From: a virus
Taxonomy: Duplodnaviria > Heunggongvirae > Uroviricota > Caudoviricetes
IMG/VR virus record: IMGVR_UViG_651324002_000003
Coordinates: 19,934-83,933 of that record
Strand: one strand, 5' to 3'
Length of the DNA: 64,000 nt
Shown: in pieces, positions 1 to 64,000 of the stretch
Position numbering within the stretch: position 1 is the stretch's first letter
How the letters are laid out: each line of letters starts with the position of its first letter
Notes under the pieces: model-generated
The model's database searches: none
Told to the model about the DNA's origin: nothing
What the model saw: only the letters and a program-made list of their open reading frames with translations
Made by a program: the position numbers and the translations under genes

Positions 1-747
1 AAATCATTACTCATCTGGACATCCATACTTTTTATGTGCTTTACATCTATCAGTTTTGCTGAGCCCCAAGAAATTTTTGCCGAATACACCTATTCCGTTG
101 GAAACAATGAAAACATGTCCAGCGCCGAACAAAACGCCATTATTCAGGCTAAGCGCATCGCCATGGAGCAGGCTGGTACATATCTCGAATCCTATATCGA
201 AGTGGTGAACAACCAGCTAACCCGGGACGAAATTCGTTCCATGGCTGCCGGCATGATGGAGACTACTATCCTTGAAAAGAGAGTCTTCACCGAAAACAAC
301 GCCGTAATGATCTATGTAAGAATCAAAGCTAAGGTTGACCCTGAGAAGGTCAAAACTCCCGATGTTGCAAAGGCAACTGAATGGTTTTTGATCGGAAAGC
401 AGTACGATGTCCAGCGCCGTTACGACGATGCAATTATGGCTTTTTCCAAAGCCATTGAGTTGAACAAGAGTTATTCAAAAGCATATGTTTACCGCGGCGT
501 AATGTATTGCGCAAAGTCGTTATACGAACAGGGGATCACCGATTTCGATTCAGCAATCCATTATAATCCTACTGAGGCAATTGCATATTACAACAAGGGG
601 TTAGCCAATGAACTTCTTGGTAGGAAAAAAGAAGCAATCGCATCATACAAATTGTTTCTAACTTATGCCGTACCCAACGATGGCGGCAGAGATGATACTG
701 GCAGAATTGAAAGAGCTAAGGCAATCGTCGCCACCCATCAACCTTGA
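1..747 (+). CDS. TPR-repeat protein, probably secreted, 5' partial (frame is open to position 1)
   Basis: Repeated A..F..A...N..Y..A...G TPR helices (AIMAFSKAIELN, AYVYRGVMY, AIAYYNKGLANELLGRKKEAIASYKLF). A hydrophobic signal-peptide-like stretch ends ISFA before EPQ. No stop upstream in frame. Confidence 0.55.
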   Translation, partial: KSLLIWTSILFMCFTSISFAEPQEIFAEYTYSVGNNENMSSAEQNAIIQAKRIAMEQAGTYLESYIEVVNNQLTRDEIRSMAAGMMETTILEKRVFTENNAVMIYVRIKAKVDPEKVKTPDVAKATEWFLIGKQYDVQRRYDDAIMAFSKAIELNKSYSKAYVYRGVMYCAKSLYEQGITDFDSAIHYNPTEAIAYYNKGLANELLGRKKEAIASYKLFLTYAVPNDGGRDDTGRIERAKAIVATHQP

Positions 748-1541
748 TTCGGTACCCCAAAGCCATAATTAACTCCCAGGGTATTCGGGAGATAGTTCTG
801 AGGCATCGAATTGAATTGATTCCATGACGGGAACGAATATGCCGGCTGTGCCTGCGTACTATTCCCATTCCACTGATTCGCCAAGCGATTACCCAACGCA
901 GAACCTAAACCGCCAGTCACAGCGCCGAGCGCACCGCCAAGCAATCCAGAACTGCCTTGTTTCACATAGGTAGCAGCATTCTGCTGTTGATTCAACCTGT
1001 CCAACTGGCTGGCCGCCGGCACCGTAAACGACTGTCCCAGAGATCCCAGCTGACCAATGCCACTCACAGCCGTTTGGTATGGCTGATTCGCCATTTGACT
1101 GTATAACTGCAAGCCCTGGTCAATGTTACTGTTAATCGCATTAGCAGCATACTTGTTTAAATCGTCCTCAGAATCCTGGAACAAAGAGCTGTTAATCACG
1201 CCGCGCCGGCCGAGTTGCGCTATGTTGTTGCTTCTCGCCTCATTCATGTTTTGGGCGACCAGTCCGGTCTTCTTGTCCATGTACTCTTGCGGCAGTTCCA
1301 GATTAGCAACCGCCTGCTGCCCGGCAATGGACGATTGCAATAAATTCGGCAGGTTCGTTTGGGTCACCGCATCATTGGCCATCGTGCCTAGTTGGTTAGC
1401 AGTGCCGAGCATGTTTTGTCCATACTGTGACAGTCCAGTATCAAGATTCTTTTGTTCCTGCGTCGTCTGCGGCCGGACTATCTTGTCGCTACTTCCAAAT
1501 AGGGATTTCTTTACGCTTCCCACTGGGAATACCCCCTTCAA
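738..1541 (-). CDS. Q/N/G-rich low-complexity protein (possible internal/ejection or distal tail protein)
   Basis: 267-aa ORF with prion-like Q/N/G composition at the end of the virion gene string. Confidence 0.4.
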   Translation of the reverse strand: MKGVFPVGSVKKSLFGSSDKIVRPQTTQEQKNLDTGLSQYGQNMLGTANQLGTMANDAVTQTNLPNLLQSSIAGQQAVANLELPQEYMDKKTGLVAQNMNEARSNNIAQLGRRGVINSSLFQDSEDDLNKYAANAINSNIDQGLQLYSQMANQPYQTAVSGIGQLGSLGQSFTVPAASQLDRLNQQQNAATYVKQGSSGLLGGALGAVTGGLGSALGNRLANQWNGNSTQAQPAYSFPSWNQFNSMPQNYLPNTLGVNYGFGVPNQG

Positions 1542-1866
1542 TAAATTTTCTCATAATACACCACCCTTGCGATATTCGCACCAGGTGATACCCAAATTTT
1601 CGCTCCCATGCTTTAGGGTTTCTTCTGGTTGCAAACAAAACAACAAACAGCCCCAAACGAGAACAGAGAGCCTCGGCAAACCGTTGCCAATGCTCCCCGT
1701 CTCCAGTTACGAGCTTAATATATAAGGCATCTTCATCGTATTGATACGAGAAGATGCCTTTTCTTTTATCATAAATGATAATATCTTCTTTCTCGAAGAA
1801 TGGTTCGCTGTTTGCTTTGGATTTGTAGAACGATAGCCATTTGTCGTATGATTTTATTTGGATCAC
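1489..1866 (-). CDS. hypothetical protein
   Basis: 125-aa ORF collinear with the tail genes. No motif recognised. Confidence 0.35.
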   Translation of the reverse strand: MIQIKSYDKWLSFYKSKANSEPFFEKEDIIIYDKRKGIFSYQYDEDALYIKLVTGDGEHWQRFAEALCSRLGLFVVLFATRRNPKAWERKFGYHLVRISQGWCIMRKFIEGGIPSGKRKEIPIWK

Positions 1867-1869
1867 ATC

Positions 1870-4050
1870 CTACGAGACAATTAGTTTTTTCCACCATCCG
1901 GCGGCTCCCTTTTGACCATTTTCATGATAACCACTGTCGTATTGCTCTCCCCTGATACCGCCAATTCCTCCATCGCAGTTAATTGTACCAGTGTCAATCA
2001 TCATATTGCGCGTCGATAAAATAACACATCCACCTCCGCCGCCACCGCCACCGCCAGTACGATAAGAAACAACTCCGGTCTTTCCATTTTCCCCCTTGGC
2101 ATTAATGGTACCAGTAAACAGAAAAGATTCGGCAATACATATTAAACAACCACCGCCACGTCCACCGGAGCCACCAGCGTATGTATTTAGACCAGTAAAG
2201 AAACTACTCCCCTTCCCTCCATTCCCCCCTTTTTTTAATTGCTGGTACATTAAGCTTCTTCGCTTCCAATAACTGGTCGGAGTATTTCCTGATGAGGCCA
2301 CCAACAAAGTGGTATCATTAATGTTTATTTCAGACACATATCCGTTATCAGTAGCGGCACTGCTATGGCTTCTGCCACCACGTCCGCCAGCACCACCGCC
2401 AGTCCCCTTTCCTGCATTGTGTGGAGCAACGGTTACCGTACCGAAAATCATCGCAGTTCCACGACATTTAATGATTGTTGAAGTGGGAAGCGACAGGGTA
2501 TGCCCTGGTAATACTATAAAGTTATTAAACTCATATATCCCTTCGGACAGTGCGACATTTCTCGTCGTGCTAATATAATTTCCGTCTATCCCTGAACCGA
2601 AATCCCGCAGCCAATCTGGAACGCCGCTCTCGCTCTCGTTTTTATACCTTCTAACCAACCTGCCAATACTTTGATAATCAGCAATAACAGGTTTTCCTAC
2701 GTCCTCTTCATTAAAGTATATTTTCCCCGTATTCCATTCGCCCTGGGTATTATAATTCGCTAAGAATTGCCCCTGTGTCGGTTCTGTCGGAACCTCTGTC
2801 ATTCGGATACGAACATAATCAAGACCCAAATGAATGTCCGGAAGAGTGCCTTCCTGCGCCCGTTGCACAATTAAGTTCGTAAGGCCAAGCACATTCGCTC
2901 CCGATCTATGTGTGGCCGCTGTAGTTCCGCCATAAGCACGCGTAACCGTTAATGTATTCCCGTTGATCGAAGCAACCTGCATCTTTTCATTGTCAACTTG
3001 AATGACGTCAACACCAGAAAAACCGGTCCCTGACGCTACCGAAATACTTGTTGCGGATGTACTGGATATAGCGGCAGACAGTTGTGTGATTACTATAGTG
3101 GAGTTTGATTTATTCGTAACCTTCATGGCTTCGTTTCCAATGACAATAATGTCATTCACCTTATAAAGGTTAAGATCATTCACTGCTATGTTCGTCTGTG
3201 TAGTGTTCAGTATAGGGCCCCTCAACCAATCAAGGAAAGAGACTTTCAAAGTAGACGGGTTTTCCTTTGCCGGGACTCCTTTCAACATAATAAACCCAGC
3301 GCTCGGTATCCCTTGCACGTCTGAAATAATAGGAATCGTCTCTATTTGGTCGGTAGCCTGATTATAGTTATAATCAATGAGTGGAGACAAGTCGCCCTGC
3401 GACCTGGTCATGAAATCCTGGTATCTGCTTACTACCAAAACCGAATCAATAGCATCCGCACCGGTTTGCACCCGGGCAATAAACAATCGCTTCGTCCCGA
3501 TCCAAGTAGTCCCATTGTAATAGAACATCTTCATGGATGATGTGTCAAACCAATGAGCCCCATTATCCATTGCCGGGGCCATCGTTTGATATTTTGGCTG
3601 GATCGTGCTATAGCCGAACTGTAGAGAGTTTTTATCGATTCGTTCTATGTAGAGGTATACCGTTGAATTGGCCGGCAAGTTACTGTATGCGTTAACCACA
3701 TCATCTGTAACAGATTCAATATAGTCAACAGCCCCCTGCTCATCGCTAAATCCATCAGCGAACGTAACGATTAGGCTTGTGACAGCGGCTTTAATTGTCA
3801 AAGACAGCGCGTTAGATCCCGTCTCTAAAAAATCAAAACCGCCGGTGGCGGTTCTTCCTCTAATAATCGACTGCCTGTTTTCGCTCGGTAATTGCGGCAA
3901 ACTATTTACACGGCTTCCTATTTCATCGTAAAGGGCATTGTCGTTTTCATACAGAGCATCAACAGCCGCATCTAACAGCTGGAATCCCTGCATCCTTTTT
4001 GTTCCGCCCTTTACTATATTCAAAAAATGTGCCCTGTTAAAATGCGTCAC
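1870..4050 (-). CDS. tail fibre/appendage protein with glycine-rich C-terminal region
   Basis: 726 aa. C-terminal poly-Gly runs (GGGAGGRGGR, GGSGGRGGG, GGGGGGGGG) typical of phage fibre/appendage proteins. Start abuts the stop of the upstream gene. Confidence 0.55.
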   Translation of the reverse strand: MTHFNRAHFLNIVKGGTKRMQGFQLLDAAVDALYENDNALYDEIGSRVNSLPQLPSENRQSIIRGRTATGGFDFLETGSNALSLTIKAAVTSLIVTFADGFSDEQGAVDYIESVTDDVVNAYSNLPANSTVYLYIERIDKNSLQFGYSTIQPKYQTMAPAMDNGAHWFDTSSMKMFYYNGTTWIGTKRLFIARVQTGADAIDSVLVVSRYQDFMTRSQGDLSPLIDYNYNQATDQIETIPIISDVQGIPSAGFIMLKGVPAKENPSTLKVSFLDWLRGPILNTTQTNIAVNDLNLYKVNDIIVIGNEAMKVTNKSNSTIVITQLSAAISSTSATSISVASGTGFSGVDVIQVDNEKMQVASINGNTLTVTRAYGGTTAATHRSGANVLGLTNLIVQRAQEGTLPDIHLGLDYVRIRMTEVPTEPTQGQFLANYNTQGEWNTGKIYFNEEDVGKPVIADYQSIGRLVRRYKNESESGVPDWLRDFGSGIDGNYISTTRNVALSEGIYEFNNFIVLPGHTLSLPTSTIIKCRGTAMIFGTVTVAPHNAGKGTGGGAGGRGGRSHSSAATDNGYVSEININDTTLLVASSGNTPTSYWKRRSLMYQQLKKGGNGGKGSSFFTGLNTYAGGSGGRGGGCLICIAESFLFTGTINAKGENGKTGVVSYRTGGGGGGGGGCVILSTRNMMIDTGTINCDGGIGGIRGEQYDSGYHENGQKGAAGWWKKLIVS

Positions 4051-5636
4051 TATGACCCCACCTCCGCCACATGAATAATAATTTTGCGTATGGTGATATT
4101 GCCGGATTGAATCAGAATTTTTACATCAAACTCATCAACCCGGTAATTAAACCTCTCATATTTTTCCGTAACCGGCTTCTCCCAGATATCATCGTAGTCA
4201 CCGAAAATATCTTCTTCGTCTCCATAAATTTCAATGCCGCCTTGTTCAAAGACAAAAGGCAACCATATATCGCCGATCTGGACAACGCCGGTTCCTTCCG
4301 TAGTCGGAAACCAGTACAATTCAACTTTTTTAATGACAACATCCGCTGCCGTTGAAAACAATTTTGTGCCAATCAGAGCTTCTTTTTCCACGCCGTCATC
4401 TGTAGACAGCTCGTCATCAAACTCAACAATGGTATCGCCGATAACGCCCCACATGTTCTCTTGAATGAGCATTAAATCAATAAGGTCCTGAGTAAATAAT
4501 CGGTGAGTAAAGGACCCAACCCAGTCAGCCGACCGCGTAAAATAGTGGTAAATATACACGCTCCCATTTTTGTTGGGTTTTAACCAAGCCTGCTGTTTGG
4601 TTGGAATATGCCACACCCTGGCATCCTGGCTCATCGTTGGCGCCAAGACGGAGTTTATATTTCGTCCAACTTCATTCGATTTAATAGACCCATATTCCTG
4701 AACCGTGGCTAAACTATGGAATCCATATTGTCCCATGAAAAATACATCGTTTGCCGCAGATATTGCACAAAAGGCATTCATGCAATTCACTCCGCGCGAT
4801 ATCTCCTTCACATTCCAATCTTTTGACTCATACTCACCGATCACACGGTAAAGGATATTGTTGGACTTAAACACTAAAATGTCTTGGGATAACGGAACAA
4901 TGGCGACAATATCACCAGAGTCCTGATATCCCACTTCAATGAACTTTGCATTGGCAGCCTGCGTATCAAATTCCCAGTTTAGAAAATCTCCAGTACCGGA
5001 ATACCTAAGATAATCTTTACAGTCTTTTATGATTGGATTGCCTTCGTCGCCATATGTCGTAATGTTAGCAGACACGGTACAGGAAACTACTACTCGGCCA
5101 TTTCGCTGAAAGACAATGTTACATGGAGCCTGCGTGTTAATGGTAGCAAACCCCATATTCCCTGCAGTAACTAGTGTTGTAATGGGCAATCCTTCGCCAA
5201 CATCTCCAACGGGGAATAAGCTTGAAACACCATAAGCCTGCAACAGTCCGCCGGAAGCAATTAAAACAGCTCGCCCATAAAAGCAAAAAACCGGCTTTTC
5301 TCTGCCGGATAGTTCTCCTATTAAGGTTTTCATATCTGTCGTTCTGTCATAGCTATAAAGGTTTCCACGGACTTTTTTCCCAACATCAGCCACAAACAAA
5401 ATTGTGTTATGAATCTCATCGTAAACTGCGGCTATAATAGGTGTTTCATGCCGCATCCTCACACGATACCCGGCCACTGTTTTCAGTTCGCCGGTGATAT
5501 TATCAAATTCTATGTTTGTTCCTGTAATTAGAGCATCCGGCGGTAGTGATTCCGGGTTTGATGTATAAACAATGCCACGGCGAAAATCTGATAGGTCAAT
5601 CACGTTCGACGTTCTATGTTTTGTTGATCGAAACAT
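4050..5636 (-). CDS. tail structural protein (hypothetical)
   Basis: 528-aa ORF inside the tail gene string. No catalytic motif. Confidence 0.45.
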   Translation of the reverse strand: MFRSTKHRTSNVIDLSDFRRGIVYTSNPESLPPDALITGTNIEFDNITGELKTVAGYRVRMRHETPIIAAVYDEIHNTILFVADVGKKVRGNLYSYDRTTDMKTLIGELSGREKPVFCFYGRAVLIASGGLLQAYGVSSLFPVGDVGEGLPITTLVTAGNMGFATINTQAPCNIVFQRNGRVVVSCTVSANITTYGDEGNPIIKDCKDYLRYSGTGDFLNWEFDTQAANAKFIEVGYQDSGDIVAIVPLSQDILVFKSNNILYRVIGEYESKDWNVKEISRGVNCMNAFCAISAANDVFFMGQYGFHSLATVQEYGSIKSNEVGRNINSVLAPTMSQDARVWHIPTKQQAWLKPNKNGSVYIYHYFTRSADWVGSFTHRLFTQDLIDLMLIQENMWGVIGDTIVEFDDELSTDDGVEKEALIGTKLFSTAADVVIKKVELYWFPTTEGTGVVQIGDIWLPFVFEQGGIEIYGDEEDIFGDYDDIWEKPVTEKYERFNYRVDEFDVKILIQSGNITIRKIIIHVAEVGS

Positions 5637-5660
5637 CAGAAGTCACCACCTTTATTTGAA

Positions 5661-6254
5661 TCAAAAATACCCCTTGACCAGGGTAAAGTCAGTCGTCATG
5701 TTATTCAGCAAGTCCTTAATCTGTTCGCCGAAAATTGCCATAAACTGTTCTTCCACATTAACCGAAAACTCATTGCGCATGCCGGCCCGGATCGTTGCGT
5801 ACTCAACGATGAAATCTTCATAATCAGAAGGCCAACCGGAATCAAATTTCTCCAACAACCGTTGCGCCTCCGGGATATAAACAGCAATGAAAGGATATCT
5901 TCCATCCGGGATTGGAACCCAGTGGATGAAGTTCGGTAAAAAATATTTACTTGGCACTCCCGTAGATGTTAAGTCTTGGACTGAATCAAGGTCTACTTTT
6001 GTAATCTTTTTTCCGTTGATCCGCAACTCCAGTATTTTAACCGCCTTCAAGGACAAGTTACTAGTCGCAACGCCTGGTTCTGTAAATCCAGTTTCAGCCG
6101 TGGAAAGCATAAGCGGCGCATGCTTAGAAACAGTGCGCCGCAAAAATTTATGACCTTCATTGATGTAATCCAATAATTCTGGTGTTTTGTACCCAATGTT
6201 CTGTGTATCAACAATCCGATATCGGACACGCTCTACGAGTTCTGAGACTAACAT
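5661..6254 (-). CDS. hypothetical virion protein
   Basis: 197-aa ORF in the structural operon. Confidence 0.4.
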   Translation of the reverse strand: MLVSELVERVRYRIVDTQNIGYKTPELLDYINEGHKFLRRTVSKHAPLMLSTAETGFTEPGVATSNLSLKAVKILELRINGKKITKVDLDSVQDLTSTGVPSKYFLPNFIHWVPIPDGRYPFIAVYIPEAQRLLEKFDSGWPSDYEDFIVEYATIRAGMRNEFSVNVEEQFMAIFGEQIKDLLNNMTTDFTLVKGYF

Positions 6255-6305
6255 TGTCTCACCGTCCTAAAATAAAATAGAGCCTTGCGGCTCTTTTTCA
6301 ATGAA

Positions 6306-6881
6306 TTACACGTTAACTTTTTGTTCCCAGTCAACGCCTGTCACAATGGTGTCAATCTCTTCAATCGACTGCGCCCTCTCGATGGCGTTTTTGTACTCAC
6401 TACATAAATATAACTTTCGATATTTCCAATCTGCTGCGGCAATCATCACGGCCTGAAATTGCTCGTATGTATGCGGATACCATTCCTTTGTGACATCATC
6501 AGTATTCCATATGCGGTATGATGTCGGTTTCCCGGTTGACTGTGCTACTTGCATAGCCTGAGCAAAATTAATTTGATCAACTATATCAGTATCGTACCGG
6601 TGCTGTTCGCCCAGAACATCACAATAAAAACCAGATAGCAATATCCGGCCGCAGGCGTCGTTAACTTCCGCAACTTTCCATTGCTTGTAATCTTTCAGAC
6701 TCGGCACATATGGCTCAGGTTCTGGTTGCGGCTCTACAGCTTTTAGGGCAGGTCCGTTGCCATCCCAATAATATTTCGACCAATCAATAGGAGATTTGGA
6801 CTGATACCAACCATCAGGCGGGTTGTCGCCATAGTAGGTTTTTACTGCCGTATCTCCCTCGATTAGGTATGCGTACATCAT
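6306..6881 (-). CDS. hypothetical tail-associated protein (possible fibre assembly/chaperone-like)
   Basis: 191-aa ORF directly downstream of the fibre genes, overlapping the upstream stop. Confidence 0.4.
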   Translation of the reverse strand: MMYAYLIEGDTAVKTYYGDNPPDGWYQSKSPIDWSKYYWDGNGPALKAVEPQPEPEPYVPSLKDYKQWKVAEVNDACGRILLSGFYCDVLGEQHRYDTDIVDQINFAQAMQVAQSTGKPTSYRIWNTDDVTKEWYPHTYEQFQAVMIAAADWKYRKLYLCSEYKNAIERAQSIEEIDTIVTGVDWEQKVNV

Positions 6882-7852
6882 AGGTCGCCCCCTATCACAA
6901 AAGAGTAAGATTGCACCGCCGGCTCGTCCCCGCCAACATAAATCTTTGCCAAACGAGTGTTTGTCAAAGAATACAAGTACCCATCTGCATATGCCAACCC
7001 CCTACACTGCACAAAAGAACCTAAATCCGCGTGCCAAATTGTATCGACAATTTGCATCGTATTCGGGTCAACCTTGATAATGCTATTCGGACTTGTGCGA
7101 CATTGTACGTATAGATATCCACCTACTGCCAAGCACCTTTCAGGGTTGGTATTTTCATTGTTACCCGCCCCCAAAGGAAGGGTCGTTACAGTCACACCCT
7201 CTTGAGTGAAATTGCTTAAATCGACTTTCGCAATTTTTCCAGGGGCCATGTACATTGGCGAATACAAATGATCTCCGATTATACTGACATCATTACAACG
7301 GTTATTTATAACTGTGGGAAAGGATAGGTTTGCAACAGTCTCCAAGGTGTCTAAATTAATTTTTGTAAAGGCACCTGGCGTCATGCTATTAGCTGTATAA
7401 AGATACCTGCCGCTTATAACTGCACCAGAACACGTTCTGGTGCGGGCGTCAGAAGAATAATACCTTGTTGCTAAAGAGAGGCCCCCTTTAGTGTATTTGT
7501 CCCTATATCCGTTTGCCATTATAAAGTATACATAGTTAGCGTCTGTAGTAACCGCATGTAGCATATTCCCGTTTGCCCTGGCTACGGGAGTAATCAAGCC
7601 TGCCGCGTAATCGACTTTCAACACATAAGCCCCGGAATAGTAAGCCCCATACACTAATCCGTCACTATACACTGCGCCACGAATATCGTTCGAAGATACA
7701 GAGGATATTTGCGTGTTATCGACCAGTGCCAAAGTGTCTAAATTATATCTCCGTATAGCCGTTGGATGATACACAAATACGTACAAATATCCTCCGCCAA
7801 CCGTTACCGCTGTGCCAGACGGCGATATTGCAATCGAACTAACTAACTCCAT
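6878..7852 (-). CDS. repeat protein with five G(G/D)YLY(V/S/T) motifs (beta-propeller-like), tail associated
   Basis: Recurrent GGYLYV / GRYLYTANS / GDHLYSP / GGYLYVQC / DGYLYSLTN repeats about 50 aa apart. Confidence 0.45.
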   Translation of the reverse strand: MELVSSIAISPSGTAVTVGGGYLYVFVYHPTAIRRYNLDTLALVDNTQISSVSSNDIRGAVYSDGLVYGAYYSGAYVLKVDYAAGLITPVARANGNMLHAVTTDANYVYFIMANGYRDKYTKGGLSLATRYYSSDARTRTCSGAVISGRYLYTANSMTPGAFTKINLDTLETVANLSFPTVINNRCNDVSIIGDHLYSPMYMAPGKIAKVDLSNFTQEGVTVTTLPLGAGNNENTNPERCLAVGGYLYVQCRTSPNSIIKVDPNTMQIVDTIWHADLGSFVQCRGLAYADGYLYSLTNTRLAKIYVGGDEPAVQSYSFVIGGDL

Positions 7853-7860
7853 AAGCCCTC

Positions 7861-9759
7861 CTATTCAAATTCCGGATAGACATTGAGCATTTTAATGTTC
7901 GTCGCCGCACTCTCGACCTTGTACCAGAAGGTATCCCCCACCGCATATGGCACTGCTGTCACATCAGTTGTCGCCTCTGCAGTCGAAAACGAAAAGCTGT
8001 ATTGTTCGGCATCGTTTTTATATAGTCTTAATGTGACTTCGGAATTAGGAACAATGCCTGCATTTAAACTCGTATTATCTGTTGATTGTACTGTCAAAGT
8101 TTTTAACGTTCTGGCAGACCGCAGTAAAAGAATTGCAGAACAGGAATTGTTGACCGGATTGATAATTGGTATTGCGACACTGGGCGCAACCTGCCTGACC
8201 TGACCAATACTTGTCTCTATAACAACGTCGCCGCTACCGTCGAAACTGACACTTCCAGTTACATCGCCTTCAAGAGAGATTGTTCGTGCAGTATCTAGTT
8301 TTCTTGCGTTTCGTCTATCCTTTACAATCCACGTGACAGCTCCATCCGTTACTATCTCTCCAAGTGCCGGCCATTCCGGTTCTGTCTCGTAAGCAATACC
8401 GCCAATTACGCATTCGGCATAAGCATAACTGGGAAGCTTAGTGCTGAAAATGATTTCTCCTATGGTATAGTTTGCCCCTGAAATCCATGGAGGGAACTGA
8501 ATACCCTGCGGTCCCTGTGGACCGGCGGGTCCCTGTGATCCTTGTAGTCCCTTTGGACCCTGCGGTCCCTGTGGACCATACATCGCCAGAAGTGCCCAAT
8601 ACGACTCTGACGATTCGTCGCCACTAGGAGGCATGTTCGTGTTCCCGGATAAACAGAAATACGATGCTCCCTCGTACCCAACAGCGTCGTTCTGAAAATA
8701 AGTTGTTGTTGAGTTCCACGCACCCTGCCACGCAAGGCCGATAGGACTTGCCGCTCCTGGAGCCCCCTGCAAGCCAGGCTCCCCGATTGGTCCTTGAACT
8801 CCTTGCATGCCTTGCGGCCCCTGTTCTCCTTGCGGTCCCATGGGACCCATTGGCCCCGGCGGTCCTTCCGGTCCCGGTTCTCCTATATTGCCGGGATCTC
8901 CTTGTTGACCAGCCGGACCGGTTTCGCCCTTTTCGACGATGAGATTCCAATATATTTCTGAAGCTACATCTCCTGTCGGATAGATAGCCGAGTTGTTTTC
9001 TAAGCAATAATAAGCCGAACCATCGTATCGTACAGCATCTCGCTCTACATATGTTTCGGAGTCATCCCACTCGCCGCGCCAATTCACCCCAACAGGTCCT
9101 ATAGGACCTTGTAGTCCTTGCGGCCCCTGCGATCCCTGAATGCCCTGTGGTCCCTGCGGACCTACAGCACCTTGAGAAGCAAGTAGGGCCCAATAAGTAC
9201 TTGATGACGGGTCTCCGGTTGGCGGAACGTTTGTATGTTCAGTTAGACAAAAATAAGATGCTCCACTGTAGCCCACCGCATCGTCTTTAACGTAGGCCGT
9301 TCCATTATCCCATAATCCGCGCCACGTTAGCCCAGCCGGCCCAACAGGTCCCGCAGGTCCCGGCAGTCCCTGTTCTCCTTGCGGTCCCGGTGGTCCTTGA
9401 ACACCTTGCGGACCTGTCTCACCGGTTGGCCCAGCAGGACCTTCTGGCCCTTGTTCACCAACGTCTCCCTGCGGTCCTTGCAATCCCATTGGCCCCTGTG
9501 GTCCCTGTTGACCTGTCAGTCCTTGCGGCCCTCGTTCACCTTGAGGGCCAATTGCCCCTCTTAACCCCTGTGGTCCCTGCGGACCGGTGGGGCCGGGTGG
9601 TCCCTGAGCGCCCTCTATCTCTTCAATTTGTTCTCGAATTTCATCCGCTACTTCTGTAATTACCGCATTTGTTTTGTCGCTTGACCATACCTTATCTGTG
9701 CTGATATTCTGGTCGTCAATAGTAGCCAGACCTGCTGCTTGTCCCCATAGACCGGGCAT
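7861..9759 (-). CDS. collagen-like triple-helix repeat tail fibre protein
   Basis: Four long Gly-X-Y tracts ([22 protein letters not shown]...) separated by three homologous globular modules of about 50 aa. C-terminal non-collagen domain. Confidence 0.8.
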
Positions 9760-9822
9760 GATCGCACCCCCAATAATAAATAATAGAGAGGCAGGAATGC
9801 CCTGCCCCTCTTGTAACTAACC

Positions 9823-11034
9823 CTAGTCGGCGGCTGCGCCAGTCAGCACCTTGAGGCAGGCGAAGTCCTCGCCGTTAAACTTGGCTTTTTCGGCGCCCCA
9901 GATCATGCCAGTCGAAATACCAACTTTGTTTTTATAATCTCTTTCATCTTCTACCCATTCAGGCTCCTGCGCAATTGCCATGCCGCAGGCCTGTGCCCCC
10001 AAGAACAGAGAATGGGCGACGTTCGCGCCAGAAGCGCCGGAGAGAGAAATGTTGATGTTTTCATGACTATGAATCACACAACCATCATATATCCCTGTCA
10101 TGCCGGTAAAGATCGGGTTTTTGCTCCCACGAACGTTAGCATACTTCTGTGCCTCGTACCAGACCGGATCGGCCCACAGATCGCGTTCCTGCCACGGATG
10201 AATGACCATGACAAACAGTTCCTGCCCGTCGACGTTTACAGGGCGCATATTGCAACGCGCACCAGGGTAGCGTTTGCAACCCATTGCATTGCCGGAAGAC
10301 GCCGTCTTCCACTTCATATGCACTTTTGCCGAAGTGTCGCTGTATACTTCGACAATAATACGTTCCTGAGACGCTACAGTTACCACGTCGCCCACCTTTA
10401 ATTCGGTGGTAAATTCAGTGGTTGTGCCAGTGATAATGTACGAATCAGCTTGCACAGCAACAGTGCCGGTCAACGTTACATTTACCGGCGATCCGGCCAG
10501 CTTTGCCTTGCGTTTTGCCCTGGAAATTAAAGAAGCCGTGAACTTGTCAGTATCAGTGAGCAAGTTCTCGGCTTTACTACCTGCGGATAATTGTCGGTTC
10601 GGGCTGGCCGTCGTGGACAGAGCCTTAAAGATATCATAGTCAATCTTTTCTTTCAGCCACATCGACAAGCCATCGCGTCCATCACGGCGCATTTTGAGTT
10701 GGGTTTTTTGCTCTTCGAAGCGACCCTTGATGATCGTAGCATGGCGAATCTGATCCACCACAACGCTGAAATCCTGGTACATTAAGGGTTCTTCATTGCC
10801 TTCCAGGACATCGTCGCCGGTGACGCCGGGACCGATTAATTTCGGCAGCAGCGGAACGACAATTCTGTCGCCGGCTTCTTTTTTCAGATCCGTCATTTTG
10901 GTGATGATGCTATTCGGGCCTTCCCCGATGAATTTATTCCAATACAGTTCCTTCTTGGTAGTTTCCCAAAGTACCCGTCTCCAGTAGCGTTCTACCAGAT
11001 TCGCTGGTACCCTGGTCTGATTGTCAACTTCCAT
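9823..11034 (-). CDS. major capsid protein (putative)
   Basis: 403-aa ORF immediately downstream of the scaffold gene, a position and size typical for a major capsid protein. No diagnostic motif can be checked without a search. Confidence 0.55.
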   Translation of the reverse strand: MEVDNQTRVPANLVERYWRRVLWETTKKELYWNKFIGEGPNSIITKMTDLKKEAGDRIVVPLLPKLIGPGVTGDDVLEGNEEPLMYQDFSVVVDQIRHATIIKGRFEEQKTQLKMRRDGRDGLSMWLKEKIDYDIFKALSTTASPNRQLSAGSKAENLLTDTDKFTASLISRAKRKAKLAGSPVNVTLTGTVAVQADSYIITGTTTEFTTELKVGDVVTVASQERIIVEVYSDTSAKVHMKWKTASSGNAMGCKRYPGARCNMRPVNVDGQELFVMVIHPWQERDLWADPVWYEAQKYANVRGSKNPIFTGMTGIYDGCVIHSHENINISLSGASGANVAHSLFLGAQACGMAIAQEPEWVEDERDYKNKVGISTGMIWGAEKAKFNGEDFACLKVLTGAAAD

Positions 11035-11038
11035 TTAT

Positions 11039-12325
11039 TTATCCCCCTTCGAACATTCGTTTTAGCCACTTCGGCCATTTCTCGTATGGTTCGGTTTGCA
11101 TGATTCGGTCAGCCTCAGCATTTCTATTGGTGCCGCTCGAATCGCCCTTGCCACCGATCATGGTACTCCGTGGTTGTTTCTTTAACTCATTGACCTTTTG
11201 CGAGGTCGATTTCTTTTTGGGCTGAGCTGTCGGTTTTTGCTCTTCACCCGGCGTTGATTCCTCCGGGGCCTTTCCGGATTGCTGGCGCCATTCCATTTCG
11301 GATAAATCCATAAAGGTCTTGAAGGCAAAGACATCATCAGCAGTGCCCTGTCCTTTCCCGACGCGGTCTGCCGCCGGGCCCAAAACCGCCTTTTCAGCAT
11401 CCGTCAATTTTGCATACCGCTGATTTGCATAGTCGAAGATTTTTTGAGCATCCGGCTTGGACTTGAAGCTGTTCATATAGTCACTGTTCATCTTTTGCCG
11501 CTGTTGTTGTTCCGTCTGCCGGGACTGCAACTGTGATTGAACATGCTGACCTATCTGAGTGGAAATGCTTGCAAGTCGGGACGTATCACGTTTAATCAGG
11601 TCGGCCTTAATGTCATCCATGGCAGCGCCGTCATCTTCGTCGTACCTGTCCGGTTCACGCCCGAATTTTTCATTGAACGCTTCCTTAGCCCTGGCGGCAA
11701 TCCGCTCATTCGGGGCATACCCAAACTGCGCCTTGAATTGCTTTTCGGCTTCCGCTTCCATCCACTCAACATAGGCATTGGCCTGTTCTTTTTGCTGTTG
11801 TTCGGTTTGTTGTACGTCTTGTTGCTCATTTTGCTGTACGCTTTGTTGTGCGGTCTGTTGTACGGTTTGTTGTGCAATGCGAGACTCAAGCGCCTCTAGC
11901 CGTTGTTGTAGATCCTGCCGTTTTTTTCTCTCCGCGTGAAGGGCTTCATACGGAACCTGTTTTACCTTCCCTTTTCCCTTGTCTTTTCCAGCATCAGGGG
12001 CAGGTATATCATCGGGTTCCTCTGAGTCCTCGTCGGGTTGGTCATCCTCAGCAGAATCTTCCTCGCCGTCCTCATCGCTCTGATCGTCGTCCTGGTCGTC
12101 GCCGGTTTCATCTGCGGCATCGCCATCAGAGTCATCTGACTCTTCGATTTCGTCAGCGTCTTGGTCATCCTCGGCATCCTGGTTGTTATCGGCGCCAGTA
12201 TCGCCGTCATCTTCTTCGCCGGTTAAACCATTCTCACGGGCGAAATCACTTGCCGCATCAGCATCAAGTTCTTCCAGTTCGCTCATCCAATCAGGCAGTT
12301 TTGATTTTTTAGCCATACTTTCCAA
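11039..12325 (-). CDS. scaffolding protein (putative), highly acidic with an (xVQQ)n coiled-coil repeat
   Basis: D/E-rich N-terminus, a QQTVQQTAQQSVQQNEQQDVQQTEQQ repeat, and a basic C-terminus. Sits between portal-proximal genes and the capsid gene. Confidence 0.55.
   Translation of the reverse strand: MESMAKKSKLPDWMSELEELDADAASDFARENGLTGEEDDGDTGADNNQDAEDDQDADEIEESDDSDGDAADETGDDQDDDQSDEDGEEDSAEDDQPDEDSEEPDDIPAPDAGKDKGKGKVKQVPYEALHAERKKRQDLQQRLEALESRIAQQTVQQTAQQSVQQNEQQDVQQTEQQQKEQANAYVEWMEAEAEKQFKAQFGYAPNERIAARAKEAFNEKFGREPDRYDEDDGAAMDDIKADLIKRDTSRLASISTQIGQHVQSQLQSRQTEQQQRQKMNSDYMNSFKSKPDAQKIFDYANQRYAKLTDAEKAVLGPAADRVGKGQGTADDVFAFKTFMDLSEMEWRQQSGKAPEESTPGEEQKPTAQPKKKSTSQKVNELKKQPRSTMIGGKGDSSGTNRNAEADRIMQTEPYEKWPKWLKRMFEGG
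11786..11877. repeat. about 7 tandem 12-bp repeats (consensus GTTTGTTGTACG) inside the scaffold gene
   Basis: Direct reading: gtttgttgtacg / tcttgttgctca / ttttgctgtacg / ctttgttgtgcg / gtctgttgtacg / gtttgttgtgca. Confidence 0.7.
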
Positions 12326-12380
12326 CCTCCGTTTTACGTCCGGATGGACGATGTATTACGACCGTATCGCCGTCGTCGCG

Positions 12381-12420
12381 AAAAAAGGGCAATAAAAAAG
12401 ACCACCACAAACGGTTGGTC
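12381..12420 (-). terminator. rho-independent terminator (minus strand) between the 12478 gene and the scaffold gene
   Basis: Stem GACCAACCGTTTGTGGTGGTC followed by a U-rich run when read on the minus strand. Confidence 0.45.
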
Positions 12421-12477
12421 TGGTGCGGCCAGTACGCCGGTCGCGCCGCGAATATATGATAATCCGGTTTCCCGGGC

Positions 12478-12897
12478 TTATCCCTTTAAAACATAGGTAG
12501 GTGTGCTGGTAGCCAGCACTGCCTCAGTCAGAGCATTGAGAATATCAATATGACTATTATCAACCACTCTGCCATTGAGTACGTTTTCTGCCATTTTGTT
12601 GCATACCTTAGCATAATTCAGACGGAGTTCATTAAACTCCGCCACCGCCGGGTCAGCCGGTTCGGCGACACTAATCACGCCAGGTTCTTGCACGAGTTCT
12701 GCCAAGTGTTTCATCTCAGGCGGCGCGTCAACTCTCTCACCGGCCATAGCGGGTACAACCTCGATTTCCTGCGGAACGTCTTTCCTTGCAATACCCGATG
12801 GAGCATCAGCCGGAAGTTTTACCGCTTTGCCGATTGCCTTCTCAGCGACTTTTGCTATTTCGGCTTTCTTCTCGGTCTTTGGTCTGGTTTGTCTCAT
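12478..12897 (-). CDS. hypothetical protein
   Basis: 139-aa ORF, collinear, overlaps the next start. Confidence 0.4.
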   Translation of the reverse strand: MRQTRPKTEKKAEIAKVAEKAIGKAVKLPADAPSGIARKDVPQEIEVVPAMAGERVDAPPEMKHLAELVQEPGVISVAEPADPAVAEFNELRLNYAKVCNKMAENVLNGRVVDNSHIDILNALTEAVLATSTPTYVLKG

Positions 12898-13100
12898 TGA
12901 CGATCACCCCGATTTAACAGAATTGCATAGATCGACATGACGCTTTGCTCCAATTGGTTTATTGCGTAGGTATCTTTAAACGGACGCTTTTTTTGTTCAT
13001 CAATTGCCATAAGCGTAAGATCAACGAACTCCTCAATGACCTTCTTCGCTTTCATCTGTAAGTCGGTTTGCGTTTTTGTTTGGATTCCCATATCATTCAC
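12894..13100 (-). CDS. hypothetical protein
   Basis: 68-aa ORF with a 4-bp overlap to the downstream gene. Confidence 0.35.
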   Translation of the reverse strand: MNDMGIQTKTQTDLQMKAKKVIEEFVDLTLMAIDEQKKRPFKDTYAINQLEQSVMSIYAILLNRGDRQ

Positions 13101-13115
13101 CCTCTGCTTAATTAT

Positions 13116-13787
13116 TTATACTTGATTGGTTCCTTCAACGCCACGTTGCTCCCGGCCCATTGTCCGCTTACGCAGCCACAACAGCGCCTCTTCCAATTTG
13201 GTAATTGCCAAAGCGTTTTCCCTGCAGGCAAACTGTCCTTTCTGGAAATGCTCCAGCCGGCAGATGACCATGGCAATCAAGTCCTCATTGCAGACGCCAT
13301 TTACGCCGCATTCTTTAATAGGACCTTCTTGGAAATGAATTTCCGCCAGCGGAATACCGAAGTAGTCATCATGGTTTCCAATGACCGTAAAGCGATGTGG
13401 TGCGCCGTATTGCATTTCGCTTCCCGGTTCGTGGTAAACTTCGGTATATTTGCTCGTGAGCAGGTCGTGTTGTAATTTTACATATTTGGTTTCTTCTTTC
13501 TCGTAAGTCATTTCAAAGACATCCGGCTTGCATGGGTAGAATTCGCCAACAACACCCTTAATAACGAAATCACCAATTGACGCCAAATGTTCTCCCTCTT
13601 TGGTCTTGATAATCAAGCCACCGTGAACTTTATTGTGATCAATGTAAAAATGTTCGCCCACAACATCCATTGGTCTATCATGAGTCCCCGTTAGAAAGTC
13701 GAACATTTCCCTATGGTTACTTCCCGTCCATTCCAGAGTTGGAACCTTGACAGGTTTCTTACGGTACCATTGAACCATCTCAACCAT
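13116..13787 (-). CDS. two-domain hypothetical protein
   Basis: 223-aa ORF. The N-terminal and C-terminal halves have different character. The C-terminus ends with an RKRTMGREQRGVEGT motif. Confidence 0.45.
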   Translation of the reverse strand: MVEMVQWYRKKPVKVPTLEWTGSNHREMFDFLTGTHDRPMDVVGEHFYIDHNKVHGGLIIKTKEGEHLASIGDFVIKGVVGEFYPCKPDVFEMTYEKEETKYVKLQHDLLTSKYTEVYHEPGSEMQYGAPHRFTVIGNHDDYFGIPLAEIHFQEGPIKECGVNGVCNEDLIAMVICRLEHFQKGQFACRENALAITKLEEALLWLRKRTMGREQRGVEGTNQV

Positions 13788-13814
13788 CCTTCCGACTATT
13801 TAAAAGTCCATAGG

Positions 13815-14165
13815 TTACACCAGCTTTTGATCGCCAAGTTGATCTTGCAGAATTTCAAGGATCTCGTGCAGACGGTTATTCGCTTCAATCAAAACAGAAC
13901 CGGTCGTCTGCAGCCGCCCCGCTACGGTGTCAAATGATTCCGGTACACCAGCACCATTGCATGCCTGCTGAGGCTTAGGAAGAGAAACCGCATCCAAAAT
14001 CTCACGGGCCAGTCGCAGCGTAGTGTCCGCAATGTCCGAAATTTCGTTGAGACTTTTTTCGACTTGGCCTTGTTTTCGCTGGACCTGCTGGGCAGCACAA
14101 TCGTTTCCATCGTAACCACCGGCAAACGCTCCGGTTATACCGACCCCATACTTCATACCATTCAT
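13815..14165 (-). CDS. hypothetical protein
   Basis: 116-aa ORF. Confidence 0.35.
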   Translation of the reverse strand: MNGMKYGVGITGAFAGGYDGNDCAAQQVQRKQGQVEKSLNEISDIADTTLRLAREILDAVSLPKPQQACNGAGVPESFDTVAGRLQTTGSVLIEANNRLHEILEILQDQLGDQKLV

Positions 14166-14186
14166 CTGAAATCATCCTCCTATTTT

Positions 14187-14852
14187 TTATACTTCGTCGG
14201 CTTCCGAAGCAATCACACCCCGGAAGCACTGCGTCAATTCCACAACCGCCGCATAATCCCGCGTCCGATAAAAATCAATGTAAGCGGGGAAGCCGCTCTT
14301 TGACGGGTCCGGTAGGTCACACTGTCCCATATGACCGGCCAGTATCACCGTGCAGTCATCATGTACCCGGGTGATAATCTTCTTGAGTTGCGGCTTGGTA
14401 AGGTTTTGGGCTTCATCAACCATGATGATCTTATTCCCCTTGAGGTTGCGGCCACGCAGGAAAGTATGCGGCTTTGGGTACACCCAGACATTCCCGTCTT
14501 TCCATCCTCCGGAGTTGCTATCTTCGTTTGCATCCTCCCGCGACACGCAGGTCATTGGTCTCTCGCGAATTTCATCCAGTGCATCAAACAGTGGGCCCAG
14601 GTATTGATAATACTTGTCCCACAGCGAACCCGGCAAATACCCGAACTCATCTTCACACACATTGGGGAATACATACACAAGATCCCGCTCCATTACTTTG
14701 GCGGCCGCTACAGCAAGCAGTGTCTTCCCCGTTCCCGCCTTGGACGGAACCACAATGACCTTTTTGTCAAAAACCGCATCAACATATTGTCTCTGCTTAG
14801 CAGTCAGCTTCGGCCCAAGGCCAAAGAACATATGGTCTTTCGGTAGTGGCAT
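14187..14852 (-). CDS. phoH: PhoH-like ATPase
   Basis: Walker A GTGKTLLA and the PhoH signature VDEAQNLT. Confidence 0.8.
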   Translation of the reverse strand: MPLPKDHMFFGLGPKLTAKQRQYVDAVFDKKVIVVPSKAGTGKTLLAVAAAKVMERDLVYVFPNVCEDEFGYLPGSLWDKYYQYLGPLFDALDEIRERPMTCVSREDANEDSNSGGWKDGNVWVYPKPHTFLRGRNLKGNKIIMVDEAQNLTKPQLKKIITRVHDDCTVILAGHMGQCDLPDPSKSGFPAYIDFYRTRDYAAVVELTQCFRGVIASEADEV

Positions 14853-14918
14853 GGAATGTCCACCTTTCCTAAGTCTTTCTGCCGCCTTTGCGCTTGTTGC
14901 CTCCTTTGCCCTTACAGG

Positions 14919-15344
14919 TCACGGATATCGCCCCCTCATTACCGCGTTTTCGGCTTTCAGTCCTGATTGCCTTTTCAGTTTAACCAATGCCTTAGCGATA
15001 TGGTCAATTGAGCGCTCCATCATAGTTTCATCTAATGAACCGTACTCGGTTTTATCAAACATGCAAAAATGTAAATGCAATAATTCATGAACTAATACTA
15101 TCTCCATATCATACTTAAACGGCGATTGCGGGTAATCAGTCGGATCTAATATTTTGATTGTTGCCAGGGCGGTTTCTTTCGTGTAACAACACTCCCCCTG
15201 AGCATTCTTTAAATCAAAATCTCGTTGACGTGCAATGCGCAAAGCCACTTCCCAGCATTCCAGTCTCAGGCGTTGCTGCCATTCCCGACAAAGCACAATC
15301 AATTGTTCTTCGCTATAAATATAAGATGTATCCGACTCGCACAT
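14919..15344 (-). CDS. small HExxH protein (putative zincin-like metallopeptidase)
   Basis: VLVHELLHLH motif in a 141-aa ORF. Confidence 0.4.
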   Translation of the reverse strand: MCESDTSYIYSEEQLIVLCREWQQRLRLECWEVALRIARQRDFDLKNAQGECCYTKETALATIKILDPTDYPQSPFKYDMEIVLVHELLHLHFCMFDKTEYGSLDETMMERSIDHIAKALVKLKRQSGLKAENAVMRGRYP

Positions 15345-15361
15345 GATTCACACTCCTTTGA

Positions 15362-17527
15362 TTATAATGCCGCTCTCATGCTATTAATTACTTGATTCTG
15401 CGGTATCGCCGGTCCCTGCCAACTAGGCATTCCTTGTCCCTGAGGTTGGGACTGCGGCATCGGTGGCACCTGCCCTTGTTGTGGCATCTGCTGTTGCATA
15501 ACCGGTTGTTGTCCGCCGCCCATCATCAGCTGCTGAATGATCGCCATTTGCTGTTCAGGCGGCAATGTCGCAAGTTGCTGTTGCAGGGCTTGCGCCTGCT
15601 GTACTATTTGACCCATGTCCACCGGCGGCTGAATCTGAATGCCGGCCTGCGCCGCCGCCTGCATCTTTCCATCCGGCGGTAAGTCCCGATAATTCAGAGA
15701 TATCCGGGGAGGATTGGTCTGCGGTTGTTGTTTTGCCTGCGCTTCTTGCGCCGCCGCTTGGGCTTGAGCTTCTTTTTCTTCCCGGATTCTTCGGGCAATT
15801 TCGTCCCGGCGCGGGATGTCGGACTCTTCGAGTATCACGTCCGGCGGAACCGGTATTCCGGCCTTAACCGCCTCCAGGAGCATATAGTATTGGGCCATGC
15901 GCTGAGTGGCAGTTGACGGCGTATCCGTGATGACAATGTCGAATTCACCAACAGACAGGTCATTGATTGTCGTCTCAAACCACTGCCCTGTGTTAGGGTC
16001 CTGAATAACCTGTGCGTCATTGACCTGGATAAAATCGTCATGGCCATCTTCGCCGATGATCCGGATAGTTTTGGACTCGGTATAATACTGCGGGATAATC
16101 CCCGGGCAGTTCCGTTTGCCCCAAAGAAGATAGAGTATCCTGCGTTTAAACTTCCGCAGATTGTCAAACAGTGCGGCCACATGGGTGATAGCCTGCTTCT
16201 GCCGTAGCTCTATTGCCCGGCCAGACTGACCTGCCGCATCTTGGCTACCCATCATGGCCTCGTTAATACCGGTCAACTCCCGGATATCGTTTGTCGATAT
16301 CTGTTCTTCCTCCGCTACATTGGTCGGATATGGGGAAGGGGTAATTCGTTGCAGGCTGCTTCCCTTCTGGTGTTTGACTACTACACCAGGAGTGGCGCCG
16401 AAGTTCCGAATGTTTTGCTCTTGCTCTGGCGTCAGTGCCCCATCTTCGGCGATCCAGCCACTGTTCGCCTGGGTGTTAAGAATATGAAGACGCTGAGAAC
16501 GCCGTTTGTTGATTTCCCTTTGCGAGTCCTTCATATTCCTGACAACGCCGGACGGGGTATCTCCCTCGCCAATATAGTAAGCGGTGAGCTGCGCATACGG
16601 CAGGTCCCTATGCTGGTAAGGGCTCTCAATGTCTTCAAGTTCAATCTGACCCAGCATGACCTTAACACGCACTACCTTCTGCGGCTTTTCGACCGTCTGA
16701 GGTTGACCATTGACAATGACCATTTGCGACAGCATGTTGATCTGCACTTGTGATTGCGGGAGCAACGAATCATCCTGCATAACAAAAAACTTGGTCATTC
16801 GCTTTTGGCGATACCACATTTCGATGAGCCGGACCTTATGTCCGTCCTTTTGATACCACAATGGCTCCGCTATGTCGCTACCATATGAGTCCTGTTCGTC
16901 GGTATCATACTCATGCACCATCTGTTCAATGGCCTCGGCATGCTCCGGGTAGACCTCCATTGCCTCATCTTTATCAACCCAGCGCCCCTCACAGACAAAC
17001 TTCGCATCCGATAAGTCTGCTTTCCGGCACTCCGGGTCAACATACATAGAAAACGGCGAAACCCGCTTAATTTGGGCCTCACCGTCCATCGTGTCGTAGT
17101 CAACCTCATATGTAATTTTTGCGAATCCCCTGCCGGCAATGGCCGCATCCAAGAATATGTCGCTCTCTTCTGACTCGAAGTCGCTGGCATCAAAGACGAA
17201 ATTAGTCATGCCCTCCCGGACTTTGCACTTTTTCAGGTCGTCGGCAGTGCGGGGCTTGAATGATGGTTCATAGCGGTTCAGGCGCTGATAGCCAGACAGC
17301 AGGTTTACCGTGGGCTTAACCCGGTTGATTGTGATGACCGGTCGCCCCTGCTTCCGCAGTTTGTCGATCGCTCCCTCATCCCACTGTATTCCGAAATAAA
17401 ACTCATAATCTTCCCTGGCTTCTCGCCGCCAGTCCTGCATGCCGTCTACAGCATCCTTAAACCACCGCCGCGCTATTCCCACGCTGATTGGAATTACCTT
17501 TGCCAACGTACCACCTCCTTCGGACAT
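15362..17527 (-). CDS. portal protein with Q/P-rich C-terminal tail
   Basis: 721 aa. N-terminal DYEFYFGIQW...GRPVITINRVKPTVNLLSGYQ resembles portal conserved blocks. Lies upstream of the capsid module. Confidence 0.7.
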   Translation of the reverse strand: MSEGGGTLAKVIPISVGIARRWFKDAVDGMQDWRREAREDYEFYFGIQWDEGAIDKLRKQGRPVITINRVKPTVNLLSGYQRLNRYEPSFKPRTADDLKKCKVREGMTNFVFDASDFESEESDIFLDAAIAGRGFAKITYEVDYDTMDGEAQIKRVSPFSMYVDPECRKADLSDAKFVCEGRWVDKDEAMEVYPEHAEAIEQMVHEYDTDEQDSYGSDIAEPLWYQKDGHKVRLIEMWYRQKRMTKFFVMQDDSLLPQSQVQINMLSQMVIVNGQPQTVEKPQKVVRVKVMLGQIELEDIESPYQHRDLPYAQLTAYYIGEGDTPSGVVRNMKDSQREINKRRSQRLHILNTQANSGWIAEDGALTPEQEQNIRNFGATPGVVVKHQKGSSLQRITPSPYPTNVAEEEQISTNDIRELTGINEAMMGSQDAAGQSGRAIELRQKQAITHVAALFDNLRKFKRRILYLLWGKRNCPGIIPQYYTESKTIRIIGEDGHDDFIQVNDAQVIQDPNTGQWFETTINDLSVGEFDIVITDTPSTATQRMAQYYMLLEAVKAGIPVPPDVILEESDIPRRDEIARRIREEKEAQAQAAAQEAQAKQQPQTNPPRISLNYRDLPPDGKMQAAAQAGIQIQPPVDMGQIVQQAQALQQQLATLPPEQQMAIIQQLMMGGGQQPVMQQQMPQQGQVPPMPQSQPQGQGMPSWQGPAIPQNQVINSMRAAL

Positions 17528-17554
17528 AGAGAAACCGCCCGAAGGCGGCGTTAT

Positions 17555-17827
17555 TTAAATACACAAAATTCGTTTTGATCCATCTTTTATATACCAGTGA
17601 AAGCAAACCAATGGTCTATATGCATCCATCAAGTCCCACTGCACTTTGTTGTGAATCGAAAGTCTGCCGACTTCAAAGGAGTATTCTTGCTCATCCGTAA
17701 ACAGAAAGTCACGAAACATGTACAGAATACAGAGAATCGCTAATACGGGGTACACAATTGCAAGCAAGGGAAAGTATGACATCGGGTATTTCCCTTCAAC
17801 TCGATACAACAAAACAATCATGAACAT
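17555..17827 (-). CDS. small membrane protein
   Basis: 90 aa with one hydrophobic helix (FPLLAIVYPVLAILCILYMF). Confidence 0.35.
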   Translation of the reverse strand: MFMIVLLYRVEGKYPMSYFPLLAIVYPVLAILCILYMFRDFLFTDEQEYSFEVGRLSIHNKVQWDLMDAYRPLVCFHWYIKDGSKRILCI

Positions 17828-17953
17828 CCTTGCAACCTATCCTTTCTTGTTTTACGCGCTGGATCTCCGTCCAAGAGCTGCGGCAAACGCCCACAAAATA
17901 AAAGTCGTCAGCCAAGGATGCTCGAACATCCAGTCAATGATGGTCCGTTCCAT

Positions 17954-18430
17954 TTATTCGCCCTCCGGCCCTTGCCCATTAACATTTCCTTCTTGCCAGC
18001 AAATCATCTTGCCGTCATGGGAAACAGTAGATAGGTCTGTCGGAGCCGGGGACCGATACAGCATTTCCCCTGCTTGCGGTAGTCGTCTTCCGCAGAATGG
18101 GCAATAAGCAATCGCGACATTAAAGTACGTATCTGGCGCATACAGTCTCCATCCAGTATTGTATTTTTTTATTTTCCAATCACCAAAAATAATATCGTGG
18201 CATTGATGCAGCATTGTGCCAACAGGTTCTCCCTGGCGGGATCGTTTAGCGTCGATCATCTCGGATTTTCGCCGACAGATGGCGGCAGCAATAACAGCCG
18301 CCATGTCTTCTTTGATATCCTGCGTTATGAATCCGTAAGCATCTCCGTCCGCAAACGTCACGACATATTCTCTGGCGTTGCCGGAATCAACCAGATCAGA
18401 CTTAATTGAAATTATTGCCGGTATCTCCAT
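17954..18430 (-). CDS. hypothetical protein with a CPFCG zinc-ribbon motif
   Basis: 158-aa ORF with CPFCGRRLP and additional His/Cys. Confidence 0.4.
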   Translation of the reverse strand: MEIPAIISIKSDLVDSGNAREYVVTFADGDAYGFITQDIKEDMAAVIAAAICRRKSEMIDAKRSRQGEPVGTMLHQCHDIIFGDWKIKKYNTGWRLYAPDTYFNVAIAYCPFCGRRLPQAGEMLYRSPAPTDLSTVSHDGKMICWQEGNVNGQGPEGE

Positions 18431-18434
18431 ACTG

Positions 18435-18695
18435 CTATTCCCCTCCCATAGTCGCCCGGGTTCTCCGGTATTCTATCGCCATTTCCGCAATTTCTGCCCT
18501 TGATAAGTGCTGACCACGTTTTTTGACGGACTCCCTTACTTTAATTTGCCGCCCATCGTCGAAGAAAACAACATGGTCAATAAACATTGCGCGGCCAGCT
18601 TCTCCACGCACACCAATGATCGATGTAATTTTAGGCCTGTTCATCACTATCACTACTCCATATCCTGCACGACTAATAATCATCGTTGCGACCAA
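18435..18695 (-). CDS. hypothetical protein
   Basis: 86-aa ORF. Confidence 0.35.
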   Translation of the reverse strand: MVATMIISRAGYGVVIVMNRPKITSIIGVRGEAGRAMFIDHVVFFDDGRQIKVRESVKKRGQHLSRAEIAEMAIEYRRTRATMGGE

Positions 18696-18783
18696 TAACC
18701 ATTCTTATGTAAATTGCACTTTGTTGATTTTACTGGCCTTGCAGGCTTTATGTTTGGGAAATACCGTTAAGTTTACAATAAAA

Positions 18784-18942
18784 TCATCGTTGTTTACCGT
18801 AATCGGTAAGATTTTCGGGTGGCGGCGTCTGCATGAGGCGCAATCCTACCTCTACAATCTCCGTCTCAACGTCTAAAATCCTGTCTCTGACTACGGCATA
18901 GGGCTCACCATTGATCACTACTTTGCCTATAACGTCAGACAT
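18784..18942 (-). CDS. small hypothetical protein (about 52 aa, found by hand)
   Basis: ATG preceded by a GGGGGAAGG RBS. MSDVIGKVVINGEPY... Coordinates approximate. Confidence 0.25.
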   Translation of the reverse strand: MSDVIGKVVINGEPYAVVRDRILDVETEIVEVGLRLMQTPPPENLTDYGKQR

Positions 18943-18954
18943 TTTACCTTCCCC

Positions 18955-19212
18955 CTAACGGTCCCATGACAATAGTACTAAATTAAAAATCGCCCACGAC
19001 ATGAAGTACGTTGCTCTCACATAGTCGTCCATGCCAATCACTGAGACAAGAGACATGATTATGCAGGTAGAAACAATAATTTTGAGTATTGCGTCCATAT
19101 TTTCTCCTTTGCATTTACTTTTTTTCTTTGGAGGAAATGAACTGCCCCGCCTTTCGACGGGGCCTATCACCCTAAAGACTAAACACCATACCCCTATCCC
19201 ACCCCCTGCCAC
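18955..19212 (-). CDS. small membrane protein (start probably internal)
   Basis: C-terminal half has two hydrophobic segments (ILKIIVSTCIIMSLVSVIG, AIFNLVLL). Confidence 0.3.
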   Translation of the reverse strand: MAGGGIGVWCLVFRVIGPVERRGSSFPPKKKSKCKGENMDAILKIIVSTCIIMSLVSVIGMDDYVRATYFMSWAIFNLVLLSWDR

Positions 19213-19238
19213 CGCATTGTGGCAGTCTCCATCCTATC

Positions 19239-19502
19239 CTATGCTGTTTTCAGAATCAGCCGAATCGCCGTCCGCTCTTGGGCATCGATCTCCACCGTGG
19301 CAAACGCTGGCACGCAAACAAGGTCAATTCCATTCGGCGCCACAAACCCTCTTGCAATCGCAATAGCTTTCATAGCCTGATTCAATGCTCCTGCGCCTAC
19401 TGCCTGGATCTCAAAGCTTTTCCCGTCGCGAATCATGCCGGCAATCGCGCCGGCCACCTTGTTAGAATCGGATTTTGCAGCTACCTTAATCATTTCACTC
19501 AT
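19239..19502 (-). CDS. spoVS: stage V sporulation protein S homologue
   Basis: 87 aa. Near full-length similarity to Bacillus SpoVS (AKS..N.VAGA.AG..R....EIQA.GAGALNQA.KA.AIARGFVAP.G.DL.C.PAF....ID..ERTAI.L). Confidence 0.85.
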   Translation of the reverse strand: MSEMIKVAAKSDSNKVAGAIAGMIRDGKSFEIQAVGAGALNQAMKAIAIARGFVAPNGIDLVCVPAFATVEIDAQERTAIRLILKTA

Positions 19503-19594
19503 AATTTTCTTCTCTCCCTTTTGAATAATTTTTCGTTTTATTTTTATATAACCCCGGCATTTTGATCATTTTATGCACGGAATTGTATAACTAT

Positions 19595-21007
19595 TTACAT
19601 TGCCATCCAGTCAAGTCCATTGTCACGCTTGCGACTGTATGCGTCTCGCTTGCCTTCTGGTTCTGGCTTCTTCGGCGTCCACGGTCGTGACGTCAAGGCA
19701 TAGGCAGTTTCGTCGAAGCAATGATCCTCTCCGGTTGTATCGACCTTCTCAGGTTGCCGCTTATCATGCGTTAAGACCGGTATAGTACGGATATTGTGGA
19801 AACAAGTCTCGAAAAAGACGATCCCCGGAACCTGTTTACCATCACGCCCTTTGTATCCATCCAGTCGCAACTTCAGCTGCTCTGCACCATTTTCCCGGCC
19901 TTTCTCTGATTTAGCGAATGTGGTCTTTTTATACTCTGACAAAACATTGTTGATTTCTTCGGCCACAGTAGGCCCAGTCGTACCAGATGCATTCCAGCAC
20001 GCACTATCAAGTACCCCATATGAAATTTCCCTATCTTCCTTTTCTGCCTCGACTATCTTCATTGCAACCTGCCTGGCGTTTTCTCCAGTTCCCACGTTCG
20101 GCTTGCCTCCATAGCCATACAATTCACGGTACTTCCAAATCATGGAGTCATAATCAACCGCATACCACCCAACTGCGTATGGCCGGTAACTCCCCCAGTC
20201 CATCGACCTGAACCGCAACCATCCTGTCGGGATTGCAAAAGGCTTGCACACATGGATCGTTTTACTCCAGGAAGTAAAAAAGCGTCCTCCAGTGACGCCC
20301 CATTCTCCCTCGCCGTATACTTTATACCCTTCTGGATCTTGAATCTTACGCAGTTCCATGCGTCGATAGTATGCTTCGTCAATAAACCGGTTGTCTCGGT
20401 ATGTGCTATGGTGCGTAAAAATGTCAGGACTTTCAATATCAAAGTATTTCGCTTTAATCCAATGATTCGCGTCAACCGGGTTGAAGCTGAATGTCATTTG
20501 GTAATACAAATTAGGATTCAGCAGTTCGCCGCGCAGGCGGTCGTCAAGGATGTCAACATCGTCCTCATCGAACTCAGTGGCTTCCTCAAGCCATATCCAG
20601 CAGAGTTTCCCACGTTCAAACGTGACGGACTTAATCTTTTCTCGTTGGCTATCGTCTTTCATGCCACGAAAGATGATTTTATTTCCTGTTTTGTTGCACA
20701 CCATTTCAAGCGGGCTCTGCCTAACTGTCCACAACGCACTAGCCATGTCACCGCAAACACGGTTGATTGCGGCCTTGACTTCTGCGTATGTGCTATCTCG
20801 GTTTGATTCGTCAATCTTTCTGACTACCAGGAGATTCGCTCCGGCGTATTTATCATCCATCAGCTTTACAACAAAGTCCTGGGCTATATCGACCGACTTC
20901 CCGCTACCGGCACTACCCTTTGCCGCACGATATCGGCACCTTGTCCTGTTGAATTCGCGAAAAATGGGATTAAACTGGACGCGAATGACATTAGCCATCT
21001 GCACCAT
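19595..21007 (-). CDS. terL: terminase large subunit
   Basis: 470 aa with an N-terminal Walker A (AAKGSAGSGKS) and a C-terminal nuclease-like region. Confidence 0.85.
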   Translation of the reverse strand: MVQMANVIRVQFNPIFREFNRTRCRYRAAKGSAGSGKSVDIAQDFVVKLMDDKYAGANLLVVRKIDESNRDSTYAEVKAAINRVCGDMASALWTVRQSPLEMVCNKTGNKIIFRGMKDDSQREKIKSVTFERGKLCWIWLEEATEFDEDDVDILDDRLRGELLNPNLYYQMTFSFNPVDANHWIKAKYFDIESPDIFTHHSTYRDNRFIDEAYYRRMELRKIQDPEGYKVYGEGEWGVTGGRFFTSWSKTIHVCKPFAIPTGWLRFRSMDWGSYRPYAVGWYAVDYDSMIWKYRELYGYGGKPNVGTGENARQVAMKIVEAEKEDREISYGVLDSACWNASGTTGPTVAEEINNVLSEYKKTTFAKSEKGRENGAEQLKLRLDGYKGRDGKQVPGIVFFETCFHNIRTIPVLTHDKRQPEKVDTTGEDHCFDETAYALTSRPWTPKKPEPEGKRDAYSRKRDNGLDWMAM

Positions 21008-21446
21008 CGCCGTAATCTATAATGATACGGGTTTCAGTTTCTATCGGTTTACCATCTTTGCCGGTATGCTCGATTTGTTTTTGGTCCTTATATAGACCTT
21101 TTAGTTCGAAAAACAGCTTTATTGCGCTGGTATCACCTATCTTGCATTTGCGCACCAGTGCCTTCCAGACTTCATTTATTTCACTGTTGGTGTATTTATC
21201 GATCTGTTTATTGAGATAGTTTACAAACCTTTCATCCTTCATCCACCGGTAAAAAACCTGTTCTGTTAGTCCAGCGGCTTTTATCTTCTCCGCCTTTGAC
21301 CTTCTATCGTCAGGATTTAAAAGCATCTCAGTCACTCTGACCAATTCAGGCCGTGGTGTCCAAACACTAACGGTTTTTGGTCTTTTTCTTTCCTGGCTTT
21401 TTTTCGTTTGCTTTTCCTGCGTCATCATCTCCACCACCGTATTCAC
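20991..21446 (-). CDS. terS: terminase small subunit (putative)
   Basis: 151-aa basic protein overlapping the terL start. HTH-like stretch (GLTEQVFYRWMKD). Confidence 0.5.
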   Translation of the reverse strand: MNTVVEMMTQEKQTKKSQERKRPKTVSVWTPRPELVRVTEMLLNPDDRRSKAEKIKAAGLTEQVFYRWMKDERFVNYLNKQIDKYTNSEINEVWKALVRKCKIGDTSAIKLFFELKGLYKDQKQIEHTGKDGKPIETETRIIIDYGDGADG

Positions 21447-22032
21447 TCAATATGTCAGGAATATCTATCGTCCTGTACGGGTCATTCCAATCAAGGCCGT
21501 ATTGCCTTAGTATCATCGAAAAGTCCTCTATATCATGGGGCCTAATCTTTCCATCGTCCTTGATATGCAACAACTCGTGCAGCATCAATACCTTTTTCTG
21601 GTTTTCCGTCAAGTCCTGGACGTGCGGATCGTAAAACGTCACTATATACCGGTAATCCATCAGTGCCCTAAACGGCCCTGTAACCATCCGGCAATCAGCA
21701 AATACTACTCCACCGGTTTTTCTGTCTATCTTCGGTTCGTATGACAGCACATAGCAAATGTTCTCCCTGCCGATATACTCATCAATATAAAAGAGCTCCG
21801 GCCTTTTGGAGATAACTCTGTCTCCTAGTTGCCGTAGCTCTTCTGATATTTCACAATCATAGCACTGGATCTCTTCGGTATTATAATCCTTCTCCAGGTA
21901 TCCATCATGTCCGGGGACTTCCAGCGATATGTCAAACCGCTTTTTCTCATCTACTTCCATTTCTGTTTTGGAGCGTCTCGTTACTATCCTTCCTTTGACT
22001 GGGACAATGACTCTATCTCCCTCTACATACAT
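21367..22032 (-). CDS. putative phage metallopeptidase-like protein (HExxH)
   Basis: LMLHELLHIKDDGKIRPHDIEDF motif. First gene of the late operon. Confidence 0.45.
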   Translation of the reverse strand: MYVEGDRVIVPVKGRIVTRRSKTEMEVDEKKRFDISLEVPGHDGYLEKDYNTEEIQCYDCEISEELRQLGDRVISKRPELFYIDEYIGRENICYVLSYEPKIDRKTGGVVFADCRMVTGPFRALMDYRYIVTFYDPHVQDLTENQKKVLMLHELLHIKDDGKIRPHDIEDFSMILRQYGLDWNDPYRTIDIPDILSEYGGGDDDAGKANEKKPGKKKTKNR

Positions 22033-22112
22033 CAGTTCCCACCGACTTCGCTATGTTCTGTTGATTAAGTTTAATCCACATCGCTTTCACTTCCTCGTGC
22101 AAATAATAAAGC

Positions 22113-22172
22113 CACCCAGATTTATTCTGAGTGGCTTTTGTCTTCTGCCCTGGTGTACTAGCCCAGGGCATT
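22113..22172. terminator. two adjacent GC hairpins (GCCACCCAGA..TCTGAGTGGC and GCCCTGG..CCAGGGC) flanked by A- and T-runs; bidirectional-terminator-like, upstream of the late operon
   Basis: Inverted repeats read directly. Lies in the 240-bp gap before the packaging genes. Confidence 0.4.
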
Positions 22173-22271
22173 GTATGAAAGGAGGGCAACAGCATGGTGG
22201 ATTTTCGGTTCATCCACACTTTTATTATATCTGCTTTTCTCCTATTTGTTGCGATTGTTTTGCGATGATTT

Positions 22272-22538
22272 TCACCCGGCAGCAATTAGTAGCTTATCAC
22301 CTATAAATTCGGTTACCTCGTCCATCTCTATGTATATGAGATAGGCGGCTGTCCCAGGGTCGTCTAAGTGATTTGTTTTGGTCTTTCGCTGCCCTTCCCA
22401 ACCAACCTCCGTCCCCTCTTTAGCCATGGCATTTAACTGCACCAGGCTAATAACATCAGGATCGCCCGTTAGGCGTCCATCTTCCCATGTCACCTCTACG
22501 TCTTGTCCGTGTATCATGCCCTTAACGGTATATTTCAT
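22272..22538 (-). CDS. hypothetical protein
   Basis: 88-aa ORF. Confidence 0.35.
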   Translation of the reverse strand: MKYTVKGMIHGQDVEVTWEDGRLTGDPDVISLVQLNAMAKEGTEVGWEGQRKTKTNHLDDPGTAAYLIYIEMDEVTEFIGDKLLIAAG

Positions 22539-22674
22539 AGTTGCCGCCCCCTATTCTTCCTTCATTCCTTTTAGAACATGTGTTTGTTATCATCATATCA
22601 CCGAACAAACGTTTTGTAAAGAAGTTGGCTGATGGTAAATAAACGAAAGCCCCTACCTCTCGGCAGGGGCACGG

Positions 22675-23280
22675 TCACTGCTTTTGTATACTCTTCTGTG
22701 ATAATTCCAGTATGCTTACCAATACCGGTATTTCTTTAATTGATAGATAGTAAATTACCCAACAATCACCCTGCTTCGTTGTGTGCAATGCCGGCTTTTT
22801 CGGGGTAGTGCCAATGTTTTTCGCAAAATACTGATCAATATGATAGACAATATCCTGACTGCCATAAATACGTAAACGCGGCGATCGAATAACATCACCC
22901 TTTCTAGTCTTTCTCTTCCAGGTATCTACAACGCTTTTTGTATAGCAGTATCCTCGGATAAACTCAATATGATCGATTTCTCCTGTAGGGTATAGCCTGG
23001 ACTTATCCATTCGCCCCGTCCACCCCAGTTGTAATAGCTTTTGACAAAAGGGATGATCCAAACGTATGCGCAAACCTATTTTGCCGACTGTCGGACTGAA
23101 CGGACGTGACCTAGTATTGATCGTTTCAGCTATGGTTTGCAAAAGTTCCCTATCGTGATAACGGATATATAGACGGGCATCGGATATAGTTCCAATGCCC
23201 CAGACAAACCCTATGATCCAATCCTCGGTCATCATTGTCCCATCGATTCGATCAACGCCAGGCGCTCTGTCGGCGACCAC
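22675..23280 (-). CDS. hypothetical protein, possibly a degenerate LAGLIDADG-like fold
   Basis: Two spaced motifs (WIIGFVWGIGTIS and HIEFIRGYCYTKSVV) resemble LAGLIDADG helices but lack the catalytic acidic residues. Confidence 0.3.
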   Translation of the reverse strand: MVADRAPGVDRIDGTMMTEDWIIGFVWGIGTISDARLYIRYHDRELLQTIAETINTRSRPFSPTVGKIGLRIRLDHPFCQKLLQLGWTGRMDKSRLYPTGEIDHIEFIRGYCYTKSVVDTWKRKTRKGDVIRSPRLRIYGSQDIVYHIDQYFAKNIGTTPKKPALHTTKQGDCWVIYYLSIKEIPVLVSILELSQKSIQKQ

Positions 23281-23573
23281 CCAGCAGCCTTTTCAGACAG
23301 AGCCTTCCTTTCCTCCGCTGTGCCGGTGGCGGCGTCCAGAATACTGTCCTGCATGTATTTTATGCTCAGATCGCTGACCATACTGCCGCAGACGACTTCG
23401 CTCATGATCATCGTTTCTTCCTCGGTCAGTGCCGGTGCCGGAGTCAGTTTGAGCATTATTTCATACCGTTCCACCACGTCCCCTAGTCTCTGACTAAATC
23501 CACCGGATCGTCTATTCTTTGGGCTTGACGCGTCCGGAAGTGATTCCTGCAGGCGGATCAGCGGGTCATTCAT
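23232..23573 (-). CDS. hypothetical protein (start trimmed to the internal Met after the upstream stop)
   Basis: ORF 23232..23678 overlaps the upstream gene by 113 nt. The internal MNDPLIR start removes the overlap. Confidence 0.35.
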   Translation of the reverse strand: MNDPLIRLQESLPDASSPKNRRSGGFSQRLGDVVERYEIMLKLTPAPALTEEETMIMSEVVCGSMVSDLSIKYMQDSILDAATGTAEERKALSEKAAGWSPTERLALIESMGQ

Positions 23574-24351
23574 CCATATTGTTTTCTTCACAGTTTGGTC
23601 CCTCCTGTAATTCGCATATAAGCATTTTAAACTCTTCCATGTAAGATATTTTATATGTTGCGGGGAGTTTAATCCCACATTCCACCAAAGCGTCCTTTGT
23701 TAGCTTTGACACAACATACAGTGCGCTCCCCCGGGGCTGTTTTGTCAATTTATACGTTTTCCCTTTTTTGACGGCTATGGTCTTTGCATCATCACCCACG
23801 ATACCTACATCAATACGGTCCCCTACTCCACAACCAATTGTATTTTGCAGATTCGCCGCAGGGTTAAAAGACAGCATGTTATGCTTGGATATTTTTAGCA
23901 AGGGTGTTTTATCCCTGTAAATCGTGTTCTTTTTAGGCACACCTTTTTTACTAATCCAAGTAATATTTTTCCCAAAGTCGCGCTGAGGCTTTCTATTTTC
24001 ATAATTTTCCCTTTCTTTTTTGTTGTGATTCTTGCGCAAACACTCTGGGTCATCGCAGACAACACGAGCATGCCCAGTTAAAGGTTTATCGCAATATCTA
24101 CAAAACAAGCCATTTGGAGGGCCGTTATTTGCCATTTCCTTGCGCTTTACCCTTTTAATCCTCTCCCGGCACTGCTCGCATGTCGCAAGCCCTTCTGCCA
24201 GAGGATTTTTGCGGCATACAGGGCAAATGCCCTTATCAATAAAGCTCTGCCGGTACGCTTTTTTGTAACATGTTTGACAGAGTCCCTTGATTTGGGCGTC
24301 TCTAATGCCGCAATTGGAGCACTTATCTGTTTCCATTATCTTTCTCTCCAA
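23566..24351 (-). CDS. multi-zinc-ribbon protein
   Basis: Three or more CxxC...CxxC pairs in the N-terminal 110 aa (CSNCG..CQTC, CPVC..CEQC, CRYC..C..C). Confidence 0.45.
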   Translation of the reverse strand: MERKIMETDKCSNCGIRDAQIKGLCQTCYKKAYRQSFIDKGICPVCRKNPLAEGLATCEQCRERIKRVKRKEMANNGPPNGLFCRYCDKPLTGHARVVCDDPECLRKNHNKKERENYENRKPQRDFGKNITWISKKGVPKKNTIYRDKTPLLKISKHNMLSFNPAANLQNTIGCGVGDRIDVGIVGDDAKTIAVKKGKTYKLTKQPRGSALYVVSKLTKDALVECGIKLPATYKISYMEEFKMLICELQEGPNCEENNMDE

Positions 24352-24419
24352 TATTGCAGGGTCCTTGCGGCCCCGTCATTCATTGCGCCGGGATTCGCCG
24401 CCCGGCTCGGCATGTGTTT

Positions 24420-24713
24420 TTAGTACCGTTCTACTACCCGATCAACCTCGTCATAATCATACTGGTCAAGTTCTTTATCAACGCCGTCTGCGTCTTTTCT
24501 GGTGTTAAAAATCCAGTACACCGTGTATTCATCTCCGCATTCGTCAACCGCACTGGCCGACATCTCAAAATCATAATCGCCGTTGTCATCCGGGTCATTG
24601 TAGCCGTTGTGTTGGATTAATCTGCCGGTAAGGTCTGCTTGACTGGTTAGGATGTACTTTTTGCCTTCAAACTCCACGCTGCCAAATTCTCTTTCCGTTT
24701 TTACCAAATCCAT
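24420..24713 (-). CDS. acidic hypothetical protein
   Basis: 97 aa, D/E-rich. Confidence 0.4.
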   Translation of the reverse strand: MDLVKTEREFGSVEFEGKKYILTSQADLTGRLIQHNGYNDPDDNGDYDFEMSASAVDECGDEYTVYWIFNTRKDADGVDKELDQYDYDEVDRVVERY

Positions 24714-24860
24714 AATATTATCCTCCTTGCGGCTGCGCTGTGCCAGCCGTCTCAGTTTATTTGAGGTATTTCCTTACCTCTTGATTATATATTACTATAT
24801 ATACGTATATGTGTCAATATGTTTTTGTGGTTATTTTTATCTATTTGCAAAAAAATAAAG

Positions 24861-24895
24861 GCCCCGACCAGAGCCGGGGCTAATCTATTTTTTCT
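24861..24895 (-). terminator. rho-independent terminator immediately after the 24885..25427 gene
   Basis: GCCCCGG..CCGGGGC stem followed by a U-run on the minus strand, with an A-run on the other side. Confidence 0.5.
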
Positions 24896-25427
24896 TATTG
24901 ATAGGCTTGTCGAGAGCCTTTCGAATCATGTATTCATTTACCGGCAGTCCCGTTACGGCTGCCTTTTCGACAATCCCTTTCCATTCGGCGTCTGTGGCCT
25001 TTATCGGCTGCCTGGCCTTTCGCCGGTCCAGTACCGGCGGCCTGCCAACCTTTCCACTGCTGGCAGCGTCATCGGGGATATACCAGCGGCCAGACTGCGG
25101 GTCTTGGAAGGCTCCAGGATATTTCCCGTTCGTGCAGTTTCGAGTCACCATCTGACGGGATATTCCCCTTTCCTTCGCGAAGTCGGCTGCCGTAAGAAAT
25201 CCGTCCGGAACTGAAATCTGGCCATCAAACCATGAATCCTGCTGTCGCTTGGCACATTCTGTTGACTCGCATATTCGGGCGCGGCCGATGGTCGGCCGGC
25301 CGCAAAATGGACAATTAGACATACGTGTCACTCCTCCTCGGGGTATTCGCCATAAATGTTCGGAACATCCAGCGGGATAAGCCATGATCTCCCCGTGCTG
25401 GGGTACGCTACCCGGCCTACGTGCCAT
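24885..25427 (-). CDS. zinc-ribbon / DNA-binding hypothetical protein
   Basis: CPFCG...C..C motif plus a basic C-terminal region. Confidence 0.4.
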   Translation of the reverse strand: MARRPGSVPQHGEIMAYPAGCSEHLWRIPRGGVTRMSNCPFCGRPTIGRARICESTECAKRQQDSWFDGQISVPDGFLTAADFAKERGISRQMVTRNCTNGKYPGAFQDPQSGRWYIPDDAASSGKVGRPPVLDRRKARQPIKATDAEWKGIVEKAAVTGLPVNEYMIRKALDKPINKKK

Positions 25428-25636
25428 TCATGAAAAATAGTATCCTGTTCAAAAAACCAATGATGATCTAAGTCGGTTGTGTTAAGAATTTCCACCGCCC
25501 AATGCATGGAGGCTCGGGCGTTTTCCAGTTCGCGAATTATAACCGGGTCGGAACTTGCCTCTTTTTCAAAATGATTTATAGTATTAGTTCGACCCTTCAT
25601 TTTGGCTAAAACCCTTTCAAAATTTTCCACTTTCAT
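25328..25636 (-). CDS. hypothetical protein
   Basis: 102-aa ORF. AGGAGG RBS directly after a conserved 5' hairpin. Confidence 0.4.
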   Translation of the reverse strand: MKVENFERVLAKMKGRTNTINHFEKEASSDPVIIRELENARASMHWAVEILNTTDLDHHWFFEQDTIFHEWHVGRVAYPSTGRSWLIPLDVPNIYGEYPEEE

Positions 25637-25678
25637 TCCTCCTTCTGCCGGGTTTAGCCGCCCGGCTCGGCGTATTCT

Positions 25679-26005
25679 TTACAGGCCAAGGGCTTCGCGT
25701 AATTCGGCTACAACTTCCTCGGCTGCTTCTGCGGTAACTTCGTCGGGGTCGTCTCGGTGGAGTCCTACACAAACCTCAATATGGTCTGCGATCTCTTGAG
25801 CGGTTCCGATCATAGCACCGTGGTCGTGGGCCGGCGAGTTTAACATTTCGGTTGATACTTCAACTACTTCTTCTCCTGTGCGGCAAGTCCATATGTAGAT
25901 GTAATGTTTTTCGTCGATCTGCCCGATCATGTATCGGGTTTGGTACAGTTCTTCGCTCAGAATGTCGGTGATAGTTTCAAACTGAATCGTGCTTTTCATT
26001 TTCAT
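25679..26005 (-). CDS. hypothetical protein
   Basis: 108-aa ORF. Confidence 0.4.
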   Translation of the reverse strand: MKMKSTIQFETITDILSEELYQTRYMIGQIDEKHYIYIWTCRTGEEVVEVSTEMLNSPAHDHGAMIGTAQEIADHIEVCVGLHRDDPDEVTAEAAEEVVAELREALGL

Positions 26006-26151
26006 TTCCTCCGTAAGCCGGAGCCTTGTCGCTCCTGCGCTCTCCCTTATCTTTAATTTAAGTATATACCATAATTATTTCAACGTCAATAAGGAATTGA
26101 AACTTTTTATAGAAAAAATAAAGCTCCAGACCGAAGTCCGGGGCGCATCTG

Positions 26152-26322
26152 TTAAGAAAGGGATTTTTGGACCATCTTGATCGTTTTTCTTATGCCGGGT
26201 AGTGCCAGATCATCTTTCGGCGCCTCCCGGTATTCACAAAAGAGATCGTTTTCCTCGTTAAATGCCGCATTGGCCCTCTGTTTTACCGTCGTCCCTTTCA
26301 TCGACTCACTAATCTTTGCCAT
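26152..26322 (-). CDS. small hypothetical protein (about 56 aa, found by hand)
   Basis: ATG with a GGATGAG RBS, followed by a UUCG-tetraloop hairpin plus U-run terminator. Coordinates approximate. Confidence 0.3.
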   Translation of the reverse strand: MAKISESMKGTTVKQRANAAFNEENDLFCEYREAPKDDLALPGIRKTIKMVQKSLS

Positions 26323-26414
26323 GGACACTCATCCTTTCTACGGTATCCCGCGACCATCCCGGCGAACGCCGGTAGGTTTCGGCCTGGTCCCTCCAAGCTC
26401 TCATTCAGGCGGGG

Positions 26415-26579
26415 TTAGGCAAAGAACCTGCAATTACACTCACTGCAAACATATTCACTTACTCCGTACTCTTCTTCCCACTTATCTGCATGTTCGTCCC
26501 ATTCTCCAATTTCGATATATGCAGGGCGGGTGCTGGATACAGTTTCTTTTCCGCAGAAGGGGCAAAACTTTGCAAACAT
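26415..26579 (-). CDS. small zinc-ribbon protein (about 54 aa, found by hand)
   Basis: MFAKFCPFCGKE...CSECNC with an AAAGGATGG RBS. Coordinates approximate. Confidence 0.3.
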   Translation of the reverse strand: MFAKFCPFCGKETVSSTRPAYIEIGEWDEHADKWEEEYGVSEYVCSECNCRFFA

Positions 26580-26623
26580 TCTCCATCCATCCTTTCACTT
26601 TTACACTTCCCGTGTAGCCATCT

Positions 26624-26827
26624 TCAGGCGGGGTCATTTTCTTCAACGCAACTATCGTCTACTATATAGGGAATATCCTCGCTGCCGTCCCTTGTCCAAG
26701 TCAGCGTATAATCTTGCTGAGCTTTTCCCACGGCTAAGTCCATAGCCTCCTGTAGTGTTTGCGCTTGTACTTGGATAATCGTACTTTCTGTGCAATCTCT
26801 CGTTACCAATACGTCCCATGTTTTCAT
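26624..26827 (-). CDS. hypothetical protein
   Basis: 67-aa ORF. Confidence 0.35.
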   Translation of the reverse strand: MKTWDVLVTRDCTESTIIQVQAQTLQEAMDLAVGKAQQDYTLTWTRDGSEDIPYIVDDSCVEENDPA

Positions 26828-26870
26828 TTTTTTCTCCTTTCCGCATTACCCCGGCTAGGCCGGGGCTGAA

Positions 26871-27116
26871 TCAGAATACTCTTTCCATTGTCCATTCCGG
26901 CCCGGCTCCTGCAGCGACCTGCTCCGGCAAATATATGTAGATTGCCGTGTTGGTGTAGCCTTTGCCGCGCCTGGTCTTTTCTACTTTGCCACCTTCCTGC
27001 AGCACAAAATCGAAATATGCCTTTTTAACGGCGGCTGCCGGGCTGTTCGCTTCGATGGTCATTATGTGTGGTCGGTTTGGGAGGTAGTTATTATAGACGT
27101 TGTATTTGTATTTCAT
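26871..27116 (-). CDS. hypothetical protein
   Basis: 81-aa ORF. Confidence 0.35.
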   Translation of the reverse strand: MKYKYNVYNNYLPNRPHIMTIEANSPAAAVKKAYFDFVLQEGGKVEKTRRGKGYTNTAIYIYLPEQVAAGAGPEWTMERVF

Positions 27117-27194
27117 TGGCTTTTTTCTCCCCTTCGCGGCGGGCTTGTTACCCGCCGGTTATTTATTTGGCCCGAAGGCCGTCGCTCTGCAATG

Positions 27195-27422
27195 TTATTT
27201 ATTCCAAATCTCAAACTTTCCAGATTGTTTTTGCGATAATTGCCGGAAATCAACGCCGTTTTTATAAAGCATTTGCCTTCCATACATGTCGGTTAGTATA
27301 AATGGTTTTCTAGTTTTATCATTTAATATAATGACGTAACAATAAACACCAGTTTGTTTGTTTAATCTTTTTAAAACAGTTCTATTTTGATTTTTTAATA
27401 CAACAATATTTTTTAATTTCAT
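27195..27422 (-). CDS. hypothetical protein
   Basis: 75-aa ORF downstream of an AT-rich divergent promoter region. Confidence 0.35.
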   Translation of the reverse strand: MKLKNIVVLKNQNRTVLKRLNKQTGVYCYVIILNDKTRKPFILTDMYGRQMLYKNGVDFRQLSQKQSGKFEIWNK

Positions 27423-27589
27423 CCTTACCGCCTCCGTATTATGTATTTGTAAATTTATCTTTGTGTTTAATTAAATATTATCGCGTATATAAATTCTTGT
27501 CAAGTGCGTTTGCGAAAATAAATCACCGATCGCATAAATATATTTACAAACGTTTGAAATAGTGGTAGTCTATAGGCAGGAGGTGCATC
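27423..27589. promoter_or_regulatory. AT-rich divergent promoter region with -35/-10-like hexamers and an imperfect dyad (CGTTTGCGAAAAT...ATTTACAAACG)
   Basis: TTGTCA and TTTACA...TAGTCT elements. AGGAGG RBS before the plus-strand HTH gene. Confidence 0.4.
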
Positions 27590-27793
27590 ATGGCAATAAA
27601 ATACTATAAGTTATTGGATATGCTGCAGCGGCAGGGAATATCGAAGGGCCAATTCGCCGAAATAACCGGTCTTTCAAGCGCCACTGTGGCTAAGCTATCA
27701 GGACATAAAACAGTCAATATAGAAATCATTGACCGTGTCTGTAAAACCCTCAACTGTCAGCCCGGTGACATCATGGAGTACATAGACGAATAA
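27590..27793 (+). CDS. XRE/Cro-type helix-turn-helix regulator
   Basis: 67 aa. QFAEITGLSSATVAKL...IIDRVCKTLNCQPGDIMEY is typical of small Cro/CI-like HTH proteins. Confidence 0.7.
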   Translation: MAIKYYKLLDMLQRQGISKGQFAEITGLSSATVAKLSGHKTVNIEIIDRVCKTLNCQPGDIMEYIDE

Positions 27794-27830
27794 AAGAAGA
27801 ACCTCGGATCTAGTCCGGGGTTCTTTTGTT
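27794..27830 (+). terminator. hairpin plus T-run terminator after the HTH gene
   Basis: GAACC..GGTTC stem followed by TTTTGTTTTCTG. Confidence 0.45.
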
Positions 27831-28355
27831 TTCTGCCTTTTGTTTAGGCCGTACCCACCCGGCCATTTCCGTAATGATCCCGGACAACATATACCGCACC
27901 CGGTACTCGCTGCAATGCAGAAGTTCCGCAATAATATAATTGCTCCGCCGGTATGTGTATCTCTGTTCCAGCAGTGTCTGCTCTTCCCGGCTCAGTCTTT
28001 CAATGGACGCATCGAACGGCGCCGCCCATTCTTCAAGTTCTCTTCGCCGGCACTGGATCTTTATCAGTCGCCGGCTTGTCTTCCCCATCTGCTTAACAAT
28101 CTGCTCAGTCTGCTCCTCATATTCCCCCATGAGGGATTCAAGTCCAGCATTCATATTCCCGCCGCCGATACACAGCCCATATTTTGCTGTTAACCCGGGG
28201 ATTCTTTTGTAACTGCCCAGTGTCTGCTGGATTTCATACAGATTGGCCTGCAGGGTCTTCTCAGTAGCCCTTAGGCGATCCAGCCGGCTTTTGTTGCAAA
28301 AATATAACCTAATGACTCTTTCTGTCTCTGGATACCACGTTGCTTTCTCCCCCAT
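27810..28355 (-). CDS. sigma-70 region-4 / ArpU-RinA-like late transcriptional regulator
   Basis: C-terminal LSREEQTLLEQRYTYRRSNYIIAELLHCSEYRVRYML matches a sigma region-4 HTH. About 180 aa. Confidence 0.6.
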   Translation of the reverse strand: MGEKATWYPETERVIRLYFCNKSRLDRLRATEKTLQANLYEIQQTLGSYKRIPGLTAKYGLCIGGGNMNAGLESLMGEYEEQTEQIVKQMGKTSRRLIKIQCRRRELEEWAAPFDASIERLSREEQTLLEQRYTYRRSNYIIAELLHCSEYRVRYMLSGIITEMAGWVRPKQKAENKRTPD

Positions 28356-28561
28356 ATTGCACCTCTTTTCTTTTCCAAAATGGCCTAACGGTCCCGTTCC
28401 ATCCCCTCGGATGGGCGCATCTCTTGCAGACCTTCGGTTCTTTTTTGCTCGGGTCCCAATACTTGCACGTTCCGCATTTTATCCCAGTTACGATGTATCC
28501 ACCACCTTAAAATAGCGTCCGGCTTTCGAAACCACGACGCTATTTGTCTGTTATTTACTTT

Positions 28562-29077
28562 TTACCTATCAGTGACGTCACAGTCATCCGTTGACTCATC
28601 CAGATACTTCTCGACCTGTGCTGCCGTAAAGATATCACCTTCCGCTTTTGCAGGCGGTTCGAATTGTCGATGCATACGGTCAATAATCGCCGAATCCAGT
28701 CGCCCATGCCGCTGATTTCGCGCGCAACAAGTTGCATAATCAGTATCCACATGATAGATAGCTACCCGCTTGCCGAATTCTTTGGACATCTGCACCCAAA
28801 TCCGGCGCCGCTCTACCGTTGTATTTGTTGCATCAACGATAACGGTATATCCTTCTTTTAGAAGGGTTCTGACCATGGTTTGGGCGATAGCCCATACAAA
28901 CGGTTCTGCGCTACCCACAAACTGACTACCATGCAGTGCCAAACGAATTGTATCCGGGCACACGACAACAATTTTGGGGCCAGACTCTGCACACCGCCGC
29001 GCTAATATACTCTTACCGCTCAAAGGCAGTCCGACAGTGATAACTAAGTTGCCTGGTTCTAAGCCCACTCTATCCAT
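28562..29077 (-). CDS. P-loop kinase (AAA_33 / polynucleotide-kinase-like)
   Basis: Walker A GLPLSGKS and a Walker B-like VIVDATN. Confidence 0.6.
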   Translation of the reverse strand: MDRVGLEPGNLVITVGLPLSGKSILARRCAESGPKIVVVCPDTIRLALHGSQFVGSAEPFVWAIAQTMVRTLLKEGYTVIVDATNTTVERRRIWVQMSKEFGKRVAIYHVDTDYATCCARNQRHGRLDSAIIDRMHRQFEPPAKAEGDIFTAAQVEKYLDESTDDCDVTDR

Positions 29078-29079
29078 TG

Positions 29080-29349
29080 CTACCGACTCTCCTTAATTAT
29101 GATTGTCCCGCTCAACACGCCCCATGAAGAATGTTGCTTTATTGTGATTGTTTCAGGATATTCTTCTGTCCGCATGGGCCGTTGAATAATCCAAAGGTCA
29201 CTTTTGCTCCATTCGACATTTACGAATTTTGTCTTGGCTGGCAACTCTATTACGGTTTCCCCACCGAAGTTCTTTGTAGCGTTTTGACTTGTGCATCCCG
29301 CCGCAAACATTACGACAACCAGAATTATCATGCTCAAAAATTTTCTCAT
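29080..29349 (-). CDS. small lipoprotein
   Basis: MRKFLSMIILVVVMFAAGC lipobox signal peptide. Confidence 0.5.
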   Translation of the reverse strand: MRKFLSMIILVVVMFAAGCTSQNATKNFGGETVIELPAKTKFVNVEWSKSDLWIIQRPMRTEEYPETITIKQHSSWGVLSGTIIIKESR

Positions 29350-29551
29350 TACTGTTCACTCTCCCGCGTAGAAAGTCAATCCTCTTAAACCTCTTTGTGT
29401 TTTAGCTTTGTTCCTTCGCCGCCACTTTGCCTGGCGAACTAAAATGTGCAATTCACGCTTGCTTTGACTTTTCAGCACACACGGCCCCGGGAAGTCCGGG
29501 GTTGACGATAAAACCAATGCCCAATACGAATCATATGATGAGTCATATCGT

Positions 29552-29794
29552 TCACTCATCAATTCCTGCCGCCTTTTTCACATGCTCCACAAGATCTCGG
29601 ACGGTTTTCCACTTGCCGGCCGATTCCTCAGTCACGTCGATATTGTACTTGTCTTCTACTTCTAGGACGATCTCCAGCAAGTCTAATGAGTCACAGCCAC
29701 AGTCCCGAACCAGATCGGCTTCAATAGTCACATCCGCCATATTGCATTTCGTCTGGTTCATAATGATTTCCTGAATGCTCTCGAACACAGTCAT
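29552..29794 (-). CDS. acyl carrier protein homologue
   Basis: DCGCDSLDLLEIVLEVEDKYNIDV carries the ACP DSL phosphopantetheine-attachment motif and helix pattern. Internal Met start has a GGAGGTG RBS (the ORF-track start at 29866 is probably too long). Confidence 0.65.
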   Translation of the reverse strand: MTVFESIQEIIMNQTKCNMADVTIEADLVRDCGCDSLDLLEIVLEVEDKYNIDVTEESAGKWKTVRDLVEHVKKAAGIDE

Positions 29795-29813
29795 GGCGCC
29801 CACCTCCACTCGC

Positions 29814-30113
29814 TTAAAACGGCAGTTGAGTGGCATGCTTAGCCACCAGGTTAACGAACTGTTCATTGATACCGATCGTTCGGCAGAATGAAATAATCAC
29901 ATCACTGGCAGCCTGATCAAAGACTACTAGTGTGTCATTTGGATATCCATCAGACCCTTTCCCTTGAAGTGCTCTTACGACTAAATGTCCATCCGAATTA
30001 TAACTCGCCTGGACCCTTAATCCGTTAATTTCCATCTTTTCAACCTTAGCGATAGGTAATTTTTCAGTGCCAAAGGTTTCATTGTAGCAGGAACGCTCAA
30101 TAATCTCAATCAA
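29814..30113 (-). CDS. hypothetical protein adjacent to the ACP
   Basis: 99-aa ORF. Confidence 0.4.
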   Translation of the reverse strand: MIEIIERSCYNETFGTEKLPIAKVEKMEINGLRVQASYNSDGHLVVRALQGKGSDGYPNDTLVVFDQAASDVIISFCRTIGINEQFVNLVAKHATQLPF

Positions 30114-30153
30114 TGGTACTCACACTCCACTTCTTTTTCATACACCTATCCCC

Positions 30154-30597
30154 TTATGCGTCCTTCCAGTCTCCGAAAAGCATCCGGCCCCGGAATTTGA
30201 GTGTGTTCTCTACACTTTCCAGGTCACTCCGCAAGTTTTTGAGTTTTTCGTATAGTCCAAGGGCCCTCGCTTCTGCCAGCCGTTTTTCCTTTGCCGCCGC
30301 TTCAGCTTCCATGTCGAGCTGCTTGGCGGTAAAGGATTGGCTTTGTGTGATATATTCCCTGTGCCGGCTTACCCAGTCTTCAGCCGTTCCGCTCTTTCTT
30401 TCCGCTTCGGCTATTCCGGCCAATTCCAGCGCTTCCCCAGCCAGCCGGCCTACTCTGGCCTTCACCGCGCTTATGTACTGCAGTTTATCGAGGATCAAAT
30501 CTTTTTCAGTCAGCGGTTGTGTTTCAAGTTCGGCGATAACCCGGTAAACGTTCGTCAATGCTTGGCAGTGCTGGACTAACTGTTCGGCAGTCATTGT
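30154..30597 (-). CDS. coiled-coil hypothetical protein (start trimmed to the internal Met)
   Basis: ORF 30154..30678 overlaps abrB by 88 nt. The internal MTAEQLV start sits just after the abrB stop. Confidence 0.4.
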   Translation of the reverse strand, partial: TMTAEQLVQHCQALTNVYRVIAELETQPLTEKDLILDKLQYISAVKARVGRLAGEALELAGIAEAERKSGTAEDWVSRHREYITQSQSFTAKQLDMEAEAAAKEKRLAEARALGLYEKLKNLRSDLESVENTLKFRGRMLFGDWKDA

Positions 30598-30830
30598 TTT
30601 ACTTGGCCAACACATTTCTGGCACAGACCGATATGACCGATTTCCTTCACAACCTCGGGATGATTGCAGGCGGCGCACACCTGGCTGTACTTGCGGAGAA
30701 TTATTTTGTCGTTGTCAGTAAAAATTTCAATTGGCGTTCCAGTATCAATGCCGTAAATTCGCCGCAATTCCTTGGGTATTACGATCCTTCCGAGATCATC
30801 CAGTTCCCTTACAATTCCTGTCGCTTTCAA
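30591..30830 (-). CDS. abrB: AbrB/SpoVT-family DNA-binding protein with a C-terminal Cys cluster
   Basis: N-terminal GIVRELDDLGRIVIPKELRR swapped-hairpin motif. C-terminal CAACNHPE...CQKCVG. Confidence 0.75.
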   Translation of the reverse strand: MKATGIVRELDDLGRIVIPKELRRIYGIDTGTPIEIFTDNDKIILRKYSQVCAACNHPEVVKEIGHIGLCQKCVGQVKQ

Positions 30831-31219
30831 TTTGCTTCCCCCTTTTTGATTTCTTTTTCCTGGTAGGCTAACAGTGGAGTCTGGAGCCTCACAAAATACA
30901 CCTTCGCCTGATCGTCTCTGATCGGCATCTTAGGGAAATACTCCTTAACCGAGTAATTGTGTTCCGTATATCGCACGGGGAACCGTTTTCGAAACCACGC
31001 AGGGAAGTATTGTTCTTTGAACCCATCCCACCATGTAGTCGGATAGCGGATATTGATCTCGTCCATGAATATCGACGCAACCGCACAAGTCAATCGGTAT
31101 ACTATCTCTTTGTGACGATAATTTTCATCTCGCCATAGACGTATGCTGGCAATATAATCGTCTAGTCGCACAGCTATGTTGTGTTTTAGAACTTCTATTT
31201 CTCCCTCAATAGTTTCCAT
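30827..31219 (-). CDS. hypothetical protein (start trimmed)
   Basis: ORF 30827..31384 overlaps the HNH gene. The internal METIEGE start has an AGGGGG RBS. Confidence 0.35.
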   Translation of the reverse strand: METIEGEIEVLKHNIAVRLDDYIASIRLWRDENYRHKEIVYRLTCAVASIFMDEINIRYPTTWWDGFKEQYFPAWFRKRFPVRYTEHNYSVKEYFPKMPIRDDQAKVYFVRLQTPLLAYQEKEIKKGEAN

Positions 31220-31229
31220 AGCCAACCCC

Positions 31230-31613
31230 CTATTTCGTGTCTGGATACAATCCATACAGGTAATCCAAACATCTCTGCCGAATATCCTGGCTTCCATCCT
31301 TCCCAAAATGCCGTCGATAATGGCACGGGTCAGGCCCATCTTGGCAAAGAACACAGCCGTCTTCCAACCGGTCCTTTCCCCCATGTGATTTAGTAGGTTC
31401 GTGATGAAATTTTACTCCCTGATGAACCGGCCTGCCGCAGATAATGCATCTACCCTCATCTCGTTCCCATATATCCTCATTGAGCCTCGCAAGTGCTTCC
31501 CCGGCTATCCGCCCCGGCTTATTTTTCTTGCCCCGGGCTCTCAGCTTCGTTTTGGACCCTAACGCCGTTTTAGCTCGGAGCGCCGTCTTTCTTTTTAGTG
31601 GCGTTCGCTTCAT
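31230..31613 (-). CDS. HNH endonuclease
   Basis: CIICGRPVHQG..HH..........C..C HNH/Zn motif. Start trimmed to the internal MKRTPLK. Confidence 0.6.
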   Translation of the reverse strand: MKRTPLKRKTALRAKTALGSKTKLRARGKKNKPGRIAGEALARLNEDIWERDEGRCIICGRPVHQGVKFHHEPTKSHGGKDRLEDGCVLCQDGPDPCHYRRHFGKDGSQDIRQRCLDYLYGLYPDTK

Positions 31614-31618
31614 TGTGC

Positions 31619-32353
31619 CTACTTGTTCAGGTTCAGCATCGGCAGCGTATTGCCACCCCAATAAGCCGGCAGCTTTCCATCCCACTTATTAATCGCCATT
31701 TCCTGTAATACCATCGGACTCAGGCTGGTATGCTTCGTCTTTTGAGCCTCAGCCTCCAGGGCAACCCGCTCCTTGTTATACCGTGCCGTTAAAACTCCCT
31801 GTTCTGCGATTTTCTTGGCTTCTACTGCATGATTATATTCGTCGCTGAAATCATGATTAGTAATCAAGAGATCCTTGACAACTAGACCGTTGCCAGTCGT
31901 TTTTTCAACAAATACTGCCTTAATCCTGGCGCTAATTTCTTGGCGCCGTTCCACAAATGATTCAATCGGATATTCCGCAACCATGGAGTTAACAGTTTCG
32001 GCCAACGTCGGCGACACCAAAATAGTCTGATATTCAGTGCCAAATCTTTGATAGATTGTTCCGATTTCACCGGGGTTCACGGCATAAACCAAACTCACAT
32101 CCACCTTAATTGTCTGCATGTCCTTACTAGATACCTCCAAGGACAGAGGAAAATTCTGTTCTCGGATGCTCATTTTCTTCACACTGTCGATAAACGGCAG
32201 TTTAAAGTTCAAGCCCTCGTCCATGATCCCATGTAACTTGCCCATGCGGGTTATTACCCCGCGTTCACCGGTTTCAATTGTTGTTATCATGCCGAATAAC
32301 AAAATGATGATTAAAAAGACCCCGCACACTCCCAAAATTAATGATTTTTTCAC
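31619..32353 (-). CDS. SPFH/band-7 (prohibitin/HflK-C-like) membrane protein
   Basis: N-terminal TM helix, then GERGVITRMGKLHG...GLNFKLPFIDSV and the characteristic PHB-domain layout. Confidence 0.75.
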   Translation of the reverse strand: MKKSLILGVCGVFLIIILLFGMITTIETGERGVITRMGKLHGIMDEGLNFKLPFIDSVKKMSIREQNFPLSLEVSSKDMQTIKVDVSLVYAVNPGEIGTIYQRFGTEYQTILVSPTLAETVNSMVAEYPIESFVERRQEISARIKAVFVEKTTGNGLVVKDLLITNHDFSDEYNHAVEAKKIAEQGVLTARYNKERVALEAEAQKTKHTSLSPMVLQEMAINKWDGKLPAYWGGNTLPMLNLNK

Positions 32354-32506
32354 AGTCCTATTTCCCCTCTCAATGAATAATTATTTTCTTTTATCACCAT
32401 ATATTGTGTCTAATGCAATTTTAAACCACAACATATGTCCGAAACCGGACATTTCCCGTATTTCCCAAAAAAATATCGCAGGAATGTTTCATCCTGCGAT
32501 TACCCG

Positions 32507-32665
32507 TTAATGCCAGCGGCTATTGATTTTGTACTTTTCGATCAACCTCCGAAGGTGCCGCTCTGTGACGCCGAGTTTAATCGCGGCCTGACTAATTCTC
32601 CTTGAGGCATTCAGTGCTTGGACAATGAGCTCTTTTCGTTCAATCTGTTGCGGTACTTGGTCCAT
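32507..32665 (-). CDS. small Fis-type HTH protein (about 52 aa, found by hand)
   Basis: MDQVPQQIERKELIVQALNASRRISQAAIKLGVTERHLRRLIEKYKINSRWH has a Fis/NtrC C-terminal HTH pattern. Weak RBS. Competes with track ORF 32640..32852. Confidence 0.3.
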   Translation of the reverse strand: MDQVPQQIERKELIVQALNASRRISQAAIKLGVTERHLRRLIEKYKINSRWH

Positions 32666-32754
32666 AATCAGTACCCCCCATTTGATACTTCCTCACTTTC
32701 CTTATGGTAATTAGTGGAGCCAGGAGCCGTATCCCGTGCCTAAGTGGGACACAG

Positions 32755-33123
32755 TCAGCCAAGTCCCATAATATCTGCTCCCTGGGAATAAACATGTATT
32801 GCATGCAATATATCCCCGATCGGCCGGCTTCGGTCCTGCCCTGCAGTAGCAATCATTTTCAGGTATATCTCGCATTTTTGTCGCTCGACCCCCTGAAAAA
32901 CATTCCGGAATGGTACTCCGCCTGATAGTGTCAGGGAATAATCCATCTTCTTTGTGCGGCCATCTCGCTTTTTTGGTAGTCCAGCATTTTTACGCCAAGT
33001 CGAAAATATCTTATGCGATACTCCTAATAACCGGGCCGCCGCCGTGTCATTGGGAGTATTGTGATACACTTGATACCGGGTAGCCTGGTCGCAATCGGCA
33101 AGATACTTAGTCATAGTCATCAC
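32755..33123 (-). CDS. HTH-containing hypothetical protein
   Basis: ARLLGVSHKIFSTWRKNAG HTH-like segment. Confidence 0.4.
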   Translation of the reverse strand: MMTMTKYLADCDQATRYQVYHNTPNDTAAARLLGVSHKIFSTWRKNAGLPKKRDGRTKKMDYSLTLSGGVPFRNVFQGVERQKCEIYLKMIATAGQDRSRPIGDILHAIHVYSQGADIMGLG

Positions 33124-33503
33124 CTACCATATCCTCGATCCTCCTTAAACTTATTGAACAGTTCAAATTCCTTATTCTTTTTCTTGTACTCTTCCAGTTC
33201 TCGTATGGCCTTTTGCGCCGCCGCTTCTGCTGCGTTTATTTCGTCTCGCATATCCCTCAATATCTTGATAACATATGGTTTTACATCTATTACCTTATCG
33301 TCAAAGGTAAGCTTCGCGTCATCCGCTTCTTCCCACAACCGGGGCAGTTCGGACCTCACAACGACCCTATAGTTTATTTCATATGGATATAACACTAACG
33401 CATCAATCAAATTGAATAGCGACAAGCAGCCTAATAACGGAAGGTGTCTTTTAAGATCGACATTTCTATACACTTTCTTCTCCCTTCTCCGGGTATTTCT
33501 CAC
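33120..33503 (-). CDS. hypothetical protein
   Basis: 127-aa ORF. Confidence 0.4.
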   Translation of the reverse strand: MRNTRRREKKVYRNVDLKRHLPLLGCLSLFNLIDALVLYPYEINYRVVVRSELPRLWEEADDAKLTFDDKVIDVKPYVIKILRDMRDEINAAEAAAQKAIRELEEYKKKNKEFELFNKFKEDRGYGR

Positions 33504-33696
33504 CGCAGAACGGGCAATAACTGACCATGACCTTGATTTTTTTATCTTTTAACTTACCATTTTCACCTATAACATCCGCTGTGGCTTCGATATAAATACG
33601 GTTCGACAAAAGTTCCACTGGCATAATAACTCTACGCGCCGTGGGAAATGCTTTTTTCAGCTCGGTACAAACTCTATTTTGGCAATCACACATCAC
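33466..33696 (-). CDS. zinc-ribbon small protein
   Basis: CDC...C and CPFCGEKY pairs. Confidence 0.4.
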   Translation of the reverse strand: MMCDCQNRVCTELKKAFPTARRVIMPVELLSNRIYIEATADVIGENGKLKDKKIKVMVSYCPFCGEKYPEKGEESV

Positions 33697-33910
33697 TGTC
33701 AGCCTCCTTTCTTATGCCCAGTTCAGTCAGGCAGACATGGCATATATTTAATGTTGTTCCGTTTATTTTGTTTTTGATGACATGGGTTCCCGGATGCTCC
33801 CCGCATAATTGGCATTTCCTCTGGCATTCTTTTTCTGACGGGCAATTAAACATGGACGTCCTCCTTCGGCAGCAGTTCGGCAAGTTCGCAGTCGGGCTTA
33901 TGCCCAGCAT
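33686..33910 (-). CDS. Cys-rich small protein
   Basis: More than 10 Cys in 74 aa (CC..C..C..C..C, C..C). Confidence 0.35.
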   Translation of the reverse strand: MLGISPTANLPNCCRRRTSMFNCPSEKECQRKCQLCGEHPGTHVIKNKINGTTLNICHVCLTELGIRKEADSDV

Positions 33911-34256
33911 CGCGTTCCCTCCTGCACACTAGGCAAACTCCATATATTTGACCGCAGCAAAATTGAATACGTTTCAGCATTCTTTCGCACCGTTCCAACC
34001 TTTCCATATCCTCCGGCCAGCCGGTCCACGCCCTGGCAATAAACTGGGCATTCGCTTTCGCTTCGTCAAATTGTTCGCCATCTTCGGGGTAAAGGTTATG
34101 ATCATAATTGATAATGTGCTGTGTTTCATAGCTTGCTCGACTTACTAAGGCTGTCCCCATTCGCAGCACATGGCCGTCTCCCTCCTGGTATTCGTACAGA
34201 CATTTTCCTGGAGTTTTGGCCGCCATAATCTCCTTTTCCCTGGCCCGGTCACGCAT
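33846..34256 (-). CDS. Cys-containing hypothetical protein
   Basis: CCGQIYGVCLVC and an HKPDC motif. Confidence 0.4.
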   Translation of the reverse strand: MRDRAREKEIMAAKTPGKCLYEYQEGDGHVLRMGTALVSRASYETQHIINYDHNLYPEDGEQFDEAKANAQFIARAWTGWPEDMERLERCERMLKRIQFCCGQIYGVCLVCRRERDAGHKPDCELAELLPKEDVHV

Positions 34257-34476
34257 CGTCTTTCACCGCCTCTAATGGATTTTTCCCGTTGATCCGCTCG
34301 TATTCGCGCATTGCTTCCGAAATACTCCCGCAATATCCCGACGATCTCAGGCAGGCAATGCACCGTATGTCGCCGCATCCGTCATCACCATGGATATATC
34401 GCATTGGTTCACCGCAGACACAAATAAACCCAGTCTTAGGCATCCTTACCGCCTCCCCCCAAGGTATTCTCTGCAT
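34249..34476 (-). CDS. Cys-rich small protein
   Basis: CVCG...C.C..C..C pattern. Confidence 0.35.
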   Translation of the reverse strand: MQRIPWGEAVRMPKTGFICVCGEPMRYIHGDDGCGDIRCIACLRSSGYCGSISEAMREYERINGKNPLEAVKDDA

Positions 34477-34846
34477 AGTCCGCTATCTGTTCGCAACGAT
34501 AATCCCGTGCTTCGTCGCTGTATTCGCAGGATTCATCCGCGTAATCAACGTCGCTGTATCTATACGGTTCGCAATCCGGGCGATTGCACCCATTACAAAC
34601 GTCAAGAGGTTTTGCTGTAGCGGCTTGGGCAATATCCCAGTATTCGCTGTCCTCTACGGCGACGAACCTATCATCGCGACAAAGGCAATACCCCCATGGA
34701 CTTCCGCAAAACTCCCCAACACTGCAATTCGCACAATGCTGATCCAATTCTCCTATTTTCATTTTGTTCCGTCGCCTCCCCTCTTCCTCGGCTTGTAAGT
34801 GCATTCGATGTGCCACATATCGCTTTGTCCAATTAAGTGAGGGCAT
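34436..34846 (-). CDS. Cys-rich hypothetical protein
   Basis: CANC, CLC, CNGCNRPDC, CEYSD... motifs. Confidence 0.4.
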   Translation of the reverse strand: MPSLNWTKRYVAHRMHLQAEEEGRRRNKMKIGELDQHCANCSVGEFCGSPWGYCLCRDDRFVAVEDSEYWDIAQAATAKPLDVCNGCNRPDCEPYRYSDVDYADESCEYSDEARDYRCEQIADYAENTLGGGGKDA

Positions 34847-34938
34847 TTGTCACATTTGGCTATATTTATTTCCCTTTTCTTTTTGGGGCACATGGCTAAC
34901 TGTATATACCGTGTTTCAAGCACCATCCTGACCGCCTC

Positions 34939-35154
34939 CTAATCATACCGATCGTTTTCGCCAAGTACCCAACGCAAAGCATCTTCGGTTGCTTGGCAGT
35001 CAATCAGCATGTCTTTTAGGACTTCTTGGGATATCTTCTTGTTCTGATACGATCTACGGCAATTTTGAGCGGCTCGTTGCGTAGCTTCGATTTCATCCCT
35101 TATTTCCCGCTCTGTTTTCACGACGCGCCTCCTAACAGTTCCGGGTTGTCCCAC
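34939..35154 (-). CDS. hypothetical protein
   Basis: 71-aa ORF. Confidence 0.35.
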   Translation of the reverse strand: MGQPGTVRRRVVKTEREIRDEIEATQRAAQNCRRSYQNKKISQEVLKDMLIDCQATEDALRWVLGENDRYD

Positions 35155-35519
35155 CTAGTGCCGATTTTTTCAAGTTTCTGCCCTAAGTCCGCTTTTGACG
35201 GGTCCCATTGCCATAGCGGGAAAGTCTGCCCTTGAGATAAGCGGTGTCCTTTTATAACCAGTCCGGCCCATTGGTGGCGGTCAGACCATATAATTTCAAC
35301 TATTGCTCCCGTTTCGTCCTTGCAGATATCGCCTCGGTAAAGATCTTGAAATCCGGTATACTGCCCGACCGTGGCCGGATCAACAGAATAAACCGTGTTT
35401 TCGTCACCGAACTGCATGATCGATATTACACCGAACATCTTAACTAAGTACCCAATTACCCACTTGCCGGTCGCTAAGCTTTTCCCCCGGAATTTTATCT
35501 CCCTACTCACCGGCTTCAC
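35118..35519 (-). CDS. YopX-family phage protein
   Basis: REIKFRGK...GKWVIGYL N-terminal signature of the YopX domain. Confidence 0.6.
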   Translation of the reverse strand: MKPVSREIKFRGKSLATGKWVIGYLVKMFGVISIMQFGDENTVYSVDPATVGQYTGFQDLYRGDICKDETGAIVEIIWSDRHQWAGLVIKGHRLSQGQTFPLWQWDPSKADLGQKLEKIGTRWDNPELLGGAS

Positions 35520-35775
35520 GCTCCTTCAATGCCTCGTATAGTAAAGTTAGAACAGAACCATCGCCCACATCGTTCCCGCGGTCTTCAAGCCATGGCTTGG
35601 CTGCCAATAATGCCGTCTCCAACTCCACAATTCGGGACTGCTGATCCTTGATGAAATCAACTATCTCCATTGCTCTGCGAATTGATATTGGCTTCACGCC
35701 TGCAACCGACGGATAAAACTCTATAAATTTGTCTCTGAGTATCTCTATCGCCTTCTCCGACGTCATCTTGTCCAT
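35503..35775 (-). CDS. hypothetical protein
   Basis: 90-aa ORF. Confidence 0.35.
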   Translation of the reverse strand: MDKMTSEKAIEILRDKFIEFYPSVAGVKPISIRRAMEIVDFIKDQQSRIVELETALLAAKPWLEDRGNDVGDGSVLTLLYEALKEREAGE

Positions 35776-36221
35776 CAGGATTCCTCCTTTTGCTTTTGAA
35801 ACTTTCTCGCCTGCAGTTCACGCTCTTTATTTCCCCATCTGGTAAGTTCTTCCGGTAAAATACCTCGACTGCAGTGTGGGCATATCGGTATCATCCCTGC
35901 CCGTAATTCCCGTTCGAATTCACGCGCTCGTATCAGCCATGGCTTGTATTCGGATAGTTCCTTGGCCTGTTCGAAAAGCTGTTTAAGCTCGCTATTCCTC
36001 CGTTCGTCCTGTTCGGCACACAGGAGCATCGCGTCAAACGCATCGATCTTATTTCCGCAATGCCGGCAGAATACTTCTCGGTTTTTTGGATCGAATTCAA
36101 ATGCAAGCGGCTTTTTGGGGAAGGTCATCCACTCATAGCAGGAGCAATGCTTTTCTTTCCCTCGATTGATGCGGAAAGTGGATAGTTGGACTATGTTTTC
36201 GGGTAATTTGTCACCCATCAT
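35775..36221 (-). CDS. zinc-ribbon hypothetical protein
   Basis: CRHCGNK...CPHCSRG pair. Confidence 0.4.
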   Translation of the reverse strand: MMGDKLPENIVQLSTFRINRGKEKHCSCYEWMTFPKKPLAFEFDPKNREVFCRHCGNKIDAFDAMLLCAEQDERRNSELKQLFEQAKELSEYKPWLIRAREFERELRAGMIPICPHCSRGILPEELTRWGNKERELQARKFQKQKEES

Positions 36222-36386
36222 GTTCCTCCTTCGCTTGTCTTTGTTTAATGGCTAGTGCCACCTCATGGCGTCTAATCATTTCGTTCAACATGCACTCCAT
36301 CATTCCAAGTCCCCAAAATTTAGCGACATCGTTTAACTGCTCTATCTGCTCTTTTGTCATCCATTCAGGGGCTTTGTAGCGCAGTT

Positions 36387-36827
36387 TCATGCTTCGCGCT
36401 CCTCTCGCTTCGGGGCGGAGAGGGCCACGCGGGACATTATGACAACGTTATACAACTCAGGACGATTAATCCAATCGTTCTTGTCGTCAACTTCAATCCA
36501 CGCAATTTCTTCCAGCGCCGCCGTCAGTTTCGCCACCCTGGCCTGGGCGGCGTCCCGCTCCTGCTCCAACCTTGCCTTTTCCTCGACGTGATTGTCAGCC
36601 ATAGTCTGGATAGTACCGCGCAACGAATCGCATTGCCGCCGCAGGCCAACACCCTCTTTTTTCAGCAACTCAACATCAATCATCAGCTTTCCGATCAACT
36701 CCCTGGCCCAACCGGGTATTCCTCGCAATCTGTCGTATATCCGGTCAAGGTTCGGATAGCCTGTTTTAGGCCGTGTAAGCAACTCTTCCAGAAGTGTTTT
36801 GTTTTCAATCATCCTCTTCCACCTCAT
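36387..36827 (-). CDS. coiled-coil hypothetical protein
   Basis: 146-aa ORF. Confidence 0.4.
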   Translation of the reverse strand: MRWKRMIENKTLLEELLTRPKTGYPNLDRIYDRLRGIPGWARELIGKLMIDVELLKKEGVGLRRQCDSLRGTIQTMADNHVEEKARLEQERDAAQARVAKLTAALEEIAWIEVDDKNDWINRPELYNVVIMSRVALSAPKREEREA

Positions 36828-36859
36828 TTAATGAGCATTGATATTCAACGCAGGTTGTT

Positions 36860-37093
36860 TCACTCATCGCCGCTTACCCCCAACGCCTGCACGCAAATCC
36901 GCTTGACGGCTGAATTTATCCGTGGGGATTTTTGTATGGATTTTATGGCAGTTTCTAGTGCTTCTATCCTATCACGTTGCCCCTCGATAATCACAAGGAG
37001 CGATTCATTACAATCTTCGCATACCGCGTCCATTAATCTACCAGTTTCTTTTGATCTGATTACAGCAAAGCCGCCATCATGTTTACAACTCAT
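36860..37093 (-). CDS. hypothetical protein
   Basis: 77-aa ORF. Confidence 0.35.
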   Translation of the reverse strand: MSCKHDGGFAVIRSKETGRLMDAVCEDCNESLLVIIEGQRDRIEALETAIKSIQKSPRINSAVKRICVQALGVSGDE

Positions 37094-37448
37094 CGCCGCT
37101 CACCCCTCCCTCGGCAATCAACCTGTCTATCTCGGCCGCAATCAGCGCCCCGGCCTTGGTCAATTCGCGAATCCGGTTGTCTGGGGTTGGTCGCCACCAT
37201 CTTATTTGCCAAGGCCACCAGATTATTATGCTTCCGCCAATTCTATCCGCAAAACGCTCTCTCAGCCTGGCCGGTATGGCATATGCTGCCGCAGCTAAAG
37301 CTAATTCGTCATAATCATGCCGCAGATTTGGAGCTATTTCCCTATTTCTTTCGGCAGCAATGAGTTGGATTCCGTCCGGTTTGTACGGTTTAAACGTATT
37401 TTCAAATCCCCTTTTACCTGGCATCTTCGTAATACCCCCTCGCCGCAT
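37083..37448 (-). CDS. hypothetical protein
   Basis: 121-aa ORF. Confidence 0.35.
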   Translation of the reverse strand: MRRGGITKMPGKRGFENTFKPYKPDGIQLIAAERNREIAPNLRHDYDELALAAAAYAIPARLRERFADRIGGSIIIWWPWQIRWWRPTPDNRIRELTKAGALIAAEIDRLIAEGGVSGDEL

Positions 37449-37788
37449 TCTTTTCGATCACCTTCCGCCTGACTTCCGCCCGGGCCTTATCGTCATACCC
37501 CAGGATTGCAAGTTCGGTTTCCCGGCTCATCTGACCGTCAACAAGTTCCATCGCATATTCCTCTTTCGATTTCGGGGAAGGATGTGCAAGGTACCATTCA
37601 AGCGCTTTTTTCTCTTCAAGGTTCTCACTCTGAACGTGCCCGATCTGCTGCAATAGCGTATTTCCCAGAAACCGCGTCGCCGGCCTGATCTCGGTTTCCC
37701 GGCGGTGCTTCAGTTCTTGTAACAACCTTTTCAATTCCAATCCATGCTCTGTCCCGGAGCAAGAATAAATATGCTCATCCAATGTCAT
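37414..37788 (-). CDS. hypothetical protein
   Basis: 124-aa ORF. Confidence 0.35.
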   Translation of the reverse strand: MTLDEHIYSCSGTEHGLELKRLLQELKHRRETEIRPATRFLGNTLLQQIGHVQSENLEEKKALEWYLAHPSPKSKEEYAMELVDGQMSRETELAILGYDDKARAEVRRKVIEKNAARGYYEDAR

Positions 37789-38300
37789 CTCGCCATCTCC
37801 CTACCCGACAATGTTGGCGGCTCCATCCATGCAAATACATTTTCGTCCACTTCAAGCAAAAGTTCAGTATCACCAAATAGATTCTGGATTTCATGCCACC
37901 CTTCCGGAATAAATTCGGGCGTGTAATCGTCTCCCTGCGCAAAATCTGACGCAAACATGGTCCCAAACCTTCCAATCTCTATTTCCTCAATGCCCGATGG
38001 TACATAAGCTGCGTACTTTAAGACGTATCTTTCCGGTTTTCCTACCGCGACAATAACCGGCTCCCCGCCTTCCGGCATTCTCTCTGTAACCGGTATCCAC
38101 CGCATGCGATCCCCTGCCATGGCCAGTTCAAGAAGTTCCCCCGCCGCCATAATCTGATCTTCGGTTCTGTTGTGATTGTCCACCCCGATACTGACGGTTA
38201 TTTCTCCCCGATTAAGCCTGTCTAATATGCTCATTTTCCCATCTCCTCCCCTCGTTCCAACTTGATCAGCCAGTCCCGGAAGTCTATCCGGGCGCCGCAA
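37785..38300 (-). CDS. hypothetical protein
   Basis: 171-aa ORF. Confidence 0.4.
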   Translation of the reverse strand: MRRPDRLPGLADQVGTRGGDGKMSILDRLNRGEITVSIGVDNHNRTEDQIMAAGELLELAMAGDRMRWIPVTERMPEGGEPVIVAVGKPERYVLKYAAYVPSGIEEIEIGRFGTMFASDFAQGDDYTPEFIPEGWHEIQNLFGDTELLLEVDENVFAWMEPPTLSGREMAR

Positions 38301-38437
38301 TCATTGCAAACAATCCTGACCTCGTATTGTTTCTTGCCACCCAAAGCGCAGATTTCAGCATCAGCCCCGCAGAAGGGGCATATGCTGTTTTCTTCTTTAA
38401 GGAGTTCTGCGCAGATGTTTTTCACTGTCAATTTCAT
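38231..38437 (-). CDS. zinc-ribbon small protein
   Basis: CPFCG...CNDCG. Confidence 0.35.
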   Translation of the reverse strand: MKLTVKNICAELLKEENSICPFCGADAEICALGGKKQYEVRIVCNDCGARIDFRDWLIKLERGEEMGK

Positions 38438-38441
38438 GCTT

Positions 38442-38678
38442 TTATCCCCTCCGCTTATTCAGCAGAATAACGTTTAAGACAACAACGGCTTTGCATTTTC
38501 CTTTTTGTGCTATCAAATCACTAATGCGTTCGATATCGCCGATTTCATTAATTTTAAAATTGGTATTGAAGGTTATTCTTCCAAAGCCGTTCCCTGTTTC
38601 TGTCTGGCAGGCATATGACACAAAGTATTTATACTCCGGCTTTCCAAATAGCTTTTTAATGGCCGTTATGATCGACAT
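38442..38678 (-). CDS. hypothetical protein
   Basis: 78-aa ORF. Confidence 0.35.
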   Translation of the reverse strand: MSIITAIKKLFGKPEYKYFVSYACQTETGNGFGRITFNTNFKINEIGDIERISDLIAQKGKCKAVVVLNVILLNKRRG

Positions 38679-40582
38679 AACAATCCCCTCTCTATCGCCG
38701 ACTCTTCATCCTGTTTCACCCAGATTTCTTGGTTAGAAAGCTCCCATTCCCAGCCAAGCTTACCGGCCATCCAGGCAACTAATATCTGATTTCCCATCGC
38801 CTGAGCCGCAGCCGGCGGAACTGCATTCCCGATTGCTTCTCGCCACCGAGCATCCGATTTACCGGCCAGTACCAGGGGTGAACCGTCTGGCATGGTCAGA
38901 GGTATGGACTGTAAAGCAGCCAGTTCAAGGGTAGTCAGCGGTCTGTGCCATGTCCCATCCTCAGCGATAATCACATACACACCGGATTCATTGTCCGCCG
39001 GGATTCTCGGATCGGCGACCGCCGCCGTTCCAGCGTGAACATCTGCAGAGCCTATTACTGTTTTTGCCGGTTCGTCCCATTGGGTTACGCCCATCGTACC
39101 GTTTCTGACGGTGCAACCAAAACGCGGGTCCGGGATTGATTGAGCACCAGCCTGTATGTCCTGTATTCCGGTTACCGTTGTTGCATGCTTATCCCACTCG
39201 CCAACCTGATATTTGTTGCTAAAGCCTTTTTCTCTGGTTATCCGTGGGTCTGATATTGAAGCCCTACTAGCCATGACTTGCATGTTGCCGCGAATCGTGA
39301 CACCAGACTCATCCCATTTTTGAACACCGTAGCTATCCGGATACATCTTACAATTAAACCGTGGGTCCGATATCGCCGGCGCCCCGCTACCGAATCTTGT
39401 TCCCGTCACACATGGTCCTGTTTCGTCAAACTTTACAACCCGGTAAACTGCCGGATGCTTCCCTTCGCATGCCTGCAGTCTTGGATCAGGAATAACCGTA
39501 GCACCGTTGTTCGGTCTAAACGCCCCAGTCACCGTATTGGCTGGCTCATCGTATCGGCTGACCCTGTAAATTGTTTTATGGGTACTATCCGCATTTAAAG
39601 TCATTCTCGGGTCTGGTATGGCGGCTGCCGTGCTTCCCCCGGGACGCATATTTCCGGTAACCGTTCCACTCGGCTCTTCCCAGTCCATAACTCCAAAAGT
39701 GCTTTTACGCGGTTCATGTTCAATACGGTACTGCTCCGGGTTTATGTTCTGCAGATCCCGCCAGTCGCCGCCAGCAGGAATAAGCGCTAGGCGTACCCAA
39801 GTTTTCCACTGCAACCGTGGCATCCGATGCATCGGGCCGGCGGCCGGATCATCAGGCAATGGCATGGGGCCAATTATATCGCCAACTGTTTTGAGCGGAA
39901 GTTTTGGCGGTTTATATACAAACGCCGGTACTTTATCAGGCTGTCTGGCAAGCAACAAAAATCTTTTTCTGCTCTGCCCCAGCCCTCCGATCTCGCCGCA
40001 GTCGTGGATTTCATTTTCTTTATGTACAATCTCATAACCGAACGATTTCAACATACGTCTGATTTCTTTCAGCAATTCCGCTCCTCTAGTCCGTATCCGT
40101 GGCACATTTTCAAAAATGATGATTCCCGGCAAGTTGAGCTCAAACGCTTTAAGAGTCAGATATATGCATCGCAACGTCAGGCGATTCAAAGCCTGATATT
40201 TTTTACTTTCAGCTGCTTTCCTCGGCAATAACCCTGAAAACCCTTTGCACGGTCCGGAAATAAATACGGTATCCGGGTATTCCCCACCGGTTGCCTCGTA
40301 TATATCATCAGGCGTCACTTCCCGCCAACCTTCAGGTGGTTCCTTTCCGTGAAAGTCAATATAATCTTGCCAGCTGAAGAAATCCATTCTGACTGCTGGT
40401 GCTCCAGTCATCATTTCAAAATCTTCGCAAGCCAGCGGATCAACGTCAAATCCTTTCAATGTCCGGAATCGACCGACAGCTCCTTTGTATTCTCCGATAG
40501 ATTTTTGCATCCCGAATGCTGCCATGCCTGCGCCACAACATAGATGAATTACCTTGTTTTCGTAAATTTGTGCCCTTAGCAA
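38666..40582 (-). CDS. DNA (cytosine-5)-methyltransferase with six tandem TRD-like repeats (putatively multispecific)
   Basis: Motif I LCCGAGMAAFG, motif IV GPCKGFS, motif VI ENVPRI, motif IX RPLTTLELAALQ, motif X IGNAVPP. Between VIII and IX there are six repeats of about 37 aa of the form W(D/E)E....TVTG..........(I/V).DPR. Confidence 0.85.
   Translation of the reverse strand: MLRAQIYENKVIHLCCGAGMAAFGMQKSIGEYKGAVGRFRTLKGFDVDPLACEDFEMMTGAPAVRMDFFSWQDYIDFHGKEPPEGWREVTPDDIYEATGGEYPDTVFISGPCKGFSGLLPRKAAESKKYQALNRLTLRCIYLTLKAFELNLPGIIIFENVPRIRTRGAELLKEIRRMLKSFGYEIVHKENEIHDCGEIGGLGQSRKRFLLLARQPDKVPAFVYKPPKLPLKTVGDIIGPMPLPDDPAAGPMHRMPRLQWKTWVRLALIPAGGDWRDLQNINPEQYRIEHEPRKSTFGVMDWEEPSGTVTGNMRPGGSTAAAIPDPRMTLNADSTHKTIYRVSRYDEPANTVTGAFRPNNGATVIPDPRLQACEGKHPAVYRVVKFDETGPCVTGTRFGSGAPAISDPRFNCKMYPDSYGVQKWDESGVTIRGNMQVMASRASISDPRITREKGFSNKYQVGEWDKHATTVTGIQDIQAGAQSIPDPRFGCTVRNGTMGVTQWDEPAKTVIGSADVHAGTAAVADPRIPADNESGVYVIIAEDGTWHRPLTTLELAALQSIPLTMPDGSPLVLAGKSDARWREAIGNAVPPAAAQAMGNQILVAWMAGKLGWEWELSNQEIWVKQDEESAIERGLLCRS
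39005..39721 (-). repeat. six tandem repeats of about 111 bp (about 37 aa) inside the C5-methyltransferase gene, encoding TRD-like modules
   Basis: Repeats read in the translation: ...VTGNMRPGGSTAAAIPDPR / VTGAFRPNNGATVIPDPR / VTGTRFGSGAPAISDPR / IRGNMQVMASRASISDPR / VTGIQDIQAGAQSIPDPR / VIGSADVHAGTAAVADPR. Confidence 0.7.
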
Positions 40583-40630
40583 TTACATCACTCCATTTTG
40601 TCATAATTTTTGTCATAGAAAGACCGGCAT

Positions 40631-40960
40631 TCAGTCCATTTGATAATATATGTGTACTTTCCAACCATCGCTTTCCATGCTCTTTGCCATGGCTTCAACA
40701 GCTTTCGCCCGGGAATTCCCCTGACCACCACCCGGTGGATAAATAAAGTATCCTGGGCCAAGCCAGTTGCTCTTTCCTCGGCAATGCAACCCAGCTGCTT
40801 TTATTGCCTCCAACACCTTGTCCTCTTTCGCTCTCGGAATGCGCAAAACCATGGTATCTCTATTGGCCGTTCCTCCATCGTCACTCCCTGATGTAGACGC
40901 TACTGCGGTGCTTTTGGCCCTTATTAAGTCATCAGTTAATTTTTTGTAATCCGTTGCCAC
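40631..40960 (-). CDS. hypothetical protein
   Basis: 109-aa ORF. Confidence 0.35.
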   Translation of the reverse strand: MATDYKKLTDDLIRAKSTAVASTSGSDDGGTANRDTMVLRIPRAKEDKVLEAIKAAGLHCRGKSNWLGPGYFIYPPGGGQGNSRAKAVEAMAKSMESDGWKVHIYYQMD

Positions 40961-40986
40961 ATTGCTTCCCCCTTTGTAGCATTTTT

Positions 40987-41262
40987 TTATCGAAATCTCT
41001 CTCCCGGATTCCAGTCTAATGGCTTTTCAATGCAGAATCTTTCTCTGAAATCCGGATAATGTTCTTCAACCAAAGCCCACAACATCTCTTCATTTTCAAT
41101 GTCGATTACAGCATAAATGGTGCAATCTTCACGGCCAGAATTATCATCACGAAGAACAATTTCATATTCTTCATATTCGGATATCCAGATCTTGAATGGT
41201 GGTTTAGTGCAGCCTTCATCAACATAATTTCCTGAATACCAGCTGGCCCAAAATCGTTTCAT
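40987..41262 (-). CDS. hypothetical protein
   Basis: 91-aa ORF. Confidence 0.35.
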   Translation of the reverse strand: MKRFWASWYSGNYVDEGCTKPPFKIWISEYEEYEIVLRDDNSGREDCTIYAVIDIENEEMLWALVEEHYPDFRERFCIEKPLDWNPGERFR

Positions 41263-41284
41263 GTCGGCCCACCACCCATTTCCT

Positions 41285-42208
41285 TCATTCGTAGCCCCCG
41301 ATCCAGTTCGTCGTGCATCCCCCGTCCCTGCCGAGGATAACGTTCCTATGCTTCTCTATGCACCATTCCTCAACTTTCGACCATGGTTGCCCGATAAGGT
41401 TATGACTACGATCAAAATAAACTGTGTGTTTTTCCATATAATCCGTAATGTATTGCTCAATTGCTTCTGCCTTCGGATTGTCCAACCAGAGTTTCAATTC
41501 GAACCTTCGTATAAGAGCCGGATCGAGTAGTTTTGGCATATTAGTGGCTCCGATAAGTACCGCACTGGCCGGTAGTCTATCAAGGCAAGTAAGCATCGTG
41601 TTAAGGGTTAGACTGTACTCCTTGCCAGTTCCGCTTACCGCCCCGCTTCTCGCCTTTCCAATGGCGTCCAACTCATCCAAAAACAGTACACAACGGTTGC
41701 CATATGCGTATTCAAAGATTGCATTGATATTTTTACTGGTAGAACCGAGATACGAATCAACTACGCCAGACAGTTTCAGAATATGTACCGGCAGGTTTAA
41801 TTCCTTCCCGATCACTCCCGCCAACGTTGTTTTTCCATTCCCCGGCGGACCGGCAAGCAGAATTCTATTACGGGTCAGCAGTCCTGCTTCTCTTAAATTT
41901 TCAGCGAAATCCCTTTCATTCATAAAATCATTTACTGCCGCCAGAACTTCGTCCACCAAAAACATCTGGGGCAAATCCTTCTGACACTCCGGTTGATACA
42001 ACATCGACTTAATATTCTGGGGGAGTTCAACCAATTTCGCATTATTGTCTCCCCACGACTTCAAAGCCTGTTCCAACTGTGCTACTGCCTTATCTCGACC
42101 ATTACTCTTCTCGTTGGCAATCATCGCTACTATTTGCCGTCTGGCATTAGAGTAGTCACGATCACCTATAGCCCGTATCAGCCAGTAAACATCATCAATC
42201 TTTGGCAT
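41285..42208 (-). CDS. AAA+ ATPase
   Basis: Walker A GPPGNGKT, Walker B VLFLDELD, and classic AAA spacing. Confidence 0.7.
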   Translation of the reverse strand: MPKIDDVYWLIRAIGDRDYSNARRQIVAMIANEKSNGRDKAVAQLEQALKSWGDNNAKLVELPQNIKSMLYQPECQKDLPQMFLVDEVLAAVNDFMNERDFAENLREAGLLTRNRILLAGPPGNGKTTLAGVIGKELNLPVHILKLSGVVDSYLGSTSKNINAIFEYAYGNRCVLFLDELDAIGKARSGAVSGTGKEYSLTLNTMLTCLDRLPASAVLIGATNMPKLLDPALIRRFELKLWLDNPKAEAIEQYITDYMEKHTVYFDRSHNLIGQPWSKVEEWCIEKHRNVILGRDGGCTTNWIGGYE

Positions 42209-42225
42209 GTTAGAACCTCCTCACC

Positions 42226-42654
42226 TTATTCCTCAACAAATCTGATATGCGGATACCGCTTCATAAACATCTTCTTTTTCATCATGTATACTGGGGTTCG
42301 ATACCCTTTGGTATCAATCACCGTCAGGGACCCGTCCAACTCATCTACCTCGAAGTCTGCAATATACGCAATGGCCCGGATTTTTTGGCGGCCGGCTTTA
42401 AACGCATCCTGAACGATATATTGCACCTGGATTCGAAAGTCCTGGATAATCCCGGCCCTCTTTTGAAGTTTCAACTCCTGGTACTTTGCCGCTTCCTTCT
42501 GACTGGCAAACACAATGCCGTCAACTTCAGTCTTTGTGGCGTTATACTTTTGTTTTTTCGGCGTTTTGTCGGCCGCCTTTAATTCCCTCAGCACACCATC
42601 AGGGATTCGCACACCAGCCTTAATCAAATCAGAAACGCTGTTGAATCTCGGCAT
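42226..42654 (-). CDS. phage protein, DUF1064-like (restriction-endonuclease-like fold suspected)
   Basis: 142-aa ORF with a conserved phage-family look. Assignment from memory only. Confidence 0.35.
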   Translation of the reverse strand: MPRFNSVSDLIKAGVRIPDGVLRELKAADKTPKKQKYNATKTEVDGIVFASQKEAAKYQELKLQKRAGIIQDFRIQVQYIVQDAFKAGRQKIRAIAYIADFEVDELDGSLTVIDTKGYRTPVYMMKKKMFMKRYPHIRFVEE

Positions 42655-42895
42655 TGTCTTTTAACCATTTTTCTCCGAGCGACGACAGGCTGTAATCACC
42701 TGTCGCTACTCTCTTTTGCAGGAGCCCCCGCCGATACAGAATATCCCTGATCATTTCAACCATCCGGCCAGGAGTCCGATCCAAAATCTTCTGAGCCTGG
42801 TCGGCTTGCACATGTCCAGTACTATGCATGACCAGTATGGCTTTGGCGATGACACTTTCTTTGTTCACGGAATCACGTCCCATCTCGCTAATCAA
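42629..42895 (-). CDS. hypothetical protein
   Basis: 88-aa ORF. Confidence 0.35.
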   Translation of the reverse strand: MISEMGRDSVNKESVIAKAILVMHSTGHVQADQAQKILDRTPGRMVEMIRDILYRRGLLQKRVATGDYSLSSLGEKWLKDNAEIQQRF

Positions 42896-43302
42896 AAAGG
42901 AATCTCCTCATCTGGAAATACGTCCTTACCGAATGAACTCATATCTACGGGCGCTGACCCGGCTTCTGGGGCACCTTGTTTCTTACTGTCCAAAAACTCA
43001 ATGTTTTGAGCAATAACCTCGGTTACATAGCGGCGCTGTTTTTCAGCCGTTTCATAGCTACGGACCTGCATCCGTCCTTCCACCAGCACCCGCCGGCCCT
43101 TGGTCAGATTATTACCGGCGACCTCGGCCAGCTTCGACCAGGCGACTACTGGTATGAAATCCGCCTCCCGTTTCTCCGGTGACGAACTTTGCCTATTTAC
43201 GGCTACAGTAAAAGACGCTACGGCTTTTCCGCTTTGTGTGTAACGGACTTCTGGATCTTTTGCCAAATGTCCAACGAGTATGACTTTATTAATTTTGTCC
43301 AC
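42892..43302 (-). CDS. ssb: single-stranded DNA-binding protein
   Basis: OB-fold pattern (ILVGHLAKDPEVRYTQSGKAVASFTVAVNR) and an acidic C-terminal tail ...DEEIPF. Confidence 0.85.
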   Translation of the reverse strand: MDKINKVILVGHLAKDPEVRYTQSGKAVASFTVAVNRQSSSPEKREADFIPVVAWSKLAEVAGNNLTKGRRVLVEGRMQVRSYETAEKQRRYVTEVIAQNIEFLDSKKQGAPEAGSAPVDMSSFGKDVFPDEEIPF

Positions 43303-44174
43303 TCCCCTTCATGTTCTTTTGCCACTGGAAACTTCGACCGCAATCCTAAATCACTGCAGTAAATGGCCGGTCTATACCAATATCGTTGAAATTTCTTCCA
43401 TTCCTCGCTGTACTCTATCCATTCTTTCGGCTGGTATAGTTGTGCACGAGGCAACATTCCGGCAAACGCTACCGATTTTAATCTGGCTTCGTTTTTCGCC
43501 ATATCATCGCCAATGAGCACATAGCAGTGCAAGTTGTCCCGTCTAAACCCAGCCTTTAGGAGATTAGCAGCAACTTTTTTTATCCCCGGCACCGAGCCGT
43601 CACAGTCCGCTGCAAACCATAGTTTATCAATCTTCAGCGACCGCATCTGTTCAATATCCCAATCGGTTAATCGAACTGCCTCCAGTCCGCCTTTAAACTC
43701 TATCCTGCTCTGTTTCTTGAGCATGTCGTATACTTTCGCCCGGTGCTCCTGAGAACACGCCAGAAAGTTATTGTCTTGAATGATATTCCCTTCAGTAATC
43801 GGCAGTTCGCGTAGTTTCCCCTCTCTCTTGGGAACAAAACAAAAACTGCAGTTATTCGGGCATCCTCGGGACGTGAATGTCATGCCCTTGCGGACATACA
43901 TTCCTGAAACAAAATCGCCGCCGGCATCGCCAAAGGCCGGCCCGCCAATCTTAACAGGTTTATCAGTAGCTCCCCCCCATTGGTACTGCAGTTCCTGGCA
44001 CCACTCTCTATCCCAGGTAAATACACAACAAACATGAACTTCATCATGGGCAGGAATAAACAACTCAGGAGGACCGAAAAAGCACATATCGTCATCCGGC
44101 GTATAACTATTCCGCCTGGGGAATACTCGAATAATTTTTGAATAGTCCATACTCATCACCACGCTTTTTGTCAC
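43218..44174 (-). CDS. radical SAM domain protein
   Basis: Canonical CxxxCxxC (GCPNNCSFC) about 100 aa from the N-terminus. 318 aa. Overlaps the next gene. Confidence 0.6.
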   Translation of the reverse strand: MTKSVVMSMDYSKIIRVFPRRNSYTPDDDMCFFGPPELFIPAHDEVHVCCVFTWDREWCQELQYQWGGATDKPVKIGGPAFGDAGGDFVSGMYVRKGMTFTSRGCPNNCSFCFVPKREGKLRELPITEGNIIQDNNFLACSQEHRAKVYDMLKKQSRIEFKGGLEAVRLTDWDIEQMRSLKIDKLWFAADCDGSVPGIKKVAANLLKAGFRRDNLHCYVLIGDDMAKNEARLKSVAFAGMLPRAQLYQPKEWIEYSEEWKKFQRYWYRPAIYCSDLGLRSKFPVAKEHEGEWTKLIKSYSLDIWQKIQKSVTHKAEKP

Positions 44175-44766
44175 TTTTCGGCCTTGGCAACGGGCAGTAT
44201 ATTGTCTGCTTGGCCGGCTTGCTGCCCCATACCGTCCAGTAAACCTCCATCAGGGGACTGCCCGACTTGCGTTCTTTTTGGTCAAAGAGAAAATTCGGGC
44301 GCCATGTAAGCGGTAGTACCGCTTCCGGCCTATATTGCTCAAAGATTTTCAGCTTACTGGTTGCATGCCAATACTGCGATTTTAATAAAAAGGCGAAAGG
44401 CTTGCCATGTTCAATGCTGCGGAGGATAAATTGCTCCGACAGCGAAAAAGGCGGGTTTGTTATAATCCAGTCACAGGGATTAAATGGCGATATCAGGAAG
44501 TCCATTCCGGTTCGACCATATCCCCTGTCACGGAGTTCGGTAGCTATTACAAATGGATATCCCTGGTGTTTTATGGTTTTAGCCATGTGCCCCTCTCCGC
44601 AGGCAGGCTCCCATATCCGAGTGTTGTACGGAAGTTTTAAATAGTTTAACAGGGCAATCGTTACCTCCGGTGGTGTAGGGTAAAAGTCGCTCGGACTTCT
44701 ATTTTCGTGGGTTCTATTCGCAAGTAGGTTGCCTTCCATCTTTTCCCCTCTCAATCTCGGCATCAA
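44107..44766 (-). CDS. adenine-specific DNA methyltransferase (gamma-class order, NPPF)
   Basis: DFYPTPPEV (motif X), EPACGEGH (motif I) and IITNPPFS (motif IV). Confidence 0.65.
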   Translation of the reverse strand: MMPRLRGEKMEGNLLANRTHENRSPSDFYPTPPEVTIALLNYLKLPYNTRIWEPACGEGHMAKTIKHQGYPFVIATELRDRGYGRTGMDFLISPFNPCDWIITNPPFSLSEQFILRSIEHGKPFAFLLKSQYWHATSKLKIFEQYRPEAVLPLTWRPNFLFDQKERKSGSPLMEVYWTVWGSKPAKQTIYCPLPRPKSDKKRGDEYGLFKNYSSIPQAE

Positions 44767-45220
44767 ATTTCATAAACGTCATCCAGTGTGTTTTGGTTCT
44801 CCGATCCCCGAATAGCGGCTTGTGTCCAATAGCCTGCAGAACTTCTTTCTGCGGGATTTGCTCCTCGTTCCATTTAAAGATTAACGTTCCGTTCGGCTTC
44901 AGCACCCGCATGCACTCGGAGAATCCGGTTTTAATATCGTCGCGCCAGTTCCCGGTTAACTTTCCGTACTTCTTGACCATCCAGCCCTTTTCTCCCCCCC
45001 TGATTAAATGGGGCGGATCAAATACGACAAGGTAAAAGCTATTGTCAGGGAACGGCAGGTTTCGAAAGTCGGCGATGATATCAGGCTTGACGATCAATTG
45101 CCGCCCATCGCAGAGCGTGTCGATCGTTTCCCGGTTATCTACATAGACCGTATGCGGTTCTGCCCGGTCGAACCAGAACATTCGCGATCCGCAGCATGCG
45201 TCAAGAATTTTCTTTTGCAC
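44714..45220 (-). CDS. small DNA methyltransferase (DPPH motif; N6-A or N4-C)
   Basis: LDACCGS SAM-binding motif and VVFDPPH catalytic motif. Confidence 0.55.
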   Translation of the reverse strand: MQKKILDACCGSRMFWFDRAEPHTVYVDNRETIDTLCDGRQLIVKPDIIADFRNLPFPDNSFYLVVFDPPHLIRGGEKGWMVKKYGKLTGNWRDDIKTGFSECMRVLKPNGTLIFKWNEEQIPQKEVLQAIGHKPLFGDRRTKTHWMTFMKFDAEIERGKDGRQPTCE

Positions 45221-45262
45221 GGTTTAACCTCTCAATCTCGGCTATCGCCGCAAATATCACCA

Positions 45263-46048
45263 TTACTCAAACATTACGGTCTGGTCTGGATTCTCTTTGC
45301 CTTTACCGTCCCGATCATATGCCCACCAATTAAACCAATCTTCGGCAGATTGCCAAGTCATGATTTCTCCCTTTGCGTCTTTCCGCTTTTTTAGGATATC
45401 CCATCCCATCTGAGTGGCCATTTTATAAGCTTCGTAAATTTTGGGCCACCGGGTTGCGTCTCTGGAGATATCGTGTTGCATCGGGCACATCACGCATCCC
45501 AATCTTTCAAACCCTTCGTCATATAGGCTACAATAAGGCAATTTTACTGACCGAATGTATTCCCAAATGTCATGGTAAGTCCAGTCTATGATAGGATGAA
45601 AATACCGCTTTGAGTTGTCCGTATAGCATTGTTCAACCATTGCGCGCCGTTTTCGCCTTGAACTTTCTTCCCACCTTACGCCAGTGATAACCAGTCTTCC
45701 CTTTCCGCCGCATTCTTTTAGTACAGCGCAACACCACCTGCGGTGTCTTAATGGCAAATCTCCTTTCCGGGCTATCAACTGCCACATTGTTTCTTTAGGT
45801 AAATGGCGCTCAACTTCCGGATGCTCCCGCCGGATAAACTGCACTAATTCAGGGGGATCAACGGTAGTCAGGTTGTAGTGGGCGTCATATTTCACGCCGG
45901 CGTGCTTCACGAGGTCAAGAGTCACACACGAATCCTTCCCGCCGCTAAACGCCACATAGTACCCTTCTGGCGGCTCAAACTGGCGTATCCGGTCAATTGC
46001 TATCTGCACTTTATCTCTGATTCCGAAAAGCGTATGTTCTACCAGCAT
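45263..46048 (-). CDS. PAPS-reductase-family PP-loop protein
   Basis: PP-loop VAFSGGKDS and a C-terminal Cys cluster (CSLYDEGFERLGCVMCP). Confidence 0.75.
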   Translation of the reverse strand: MLVEHTLFGIRDKVQIAIDRIRQFEPPEGYYVAFSGGKDSCVTLDLVKHAGVKYDAHYNLTTVDPPELVQFIRREHPEVERHLPKETMWQLIARKGDLPLRHRRWCCAVLKECGGKGRLVITGVRWEESSRRKRRAMVEQCYTDNSKRYFHPIIDWTYHDIWEYIRSVKLPYCSLYDEGFERLGCVMCPMQHDISRDATRWPKIYEAYKMATQMGWDILKKRKDAKGEIMTWQSAEDWFNWWAYDRDGKGKENPDQTVMFE

Positions 46049-46140
46049 CTCATCACCACTCCATCCTAAACGGTTTTTCAGGCGGCACCACCAGAATCTC
46101 CACGCTTCGCCGTCCCCACTCAGCCACTTTAGTATCTAAC

Positions 46141-46800
46141 TCAGTGTCGGCCTTGATATCTAAACTCACCGAAATACCTTCTTTCCGCTCTTTCTCTCGC
46201 CCAAACAGCATCGTCTTTATTTTTATAAACTCCCAAATTCATCTCCTCATGATTGACCGTAATCCTTGCTCTCCAAAGGTCTGGCCTATGACTACAACGG
46301 CTAACTCCTATCGCATTAGATGTATTGCAACTTCTTAATCCACGATTAAAGCTACTCTGCAGTGGAGTGCAGACCCTCAGATTGATTTTTCTATTATCAA
46401 GCTGGTCATGATTTACATGGTCCACATACAAATCATCCGGACTTTCCATGATAAACCTGTGCAGGTACGTTGTTTTCTTGTTAACCCTTGTTTTTGCATA
46501 TCCATTATCACTTAAATGCCATTTGTGTCTTGATACTCTCCCGACATCTTCGCAATCTATAACCGCGAAATCACGCACTATATGCTTAGTGTCTCGCAGT
46601 ACGATGATTGCAAAGATATCGCCGTATATAACTTCGTTCCTGTCAAATCTTGTGACAGTTAAAATCCTTCCGAATTTGCGCATGTGTGCTCTATGTTTCT
46701 CGCACAATAGCATATTGGTTGGTCTGTATACGCACACCCTGTTATTTTCTGTGCCACATACTTCGCATTTTCGTATAAATTTTTGCAATCTGTCATTCAC
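46141..46800 (-). CDS. HNH homing-endonuclease-like protein with an AP2 DNA-binding domain
   Basis: N-terminal CEVCG..C..H..H Zn/HNH and an internal HVNHDQLDNR HNH core. C-terminal RARITVNHEEMNLGVYKNKDDAVWARERAERRYFGEF matches an AP2 domain. Confidence 0.7.
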   Translation of the reverse strand: MNDRLQKFIRKCEVCGTENNRVCVYRPTNMLLCEKHRAHMRKFGRILTVTRFDRNEVIYGDIFAIIVLRDTKHIVRDFAVIDCEDVGRVSRHKWHLSDNGYAKTRVNKKTTYLHRFIMESPDDLYVDHVNHDQLDNRKINLRVCTPLQSSFNRGLRSCNTSNAIGVSRCSHRPDLWRARITVNHEEMNLGVYKNKDDAVWARERAERRYFGEFRYQGRH

Positions 46801-47235
46801 CTACCAATTCATCAAATAGGGCTTATCCGGTGGAATAACTAAGATTTCCAATGTCTTACGGCCCCATTGGATCATTTCTTCTTCTGTTTCTAGGCAAACA
46901 TCAATGATGTTCCCCTTAATCAAATTGCCGGTATCATGACAGAGCATGAATCCTATCCCCGGAACCCACACCCGACTCCCCAGAGGTATCACATCTGGGT
47001 CCACGGCTACCGTTTTATATGGGATCGCCGGTCGGCCGTCATATGCCAGTCCTGTGCCGCTGGTCATGCCGGGCTCAAAGGGCGTATAGGCGGTGGCCGT
47101 TACAGTCATGACATACCCTCGTGTCTCGGCAACCGAATTGTTTTTCATCCCTTCCAGTGCCGGGATTTTGCCAATTGCAATTGCCATCTGCTGCATGGCA
47201 AGCAGCATCATTACGACCATTGTCAGGACTTTCAT
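46801..47235 (-). CDS. secreted 3D-domain protein (MltA/YuiC-like cell-wall-binding/lytic domain)
   Basis: Signal peptide, then a TATAYTPFEPGMTSGTGLAYDGRP...VAVDP..IPLGS...PG 3D-domain pattern. Confidence 0.6.
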   Translation of the reverse strand: MKVLTMVVMMLLAMQQMAIAIGKIPALEGMKNNSVAETRGYVMTVTATAYTPFEPGMTSGTGLAYDGRPAIPYKTVAVDPDVIPLGSRVWVPGIGFMLCHDTGNLIKGNIIDVCLETEEEMIQWGRKTLEILVIPPDKPYLMNW

Positions 47236-47290
47236 CGTCTCATCTCCTTTCCAGTCTCAGCTACTCCATTTTGTCATGATTTTCGGCATA

Positions 47291-48388
47291 TCAATGCATA
47301 CGCACCGGAGTCACGATATACACTCGGGAGTCATCTTCGTCTTGAAGTAAACACGGGACAAGCGGTCCGGTCATTCTGAACGTAATTGTTTCGCTGGTCG
47401 AAGTCTGTAGATAATCCAGCAAATATGTCACATTCACTGCCATCGTTACGGCTTCCCCTGAGAGCTCAATAGGAACTGATTCTTCTAACTGTCCAACATG
47501 AGCATCAGTCGCAGTAATCATTACCGATTCATTTTCAAACTGTAATTTCACAGTGCTATATTCACTGTTCTTGCCAACGATTGCAGCCCGTTTCAGCGCG
47601 TCTAGAAATTCATTGGACTTTACTTTTGCCGTAATCGTAGATGATTCTGGAATGACCCGTCGGAAATTTGGATAGATACCTTCGATGAGCCTTGTCCTTA
47701 CAACCGTATCACCAAAACAAAACTCAATCATTGCAGGACCATAAGTTATCTGAACATCGGAATCACTTTGAACCATACTGGCTACGTCTTTAGCAACAGT
47801 ACCCGGAACAATCACATTCCCAGATTCATCAGGCCCTATTTCCGGAGTTTTTTCTGTTGCAGTAGCCATCCTATGCGTATTGCTGGCCACCGCCACCGTC
47901 TTTTCCCCAAACTCAAAATATACACCGTTAAACACAGGCCTTGCTTCTTTAGATGCACACGCAAACGCTGTATTGTGGACCATGAACTTCAACACTTCGC
48001 CTGGCAGAATAATTGTTTTGCCGCTGGGTATACTACCGGTAATACTATCGGGGTGTTTTTCGCCCACAGAGATTAAATTAATTTTAGAGCGTCCACTTTT
48101 TACCGTTAACATTGTCCCATCCGTTGCCATTTCCACATCGCCCGGGAGTGATTTGCAGATATCTATAAGATTTCTTCCAGACACAACTACCATCCCAGGC
48201 TCTTTCACATCCGCAGAAACGGCATGTTGTATTGTCGTGCAACCATCGCCGGCGAGTAATGTTACCTTGCCGTTTTCGGCATGGATGCTCACACAAGTCA
48301 AAATTGTAAACGCTGATTTCCCTGGTAATGCTTTGGCTACTATCGCCAGGGCATTATTTATGTCAGCCTTAGCCACTGTGATATTCAT
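47291..48388 (-). CDS. dnaN: DNA polymerase III beta sliding clamp
   Basis: 365 aa with typical DnaN N-terminus and domain layout. Confidence 0.85.
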   Translation of the reverse strand: MNITVAKADINNALAIVAKALPGKSAFTILTCVSIHAENGKVTLLAGDGCTTIQHAVSADVKEPGMVVVSGRNLIDICKSLPGDVEMATDGTMLTVKSGRSKINLISVGEKHPDSITGSIPSGKTIILPGEVLKFMVHNTAFACASKEARPVFNGVYFEFGEKTVAVASNTHRMATATEKTPEIGPDESGNVIVPGTVAKDVASMVQSDSDVQITYGPAMIEFCFGDTVVRTRLIEGIYPNFRRVIPESSTITAKVKSNEFLDALKRAAIVGKNSEYSTVKLQFENESVMITATDAHVGQLEESVPIELSGEAVTMAVNVTYLLDYLQTSTSETITFRMTGPLVPCLLQDEDDSRVYIVTPVRMH

Positions 48389-48399
48389 CGTCTAACCCC

Positions 48400-49011
48400 C
48401 TAATTCAACATGTCTTTAATCGCGTTCATCGAAATAGACAACCATTGGTCCCGCTCCTTTGGCAACCACAAAATCTGTTTGTCTCTCTGGGATCTTCTAA
48501 GCAATACCTCCAAAATGCCATTAAACAACTCGTGTCGGCTGTTCCCCTTATATCCATTCCGCACTTCGGGAGGCGCGAATCCGTCAGGAATCGGGCAGTG
48601 GATGATCAAATCATACGGTTGGCTCTCCGCCAATTCGTGATAAAACATGCCAACATGCGCCGGAATCCCGTACCATACCATATAGGCAATCACATCATAC
48701 AGGGACCGGTCCGCAACGAATGATTGGTGTTCCAATTCGAGTTCCTTCATTTCCCAATAAACCAGAGACTGATACGCCATCTTCGTCTCTATGGACTCAT
48801 CCTCCATGTCCTTAATGGTTTTTACTCCCATAACGTTTGCTACTTTTCCCGCCACACCAGTCAACAGGGGATACCCGCATTGCTCAACAAGTTGATTCGC
48901 AAGAAACGACTTGCCGATCCCATGCGCCCCGGCTATCGCAATTCTCATCGTATTCACACCGCAGCACTCCCCAATCTTTGGTCGCGTCCACAAACCTCTA
49001 TTTTGTAGCAC
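48400..49011 (-). CDS. P-loop NTPase (AAA_28-like, possible nucleotide kinase)
   Basis: Walker A IAIAGAHGIGKS. Confidence 0.5.
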   Translation of the reverse strand: MLQNRGLWTRPKIGECCGVNTMRIAIAGAHGIGKSFLANQLVEQCGYPLLTGVAGKVANVMGVKTIKDMEDESIETKMAYQSLVYWEMKELELEHQSFVADRSLYDVIAYMVWYGIPAHVGMFYHELAESQPYDLIIHCPIPDGFAPPEVRNGYKGNSRHELFNGILEVLLRRSQRDKQILWLPKERDQWLSISMNAIKDMLN

Positions 49012-49889
49012 ATTTCGAGGATACGGCTTACAATGCGTTTTCCCGGTATGTCATCCTCAATGTTGCCGCTTTTGTCTCGTACTGCCATCTTCACGATGAG
49101 TTCAGACGGACTATAGTTTGTCGTGATGACGGTTTGTTTTTTGCGCAGCAACCTCGCGTTGATAACCGAAAACATCTGCTCCGCCACCCATGCCGTCATT
49201 CGCTCTGCCCCTAGGTCGTCCATGACAAGCAAATCCGTACTTTTCACGATTTCAAGCAACTCACTGGTATCCTTCTCCCGCCGGATCGTTTCCCGAATAT
49301 CCGCGAAAAGTTCAGGAACGGTAACAAATATGGCTTCATAGCATTGCGCTAATCGCAAATTCAAGATAGCCGCCGCCAAATGCGTTTTACCGGTCCCGGG
49401 CTTGCCGTATAACAGAACACCCCTTCCTCCAACATCATTGGCAACCTTTTGGGCGGCCATAAAAGCCTCGGGGTTATTCTCCCTGCAGAAATTTCCGAAG
49501 GCTTTTTCCTTTAAAAATTCCGGCACCCGCGCTGAAGCCAAAACCTGTTCAGTCCTCTTCGCGTGATTGTACATTGCCCCATATCCGCATACTCGGTACG
49601 CCGGAGATATTTTGCCGCCGTCGTCCATCCGCAGGACGTACTGCATCCCCTTTCCGTCACCAACGGCTTTACACTGACTCAGTCCCTTGCAGTCACGGCA
49701 CATATTTGCACTTTCAAGAGCATCGCTGATCATGACATAGTAATCCGGCACATCTTTCTCCTGAATCGTCAGTCCAGACTCAGCAATGAATTTCCGCATA
49801 TCATCGGTCATACTCGCTGTAATCTCCTGCACATGCATCCCCCTTTCCAATGACCGGTTTATTGTTCTGTTTCCCCGCCTTTTTAACAA
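48954..49889 (-). CDS. DnaC/IstB-like helicase loader ATPase
   Basis: LLYGKPGTGKTHLA Walker A, LLVMDDLG Walker B, TTNY sensor, and an N-terminal CRDCKG Zn motif. Real start probably at the internal MHVQ/MTDD Met. Confidence 0.8.
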   Translation of the reverse strand: MLKRRGNRTINRSLERGMHVQEITASMTDDMRKFIAESGLTIQEKDVPDYYVMISDALESANMCRDCKGLSQCKAVGDGKGMQYVLRMDDGGKISPAYRVCGYGAMYNHAKRTEQVLASARVPEFLKEKAFGNFCRENNPEAFMAAQKVANDVGGRGVLLYGKPGTGKTHLAAAILNLRLAQCYEAIFVTVPELFADIRETIRREKDTSELLEIVKSTDLLVMDDLGAERMTAWVAEQMFSVINARLLRKKQTVITTNYSPSELIVKMAVRDKSGNIEDDIPGKRIVSRILEMCYKIEVCGRDQRLGSAAV

Positions 49890-50580
49890 CAGGGTGATTC
49901 AAATAGCTGTTGAATTTCGTTCCGAATAGGGTTTCAGGCCGCAGGTACTTAGCCTGCTCCGTATCAACCCACTCGTCGTACTTCTTATCAATCACGGTCT
50001 TAAAATCATCAAGGCGAAACCCCTCTTCCCATCTAGCACGGATATGCTTCCGGTTCGAATCAATAACCCGATACTTGGTACCGCATTTCGTGTTGAGGTA
50101 GTCAATGATTTCAGCAAAAGGGACAATATTATTATTTAAATCTTTATTTATTAATAAATCATTATTTATTAGTCGGGGATTTTCCACCGAATGGTTTTTC
50201 CTCTCGGTGGTTTTTCCACCGGGTGGTTTTCCCTCCTTGTGGCTGTTTCTGTCCGGTTTTCGTTCCTCCGGCGGCAATGGAACCTCATAAACTGCTCTTT
50301 CCCACCCCATGAATTTCCCGTCAGGGCCGTGTATGGGGATCTTCTTCATGTAGCCGCACCGGCGAAGTTCTGCAAATCCACTTTTGACTGAATCATATCC
50401 ATCCTTTGAGGCCTTCACCATTTCTTCAAGAACTGGCTGCCAATCATCCGGCTTACTCAATAAATAACTCAGCATCCCCTTTGCCCTGAAAGAAAGATTC
50501 GGGTCTTTAAGTCCTGTCTTGTCCATCATCACATAAGGATTTTCACGCTTTTTAACCCGAATAATCGCCATAATCATCAC
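49801..50580 (-). CDS. phage replication initiator, phg_2220 C-terminal-domain family
   Basis: C-terminal block IIDYLNTKCGTKYR...IRARWEEGFRLDDFKTVIDKKYDEW...YLRPETLFGTKFNSY matches the conserved phage replication C-terminal domain. GTG start. Confidence 0.65.
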   Translation of the reverse strand: MMIMAIIRVKKRENPYVMMDKTGLKDPNLSFRAKGMLSYLLSKPDDWQPVLEEMVKASKDGYDSVKSGFAELRRCGYMKKIPIHGPDGKFMGWERAVYEVPLPPEERKPDRNSHKEGKPPGGKTTERKNHSVENPRLINNDLLINKDLNNNIVPFAEIIDYLNTKCGTKYRVIDSNRKHIRARWEEGFRLDDFKTVIDKKYDEWVDTEQAKYLRPETLFGTKFNSYLNHPVVKKAGKQNNKPVIGKGDACAGDYSEYDR

Positions 50581-51092
50581 TCCTTACGCGCCATAACGGA
50601 AAACTGAGAAAACAATCCTGCCGGTTTTTTATCAGCTTGTTCATTTTGTTGCTCATTCCGTTGTACATTTAGTGGTTCATTCTGCTGTGCAGTCTGTTGT
50701 ACAATTTTAGCCATTTCCGGCTGTGCATCGGTTCGTTGCTCAGGTTGTTGTACGGCTTTATGCTCAATCTGTTGTACGTTTCGTTGTACAGTCTGTTGCT
50801 CGTTACCAGTAAGCGGTATAAACTCATATTCCCCGGCTTTATTTTTTTGTCCTGACTCCCGATACCGGATGCGCCCGGAGTCGATGAGCACATTTCGTGC
50901 CCGATCGAACTCCCGGCGGCTTAACCCGCATAGAGCCTGTAGATTCTGGTTTGGATAACTAAACGATGATAGATACCCTGTATCCCGCCAAATAATCGCC
51001 AGTTCATGCCACAGTGCAATGGCTACGGCCGGCACCGGATAAGCATGTTTCCAGCGGTTAAACAGATCTATCTGGGAGTGGTACATTACCAA
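50577..51092 (-). CDS. DnaD-like replisome organiser N-terminal-domain protein with VQQ-rich repeats
   Basis: N-terminal winged-helix-like region, then a Q-rich repeat region whose DNA carries TGTTGTAC repeats. Confidence 0.5.
   Translation of the reverse strand: MVMYHSQIDLFNRWKHAYPVPAVAIALWHELAIIWRDTGYLSSFSYPNQNLQALCGLSRREFDRARNVLIDSGRIRYRESGQKNKAGEYEFIPLTGNEQQTVQRNVQQIEHKAVQQPEQRTDAQPEMAKIVQQTAQQNEPLNVQRNEQQNEQADKKPAGLFSQFSVMARKE
50636..50800. repeat. five or more copies of TGTTGTAC / CTGCTGTGC-type 8-12-bp repeats spaced 20-40 bp apart within the replisome-organiser gene; candidate origin iterons
   Basis: ccgttgtacattt, gtctgttgtacaatttt, ggttgttgtacggcttt, atctgttgtacgttt and cgttgtacagtctgttgctcg, read directly. 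Confidence 0.45.
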
Positions 51093-52135
51093 TCACCTGC
51101 CGCTAACTCTCCCATCCCGAGTGCGTTTGCAATTGGCGCATTCGGCGCAATGTGGGCCTGTTCATCTGGAAACTGCGGCATCAAGAAAGGGGATAACGGA
51201 TCGGCGCCGCCACCGGTATGATAAATCGCCTCTAGGCGCCACATGTCCGTCCATTCGGACTTAATCTTGGACAAAATAACCGGCACCATTTCCTGATAGA
51301 CTTCGTCGATAATGTGCCCGACATCGATCATCTTGCCGTATGACATTGCTTTCCTGGACTTTGCAATGGGATCTACATGTTCAATCTGGACATCAATATT
51401 AAGTTCCTGCGCCAGTCTGTTTCTGATTTCCCTAAATGGGTGGATCATGCCCCAATCTGAAATGCTGGTTGACTTTGTTTCGTTATAACTGATACCGGGA
51501 TCTATCCATGTCAGGCCAACAGTGTACTGTCCCCAGTCGAGAATCCCAAATCGCTTTCCCTGTAAATCCGTCTTATGCTGGGTGGCAATGTGATAGCCGG
51601 TAGCGTAGTGCTGCGGGAGAATCATACTCTTGGTCACATCAATCACGGATTCAAAAATTTCCGCACCGGTCGGGTGGAGGATTTTAACCTTATGGGTTTT
51701 GCAAATTCCTTCATGGTATTTCTCTCGCATCCCCTTTGAGCGATAATGAAACCCCGGCAAGCCGGCTACTATCTTAGCCGTGTGTTCGCCTTCGCCGGCG
51801 AATTGTGCCAGCATGGCAGCGAACAGGACGATCCCCTCTTCTTCAATAGTGCGGTTCTTATCCGTGGTGTTTTGGGCATCGCTGACATCCACAGCCCCCT
51901 GCCCCAGGACATACCGCTTGCCCTCGTACTCAATTGCCATCCGGTTTATTTGCTTAATAGACATATTAGTATGTTCATCCGGCGGCAATACGGTTATAGG
52001 ACTATCGTTCGCCCCGGCAGCTACCGACTGTTCCCGGAAGGCTCCCACATAGGAGCGCATGATTGCCGGGATACTCCCGAGAGAATACCGTTTTGAGTTT
52101 CCGAACCCGATATCATTCCCCAATGTCAAATTCAT
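51086..52135 (-). CDS. actin-like ATPase (ParM/StbA/Alp family)
   Basis: Phosphate-1 LGNDIGFGNSKR, phosphate-2 ILDWGQYTVGLTW, adenosine motif YHTGGGA. 349 aa. Confidence 0.7.
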   Translation of the reverse strand: MNLTLGNDIGFGNSKRYSLGSIPAIMRSYVGAFREQSVAAGANDSPITVLPPDEHTNMSIKQINRMAIEYEGKRYVLGQGAVDVSDAQNTTDKNRTIEEEGIVLFAAMLAQFAGEGEHTAKIVAGLPGFHYRSKGMREKYHEGICKTHKVKILHPTGAEIFESVIDVTKSMILPQHYATGYHIATQHKTDLQGKRFGILDWGQYTVGLTWIDPGISYNETKSTSISDWGMIHPFREIRNRLAQELNIDVQIEHVDPIAKSRKAMSYGKMIDVGHIIDEVYQEMVPVILSKIKSEWTDMWRLEAIYHTGGGADPLSPFLMPQFPDEQAHIAPNAPIANALGMGELAAGDW

Positions 52136-52158
52136 GCTATTTCCCCTCTCTACTTTAT

Positions 52159-52356
52159 TTAAGCCAGTTTCTCCACTCGGAAGTGCCAGCGGAGCAGTCC
52201 ATTCGCAAAGTGATATTGTTGTACTGCCGGGTGAACCAGTACATTCCCCCGCGCCACTTTTCCTTGGAGTTGGAATTCTTTGAGCTTTGTTTCAGCCTCA
52301 CGTTTGGAGTTAGCGTATACGTGACCGTTTGTGTCGGTGTTTGGCTTTTCGTTCAT
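52159..52356 (-). CDS. small basic protein upstream of the actin-like gene (candidate adaptor)
   Basis: 65-aa ORF, assigned from position only. Confidence 0.3.
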   Translation of the reverse strand: MNEKPNTDTNGHVYANSKREAETKLKEFQLQGKVARGNVLVHPAVQQYHFANGLLRWHFRVEKLA

Positions 52357-52390
52357 TACGTACCTCCTACTAGCACTGCACTTTATCCCG

Positions 52391-52684
52391 TCACGGTTTT
52401 AACTGCAGAACACGTTTCGCCAAAATCAGGGTGAGCAGTTCTTGTGGCAATTGATCCAGTATTTTATTTACTATAATGAATAGTTGTTTTTCATCGCCCG
52501 AAACCGTTCCAGTTCCTTGAATTCCGCTCGTAGCCATTACCACTAGTGCGGTCGTTCCGTCATGGCTAGTGACATATTTTCTGCCATCAATTTCAATGAT
52601 AACCTGCACGGTCTTTTTAGCCTTCGCGATTTCTTCTTTTGTTGCGTCCTTTTCTAATACTCCGGTATATTCCATGATCGTCAT
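52391..52684 (-). CDS. hypothetical protein
   Basis: 97-aa ORF. Confidence 0.35.
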   Translation of the reverse strand: MTIMEYTGVLEKDATKEEIAKAKKTVQVIIEIDGRKYVTSHDGTTALVVMATSGIQGTGTVSGDEKQLFIIVNKILDQLPQELLTLILAKRVLQLKP

Positions 52685-52764
52685 TCCTCCAGTTTTATTT
52701 TTGTAAAATCAAATATGGCAGTCTACAATGGTTATGGTCCACCCGTTTTCGATTGCCGGCAGAA

Positions 52765-53286
52765 TCAGTTTTCATGATACAGCTTTTGAAACTCTGCTTT
52801 AATCGCTTCGGCCAGGCGCGGCATTAGCCCGTCTGCGAAGCAAAGGTCGTCGATACGGTAGGCTGTTTGGTGATGCTCATAGGCGTCTTGGATGTTTGTT
52901 TGACGGACCCAGTCATAAAAATCGTGCTCTGCATCAAGGTCATCACACTCGCGAATGAGGTTGAACTCTTCACGGGCGAATTCTTTGGTGTACCAACCAC
53001 AACGCCGATATTCGCGGATATGTTCCCAGATGGATTTAAGAGTTTTTTCGCCGTTGTATACCTCGCCAGAAGGGCGTACTTTCCCGAGCAGATAATATGG
53101 GTCCCTAGCCAATTCGATGATGAACTCGCGGAAATCCTTACGTCCGTGGTGAGTCCACCGATAAGCAAAGTTCCCAAAATCAGTGACAGCGGCGAAAAAC
53201 CCAGTAGAATCAAGAATGAAAGTCCCCCACCCTGACAGTCCGTCTTCGGGTGGTATGTGATAACGCCACATGGTAATCTCGCTCAT
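52765..53286 (-). CDS. hypothetical protein
   Basis: 173-aa ORF. Confidence 0.4.
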   Translation of the reverse strand: MSEITMWRYHIPPEDGLSGWGTFILDSTGFFAAVTDFGNFAYRWTHHGRKDFREFIIELARDPYYLLGKVRPSGEVYNGEKTLKSIWEHIREYRRCGWYTKEFAREEFNLIRECDDLDAEHDFYDWVRQTNIQDAYEHHQTAYRIDDLCFADGLMPRLAEAIKAEFQKLYHEN

Positions 53287-53519
53287 TCATCCGGCCCTCC
53301 GTTGGCGTCGCGGTAGCATACTTCATTTTGCAGCTTATCATTCGGTGTTTCCCGAATAAAAACTCCCCTAACTCTTGCTTTTGATCGGACAAGCATTTCA
53401 ATAATGTTGTAAGCCTGCCCCGGAACTATCGAATCGACATAAATCATGTTTTCGCCTTCAATCGTGATCTTGAGCATCGTCTCAATCCTCTCTTTATCAA
53501 TAAAACTGCAAACTTTCAT
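53283..53519 (-). CDS. hypothetical protein
   Basis: 78-aa ORF. Confidence 0.3.
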   Translation of the reverse strand: MKVCSFIDKERIETMLKITIEGENMIYVDSIVPGQAYNIIEMLVRSKARVRGVFIRETPNDKLQNEVCYRDANGGPDE

Positions 53520-53889
53520 CGTTTTGCGCGGCGCGTTCCATGCCGTCAGCCAAGTTCAGCGCCTCCTGCTTATCCCGATCATCATCAGGCCACTTGGAAA
53601 TCAGTTCGCGCAAGCGTGGAGCCACTTGTCTGCATTCTTCCAGTGTAAGTTCACCATCGCAATCAGAGTGATCAAGCAGCGGAATAATTGGATCATTGTA
53701 ATCGCTAAACGGCTTATCCCCATTAAATCCTTGCATAGCATCCAGATTCATTCCTATTTCAGCGGCCAACTTGGTTCTGAATCGATTAAAACTTATATAT
53801 CCCCAATGTGCTTGGCAGTGGCTGAAATCTAAACCCATAATGACACATCCTTTCCACTTTTTTTGAGTTCTTGTCCGTCGTCGAAGCAC
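53497..53889 (-). CDS. hypothetical protein
   Basis: 130-aa ORF. Probable internal start MGLDFSHC. Confidence 0.4.
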   Translation of the reverse strand: MLRRRTRTQKKWKGCVIMGLDFSHCQAHWGYISFNRFRTKLAAEIGMNLDAMQGFNGDKPFSDYNDPIIPLLDHSDCDGELTLEECRQVAPRLRELISKWPDDDRDKQEALNLADGMERAAQNDESLQFY

Positions 53890-53891
53890 TT

Positions 53892-54179
53892 TTACTCTTT
53901 GATGATAATGACAGTTGCAACCCCACGGCCCGAAACCGATTTGGGCGCCCTATCGCCACCATCGATGAAAAGCGAGAAAGTGTCATCTATACAAGTGCGA
54001 AAAACCTGCGCGCCGCGTTCCGATTCGAGAAAATTTGATATATCCATCAACGAACTACCGCTGGTCATATAACCCCGTTCTTGCAATTCGTCAATCAGTT
54101 CTTGGTCCTCAAGTTGGTCTACGATTTCGACTGCAGTTACATCAACATCAACTTCGGCAGTCACTACTATTCCTGACAT
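53892..54179 (-). CDS. hypothetical protein
   Basis: 95-aa ORF. Confidence 0.35.
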   Translation of the reverse strand: MSGIVVTAEVDVDVTAVEIVDQLEDQELIDELQERGYMTSGSSLMDISNFLESERGAQVFRTCIDDTFSLFIDGGDRAPKSVSGRGVATVIIIKE

Positions 54180-54568
54180 GATTCAATTACCTCCTTTACT
54201 TCGGCAGTGCTCGGTGGTCTAAAGTCGGCTGCATTCGGCCGATGCACTTTGTGTTCCCGAGGGGGATATACTGCACACTCTAAAGTCATTCGCAACACCG
54301 GATCTCCCCCCATAAGCCAGCGGCTAAACTTGCCGATGGTCACATCATCAATAGCATTAAGACCCACGGCAACCGAACTGATCATTAAAGCTAAACCTAC
54401 TATCACCATAGACAATAGCCACAAAGGGAAAACCAAGAAAATCATTTTAACAACCGCCCAGCATATCCGAAACATGAAGTAAACCCGAGTCTTAATAGGC
54501 TGTTTATTATACTTGTCCCAATTTACCCAGCGAAACGCTCTTTTTAGCACGATCGCCACCCCCTTCAA
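54167..54568 (-). CDS. membrane protein
   Basis: Two hydrophobic helices (VVKMIFLVFPLWLLSMVIVGLALMISSVAVGL). Confidence 0.35.
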   Translation of the reverse strand: MKGVAIVLKRAFRWVNWDKYNKQPIKTRVYFMFRICWAVVKMIFLVFPLWLLSMVIVGLALMISSVAVGLNAIDDVTIGKFSRWLMGGDPVLRMTLECAVYPPREHKVHRPNAADFRPPSTAEVKEVIESCQE

Positions 54569-54785
54569 AACACTCTAGAATTTTATCTTCACTGACATCA
54601 GGAGCGTAGGATTCTGAGAATAATTCATCTAGGTACATATGCGCAGCAACAGCCAAAGAATGTTCCGGAGTAGTCATGTGACATTTCTCGCCGTTGCGCT
54701 CCTTATTTCTCAACTCAGAATGTTTGACCAACATATCATACAATCGATCGCTGACATAGACAGTGAGCATTGGCATAGAAACCAC
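54507..54785 (-). CDS. hypothetical protein
   Basis: 92-aa ORF. Confidence 0.35.
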   Translation of the reverse strand: MVSMPMLTVYVSDRLYDMLVKHSELRNKERNGEKCHMTTPEHSLAVAAHMYLDELFSESYAPDVSEDKILECFEGGGDRAKKSVSLGKLGQV

Positions 54786-54797
54786 CTATCCTTTCAG

Positions 54798-57350
54798 CTA
54801 AGCGACCATCACTTCCCGGGTATTATCTTCTTTGATGGAGAACTGAATGGATTGTCCAAAAGCATCCATCAACTCCGGATCGTGAGTAATTACAATTACC
54901 TTTTTGAACCGGTCAGCAACATTCTTGATCGCGTCCACAACCATCTGCCGATGTTTTGCGTCCTGGTTCGAAAGTGCCTCGTCGATGACAACCCACTCAA
55001 CCTTGGACCCGGCCCGACGCGCCAGCAGTTCAGATAATGCAAACCGTATCGCCAAGTCAATCCGAAGTTGCTCCCCGCCCGAGAACGTTTCGTACGGCCG
55101 TTCCCCGGACCAATCGCCGACAATGATATCCAGAGCCTCAGCAACCCCTTCCCGGGATTTCAGTTCCCGTTGCGTCTCAAAGCGGAGATGGTGCTTGCCG
55201 GCAGACATCTGTCCCAAAATCTCATTGGCGATTCGTTCCAGTTCCGGGACCGCGTTTTCGATGATCAATGCGGGAATTCCGTCTTTCCCGAATGCCTTCA
55301 CCAGCGTCTGCCATCGAACCAGTTTCTTGGTTTGTGGCTCAAGTTCTGCGACCAGTCTCTTGCGTTCTTCCCCAGCCATCTGCATATCGGCAATCTTCGT
55401 CTCCAATGCACCAATTTTGGCGTGTAGGGCGTTTTCTTGTCCCCTCTTGAGGGTTACCCCTCGCCGCAGTTCTTCCGACCGTTCCTGAGCCGTTTTCTGC
55501 TCATCCTTAACACCAGAAACCGTGCTAAGGTATTCTTCCGTGAGTTCGTCTGCCTTAGTGGTCCCTGCCGTAATTTCCGTACCCAGACGATCAGCCAGCT
55601 GCTGGGTTGTATTCAGGATTTCCCTCGCGGCCGGGATCTGTTGTTGCAGATTTACCCAAATTTCTAATCGCTGTAGCTTGTCTTGCATGGCAGATAATCC
55701 AGACAACTCTTTCAGTAAAGAATCGTGTTCTGCCTGGAGTTCAGCCACTTTGGCTTCCAGGCTGGATTTCCGTTCCCAGTGCCCCTTCTCCGTTTCGCTG
55801 AGAGTGACCAGTAATTCTGTTTTTCCGGATAACTGCGCATATTGGTCTGCCAGAGGTTTCAACCGCATCGATTCTGTTCTACTCTTCGAATGCTCTTCGG
55901 GTGAATACCCCAGAGTCTGAATTTGTTCATCCATGAGCAGTAATTCGTCGGCATACATGTCAACATCATCACTTTTCAAGGCATCAAGATCAGCCTGAAA
56001 CTGGACCTGATCGGCCGAAGCCTGTTTTGCATTGGCGAGGAATTTGCAGTTCGCTTTTTCAATGTCAACGCATTCGCAATCTTGTAGCATTGTCGCGGCT
56101 ACTGCGCAGTTCTCAATCTGCATTTTTAACTTGTTTTGCTTACTGGTCAGTTCATTTTTGGCAACCAGCAATTTAGCGTTCGTCTCAGCCTTTTGCCGGC
56201 CCAATTCCACGTATTGGCTGTGTAACTGGTCCAGTTTGGTGAGTTTGTCGGCAAGTAGGTCATATTCGGCAGCCGCCGTTTTGAGTGTTTCAGTATTAGT
56301 CAGAAGCGTTTTCACGCTCAGTATCTGACTTGCAACCTTGGCCACTGCGGCATCTACTTCAAGCATGTCAGTTTTCGCCTTAGATAGTTCGCTAAGAACC
56401 TGTCCATACCGCTGCTGTTTGGTTTTCAGGACGGTGATGGATTCCTTAACCTGTTCATGTTCAGCAACCCTGGCCGTTATCTCGGACTCTTGGTCAAGGA
56501 TTTTCTTTGCCGATTCAATGCGTTTCAGATAACCGTCTCGGTCCTGAGTTTTCCTTATGACATCAGCCCGGATGGTATCTGCTTCTGCAAAAAGCTTGTC
56601 TATCTGTTCAACCCTTGCATTAACCCGGGCCAGTTCAGCATCCGCCTTCTGCAACTCGATTTCATCAATTGCTACGGCTGCCGCAAGAATATCCAATTCT
56701 ACCTTAGCGGCCTGATAGTCAGCCTCTGTTTCTTCCATCCCGGTCAACCTGCCGTTGAGAACTTCAATTTGATTGTTCACCTTGTCGATTTCTGCTTTTA
56801 ATACCGCAGCCTTCGCCCTGGCCTTTTCCTGCAAATCGCCATATTGGTCCAACTGCAGTATTTGCGCCAGAATTGCTTTGCGTTCACCCTTGGATTTCGC
56901 CGTGAATTCTCCAGACTTTCCCTGGAGAATCATCGACGACGAAACCATTGTGTTCGCATCAAGTCCCAACAGCCGGTTAATCTTTTCCTGAGTTTCAGCA
57001 ATCGACGCTCCTGACTCGCTCACCCATATATCGCCGGCCTGTTTTTGCAGTTCCAGTGTGCTTTTCCCCCGGCCTTTTGTAGACCGAGTTCGAAGCACCT
57101 TATAAGTGTCGCCATGGTGTTCAAAATCAAACTCCACAGCCATTTCTGTAGTTCCTCGGCGAACCAGGTCGTCAACCGAGCATCCGTTTTTCGTTTCCCC
57201 ATACAGTGCGAATAACGGCGCCCATGTCAGGGCAGTGCTCTTACCAGCGCCATTCGGGCCAACCAGTGAGCAAAGCCCTACGCTGGTTAAGTCGATATCC
57301 GCCTGTGGGATAGCCCCTAAGTTCTGAATTTTAATCCGCAGTGGAATCAT
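54798..57350 (-). CDS. sbcC: SbcC/Rad50-like ATPase
   Basis: N-terminal Walker A GPNGAGKST, a long coiled coil, and a C-terminal FSGGEQLRIDLA signature plus VVIDE Walker B. Confidence 0.85.
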   Translation of the reverse strand: MIPLRIKIQNLGAIPQADIDLTSVGLCSLVGPNGAGKSTALTWAPLFALYGETKNGCSVDDLVRRGTTEMAVEFDFEHHGDTYKVLRTRSTKGRGKSTLELQKQAGDIWVSESGASIAETQEKINRLLGLDANTMVSSSMILQGKSGEFTAKSKGERKAILAQILQLDQYGDLQEKARAKAAVLKAEIDKVNNQIEVLNGRLTGMEETEADYQAAKVELDILAAAVAIDEIELQKADAELARVNARVEQIDKLFAEADTIRADVIRKTQDRDGYLKRIESAKKILDQESEITARVAEHEQVKESITVLKTKQQRYGQVLSELSKAKTDMLEVDAAVAKVASQILSVKTLLTNTETLKTAAAEYDLLADKLTKLDQLHSQYVELGRQKAETNAKLLVAKNELTSKQNKLKMQIENCAVAATMLQDCECVDIEKANCKFLANAKQASADQVQFQADLDALKSDDVDMYADELLLMDEQIQTLGYSPEEHSKSRTESMRLKPLADQYAQLSGKTELLVTLSETEKGHWERKSSLEAKVAELQAEHDSLLKELSGLSAMQDKLQRLEIWVNLQQQIPAAREILNTTQQLADRLGTEITAGTTKADELTEEYLSTVSGVKDEQKTAQERSEELRRGVTLKRGQENALHAKIGALETKIADMQMAGEERKRLVAELEPQTKKLVRWQTLVKAFGKDGIPALIIENAVPELERIANEILGQMSAGKHHLRFETQRELKSREGVAEALDIIVGDWSGERPYETFSGGEQLRIDLAIRFALSELLARRAGSKVEWVVIDEALSNQDAKHRQMVVDAIKNVADRFKKVIVITHDPELMDAFGQSIQFSIKEDNTREVMVA

Positions 57351-58543
57351 ACTTCCATCCCTCCTGCCAGCAAAGTCTCTGTCATGCCGGAAAGTTCGGA
57401 AATTTCCTCCGGGCTAATGCTTTGTTGTTGCGCCCAAACTGCCATTGCCATCACCGGGGTAAGAGATTCCGTAACTTCCTCGGATCGCTGCCGGTCTGTC
57501 CTCTGGATTTCCCCTTCAATGGCATGTATGAAATGTGCTCCCACGCTCACCAATACTCGTTCCATGGCTTTTTTGTTGAAGCGCTTGTTCAGGTCTTCTG
57601 AACACGAATACCGCACCCTGACAACGGAATCAGCTACTTTTTCGGCCGTATCTTGCACCCAGTCGGCCATGGCATCATACTCAACGAAATCGGAGATTTC
57701 TTTCTCAGTTAAGTCCAGAGTCACAAACTTCCGTGCCGGCGTTTCAATGAATCGCGACTGTACCTTCTTGTCTTCCAACTGATGGACATAAAAGCCGGCC
57801 TTCACACTCTCATCGTTAAAACTCAGACGCTCCGGACTTCCTGAATAAAATACGTTCCTAACCTGTTGGGGTCTATGAATGTGTCCCAGCGCAACCAGGT
57901 CGAATTCCGATACTGATTCATCCGTCAAAACCGGTTCATGTTGCATGAGTAAGTCGCTGAATCCAGTATCGGCCTGAGCGTAAGTCATATGCGACATCAA
58001 GACTACCGGTGTTTCACTGCAAGAGCATTGTGCCCTCAGCCCCTTCAAGGCAATGGCGATTTTACTGGTCATTTCCTGATGTACTTCATGCGGCTGTAGC
58101 CCCCGGTATTCTTCCTGCGTCAGGATCGATGACCGGTTTAATCCTGGGAAACACACTACTTCAAAGTCACTAAAATCAATAATCCCGGGATGGGTGTAGA
58201 TATAAGTGTTTTTCAGATCCATTTCCTTAATGATCTCGTAGGCAGCTACAGAATCGTGGCTCGGAGTTCCCGATATGATAACCACTTTTATGCCGTGAGC
58301 CGTCAATTTCCGAATCCATGTCACAAATGCTTTAATCTCGACGCTGGCCCGGTTAATCATCACATTAGAATCCTTGAAAGCATCGCCGCTGAACAACACA
58401 TACTGGCAGCGTTCAGCAATGATTTTATCCGCTACCCAATCCATGGTTCGAGAAATATCTTCGAACCTGGAGGAAGGGTTGGGGCCCGGGTAGTTCAGGC
58501 CCCAGTGCGCGTCGGCTACATGCGCCATTTTCACTATTCTCAT
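57347..58543 (-). CDS. sbcD: SbcD/Mre11-like nuclease
   Basis: Metallophosphoesterase motifs HVADAHWG, GDAFKD and GHIH. Confidence 0.85.
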   Translation of the reverse strand: MRIVKMAHVADAHWGLNYPGPNPSSRFEDISRTMDWVADKIIAERCQYVLFSGDAFKDSNVMINRASVEIKAFVTWIRKLTAHGIKVVIISGTPSHDSVAAYEIIKEMDLKNTYIYTHPGIIDFSDFEVVCFPGLNRSSILTQEEYRGLQPHEVHQEMTSKIAIALKGLRAQCSCSETPVVLMSHMTYAQADTGFSDLLMQHEPVLTDESVSEFDLVALGHIHRPQQVRNVFYSGSPERLSFNDESVKAGFYVHQLEDKKVQSRFIETPARKFVTLDLTEKEISDFVEYDAMADWVQDTAEKVADSVVRVRYSCSEDLNKRFNKKAMERVLVSVGAHFIHAIEGEIQRTDRQRSEEVTESLTPVMAMAVWAQQQSISPEEISELSGMTETLLAGGMEV

Positions 58544-58558
58544 ACCGCCGTTGCCCCC

Positions 58559-59626
58559 TTATTTTTTCTGGCAATCCATGCAAAGCGCACGGCCAATCTT
58601 ATCAGAACTGTACTTGGCAACCTTTGCCGTAATGCTTTTGCCGCAGTCACTGCAAACATCTTTATGGACTGGATTGTCGCTTTTCGGCGCCGCCTGAGCC
58701 TTATCAGTGCCGGCGCTCTCTTTTGTTTCAACCGGCAATTCATCGGGCGGCAAGGGATAAACGGTATGGGTTGAATCCTCTTCATCATCGCCCGACACTT
58801 CCAATACGTGAGGCCGCATGATCATCGACTCCGGCACCGCCCCAAACAGGCTATTAAGGGACATGTTGCCTTGAGCGATCAGTAATTGCCGAACATCCGG
58901 ATCGGAGATATCCGGGCAGAAGTCATACCGAGGAACCACAAAAGGCTTTTCAAGTTCCGTCCTGGTATACTGCCCTTTCATCCCAAACGCCAACCTGATT
59001 ACCCTGAGAATGGCGCCTGTCTCCGCTTTAGCCGTTTTGCTCTTGCGCCACTGAATCATATTCGTATTGACGTTGTCTTCTACCCAGCGCGGCTTATCTA
59101 CATCTGACAGGTAGAACTTTTCAACGTCCTTCCCTTTAGTGTCTTTCCTTTTTCTAATCTCACCTTTGTATTTGTACTGCAGGTTAACGTCCTGCGGATA
59201 CCCCGCTTTTTTGGTGAATTGTTCGCGCAGTTCATCCTCAATAATTGTCAGGTCAAGTTCCTTCGTTGCCATGATTGACTGATAGGTCCCGTCAGGAAGT
59301 TTCACTGCTCCAATCGCCCGGTACATGATATAGTCGCGGGTTGGTTGTCCAATGGGGCCGCTGTCGCGCCAGTTCCAAACGACACCGGCCGCATTTGCTA
59401 TACGCATTAATAAAGGTTTGGCCGGACTGTATAAATCAACAAATTCTTTTTTGTCGCCCTGCCCTACCATTCGACTGCCAACCTTGAAGATATCGCCGGC
59501 ATCCGGGTCCAGGTTGACGGAAACCTCTGTGAAACTCGCCTTTTGCCACTGCGAAATTTTCTTTAAGCTTGGCGTTGGAGCTAAGACATTGTACTTTTTG
59601 GTATCAATCTCCAACAGATCGTTCAT
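58559..59626 (-). CDS. hypothetical protein with a C-terminal zinc ribbon (possible recombination/annealing protein)
   Basis: 355 aa. C-terminal CSDCG...CMDC. Sits with SbcCD in the recombination module. Function not established. Confidence 0.35.
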   Translation of the reverse strand: MNDLLEIDTKKYNVLAPTPSLKKISQWQKASFTEVSVNLDPDAGDIFKVGSRMVGQGDKKEFVDLYSPAKPLLMRIANAAGVVWNWRDSGPIGQPTRDYIMYRAIGAVKLPDGTYQSIMATKELDLTIIEDELREQFTKKAGYPQDVNLQYKYKGEIRKRKDTKGKDVEKFYLSDVDKPRWVEDNVNTNMIQWRKSKTAKAETGAILRVIRLAFGMKGQYTRTELEKPFVVPRYDFCPDISDPDVRQLLIAQGNMSLNSLFGAVPESMIMRPHVLEVSGDDEEDSTHTVYPLPPDELPVETKESAGTDKAQAAPKSDNPVHKDVCSDCGKSITAKVAKYSSDKIGRALCMDCQKK

Positions 59627-59982
59627 GCAGATACCTCCAGCAGCCGCGCAATGGCTTTCATAGACGCCAACTCATTTTGCAGCTTGCTTAGTTCTAGCCG
59701 ACTGGTAATGACCGCGTCCTCCAACGATTGCAATGTCTCCCGACTACTTTTTGTGTGTTCACGAATCTGCGCTGACCGTTCAGCCTCGTTTTTTCCCGAA
59801 ATAAACTTAGTGCCGTCCTCTTTAACAGCAAACAACAAGCTGTCTTCCAAATCTTTCAACAGCGATTGAGCTGTTTTTTGAATTTCATAGGCTGCAGCCA
59901 CTTTCTTTTCCGCTTCGTATATTTCCGCCGGCAGTGCCAGCAAACGTTTCACCATGTTTTCCCGATCGATTAATCCATTCAT
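59623..59982 (-). CDS. coiled-coil hypothetical protein
   Basis: 119-aa ORF. Confidence 0.35.
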   Translation of the reverse strand: MNGLIDRENMVKRLLALPAEIYEAEKKVAAAYEIQKTAQSLLKDLEDSLLFAVKEDGTKFISGKNEAERSAQIREHTKSSRETLQSLEDAVITSRLELSKLQNELASMKAIARLLEVSA

Positions 59983-60178
59983 CTACTTGTCCTCCTTCGC
60001 TCATTATGTTAAAATGAGCATTGATAATACTTTTAAATAGTGGATGTACCTGGCCCGTCTCTGTTGCTGCAGAGGCGGGTTTCTCTTTGCCGTCAAACAG
60101 TTTTATCACCCCCTTGTCTAATGACATCAAAAACACTAAACTATGATTACTGGATAATGTTTACACGGAGGGAATCAC

Positions 60179-60487
60179 ATGAAATTCGGCGATAAAGTCA
60201 AGCATGCGCGGGAATTGCTTCAAATTTCACAAGAAGAGTTAGCGACCAAAGTTGGCGCTACCCAATCATATATAACTCATATTGAAAACAACCGGCGCAC
60301 ACCAAAAATTGAAAAAGTTGTAATTCTGGCAAGAGCATTAAACGTGCCGCCTAGTTACTTGTTGGACGACGCCGTTGACGCATCCAATAATCGTTCGGCT
60401 TACAATCAAGCAATTGACGAAGCTATCGCCGCTGGTATCAGTCCCGAAAAGTTAAAACTCATCATCCGGTCCGTCAAGCGGAATTGA
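60179..60487 (+). CDS. XRE-family HTH transcriptional regulator
   Basis: QEELATKVGATQSYITHIENNRRTPKIEKVVILARAL HTH_3 pattern. GGAGG RBS. Confidence 0.7.
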   Translation: MKFGDKVKHARELLQISQEELATKVGATQSYITHIENNRRTPKIEKVVILARALNVPPSYLLDDAVDASNNRSAYNQAIDEAIAAGISPEKLKLIIRSVKRN

Positions 60488-60670
60488 TTCACAAACATCC
60501 GTCTCTGGCCGATGCGGGATAAAAACTAAAGTATCTCCATAGCCGATACTCACATCCACGAATTCCCTCAAATGCCTGGGGTCCACAAAACAGACTCCGT
60601 GGTGGGTTTCCCATTTGGCTCCTTTTAGATCAACTACATACACATGTTGCATACTCACGAGGAATGCCAT
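60452..60670 (-). CDS. hypothetical protein
   Basis: 72-aa ORF overlapping the plus-strand gene 3' end. Confidence 0.3.
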   Translation of the reverse strand: MAFLVSMQHVYVVDLKGAKWETHHGVCFVDPRHLREFVDVSIGYGDTLVFIPHRPETDVCESIPLDGPDDEF

Positions 60671-60710
60671 CCTTTCCGTCCTTCCCCACTGGGTAGGCCG
60701 CTAGTCCTTC

Positions 60711-60995
60711 TTACGCAGAAACCTGTCTGTTTTTCGACCAAGCAAGCAGTTCATCTTTGATAAACCGGCGTCGCTTTCCAAGCCAGAAATACGGTAATCC
60801 ATCGTTTTTTATCAGGACATATATCTGGCAACGCGATACCTTCATGAATTTGGCAGCTTGGCTCATTGTCATGATCGAAGATATCTTTTCTTGTGGTTCT
60901 GGCATCTTTGGTTCAGGTTTTGGTACCGGAGTGCCACACTCTGCGCAAAACTTTTCATTTCCGTTAAGTGCAGTAGAGCACTTTGAACATTTCAT
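60711..60995 (-). CDS. zinc-ribbon plus excisionase-like HTH protein
   Basis: N-terminal CSKC...CAEC ribbon. C-terminal MSQAAKFMKVSRCQIYVLIKNDGLPYFWLGKRRRF resembles HTH_17/Xis. Confidence 0.5.
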   Translation of the reverse strand: MKCSKCSTALNGNEKFCAECGTPVPKPEPKMPEPQEKISSIMTMSQAAKFMKVSRCQIYVLIKNDGLPYFWLGKRRRFIKDELLAWSKNRQVSA

Positions 60996-61020
60996 ATTCT
61001 CACCTCACTTTCTTACCGTT

Positions 61021-61284
61021 TTACGCCGTTGTTTTGGTTGCAGGTTCGTCTTTTAACTCCATTTGGTTGTTGAAAGCGTCAAAAAAAAGAGTCTCCATTG
61101 GTATTCCTGTATCCACCTCCAATTGCTTCATCATTGCCGGAGAGGGGCAGCAAGCTCCTCTTTCCCATTTACTCCACAATTGCTGAGAAACACCATATAA
61201 ACCTGCCATTTCTTCTTGGGTACGTTCACCGCGAAATTCAGTCAGCTTTTCACGCACAATCATCACCTCCATCCAATCACCCAT
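61021..61284 (-). CDS. cro: Cro-like HTH repressor
   Basis: XRE HTH (TQEEMAGLYGVSQQLWSKWERG). Divergent from the CI gene across the operator region. Confidence 0.65.
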   Translation of the reverse strand: MGDWMEVMIVREKLTEFRGERTQEEMAGLYGVSQQLWSKWERGACCPSPAMMKQLEVDTGIPMETLFFDAFNNQMELKDEPATKTTA

Positions 61285-61422
61285 GGCAGTATAATTCTTG
61301 ATTTTATTGTAATACTACCTTTAGTAGTTGTCAATAGTATTTCAACTACTAAATTTACTAAATATCGCCCTTTTATTTCACTACTATTAGTAGTAGAATG
61401 AAAATAAAAGGAGGCTTCTATT
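61285..61422. promoter_or_regulatory. lysogeny-switch intergenic region with at least five ACTACT/AGTAGT operator half-sites, including the 6-1-6 palindrome CTACTAtTAGTAG
   Basis: Read directly: tACTACctttaGTAGTtg, AGTAGTTG...CAACTACT, cACTACTAtTAGTAGTAG. AAGGAGG RBS before the GTG start of cI. Confidence 0.6.
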
Positions 61423-62076
61423 GTGTTTGTGCAACGACTAAAAGAATTAAGAGCCAAGAAAGATATTTCACAGTCAGCTTTAGCGACTCATCTTGGAATG
61501 AGCCAACAAGCCATTGCAAAGTGGGAAACCGATAAGGCTACCCCAGATCCATATATGTTAATTAAGCTTGCTAATTTCTTTGGAGTTACTACGGATTATC
61601 TTTTGGGGCGATCAAACAATCCTAACAAATCTATATTTCAGGAGTTTGCCGAAGGAACTGAATCACAATCAATAAACCATTCAGACTTCGTCTGGTTGCC
61701 CATACTTGCCGATGTCAAGGGGGGACCTAATGGGATTTCCTATGCCGAGGCTGACATTATTGATTGGGAACGCGTTGAAAAGACAACGATAGCCGGGAAA
61801 AATTGCATCATTTATAAAGTACGTGGCGATAGTATGTCCCCCGACATTAAAGAGGGTGATCATCTCATTGTTGCTGAACAATCATCTGTTGATAACGGCC
61901 AACTTGCAGTTCTATCAATTGGCGACGAAACCATGGTAAAACAAGTTTATAGAAATAACGGTAGCCTGTTTTTGCACTCGTTCAACCAGGCGTATCCTCC
62001 TAGAATTGTAACCGGTCAAGAATTAGAGCATGTTTGCATTATTGGCAGAGTATTGGAGTCAAAAAAGAAGTGGTAG
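61423..62076 (+). CDS. cI: CI-like repressor (HTH plus S24 LexA-like peptidase)
   Basis: N-terminal HTH_3 (SQSALATHLGMSQQAIAKWE). C-terminal catalytic Ser in GDSMSP and Lys in TMVKQVY. GTG start. Confidence 0.85.
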   Translation: MFVQRLKELRAKKDISQSALATHLGMSQQAIAKWETDKATPDPYMLIKLANFFGVTTDYLLGRSNNPNKSIFQEFAEGTESQSINHSDFVWLPILADVKGGPNGISYAEADIIDWERVEKTTIAGKNCIIYKVRGDSMSPDIKEGDHLIVAEQSSVDNGQLAVLSIGDETMVKQVYRNNGSLFLHSFNQAYPPRIVTGQELEHVCIIGRVLESKKKW

Positions 62077-62109
62077 TCCTTCATCAGTAAGAGATCGAGA
62101 GGTATTGCA

Positions 62110-62715
62110 ATGTGGCCATTTGATAATTCTGACACAGTTATGTATTTCAGTATAGGTGGAACGCTTTATCGCGATCAGATTGATCCATTTATTAAAAACG
62201 TTCTAGAAATTCCCAAAAGTAAATCTTTTCATCCAACGCGGAACGAACTAAACGATTTTCATCAGCAATTATCAATAATAGATATAGAGCGAAAAGGCGA
62301 AGGATTATTTTGGTTTATGCTAACAGGGAAAGAACATGGCTTTTCAGCATATACCCCTCAAACCAGCTTGCTACAGGCATTTTGTGAATATAATAGTCTT
62401 GCTTATATCAAGCAAGTTGTTCCAAAAAGCGAGAAACTATACGCATATTGTTCAAGCTGGTTCCCTGGCGATCCAGTTGTTTTTAAGAACCAAATGTATT
62501 ACATAGGCAAATGGATCTCTATATGGAATTCATATTCGGTCAGCAATATTCATTGCGCACATTCTAGTAAGAACAGTTGTAACATCGCATTTAAAGAATT
62601 CACGGATCAAACGTCCGCAGATTGGGTGTTAAAGCGACTTGAAGTAGTTCAGAATAGGGAAGTACAACCCCTTGTAATCAAAGACAAAGAAGTGCCTTTC
62701 AATCGTTCCTTTTAG
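62110..62715 (+). CDS. hypothetical moron protein between cI and int (lysogeny-expressed, low GC)
   Basis: 201-aa ORF co-directional with cI, 34 bp downstream. Visibly AT-rich relative to its flanks. Confidence 0.5.
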   Translation: MWPFDNSDTVMYFSIGGTLYRDQIDPFIKNVLEIPKSKSFHPTRNELNDFHQQLSIIDIERKGEGLFWFMLTGKEHGFSAYTPQTSLLQAFCEYNSLAYIKQVVPKSEKLYAYCSSWFPGDPVVFKNQMYYIGKWISIWNSYSVSNIHCAHSSKNSCNIAFKEFTDQTSADWVLKRLEVVQNREVQPLVIKDKEVPFNRSF

Positions 62716-62762
62716 GTTACTTTTCCGACCATCAAACAACATATTTTTTCGAAGGAGGAATC

Positions 62763-64000
62763 ATGGCTACAGTCAGATATGAGAAACGATCAAAAAAATC
62801 AATAACTATGATTATTGACCATGGTATTGATCCGGTTGACCAGAAGAGAAAAAAGGATACATATGTCATCGAAACAACAGACGAAGAAATTGCCAAGCAA
62901 GAAAAGCTGAAAATTGAACTGCAGTTAGCTCAAAAGACATATAAACCGCCCAGTCATATCACACTGGAAAAATATATTGAACATTGGTTTAAAACACCAG
63001 CAGCCCAAAAATTAGAGTCTAAGACCTATGAAAGCTACAAGAGATGTGCCGATTTACGAATTATACCATGGATCGGGACAATTGAACCTCGGGAGTTGGC
63101 GCGAGATGATCTAAATAAATTTTATCAGCAGATTATTGGCGTGGGACATCTTGATAATCTCAAACCATCGAAAATCTATCCTAAAAAACTGCGCGGCGAA
63201 ACTGAGGAGCGAAAAGAAGTAGGCATAGATGTCGTTAAATATCATCATGCCTTCATCCGCCGGCTGCTCCAGGACGCTATCTATGAGGATGGAATTCTAG
63301 AAAAAAACGTTGCCATAAAAATGACATTGCCGGACCCAGTCGCAACGGTAGACGACGACAACGAAGAAGAAATAGTCAAGGTCTTCACCCAGGACGAAAT
63401 TATTAAACTAGAGAGTGCAGCCGCCGACGATCCTGCGGCCGCCCCCTACATAAATCTAATCGCGGTCGCCCTGAGGACGGGCATGCGACGAGGTGAGTTA
63501 CTGGCCCTACGATGGGAAGACATTAATTTTAAAAACAATACTATTTGGGTCCGTCGCGCCCTGGTACATACTAAGCTTAACGGATACGAATTTAAGTCCA
63601 CAAAAAATAAAAAGCGGCGCCGTATAGAGGTCACCGATGAGGTGTTGAATGCTTTTCGGGCCGAAGCGTGCCGACAGGCACCGTTTAAAGTTCGCCTAGA
63701 AGATAAATATAATAAACTTGGGCTCGTATTCTGCCGTGAAGATGGCCTGCAAAGCCATCCCGATACCATAAGTTCCTGGTTCCCGGACTTCTGTAAGAAG
63801 GTCAGTATCACCCGGCTCGGATTTCACTGTCTCCGCCATACTCATGCAAGCCATCTCCTGGCCGCCGGGGAAGATTTATTTTATGTGTCCAAGCGCTTGG
63901 GCCATAGCGATATCTATGTTACCTATAATAAGTACTCACACTTCATCCCATTGGAGAAAAGAGAATCGCTCAAGGCACTGGAGGAGAGATTTAAAAAATG
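62763..64000 (+). CDS. int: tyrosine integrase, 3' partial (continues past the window end)
   Basis: GGAGG RBS. Open frame to the end of the window. Catalytic R (LRTGMRRGEL), HCLRHTHAS (HxxR) and LGHSDIYVTYNKYSH (Tyr nucleophile). Confidence 0.85.
   Translation, partial: MATVRYEKRSKKSITMIIDHGIDPVDQKRKKDTYVIETTDEEIAKQEKLKIELQLAQKTYKPPSHITLEKYIEHWFKTPAAQKLESKTYESYKRCADLRIIPWIGTIEPRELARDDLNKFYQQIIGVGHLDNLKPSKIYPKKLRGETEERKEVGIDVVKYHHAFIRRLLQDAIYEDGILEKNVAIKMTLPDPVATVDDDNEEEIVKVFTQDEIIKLESAAADDPAAAPYINLIAVALRTGMRRGELLALRWEDINFKNNTIWVRRALVHTKLNGYEFKSTKNKKRRRIEVTDEVLNAFRAEACRQAPFKVRLEDKYNKLGLVFCREDGLQSHPDTISSWFPDFCKKVSITRLGFHCLRHTHASHLLAAGEDLFYVSKRLGHSDIYVTYNKYSHFIPLEKRESLKALEERFKK

Follow-up and report, generated by a model that had tools for sequence, protein, structure and literature searches.

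SpoVS is among the most conserved of the sporulation-associated proteins; to our knowledge, its molecular and biochemical activity has remained unknown since 1995. In Bacillus subtilis the gene lies in the context recA...rny-ymdB-spoVS. Cellular representatives (B. subtilis SpoVS, B. thuringiensis SpoVS1 and T. thermophilus 2EH1/2EK0) share several features with the phage protein described here, which is encoded in a 64,000-nucleotide stretch of viral DNA (hereafter the window). These are the Pfam family, a length of about 86 amino acids, a beta-alpha-beta-alpha-beta-beta Alba-like fold and a near-identical central block, AVGAGALNQAMKAIAIARGFVAPNGIDLVCVPAF. The cellular genes differ in their context, recA-recX-rny-x-spoVS, whereas the window gene is found among packaging genes and displays, by eye, no sigma-H-type promoter. 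Archaeal Alba / Sso10b (chromatin, RNA-binding) belongs to the same fold class as SpoVS, with a sequence identity of only 12-18%. Nucleic-acid binding has been predicted for SpoVS (PMC2732212, PMC11621453), and homologues are also present in non-sporulating bacterial phyla (PMC2732212).

Sporulation of B. thuringiensis is sensitive to the dosage of SpoVS: spoVS mutants display lower pro-sigE and spoIIE transcription, overexpression of SpoVS1 almost abolishes spore formation, and SpoVS2, 72% identical to SpoVS1, partly compensates for SpoVS1 (PMC8510167). SpoVS2 (91 aa, B. cereus group) resembles the window gene in being a second, diverged copy in a spore-former, at a similar divergence (~72%). 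Its expression depends on sigma-H, like that of B. subtilis spoVS and B. thuringiensis spoVS1. Unlike the window gene, it is chromosomal, fixed across the B. cereus group and located outside a packaging module, and it possesses a basic C-terminal tail, GPRKRRS, which is absent from the window protein. SpoVS2-type genes in IMG/VR prophage calls adjoin an integrase and an ImmA-like protease.

Several SpoVS genes of phages have already been annotated (PHROG 35646; Bacillus phage BCD7 gp31; Lysinibacillus phages LysYB1/2; Streptomyces phage BRock). They belong to other phage lineages and annotated hosts than the window and, unlike the window gene, occur in early, nucleotide-metabolism or recombination regions, with 40-56% identity to the window protein. 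Virome 'AMG' reports read phage SpoVS as a sporulation-modulating auxiliary gene (PMC6172770, PMC8940887); no experimental test of any phage SpoVS was found in the literature searched. The bare observation of a phage-carried spoVS is therefore not new to databases (PHROGs, GenBank) and virome papers, and the window gene is a further member. Phage sigma factors related to sigF/sigG illustrate that a phage copy of a host developmental regulator can perturb dormancy; unlike SpoVS, they have a known biochemical mechanism and an experimentally backed effect.

The comparison of gene neighbourhoods covered 97 loci with SpoVS, drawn from the window, IMG/VR contigs and three GenBank phages. In at least 28 of these (group A), SpoVS is located between Cas4-like/RuvC-like and SbcD-like exonuclease genes; the copies are ~45-50% identical and may form a functionally distinct subfamily. 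About 12 loci (group B) carry the gene between SbcC-like and RecT-like genes, and four (group F) directly upstream of RecT. Phage SpoVS is not linked to packaging genes in general: outside the lineage of the window it adjoins genes of recombination, nucleotide metabolism or integration. SpoVS homologues are encoded as well by phages whose annotated hosts, Streptomyces and Bacteroides, do not form endospores. Together with the homologues in non-sporulating phyla, these suggest that the family is not intrinsically sporulation-specific.

The SpoVS gene and its surroundings in the Acetonema phage

The phage of the window is large and temperate, and its host is Acetonema longum. This host is an endospore-forming Negativicute with a sporulation cycle (PMC13018214) and thus has the sporulation programme that the reading in the earlier note presupposed. 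An RNA-seq and proteomics series of A. longum (GSE306945, PMC13018214) spans the vegetative, stationary/sporulating, dormant-spore and germinating stages. The temperate lifestyle is deduced from a lysogeny switch:

61021..62076, across both strands: lysogeny switch of the temperate phage, a divergent CI-like/Cro-like pair
61423..62076, plus strand: CI-like repressor with HTH_3 and Peptidase_S24, divergent from the Cro-like gene
61021..61284, minus strand: Cro-like HTH, divergent from the CI-like repressor

A megablast search of 50,697 GenBank phages with 14-24 kb of the window as query returned no match, and there is accordingly no close cultured phage relative among them; Logan contigs SRR29904084/85 match the window at 100% identity. 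An Acb2/Tad1-hairpin protein is encoded at 13116..13787, a few genes past the portal, and the SbcCD recombination module is situated at 54798..58543 with no SpoVS adjoining. The SpoVS gene itself is part of the packaging region, given here from upstream to downstream:

20991..21446, minus strand: terminase small subunit TerS, HTH_Tnp_1_2 type (profile matches)
19595..21007, minus strand: terminase large subunit TerL, directly upstream of SpoVS (Terminase_3, E 4.6e-47; phrog_3717)
19503..19594, minus strand: AT-rich spacer from the TerL stop to the SpoVS start (92 bp, GC 0.27 vs 0.47 in the window)
19543..19553, minus strand: TATA-rich -10-like element with GG(G)TT ahead, recurring upstream of SpoVS in relatives
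19512..19519, minus strand: good ribosome binding site of the SpoVS gene, AGGGAGAG (sequence reading)
19239..19502, minus strand: SpoVS-family coding sequence, apparently a phage-borne divergent paralogue (87 aa, ATG start; Pfam, PHROG and structure matches)
19144..19224, minus strand: structured region 3' of the SpoVS stop (RNA fold -42.4 kcal/mol, z -3.0)
~19205..19224 and 19144..19163, minus strand: two G+C-rich hairpins 3' of SpoVS (terminator scan)
18955..19098, minus strand: orphan ORF (47 aa)
18784..18942, minus strand: orphan ORF (52 aa)
18435..18644, minus strand: orphan ORF (69 aa)
17954..18430, minus strand: orphan ORF (158 aa; sub-threshold family matches only)
17555..17821, minus strand: orphan ORF (88 aa; phrog_33263, unknown function, E 8.6e-07)
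17534..17549, minus strand: hairpin immediately before the start of the portal gene, at the end of the accessory block (terminator scan)
15362..17527, minus strand: P22-like portal protein (PF16510, E 1.5e-138)

In a profile search the 87-aa protein is matched by Pfam SpoVS PF04232 with an E-value of 2.3e-35 (120.7 bits, against a curated cut-off of 24 bits) over profile positions 1-82 of 83, and it matches PHROG 35646 'sporulation protein' with E 2.8e-26. It is an exact database match to 'stage V sporulation protein S [Acetonema longum]', and the solved SpoVS structure PDB 2eh1 matches it in phmmer with E 1.6e-23. The AF2 model (pLDDT 77.6) displays the elements E-H-E-H-E-E and aligns in Foldseek with 2eh1/2ek0 and the B. 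subtilis SpoVS model 9a7h_B, one half of a modelled YunD-SpoVS pair, at TM 0.82. Archaeal Alba-type proteins (Ssh10b, Pyrococcus Alba, Sso10b2, Rpp20/25) follow at TM ~0.6 (0.62) with probabilities of 0.99-1.0. The core residues G36 A37 G38 A39, N41 Q42, K45, A48 I49 A50 R51 G52, P56 and P65 A66 F67 are all present, and the protein retains 38 of the 44 near-invariant positions, for which conservation among 218 cellular homologues is 95% or higher. The invariant core GAGA-NQA-KA-AIARG...PAF is thus retained in an intact ORF with a ribosome binding site, despite divergence from every cellular SpoVS. Judged by profiles and model, the protein is a true SpoVS-family member with an Alba-like fold, which bears out the earlier claim of a phage-carried SpoVS homologue at 19239..19502.

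The gene had also been placed between the portal and terminase genes. It does lie directly downstream of TerL, but the portal is set apart from it by the five orphan ORFs (17555..19098), and the whole TerL-portal interval spans 2.07 kb with six ORFs. Apart from phrog_33263 for the 88-aa ORF, the five small ORFs have no significant family match among the Pfam and PHROG profiles, and they yield no tblastn match in the related loci, i.e. they are not conserved in relatives. SpoVS (GC 0.52, GC3 0.53) matches its neighbours TerL (0.48/0.52) and portal (0.53/0.59) in composition, consistent with a long residence in the phage.

The upstream region is AT-rich as described before (GC 0.27) and provides the ribosome binding site. 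An independent promoter in it is not supported by a promoter scan, which finds no sigma-70-type promoter on the coding strand of the 92-bp spacer. The -10-like TATA element there is not accompanied by a -35 element. A sigma-H-like AGGA...GAAT-type motif is not seen by eye in the spacer, sigma-H promoters of Negativicutes being uncharacterised. The GG(G)TT-TATA element is not taken as a late-promoter motif, as it occurs a single time in the window, no more than expected by chance. No phage sigma factor is present among the window ORFs scanned; one relative, L143, carries a Sigma70_r2 gene. Because SpoVS follows TerL with no intervening terminator and lacks a canonical promoter, its mRNA would, as a best guess, be a late read-through transcript of the packaging operon, which may end at the downstream hairpins. 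The hairpin at 19144..19163 (minus strand) resembles a terminator, with a weak T tract.

Related prophages and divergence from cellular SpoVS

About ten related prophages possess SpoVS in the TerL-portal slot or beside TerL. Conservation in related phages, on which the earlier reading likewise hinged, is therefore found. The gene is located between TerL and portal in L096, L102, L143, L144 and L147, after TerL in L018, L104 and L149 (portal cut off or not recognised), ahead of the portal in L105, and upstream of TerL in L003, where TerL and portal are spaced by 49 nt. TerL of these relatives is 34-78% identical to that of the window. The dN/dS ratios of SpoVS, 0.19 for L018/L104 and 0.10 for L096/L102, indicate that the gene is under purifying selection in the lineage. 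In 33 of 36 pairs SpoVS has diverged more rapidly than TerL, which may reflect a drift of the phage copies to a different target. The identities of TerL and SpoVS correlate with a Pearson coefficient of 0.69, driven by close pairs only, and a non-significant Spearman coefficient of 0.24.

Relatives without SpoVS comprise Phascolarctobacterium MAGs, Anaerosinus massiliensis and ~35 IMG/VR contigs. They are arranged as TerL-(Prp/Tad2-like)-portal or display a gap of ~430 nt. Prp occurs alone between TerL and portal in L146 and together with a Tad2-like gene in L145 and L148, with an additional 'Sequestin' in L145. SpoVS is accessory cargo in a variable slot between the conserved TerL and portal genes, and is absent from this slot in close relatives. 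The carriers with named hosts are those of the spore-formers Acetonema longum, Anaerospora hongkongensis and Anaerosporomusa subterranea; among the five named hosts, with relatives inspected 8-10 kb on either side of TerL, the presence of SpoVS tracks the spore-formers.

Among 5.8 billion proteins the best non-self match to the phage SpoVS reaches ~70% identity. Compared with cellular Firmicutes copies its identity averages 64% (maximum ~70%), whereas cellular copies are on average ~83% identical among themselves (80-90% across Firmicutes classes). The SpoVS of Pelorhabdus, for instance, is 65% identical to the phage protein and 90% to the cellular consensus, and its gene is found in the native Sporomusaceae context deaD-recA-recX-rny-x-spoVS. 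The phage gene falls outside both the recA-recX-rny-x-spoVS context and the tight cellular identity cluster. By sequence it is a xenologue or paralogue and not the orthologue of the host spoVS. A recent capture from the host, for which a phylogenetic check had been suggested, is excluded by the ~70% ceiling. A search seeded with Sporomusaceae SpoVS and a ten-cluster look-up gave no copy named Acetonema, and the argument on capture is based on this ceiling. In a neighbour-joining tree (200 bootstraps, 84 columns), the phage copies have long branches and are placed basal or adjacent to the cellular Firmicutes cluster. Their monophyly is not supported in this tree (window with L003 and L018: 0.5%), which consequently does not separate a single from multiple acquisitions.

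Possible roles of the phage SpoVS

With roughly even chances, we regard the gene as a phage-resident, diverged SpoVS paralogue that temperate phages of spore-forming Negativicutes keep as an accessory between TerL and portal, and that would most likely delay or block host sporulation during lytic growth. The lineage keeping it would comprise phages of Acetonema, Anaerospora, Anaerosporomusa and uncultured relatives. The surfaces invariant in cellular SpoVS are kept by the phage protein, for which reason it would most likely engage the same partner or partners as the host SpoVS, be it nucleic acid, a protein partner or the SpoVS oligomer, and so change the effective SpoVS dose of the infected or lysogenic cell. 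In Bacilli, polar septation, sigma-E/sigma-K-dependent expression and spore yield are all disturbed when SpoVS is too scarce or too abundant. Given this sensitivity in both directions, host sporulation would most likely be delayed or blocked for as long as lytic growth lasts. An altered sporulation of lysogens is less likely and would need transcription of SpoVS from the prophage. On this analysis the phage protein may plausibly tune the sporulation of its host. One would not, however, expect a gene with an early effect on a developmental decision of the host to sit in the late packaging operon.

Manipulation of sporulation is not the sole reading, given the homologues in Streptomyces- and Bacteroides-annotated phages and the placement of SpoVS in recombination modules. 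The phage protein may be a general Alba-fold nucleic-acid-binding protein serving the phage's own DNA or RNA transactions with nothing specifically sporulation-linked, e.g. by assisting recombination or the processing of concatemers before they are packaged, or by regulating late genes through mRNA binding. We consider this possible, though rather unlikely. It agrees with the Alba-like fold (TM ~0.62 to archaeal Alba), with the predicted nucleic-acid binding of SpoVS (PMC2732212, PMC11621453) and with the Streptomyces and Bacteroides phages. It also agrees with the gene neighbours: RecT, SbcC/SbcD, RuvC-like and Cas4-like genes in groups A, B and F, recA-recX-rny beside the native spoVS, and the co-oriented terminase genes that SpoVS directly follows in the window. 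However, SpoVS is dispensable in the lineage, where close relatives package their DNA without it, it is found with spore-formers in the cases that have a named host, and the SbcCD module of the window (54798..58543) has no SpoVS alongside. Moreover, the group A copies, at only ~45-50% identity, may be a functionally distinct subfamily. Somewhat more doubtful still is the wider proposition that phage SpoVS proteins are not sporulation effectors at all but Alba-fold nucleic-acid-binding accessory factors for recombination, concatemer processing or packaging, a reading suggested by RecT/SbcCD/RuvC-like neighbours in unrelated phages, the terminase neighbour here and the recA-recX-rny neighbours in cells.

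Position also brings to mind a counter-defence or other host-takeover cargo that would counter a pathway of host immunity or stress with no relation to sporulation, the TerL-portal slot being on this reading a hot spot of such genes. In L145 this slot is occupied by a Tad2-like gene and 'Sequestin', in L148 by a Tad2-like gene, the window encodes an Acb2/Tad1-hairpin protein (13116..13787), and the fast evolution of phage SpoVS relative to TerL resembles that of arms-race cargo. This reading is improbable, as its basis is positional, the literature searched ties no member of the SpoVS family to defence, and the conservation of the protein core with cellular SpoVS favours mimicry of a host function over a new ligand. 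Hardly credible, finally, is a decaying passenger from the host chromosome, or a host spoVS beside the prophage, with no phage function. The gene is small and sits in a variable region, and some 'viral' SpoVS of IMG/VR do resemble host genes at prophage edges (L063; SpoVS2 of the B. cereus group beside an integrase). Yet the ORF is intact, has a ribosome binding site and shares the strand of the flanking TerL and portal genes, and the native Sporomusaceae spoVS context is entirely different. Conservation in ~10 related phages at dN/dS 0.1-0.2, with 38 of 44 near-invariant positions kept, effectively refutes the passenger reading.

Phages with diverged but selected SpoVS copies represent natural experiments. 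The comparative pattern leads to a testable hypothesis, namely that the lineage keeps SpoVS between TerL and portal in spore-forming hosts and is devoid of it in non-spore-forming ones. If the Acetonema prophage SpoVS alters sporulation, it would provide a first functional case of a phage that uses a SpoVS regulator. Sporulation would then also gain a phage component in a diderm model for outer-membrane biogenesis. If the protein acts on phage nucleic acid instead, it would offer a pointer to the biochemical activity of SpoVS and a tractable handle on it.

A further gene of the window had been brought forward in connection with sporulation:

30591..30830, minus strand: AbrB/MazE/SpoVT-type swapped-hairpin protein (79 aa, Cys-rich C-terminus; PF04014, E 1.7e-11, residues 11-50)

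The AbrB-like gene is real (PF04014, E 1.7e-11), but it does not speak specifically for a link to sporulation, since the AbrB/MazE swapped-hairpin recurs generically among phage regulators and antitoxins. The C-terminal CxxC...CxxC part of the protein is unlike AbrB.

The SpoVS gene and its phage

A database entry named 'stage V sporulation protein S [Acetonema longum]' matches the window SpoVS exactly, and the adjoining TerL is recorded as a PBSX-family terminase of A. longum; the window therefore derives from Acetonema longum, a Negativicute. The earlier note, which took the SpoVS gene together with an AbrB-like gene to suggest phage manipulation of host sporulation or transition state, regarded a host without a sporulation programme as contrary evidence; A. 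longum has an endospore cycle (PMC13018214). Almost all window genes lie on the minus strand. The gene set is that of a large temperate phage, with packaging genes (TerS, TerL, P22-type portal), structural genes (capsid, SU10-type adaptor, collagen/CBM5_12 fibre), a replication, recombination and partition set (SbcC/SbcD-like proteins, ParM-like actin, DnaC-like loader, beta clamp), PhoH and an Acb2/Tad1-hairpin protein, a cytosine methylase, a PAPS-reductase-like protein, an AbrB/MazE-fold protein and, at ~61 kb, a divergent pair made up of a Cro-like gene and a CI-like repressor that carries an S24 peptidase domain.

Features of the window
7861..9759 (-), fibre protein, 632 aa, with four collagen triple-helix repeat stretches and two CBM5/12 carbohydrate-binding modules
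13116..13787 (-), Acb2/Tad1-hairpin protein (anti-CBASS/Thoeris sponge fold), a few genes past the portal
19239..19502 (-), SpoVS-family CDS, 87 residues, ATG start, AGGGAGAG ribosome-binding site before the ORF
30591..30830 (-), AbrB-like ORF, SpoVT_AbrB/MazE swapped-hairpin domain (E 1.7e-11), then Cys-rich tail
31619..32353 (-), SPFH/Band-7 protein, early/middle region
38666..40582, cytosine methylase
43218..44174 (-), weak radical-SAM-like protein, early/middle region
45263..46048 (-), PAPS-reductase-domain protein, early/middle region
51086..52135 (-), ParM/Alp-like actin gene
60711..62076, CI/Cro-type switch and excisionase-like HTH

No integrase was seen across all 64 kb of the window. 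Plasmid maintenance of the prophage could account for this, as could an integrase gene beyond the window. For the fibre protein, a tail-fibre or receptor-binding role directed at a polysaccharide is probable, and the SPFH/Band-7, radical-SAM-like and PAPS-reductase proteins and the cytosine methylase may have DNA-modification or host-takeover functions.

A phage-borne SpoVS homologue of 87 aa is confirmed far beyond chance, because family, PHROG and structure matches agree. Pfam SpoVS (PF04232) covers the protein end to end (E 2.3e-35), PHROG 35646 'sporulation protein' (category moron/AMG/host takeover) matches with E 2.8e-26 and the Thermus thermophilus SpoVS crystal structures 2EH1/2EK0 with E 1.6e-23. 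In the AlphaFold2 model (pLDDT 77.6, from an alignment of ten sequences) the elements follow the beta-alpha-beta-alpha-beta-beta pattern known from the Alba/IF3-C fold, and Foldseek TM scores are 0.82 to SpoVS structures and ~0.6 to archaeal Alba. The top structural match, PDB 9a7h, shows B. subtilis SpoVS in complex with YunD as modelled by an integrative cross-linking/AI approach, which suggests YunD as a candidate protein partner of SpoVS; no paper naming the two together was found in the sporulation literature searched.

The placement of SpoVS between portal and terminase stands insofar as the gene directly follows TerL across a 92-bp spacer, but two G+C-rich hairpins, five small orphan ORFs and one more hairpin separate it from the portal. 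The gap's other small ORFs show no conservation in relatives. The spacer is AT-rich as claimed (GC 0.27), but it is no evidence of an own promoter, as no sigma-70-type promoter was found upstream of SpoVS on the coding strand. Likewise, the AbrB-like gene has a real SpoVT_AbrB/MazE domain but is not specific evidence for transition-state targeting, because many phage regulators and antitoxins share this fold.

Conservation among phages and divergence from cellular SpoVS

TerL and SpoVS scans of IMG/VR, genome and assembly collections recovered relatives with TerL 34-78% identical to that of the window and SpoVS in the TerL-portal interval; the gene is thus conserved in related phages. In L003 (TerL 67%) SpoVS lies between TerS and TerL.

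SpoVS-bearing relatives (locus; source; position of SpoVS; TerL identity to window)
L096; Anaerospora hongkongensis; TerL-portal interval; 78%
L102; Anaerosporomusa subterranea MAG; TerL-portal interval; 78%
L143; Logan assembly; TerL-portal interval; 74%
L144; Logan assembly; TerL-portal interval; 73%
L018; IMG/VR contig; after TerL, contig ends soon after, portal unseen; 69%
L149; Firmicutes MAG, looks like a degraded prophage; after TerL, portal unseen; 67%
L147; Logan assembly; TerL-portal interval; 61%
L104/L105; IMG/VR contigs, same protein on record from a Firmicutes MAG; TerL-portal interval; 34-41%

Relatives without SpoVS (locus; TerL-portal slot)
L146; order TerL-Prp-portal
L145; Prp, Tad2-like protein and 'Sequestin' (Tad2-like/'Sequestin' cargo at 7300..8289)
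L148, Anaerosinus massiliensis; Prp and Tad2-like protein (cargo at 5722..6204)
L015, Phascolarctobacterium MAG, and ~35 IMG/VR contigs; gap of only ~430 nt

A further Phascolarctobacterium MAG (L017) ends inside TerL. Among named-host relatives SpoVS carriage coincides with spore-forming genera; Anaerospora and Anaerosporomusa are such genera. Since its contents differ or are scant across relatives, the slot is a hot spot for accessory genes, and the portal-flanking region appears to be one for counter-defence and accessory cargo. Directly upstream of TerL, L018 has a 239-aa ORF (6101..6820) whose N-terminus, GSGISRSAGIPTGWD, resembles SIR2 on visual inspection; cargo with a defence or NAD-related role is one possibility. 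Many TerL homologues of the clade are ~810 aa long, with Hint/intein-splicing domains PF07591 and PF14890 (P0282, P0286, P0307, P0317 and others; loci L016, L045-L053), and because inteins interrupt the terminases, TerL matches at several loci are limited to residues 1-269 or split in two.

The phage SpoVS is functional, because dN/dS is 0.19 and 0.10 in close pairs (L018/L104 and L096/L102) and the window protein retains 38 of the family's 44 near-invariant positions. SpoVS diverges faster than TerL in 33 of 36 phage pairs; cellular SpoVS, by contrast, is extremely conserved, with a mean pairwise identity of 83% among 218 homologues, to which the window protein is on average 64% identical. 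A Sporomusaceae copy shares 80-88% identity with those of Alicyclobacillus, Desulfovirgula, Bacillus and Megamonas. The native SpoVS of Pelorhabdus, a Sporomusaceae isolate (context deaD-recA-recX-rny-x-spoVS), is 90% identical to the cellular consensus and 65% to the window protein, whose sole match above ~71% among 5.8 billion proteins is the A. longum protein itself. GC and GC3 of the window gene match its phage neighbours. Low identity to uniform cellular copies and phage-matched composition exclude recent capture from the host; the gene is therefore an old, ameliorated phage resident. Judged by sequence against the Pelorhabdus and cellular copies, it is a paralogue or xenologue, other than the host orthologue.

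Possible roles of the phage SpoVS

In B. subtilis, spoVS mutants show late polar septation, a stage V block and raised sigma-D-dependent expression (summarised in PMC2732212). An Alba fold and nucleic-acid binding have been predicted for SpoVS (PMC2732212, PMC11621453). The spoVS1 and spoVS2 genes of B. thuringiensis are both sigma-H dependent; SpoVS2 (91 aa, 72% identical to SpoVS1) partially substitutes for SpoVS1, mutants have lowered pro-sigE and spoIIE transcription, and SpoVS1 overexpression nearly abolishes spore formation (PMC8510167). A copy ~70% identical can therefore act in the pathway, which is dose-sensitive. The phage SpoVS, retaining the invariant family core, would most probably bind the partner of host SpoVS and shift the effective SpoVS dose, the likeliest effect being delayed or blocked host sporulation during phage replication; alternatively, if the prophage transcribes SpoVS, sporulation of the lysogen would be altered. 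Late expression by read-through, with termination at the hairpins beyond the gene, is favoured because SpoVS directly follows TerL with no intervening terminator and no canonical promoter. We infer these steps, and consider the whole explanation, an altered SpoVS dose and altered host sporulation, to be evenly balanced between right and wrong.

A less probable reading, still to be taken seriously, is a nucleic-acid-directed protein for the phage's own DNA or RNA transactions, from a family that is not sporulation-specific. At least 486 IMG/VR contigs encode a SpoVS homologue, and phages annotated with Streptomyces and Bacteroides hosts are among the carriers. Clustering the neighbourhoods of 97 SpoVS loci and annotating recurrent neighbours revealed three unrelated phage groups: SpoVS lies between Cas4-like exonuclease/RuvC-like resolvase genes and an SbcD-like exonuclease gene in group A (at least 28 loci; L004, L114-L142), between SbcC-like and RecT-like genes in group B (~12 loci; L064, L076-L090, L098-L099, L103), and directly before RecT in group F (4 loci; L092, L093, L095, L101). 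Several group B loci come from the same sample as SpoVS-lacking TerL relatives. These contexts, and native Sporomusaceae spoVS adjoining recA-recX-rny (L150), suggest a nucleic-acid-directed function and hint at such activity across the whole family. However, close relatives of the window phage package DNA without SpoVS, no SpoVS gene lies beside the SbcCD module of the window itself, and carriage follows spore-forming hosts. That SpoVS is counter-defence cargo, a reading for which the sole argument is that Tad2-like, Sequestin and Acb2-like genes occur in or near the slot, is unlikely, and a decaying passenger, contradicted by the conservation and selection data, is very improbable indeed.

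Previously recorded phage SpoVS genes

Phage SpoVS is already catalogued (PHROG 35646); 16 GenBank phage records carry it, several under the name stage V sporulation protein S, and spoVS figures among the auxiliary genes described in virome studies (PMC6172770, PMC8940887). In the literature searched, no experimental test of any phage copy was found. New here are the host, the exclusion of recent capture, a conserved prophage lineage of Sporomusaceae type that has SpoVS between TerL and portal, where it evolves fast yet under purifying selection, the absence of SpoVS from relatives in non-spore-forming hosts, and the unexpected finding that SpoVS genes of other phages are tied to recombination modules. 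The sporulation idea lends itself to testing, and there is an A. longum expression data set that bears on it.

Among GenBank phages the best match, at 65% identity, comes from MW302330 'Stenotrophomonas phage TS-12' (L060); this SpoVS has 91 aa and the tail GPRKKRS and is of the B. cereus-group SpoVS2 type. TS-12, whose record also has an ABC-transporter ATPase, has four upstream gene clusters in common with loci of the B. cereus group (L080-L084), in which integrase and ImmA-like protease genes adjoin SpoVS2. Stenotrophomonas seems questionable as the host given for TS-12, and B. cereus-group SpoVS2 may itself be tied to a prophage edge.

Follow-up and report, generated by a model that had tools for sequence, protein, structure and literature searches.

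A phage-borne cytosine-5 DNA methyltransferase with six tandem cassettes that probably recognise several different DNA targets

The window, by which we mean the whole 64,000-nucleotide stretch of viral DNA that was analysed, carries on its minus strand a complete prophage gene for a multi-module C5-cytosine DNA methyltransferase (C5-MTase), which sits in the replication/early region of the phage. It has a TTG start codon, preceded at a distance of 8 nt by a GGAG ribosome-binding site, and the product is 638 aa long. The database gene call for the same protein (P0001, 619 aa) starts at M20, and the TTG start was preferred because a start at M20 would truncate motif I. Around it lie small phage ORFs, replication genes and genes for an AAA ATPase and a resolvase, with no adjacent restriction endonuclease. 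The relatives examined likewise lie in the replication/early region of their phages and have no nuclease beside them either. The lack of a nuclease neighbour led us to reject the reading of this locus as a restriction-modification system. Two genes downstream of the methyltransferase is a zinc-ribbon ORF with sub-threshold scores for Lar, a restriction alleviation protein (26.1 bits against a cut-off of 28.6 and 27.5 against 39.6), and from this similarity it is possible that the ORF is a functional partner of the methyltransferase. A search of genome contigs with a single protein matched one locus only, in an uncultured Pelosinus sp. (60% identity), and since the match is to a single locus we assign the host only tentatively as Sporomusaceae-like. 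The features of the locus are as follows.

38231..38437, minus strand: zinc-ribbon ORF, 68 aa, with Lar similarity
38666..40582, minus strand: complete CDS of the multi-module C5-MTase, 638 aa
39908..40582, minus strand: N-terminal catalytic part, aa 1-225, from motifs, AlphaFold confidence and fold matches
40511-40546, minus strand: motif I, HLCCGAGMAAFG, aa 13-24
40235-40261, minus strand: motif IV, GPCKGFS (PCK), with P111, C112 and K113 invariant in homologues
40097-40117, minus strand: motif VI, ENVPR, aa 158-162
39956-39982, minus strand: motif VIII, QSRKR, aa 203-207
39728..39907, minus strand: conserved pre-array segment, aa 226-285, GPMHRxPRLQWKTWVRLALIPAGGDWRDL
38666..39004, minus strand: C-terminal part, aa 527-638 and stop codon, with motifs IX and X
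38900-38950, minus strand: motif IX, RPLTTLELAALQ
38810-38836, minus strand: motif X, GNAVPP

All of the C5-MTase motifs I, IV, VI, VIII, IX and X are present in canonical order, and the catalytic residues are invariant in alignments of 40-120 homologues. The pre-array segment is likewise invariant in the family and resembles the GSDWRDLPN segment of DNMT1. The protein scores 51.2 bits against Pfam PF00145 (cut-off 22) and 34.6 against NCBIfam TIGR00675 (dcm), the latter below its cut-off of 100.65; the long insert and the divergence of the sequence depress such scores. AlphaFold models the catalytic part with a pLDDT above 90, and Foldseek matches this model to DNMT1, MET1, M.HaeIII and M.HhaI with E-values of about 1e−9. 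The earlier note had proposed a cytosine-5 methyltransferase with all canonical motifs, an identification that the motifs, the PF00145 score and the fold match bear out. From its motifs and predicted structure, the enzyme is a C5-MTase with a class I methyltransferase fold and C5-MTase topology, and its predicted reaction is transfer of a methyl group from SAM to C5 of cytosine in DNA.

It is highly improbable that no functional DNA methyltransferase is encoded here, whether through an inactive allele or through an enzyme that acts on another substrate or transfers another group. Such a reading could draw on the atypical motif I, which has GAGMA in place of the family GIGGGA (G20 to M), so that this particular allele may not be active, as well as on a motif IV with PCK rather than PCQ, on the TIGR00675 shortfall and on the presence of a C5-carboxymethyltransferase structure (8yf3) among the fold matches. 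However, the catalytic Cys, the Glu of ENV, the arginines of motif VIII and the GNxVP of motif X are all present and family-invariant, and PCK is the norm in this family (64/70). The full-length ORF is also intact behind a good ribosome-binding site, and conservation of the gene extends to more than 582 viral contigs.

Residues 286-526, between motifs VIII and IX, form an array of six tandem modules of 39-42 aa, each closed by DPR (at aa 324, 366, 406, 445, 485 and 524). A module profile built without the modules of this protein gave six matches to it (44.6-55.7 bits, E-values of 1e−16 to 1e−19), while 500 shuffles of the protein reached a top score of 5 bits. The six modules share only 26-41% pairwise identity and all of them retain the full framework. 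They are listed below with their sequence types, which we designate by letters.

39605..39727, minus strand: module 1, aa 286-326, type H, a type confined to the first position
39479..39604, minus strand: module 2, aa 327-368, type C (THxxIYRV...RPNNGA), in 94/120 homologues
39359..39478, minus strand: module 3, aa 369-408, type B (GKHPxVYRV...PCVTGTRFGSGAP), in 107/120 homologues
39242..39358, minus strand: module 4, aa 409-447, type E (MYPDSYGVQ...TIRGxxxxM), accessory, missing from close relatives such as P0014
39122..39241, minus strand: module 5, aa 448-487, type D (GFSNKYQV...DIQAGAQS), accessory, missing from the close relative P0008
39005..39121, minus strand: module 6, aa 488-526, type A, the near-universal last module

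The profile matches and the DPR ends agree with the earlier note, which had placed six repeats in the variable, target-recognition domain (TRD) region and had described a TVTG...DPR-like block at the end of each; its estimate of about 37 aa (111 nt) per repeat was too short, the actual period being 39-42 aa (117-126 nt). A DNA periodicity had also been noted at 39005..39721. Its span corresponds to the array (39005..39727) but its period of about 111 bp does not hold and the signal is faint: Tandem Repeats Finder reported no repeat in the DNA, and recurrence is confined to islands of about 20 nt at the (I/V)xDPR codons, which are spaced by 117, 237 and 246 nt. The repeat is a protein-level feature.

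To place the modules among known structures, the module profile was compared with 177,635 distinct PDB sequences. The top match, marginal at E = 1.3, was the TRD core of M.HaeIII (residues 227-241, RVRQWNEPAFTVQAS), and in a profile alignment, again marginal, module 6 followed by motifs IX and X ran collinearly with M.HaeIII 227-325. A phmmer search of PDB with module 6 and the C-terminus gave no match. Column analysis of 705 modules showed that the framework Y.V..WDxP..TVTG...DPR is conserved across all types, and that two segments (columns 1-9/11/13 and 25-34) differ between types and are conserved within a type. In these segments the within-type entropy is far below the between-type entropy, even across distant hosts. 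The specificity of M.HaeIII resides in S224, R225, R227 and R243 (PMC3526282). These four residues fall on module columns 8, 9, 11 and 27, inside the two type-specific segments. Together these comparisons support the module framework as the equivalent of the canonical TRD core in M.HaeIII and other single-specificity enzymes, with a similarity to known TRDs that is marginal. A dimerisation or linker insert was also considered for the array; the TRD-core match together with the type-specific conservation led us to reject it.

Structure prediction gave no confident fold for the array. With an alignment of our enzyme and 40 six-module homologues, AlphaFold2 modelled the array at a pLDDT of about 30, and for a four-module member of the family (P0038, HCBA), run with a 120-sequence alignment chosen for type-consistent module columns, the array reached a pLDDT of 40-55 with no secondary structure. 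Because the array is unconfident in both runs, docking of single cassettes is without structural support.

The enzyme is one member of a large family, which counts more than 5000 database matches and more than 582 viral contigs and forms about 526 clusters at 50% identity. The hosts include Sporomusaceae and Bacilli as well as Pseudomonas and Sinorhizobium. Members of the family carry 3-12 modules, six being the commonest number, and protein length grows by about 40 aa with each module; none with fewer than three modules was found in the sets examined. The hallmarks of the family, namely PCK in motif IV, the QWKTWVRLA...GxDWRxL segment, at least three DPR-terminated modules of about 40 aa and WHRP(L/F)TT in motif IX, are all found in our sequence, which by these features and by 38-79% identity to members belongs to the phiCTX-orf41-like multi-module C5-MTases, an unnamed group (PHROG 32684 / 116).

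The modules of this family fall into discrete types. In 120 homologues there are at least 16 of these, combined in 94 architectures, and a set of 350 proteins yields about 110 types represented by at least three modules. Four classes are near-universal: C, B, A and a first-position type (F, G or H). Between close relatives the differences are of whole modules, as in HCBEDA (the enzyme studied here), HCBIEDA, HCBEA, HCBDA and HCBA, and phiCTX orf41 and LKA5 gp10 are near-identical, save that one module has been exchanged for two, exactly at module boundaries. Module order is free, with B before C in 41 proteins and after it in another 41. Only 3 of the 120 proteins contain the same type more than once, against 66 ± 4 expected (minimum 54 in 2000 shuffles, a test that ignores kinship of the 120 proteins), suggesting selection for different cassettes in each enzyme. 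Discrete types, whole-cassette swaps, free order and non-redundancy fit independent target-recognition domains.

This pattern bears on whether the modules could instead act jointly, as one extended DNA-binding array that might, for example, wrap DNA or track along it; the enzyme would then have a single target that is long or degenerate, a relaxed specificity, or a processive mode of methylation. We regard such a composite reader as decidedly unlikely. A fixed tertiary assembly is hard to reconcile with the free order and the number of architectures, and the non-redundancy of types and the gain and loss of accessory modules between near-identical enzymes also argue against it, even though the first-position type and C, B and A recur in almost every member, the module number has a floor of three in the sets examined and each module is half the size of a normal C5-MTase small domain. 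The AlphaFold result can be read either way: single modules show no independent fold, as a joint array would allow, yet repeat proteins that form solenoids are usually predicted with confidence, unlike the array here.

It is unlikely, too, that the array is partly decorative, with one or a few active TRDs and the rest serving as pseudo-TRDs or spacers, so that 1-3 targets rather than six would be methylated. Inactive pseudo-TRDs reportedly occur in some Bacillus phage enzymes of the SPR family, the universal modules could serve as scaffolds, and degenerate DPR ends are seen in some homologues (for instance, P0013). Against this stand the full frameworks of all six modules in our enzyme, at 45-56 bits each, and the strong within-type conservation of the type-specific segments across distant hosts, which suggest purifying selection on every common type. 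A milder form of this idea concerns the near-universal modules (F/G/H, C, B and A), which could be structural rather than specificity-bearing, and if so the real targets would be fewer.

Our preferred reading, which we hold with moderate confidence from the sequence comparisons, is that the product is an orphan DNA cytosine-5 methyltransferase, carried by the phage and probably directed at several different DNA targets. Its single catalytic domain (motifs I-VIII with IX-X) is joined to six different, putatively target-recognising cassettes of 40 residues built on the framework Y-x-V-x2-W-D-x-P-x2-T-V-T-G ... I-x-D-P-R, in which the two cassette-specific segments flanking T-V-T-G would read the bases. 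On DNA, the catalytic domain would engage just one cassette at any time, so that methylation would fall on several short motifs unrelated to one another, perhaps as many as six. Expression from the early/replication region would leave progeny DNA pre-methylated and so protected from several host Type II-like restriction enzymes. The family evolves by gain, loss and exchange of whole cassettes, probably via recombination at the conserved (A/S)DPR-coding junctions.

Extended to the whole family, this reading becomes more tentative, and we would put it a little short of an even chance: a widespread and undescribed family of hyper-multispecific phage anti-restriction methyltransferases, in which one core carries 3-12 interchangeable, autonomous 40-residue readers of short motifs, drawn from about 100 types and passed from phage to phage by recombination at DPR-coding junctions. 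If true, this family would surpass all known DNA-modifying enzymes in multispecificity and would amount to a natural plug-and-play library of modules that read DNA sequence. Should the cassettes be autonomous, one phage gene could neutralise many restriction systems, a strategy that the more than 582 viral contigs would make common, and cassette exchange would let phages evolve quickly in their arms race with hosts. Units of about 40 aa would then be among the smallest known modular DNA-sequence readers, useful for targeted-methylation engineering and for annotation of 5mC motifs in methylomes. Natural experiments on cassette exchange exist, for example phiCTX and LKA5, and thousands of database entries named 'DNA cytosine methyltransferase' or 'hypothetical protein' conceal the multi-module architecture.

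Family members from cultured phages include those of Pseudomonas phages (phiCTX orf41, LKA5 gp10, H66, Dobby and PP9W) and Sinorhizobium phage PBC5 (gp34). These proteins are 38-44% identical to ours over the full length, with the same architecture, PCK in motif IV and an SDWRSL pre-array segment, and differ in their Proteobacteria hosts and in other cassette types; phiCTX has 5 modules, LKA5 6 and PBC5 8. They are annotated as hypothetical protein or DNA cytosine methyltransferase with the repeat architecture unmentioned. The literature searched gave no description of the family and no methylome for any member, and the family is apparently undescribed so far. Compared with M.HaeIII (PDB 1DCT/3UBT), a single-specificity enzyme for GGCC, our enzyme has the same catalytic-domain fold, but M.HaeIII holds one copy of the unit within a larger folded small domain, whereas our enzyme has six copies of it and no folded small domain in the AlphaFold prediction.

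To our knowledge, multispecific methyltransferases have been known since the 1980s from only a few Bacillus phages, whose enzymes have 2-5 recognition domains, and we know of no structure explaining how several small TRDs share one catalytic domain. TRDs of the SPR-type phage enzymes reportedly lie in tandem, are about 38-51 aa long and act independently. M.phiBssHII, a multispecific C5-MTase of a Bacillus stearothermophilus prophage, is said to have about five specificities and thus to show that more than three TRDs per enzyme are workable, and is said to differ in having one TRD at a non-canonical, N-terminal location. We compared our enzyme with M.SPRI, M.Phi3TI, M.Rho11sI and M.H2I (L001-L004). 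Like it, these are phage-borne orphan C5-MTases with one catalytic core and, between motifs VIII and IX, several TRDs in tandem of about 40-50 aa each; they also have a TRD core around T-[LIV]-T after an aromatic residue, and TRD sets that vary between related phages. The earlier note had likened the repeats to the TRDs of SPR, phi3T and rho11s. The module profile does align in register with these and the H2 TRDs on the T-[LIV]-T core, but not significantly (hhalign P = 0.021, probability 2%; module HMM E-values of 0.1 or more), and homology is for this reason not claimed. The enzyme core likewise shows no significant relationship to theirs (best BLASTP E = 3.9, against M.SPRI), and no Bacillus phage records were among the tblastn matches of our protein. 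That six TRDs would be unusually many, as also suggested earlier, is correct only against characterised enzymes; six is the mode within this family, where 12 is the maximum seen. The Bacillus phage enzymes have multiple tandem TRDs that confer multiple recognition sequences (PMC8936443). They carry 2-4 TRDs and come from SPbeta-like Bacillus phages, whereas our family has 3-12 modules, a far larger cassette vocabulary, a very regular DPR-terminated unit, PCK in place of PCQ in motif IV, and hosts among Firmicutes/Negativicutes and Proteobacteria. By these comparisons the family is a parallel lineage and not a relative of the Bacillus phage enzymes, with the same tandem-TRD principle on a larger scale.

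The gene under study encodes a predicted C5-cytosine DNA methyltransferase whose TTG start lies 8 nt downstream of a GGAG ribosome-binding site. A 100% identical database gene call (P0001, 619 aa) begins at M20; we favour the TTG start because initiation at M20 drops motif I and because residues N-terminal to M20 are kept in homologues. The earlier note had claimed a full set of canonical motifs, and catalytic motifs I, IV, VI, VIII, IX and X are all there in canonical order. The score against the Pfam C5-methylase profile is above its threshold (PF00145, 51.2 bits vs 22).

38666..40582, minus strand, methylase ORF (638 aa, TTG start)
40511..40546, minus strand, motif I (aa 13-24), HLCCGAGMAAFG
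Motif IV, GPCKGFS
Motif VI, ENVPR
Motif VIII, QSRKR
Motif IX, RPLTTLELAALQ
Motif X, GNAVPP

Forty homologues show no variation at P111/C112/K113, E158/N159/V160, R205/R207 and G585/N586/V588/P589, and PCK is the family norm for motif IV (64/70). Motif I is atypical, with GAGMA vs the family GIGGGA (consensus HLFxGIGGGALGF), so that Met replaces the third glycine of the SAM-binding loop. The catalytic domain was modelled by AlphaFold2 with pLDDT >90 and was matched by Foldseek to DNMT1, MET1, M.HaeIII and M.HhaI (E about 1e-9). The protein is a member of the C5-methyltransferase superfamily.

All C5-methyltransferases hold a target-recognition domain (TRD) in the variable region between motifs VIII and IX, and it is this region that the modules of the query occupy. 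Its six segments can be aligned end to end on the pattern Y.V..WDxP..TVTG......GA..I.DPR, with DPR tripeptides (n=6) at aa 324, 366, 406, 445, 485 and 524. A profile built from the modules of homologues only, with the query excluded, found six matches in the query at 44.6-55.7 bits (E 1e-16 to 1e-19), while the top score among 500 shuffles of the protein was 5 bits. The six tandem repeats ending in a DPR-like block, first noticed by reading the DNA, are therefore real and statistically solid, and their computed span (nt 39005..39727) agrees with the position originally proposed. The unit is longer than the approximately 37 aa (111 nt) first estimated, with a measured period of 39-42 aa (117-126 nt) and 26-41% identity between modules. 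The periodicity reported at the DNA level survives as recurring islands of ~20 nt that code for (I/V)xDPR (spacings 117, 237 and 246 nt), but it is faint and Tandem Repeats Finder detected no repeat in the DNA. AlphaFold2 gave no confident structure of the array, either for the query (pLDDT about 30) or for a member with four modules, modelled from 120 sequences aligned so that module types were consistent (array pLDDT 40-55); the array may fold on DNA only, or the method may be limited.

The query has >5219 database relatives, and the family occupies >582 loci in IMG/VR viral contigs. Homologues with 38-44% identity were found in 42 cultured-phage records, including the Pseudomonas phages phiCTX (orf41, annotated 'hypothetical protein'), LKA5, H66, Dobby and PP9W and the Sinorhizobium phage PBC5. 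The query belongs to an unnamed phiCTX-orf41-like family (PHROG 32684/116), and no paper describing the family or the methylome of any member came up in the literature searched. The top 120 homologues carry 3-9 modules (mode 6) and members in viral contigs 3-8, with 5 in phiCTX, 6 in LKA5 and 8 in PBC5, and protein length grows by about 40 aa per added module. When a library of 1.84 billion proteins was searched with the module profile, 526 cluster representatives matched, and full-length enzymes among them carry up to 12 modules. The largest arrays seen, of 11-12 modules, are those of the database proteins P0127 (1018 aa), P0121 (875 aa) and P0130 (857 aa), which are full-length with PCK/ENV/GNxV intact. 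Six TRDs had been considered unusually many, and the number does exceed the 2-5 of characterised multispecific enzymes, but this survey makes six modules ordinary within the family. More interesting than the single gene is the family, a combinatorial system built from 3-12 cassette modules and found widely in phages, whose cultured-phage members allow it to be tested directly.

Clustering resolved the modules into discrete recurrent types: the first 120 homologues yielded at least 16, and 350 proteins yielded about 110 that have three members or more. The 120 proteins show 94 distinct architectures, in which every array opens with one of three first-position types (F, G or H), type A almost always closes it, and types D, E, I, J, K, L, M, N, O, P and others are variably present. 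Types B and C are near-universal, and such modules may be scaffolds or pseudo-TRDs. The query reads HCBEDA from first to last module, and relatives with 72-80% identical catalytic domains read HCBIEDA, HCBEA, HCBDA, HCBILA and HCBA. Between phiCTX orf41 (record L089, 2396-4174) and LKA5 gp10 (record L091, 1387-3297) one cassette is replaced by two in a module-precise, ADPR-bounded swap; the proteins are near-identical outside it (85% identity over the whole alignment, gap included), a ready natural experiment. It could be argued that the modules form one fixed composite fold, but their order is free, B preceding C in 41 proteins and following it in 41, which speaks against such a fold. Repetition of a type within one protein was seen in just 3 of 120 cases, vs 66 +/- 4 (minimum 54) expected from shuffling interior modules between proteins, a test that overstates independence because the proteins are related. 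This low repetition argues for selection on diverse functions within one enzyme, and the combined patterns suggest that the modules act as independent cassettes.

The window is phage or prophage sequence in which nearly every gene lies on the minus strand.

19595-21007, terminase (structural/packaging gene)
15362-17527, portal (structural/packaging gene)
9823-11034, major head protein (structural/packaging gene)
7861..9759, minus strand, tail fibre-like protein (632 aa; structural/packaging gene)
38231..38437, minus strand, Lar-like zinc-ribbon ORF (68 aa), two genes downstream of the methylase
43218-44174, minus strand, radical-SAM-like gene (block 43218..46800)
44107-45220, minus strand, two overlapping ORFs with weak class-I/adenine-methyltransferase matches (block 43218..46800)
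45263-46048, minus strand, PAPS-reductase-domain gene (block 43218..46800)
46141-46800, minus strand, HNH gene (block 43218..46800)

The tail fibre-like protein is internally repetitive too, with many collagen-like/tail-fibre repeat matches (50 PHROG families). GC skew is negative in all 2-kb bins to about 62 kb, long ORFs being nearly all on the minus strand; beyond about 61.4 kb GC content falls to about 0.42 and ORFs change to the plus strand, and this region may be the phage edge or a lysogeny module. Located 5' of the methylase is a replication/recombination block (SbcCD-like, ParB-like, DnaC-like loader, sliding clamp, resolvase, AAA ATPase), at the start of which lies a nuclease pair, SbcC-like (850 aa) and SbcD-like (398 aa), at 54798..58543 (minus strand). 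Relatives of the methylase likewise sit in prophage replication modules beside clamp, DnaD, DnaC-like and SSB genes, and in cultured phages they are located in early regions. No nuclease gene adjoins the methylase, whose neighbours are small phage ORFs. The Lar-like ORF (Lar being a restriction-alleviation protein) scores just below threshold (PF14354, 26.1 bits vs 28.6; TIGR03655, 27.5 vs 39.6) and may form a small anti-restriction cluster with the methylase. Its end is overlapped by a 171-aa DUF551 ORF (37785..38300, minus strand; 23.2 bits vs a cut-off of 22); DUF551 domains are frequent in the early regions of phages. The block at 43218..46800 has four elements, and the two overlapping ORFs within it (44107-45220) are possibly one frameshifted gene. 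In an Anaeroselena agilis prophage (record L088, 2269-11094), Radical_SAM, SNF2+N6_N4_Mtase and PAPS_reduct genes also flank a homologous multi-module methylase, and this recurrent neighbourhood may encode further DNA modification. The nearest genome match to the methylase is an uncultured Pelosinus sp., and Sporomusaceae, Paenibacillus and Brevibacillus are the sources of the named homologues; a host among the Firmicutes or Negativicutes is probable, an assignment we make with low confidence.

Across 705 modules, columns Y10, V12, W15, D16, P18, T21-G24, I35 and D37-R39 form a framework conserved in all types. Two further segments, columns 1-9/11/13 and columns 25-34, differ strongly from type to type yet are conserved within each type. 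The best match of the module profile in the whole PDB was the TRD core of M.HaeIII, RVRQWNEPAFTVQAS (residues 227-241; marginal E=1.3), and a profile covering the C-terminus together with the last module was collinear with M.HaeIII 227-325 (marginal E 0.14-0.3). Marginal as these E-values are, no other non-trivial match ranked above either alignment, and the two agree with each other. In M.HaeIII, S224, R225 and R227 touch the GGCC bases and R243Q changes specificity (PMC3526282). In the register of the 227-241 match, these four positions correspond to module columns 8, 9, 11 and 27, all inside the two type-specific segments. Given this placement and the conserved framework, each module looks like a TRD in minimal form, with two specificity loops carried on a conserved scaffold.

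The mechanism that we somewhat favour is as follows; that the enzyme is multispecific, how many of its cassettes are active and that it counters restriction are all inferred. One catalytic core served by six alternative 40-aa recognition cassettes would make a multispecific orphan methylase that pre-methylates phage DNA at several short motifs, and DNA so marked would escape several restriction enzymes of the host. Diversity within the family would arise as cassettes are gained, lost and exchanged at the conserved DPR-coding junctions.

The earlier note had likened the modules to the TRDs of Bacillus phage methyltransferases, an interpretation that is largely right in kind. Profiles of the two line up on the T-[LIV]-T core with no shift in register, but the hhalign match was weak (P=0.021, probability 2%), M.SPRI matched the query no better than E=3.9 by BLASTP, and the four Bacillus enzymes (M.SPRI, Phi3TI, Rho11sI and H2I) scored E of 0.1 or more against the module profile. 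Judged by these comparisons, the query is not a member of the SPR-type sequence family. Multispecificity via tandem TRDs is an established principle for those four enzymes. Their tandem TRDs confer multiple recognition sequences (PMC8936443), and the same working principle is proposed here for the query, in a different sequence family.
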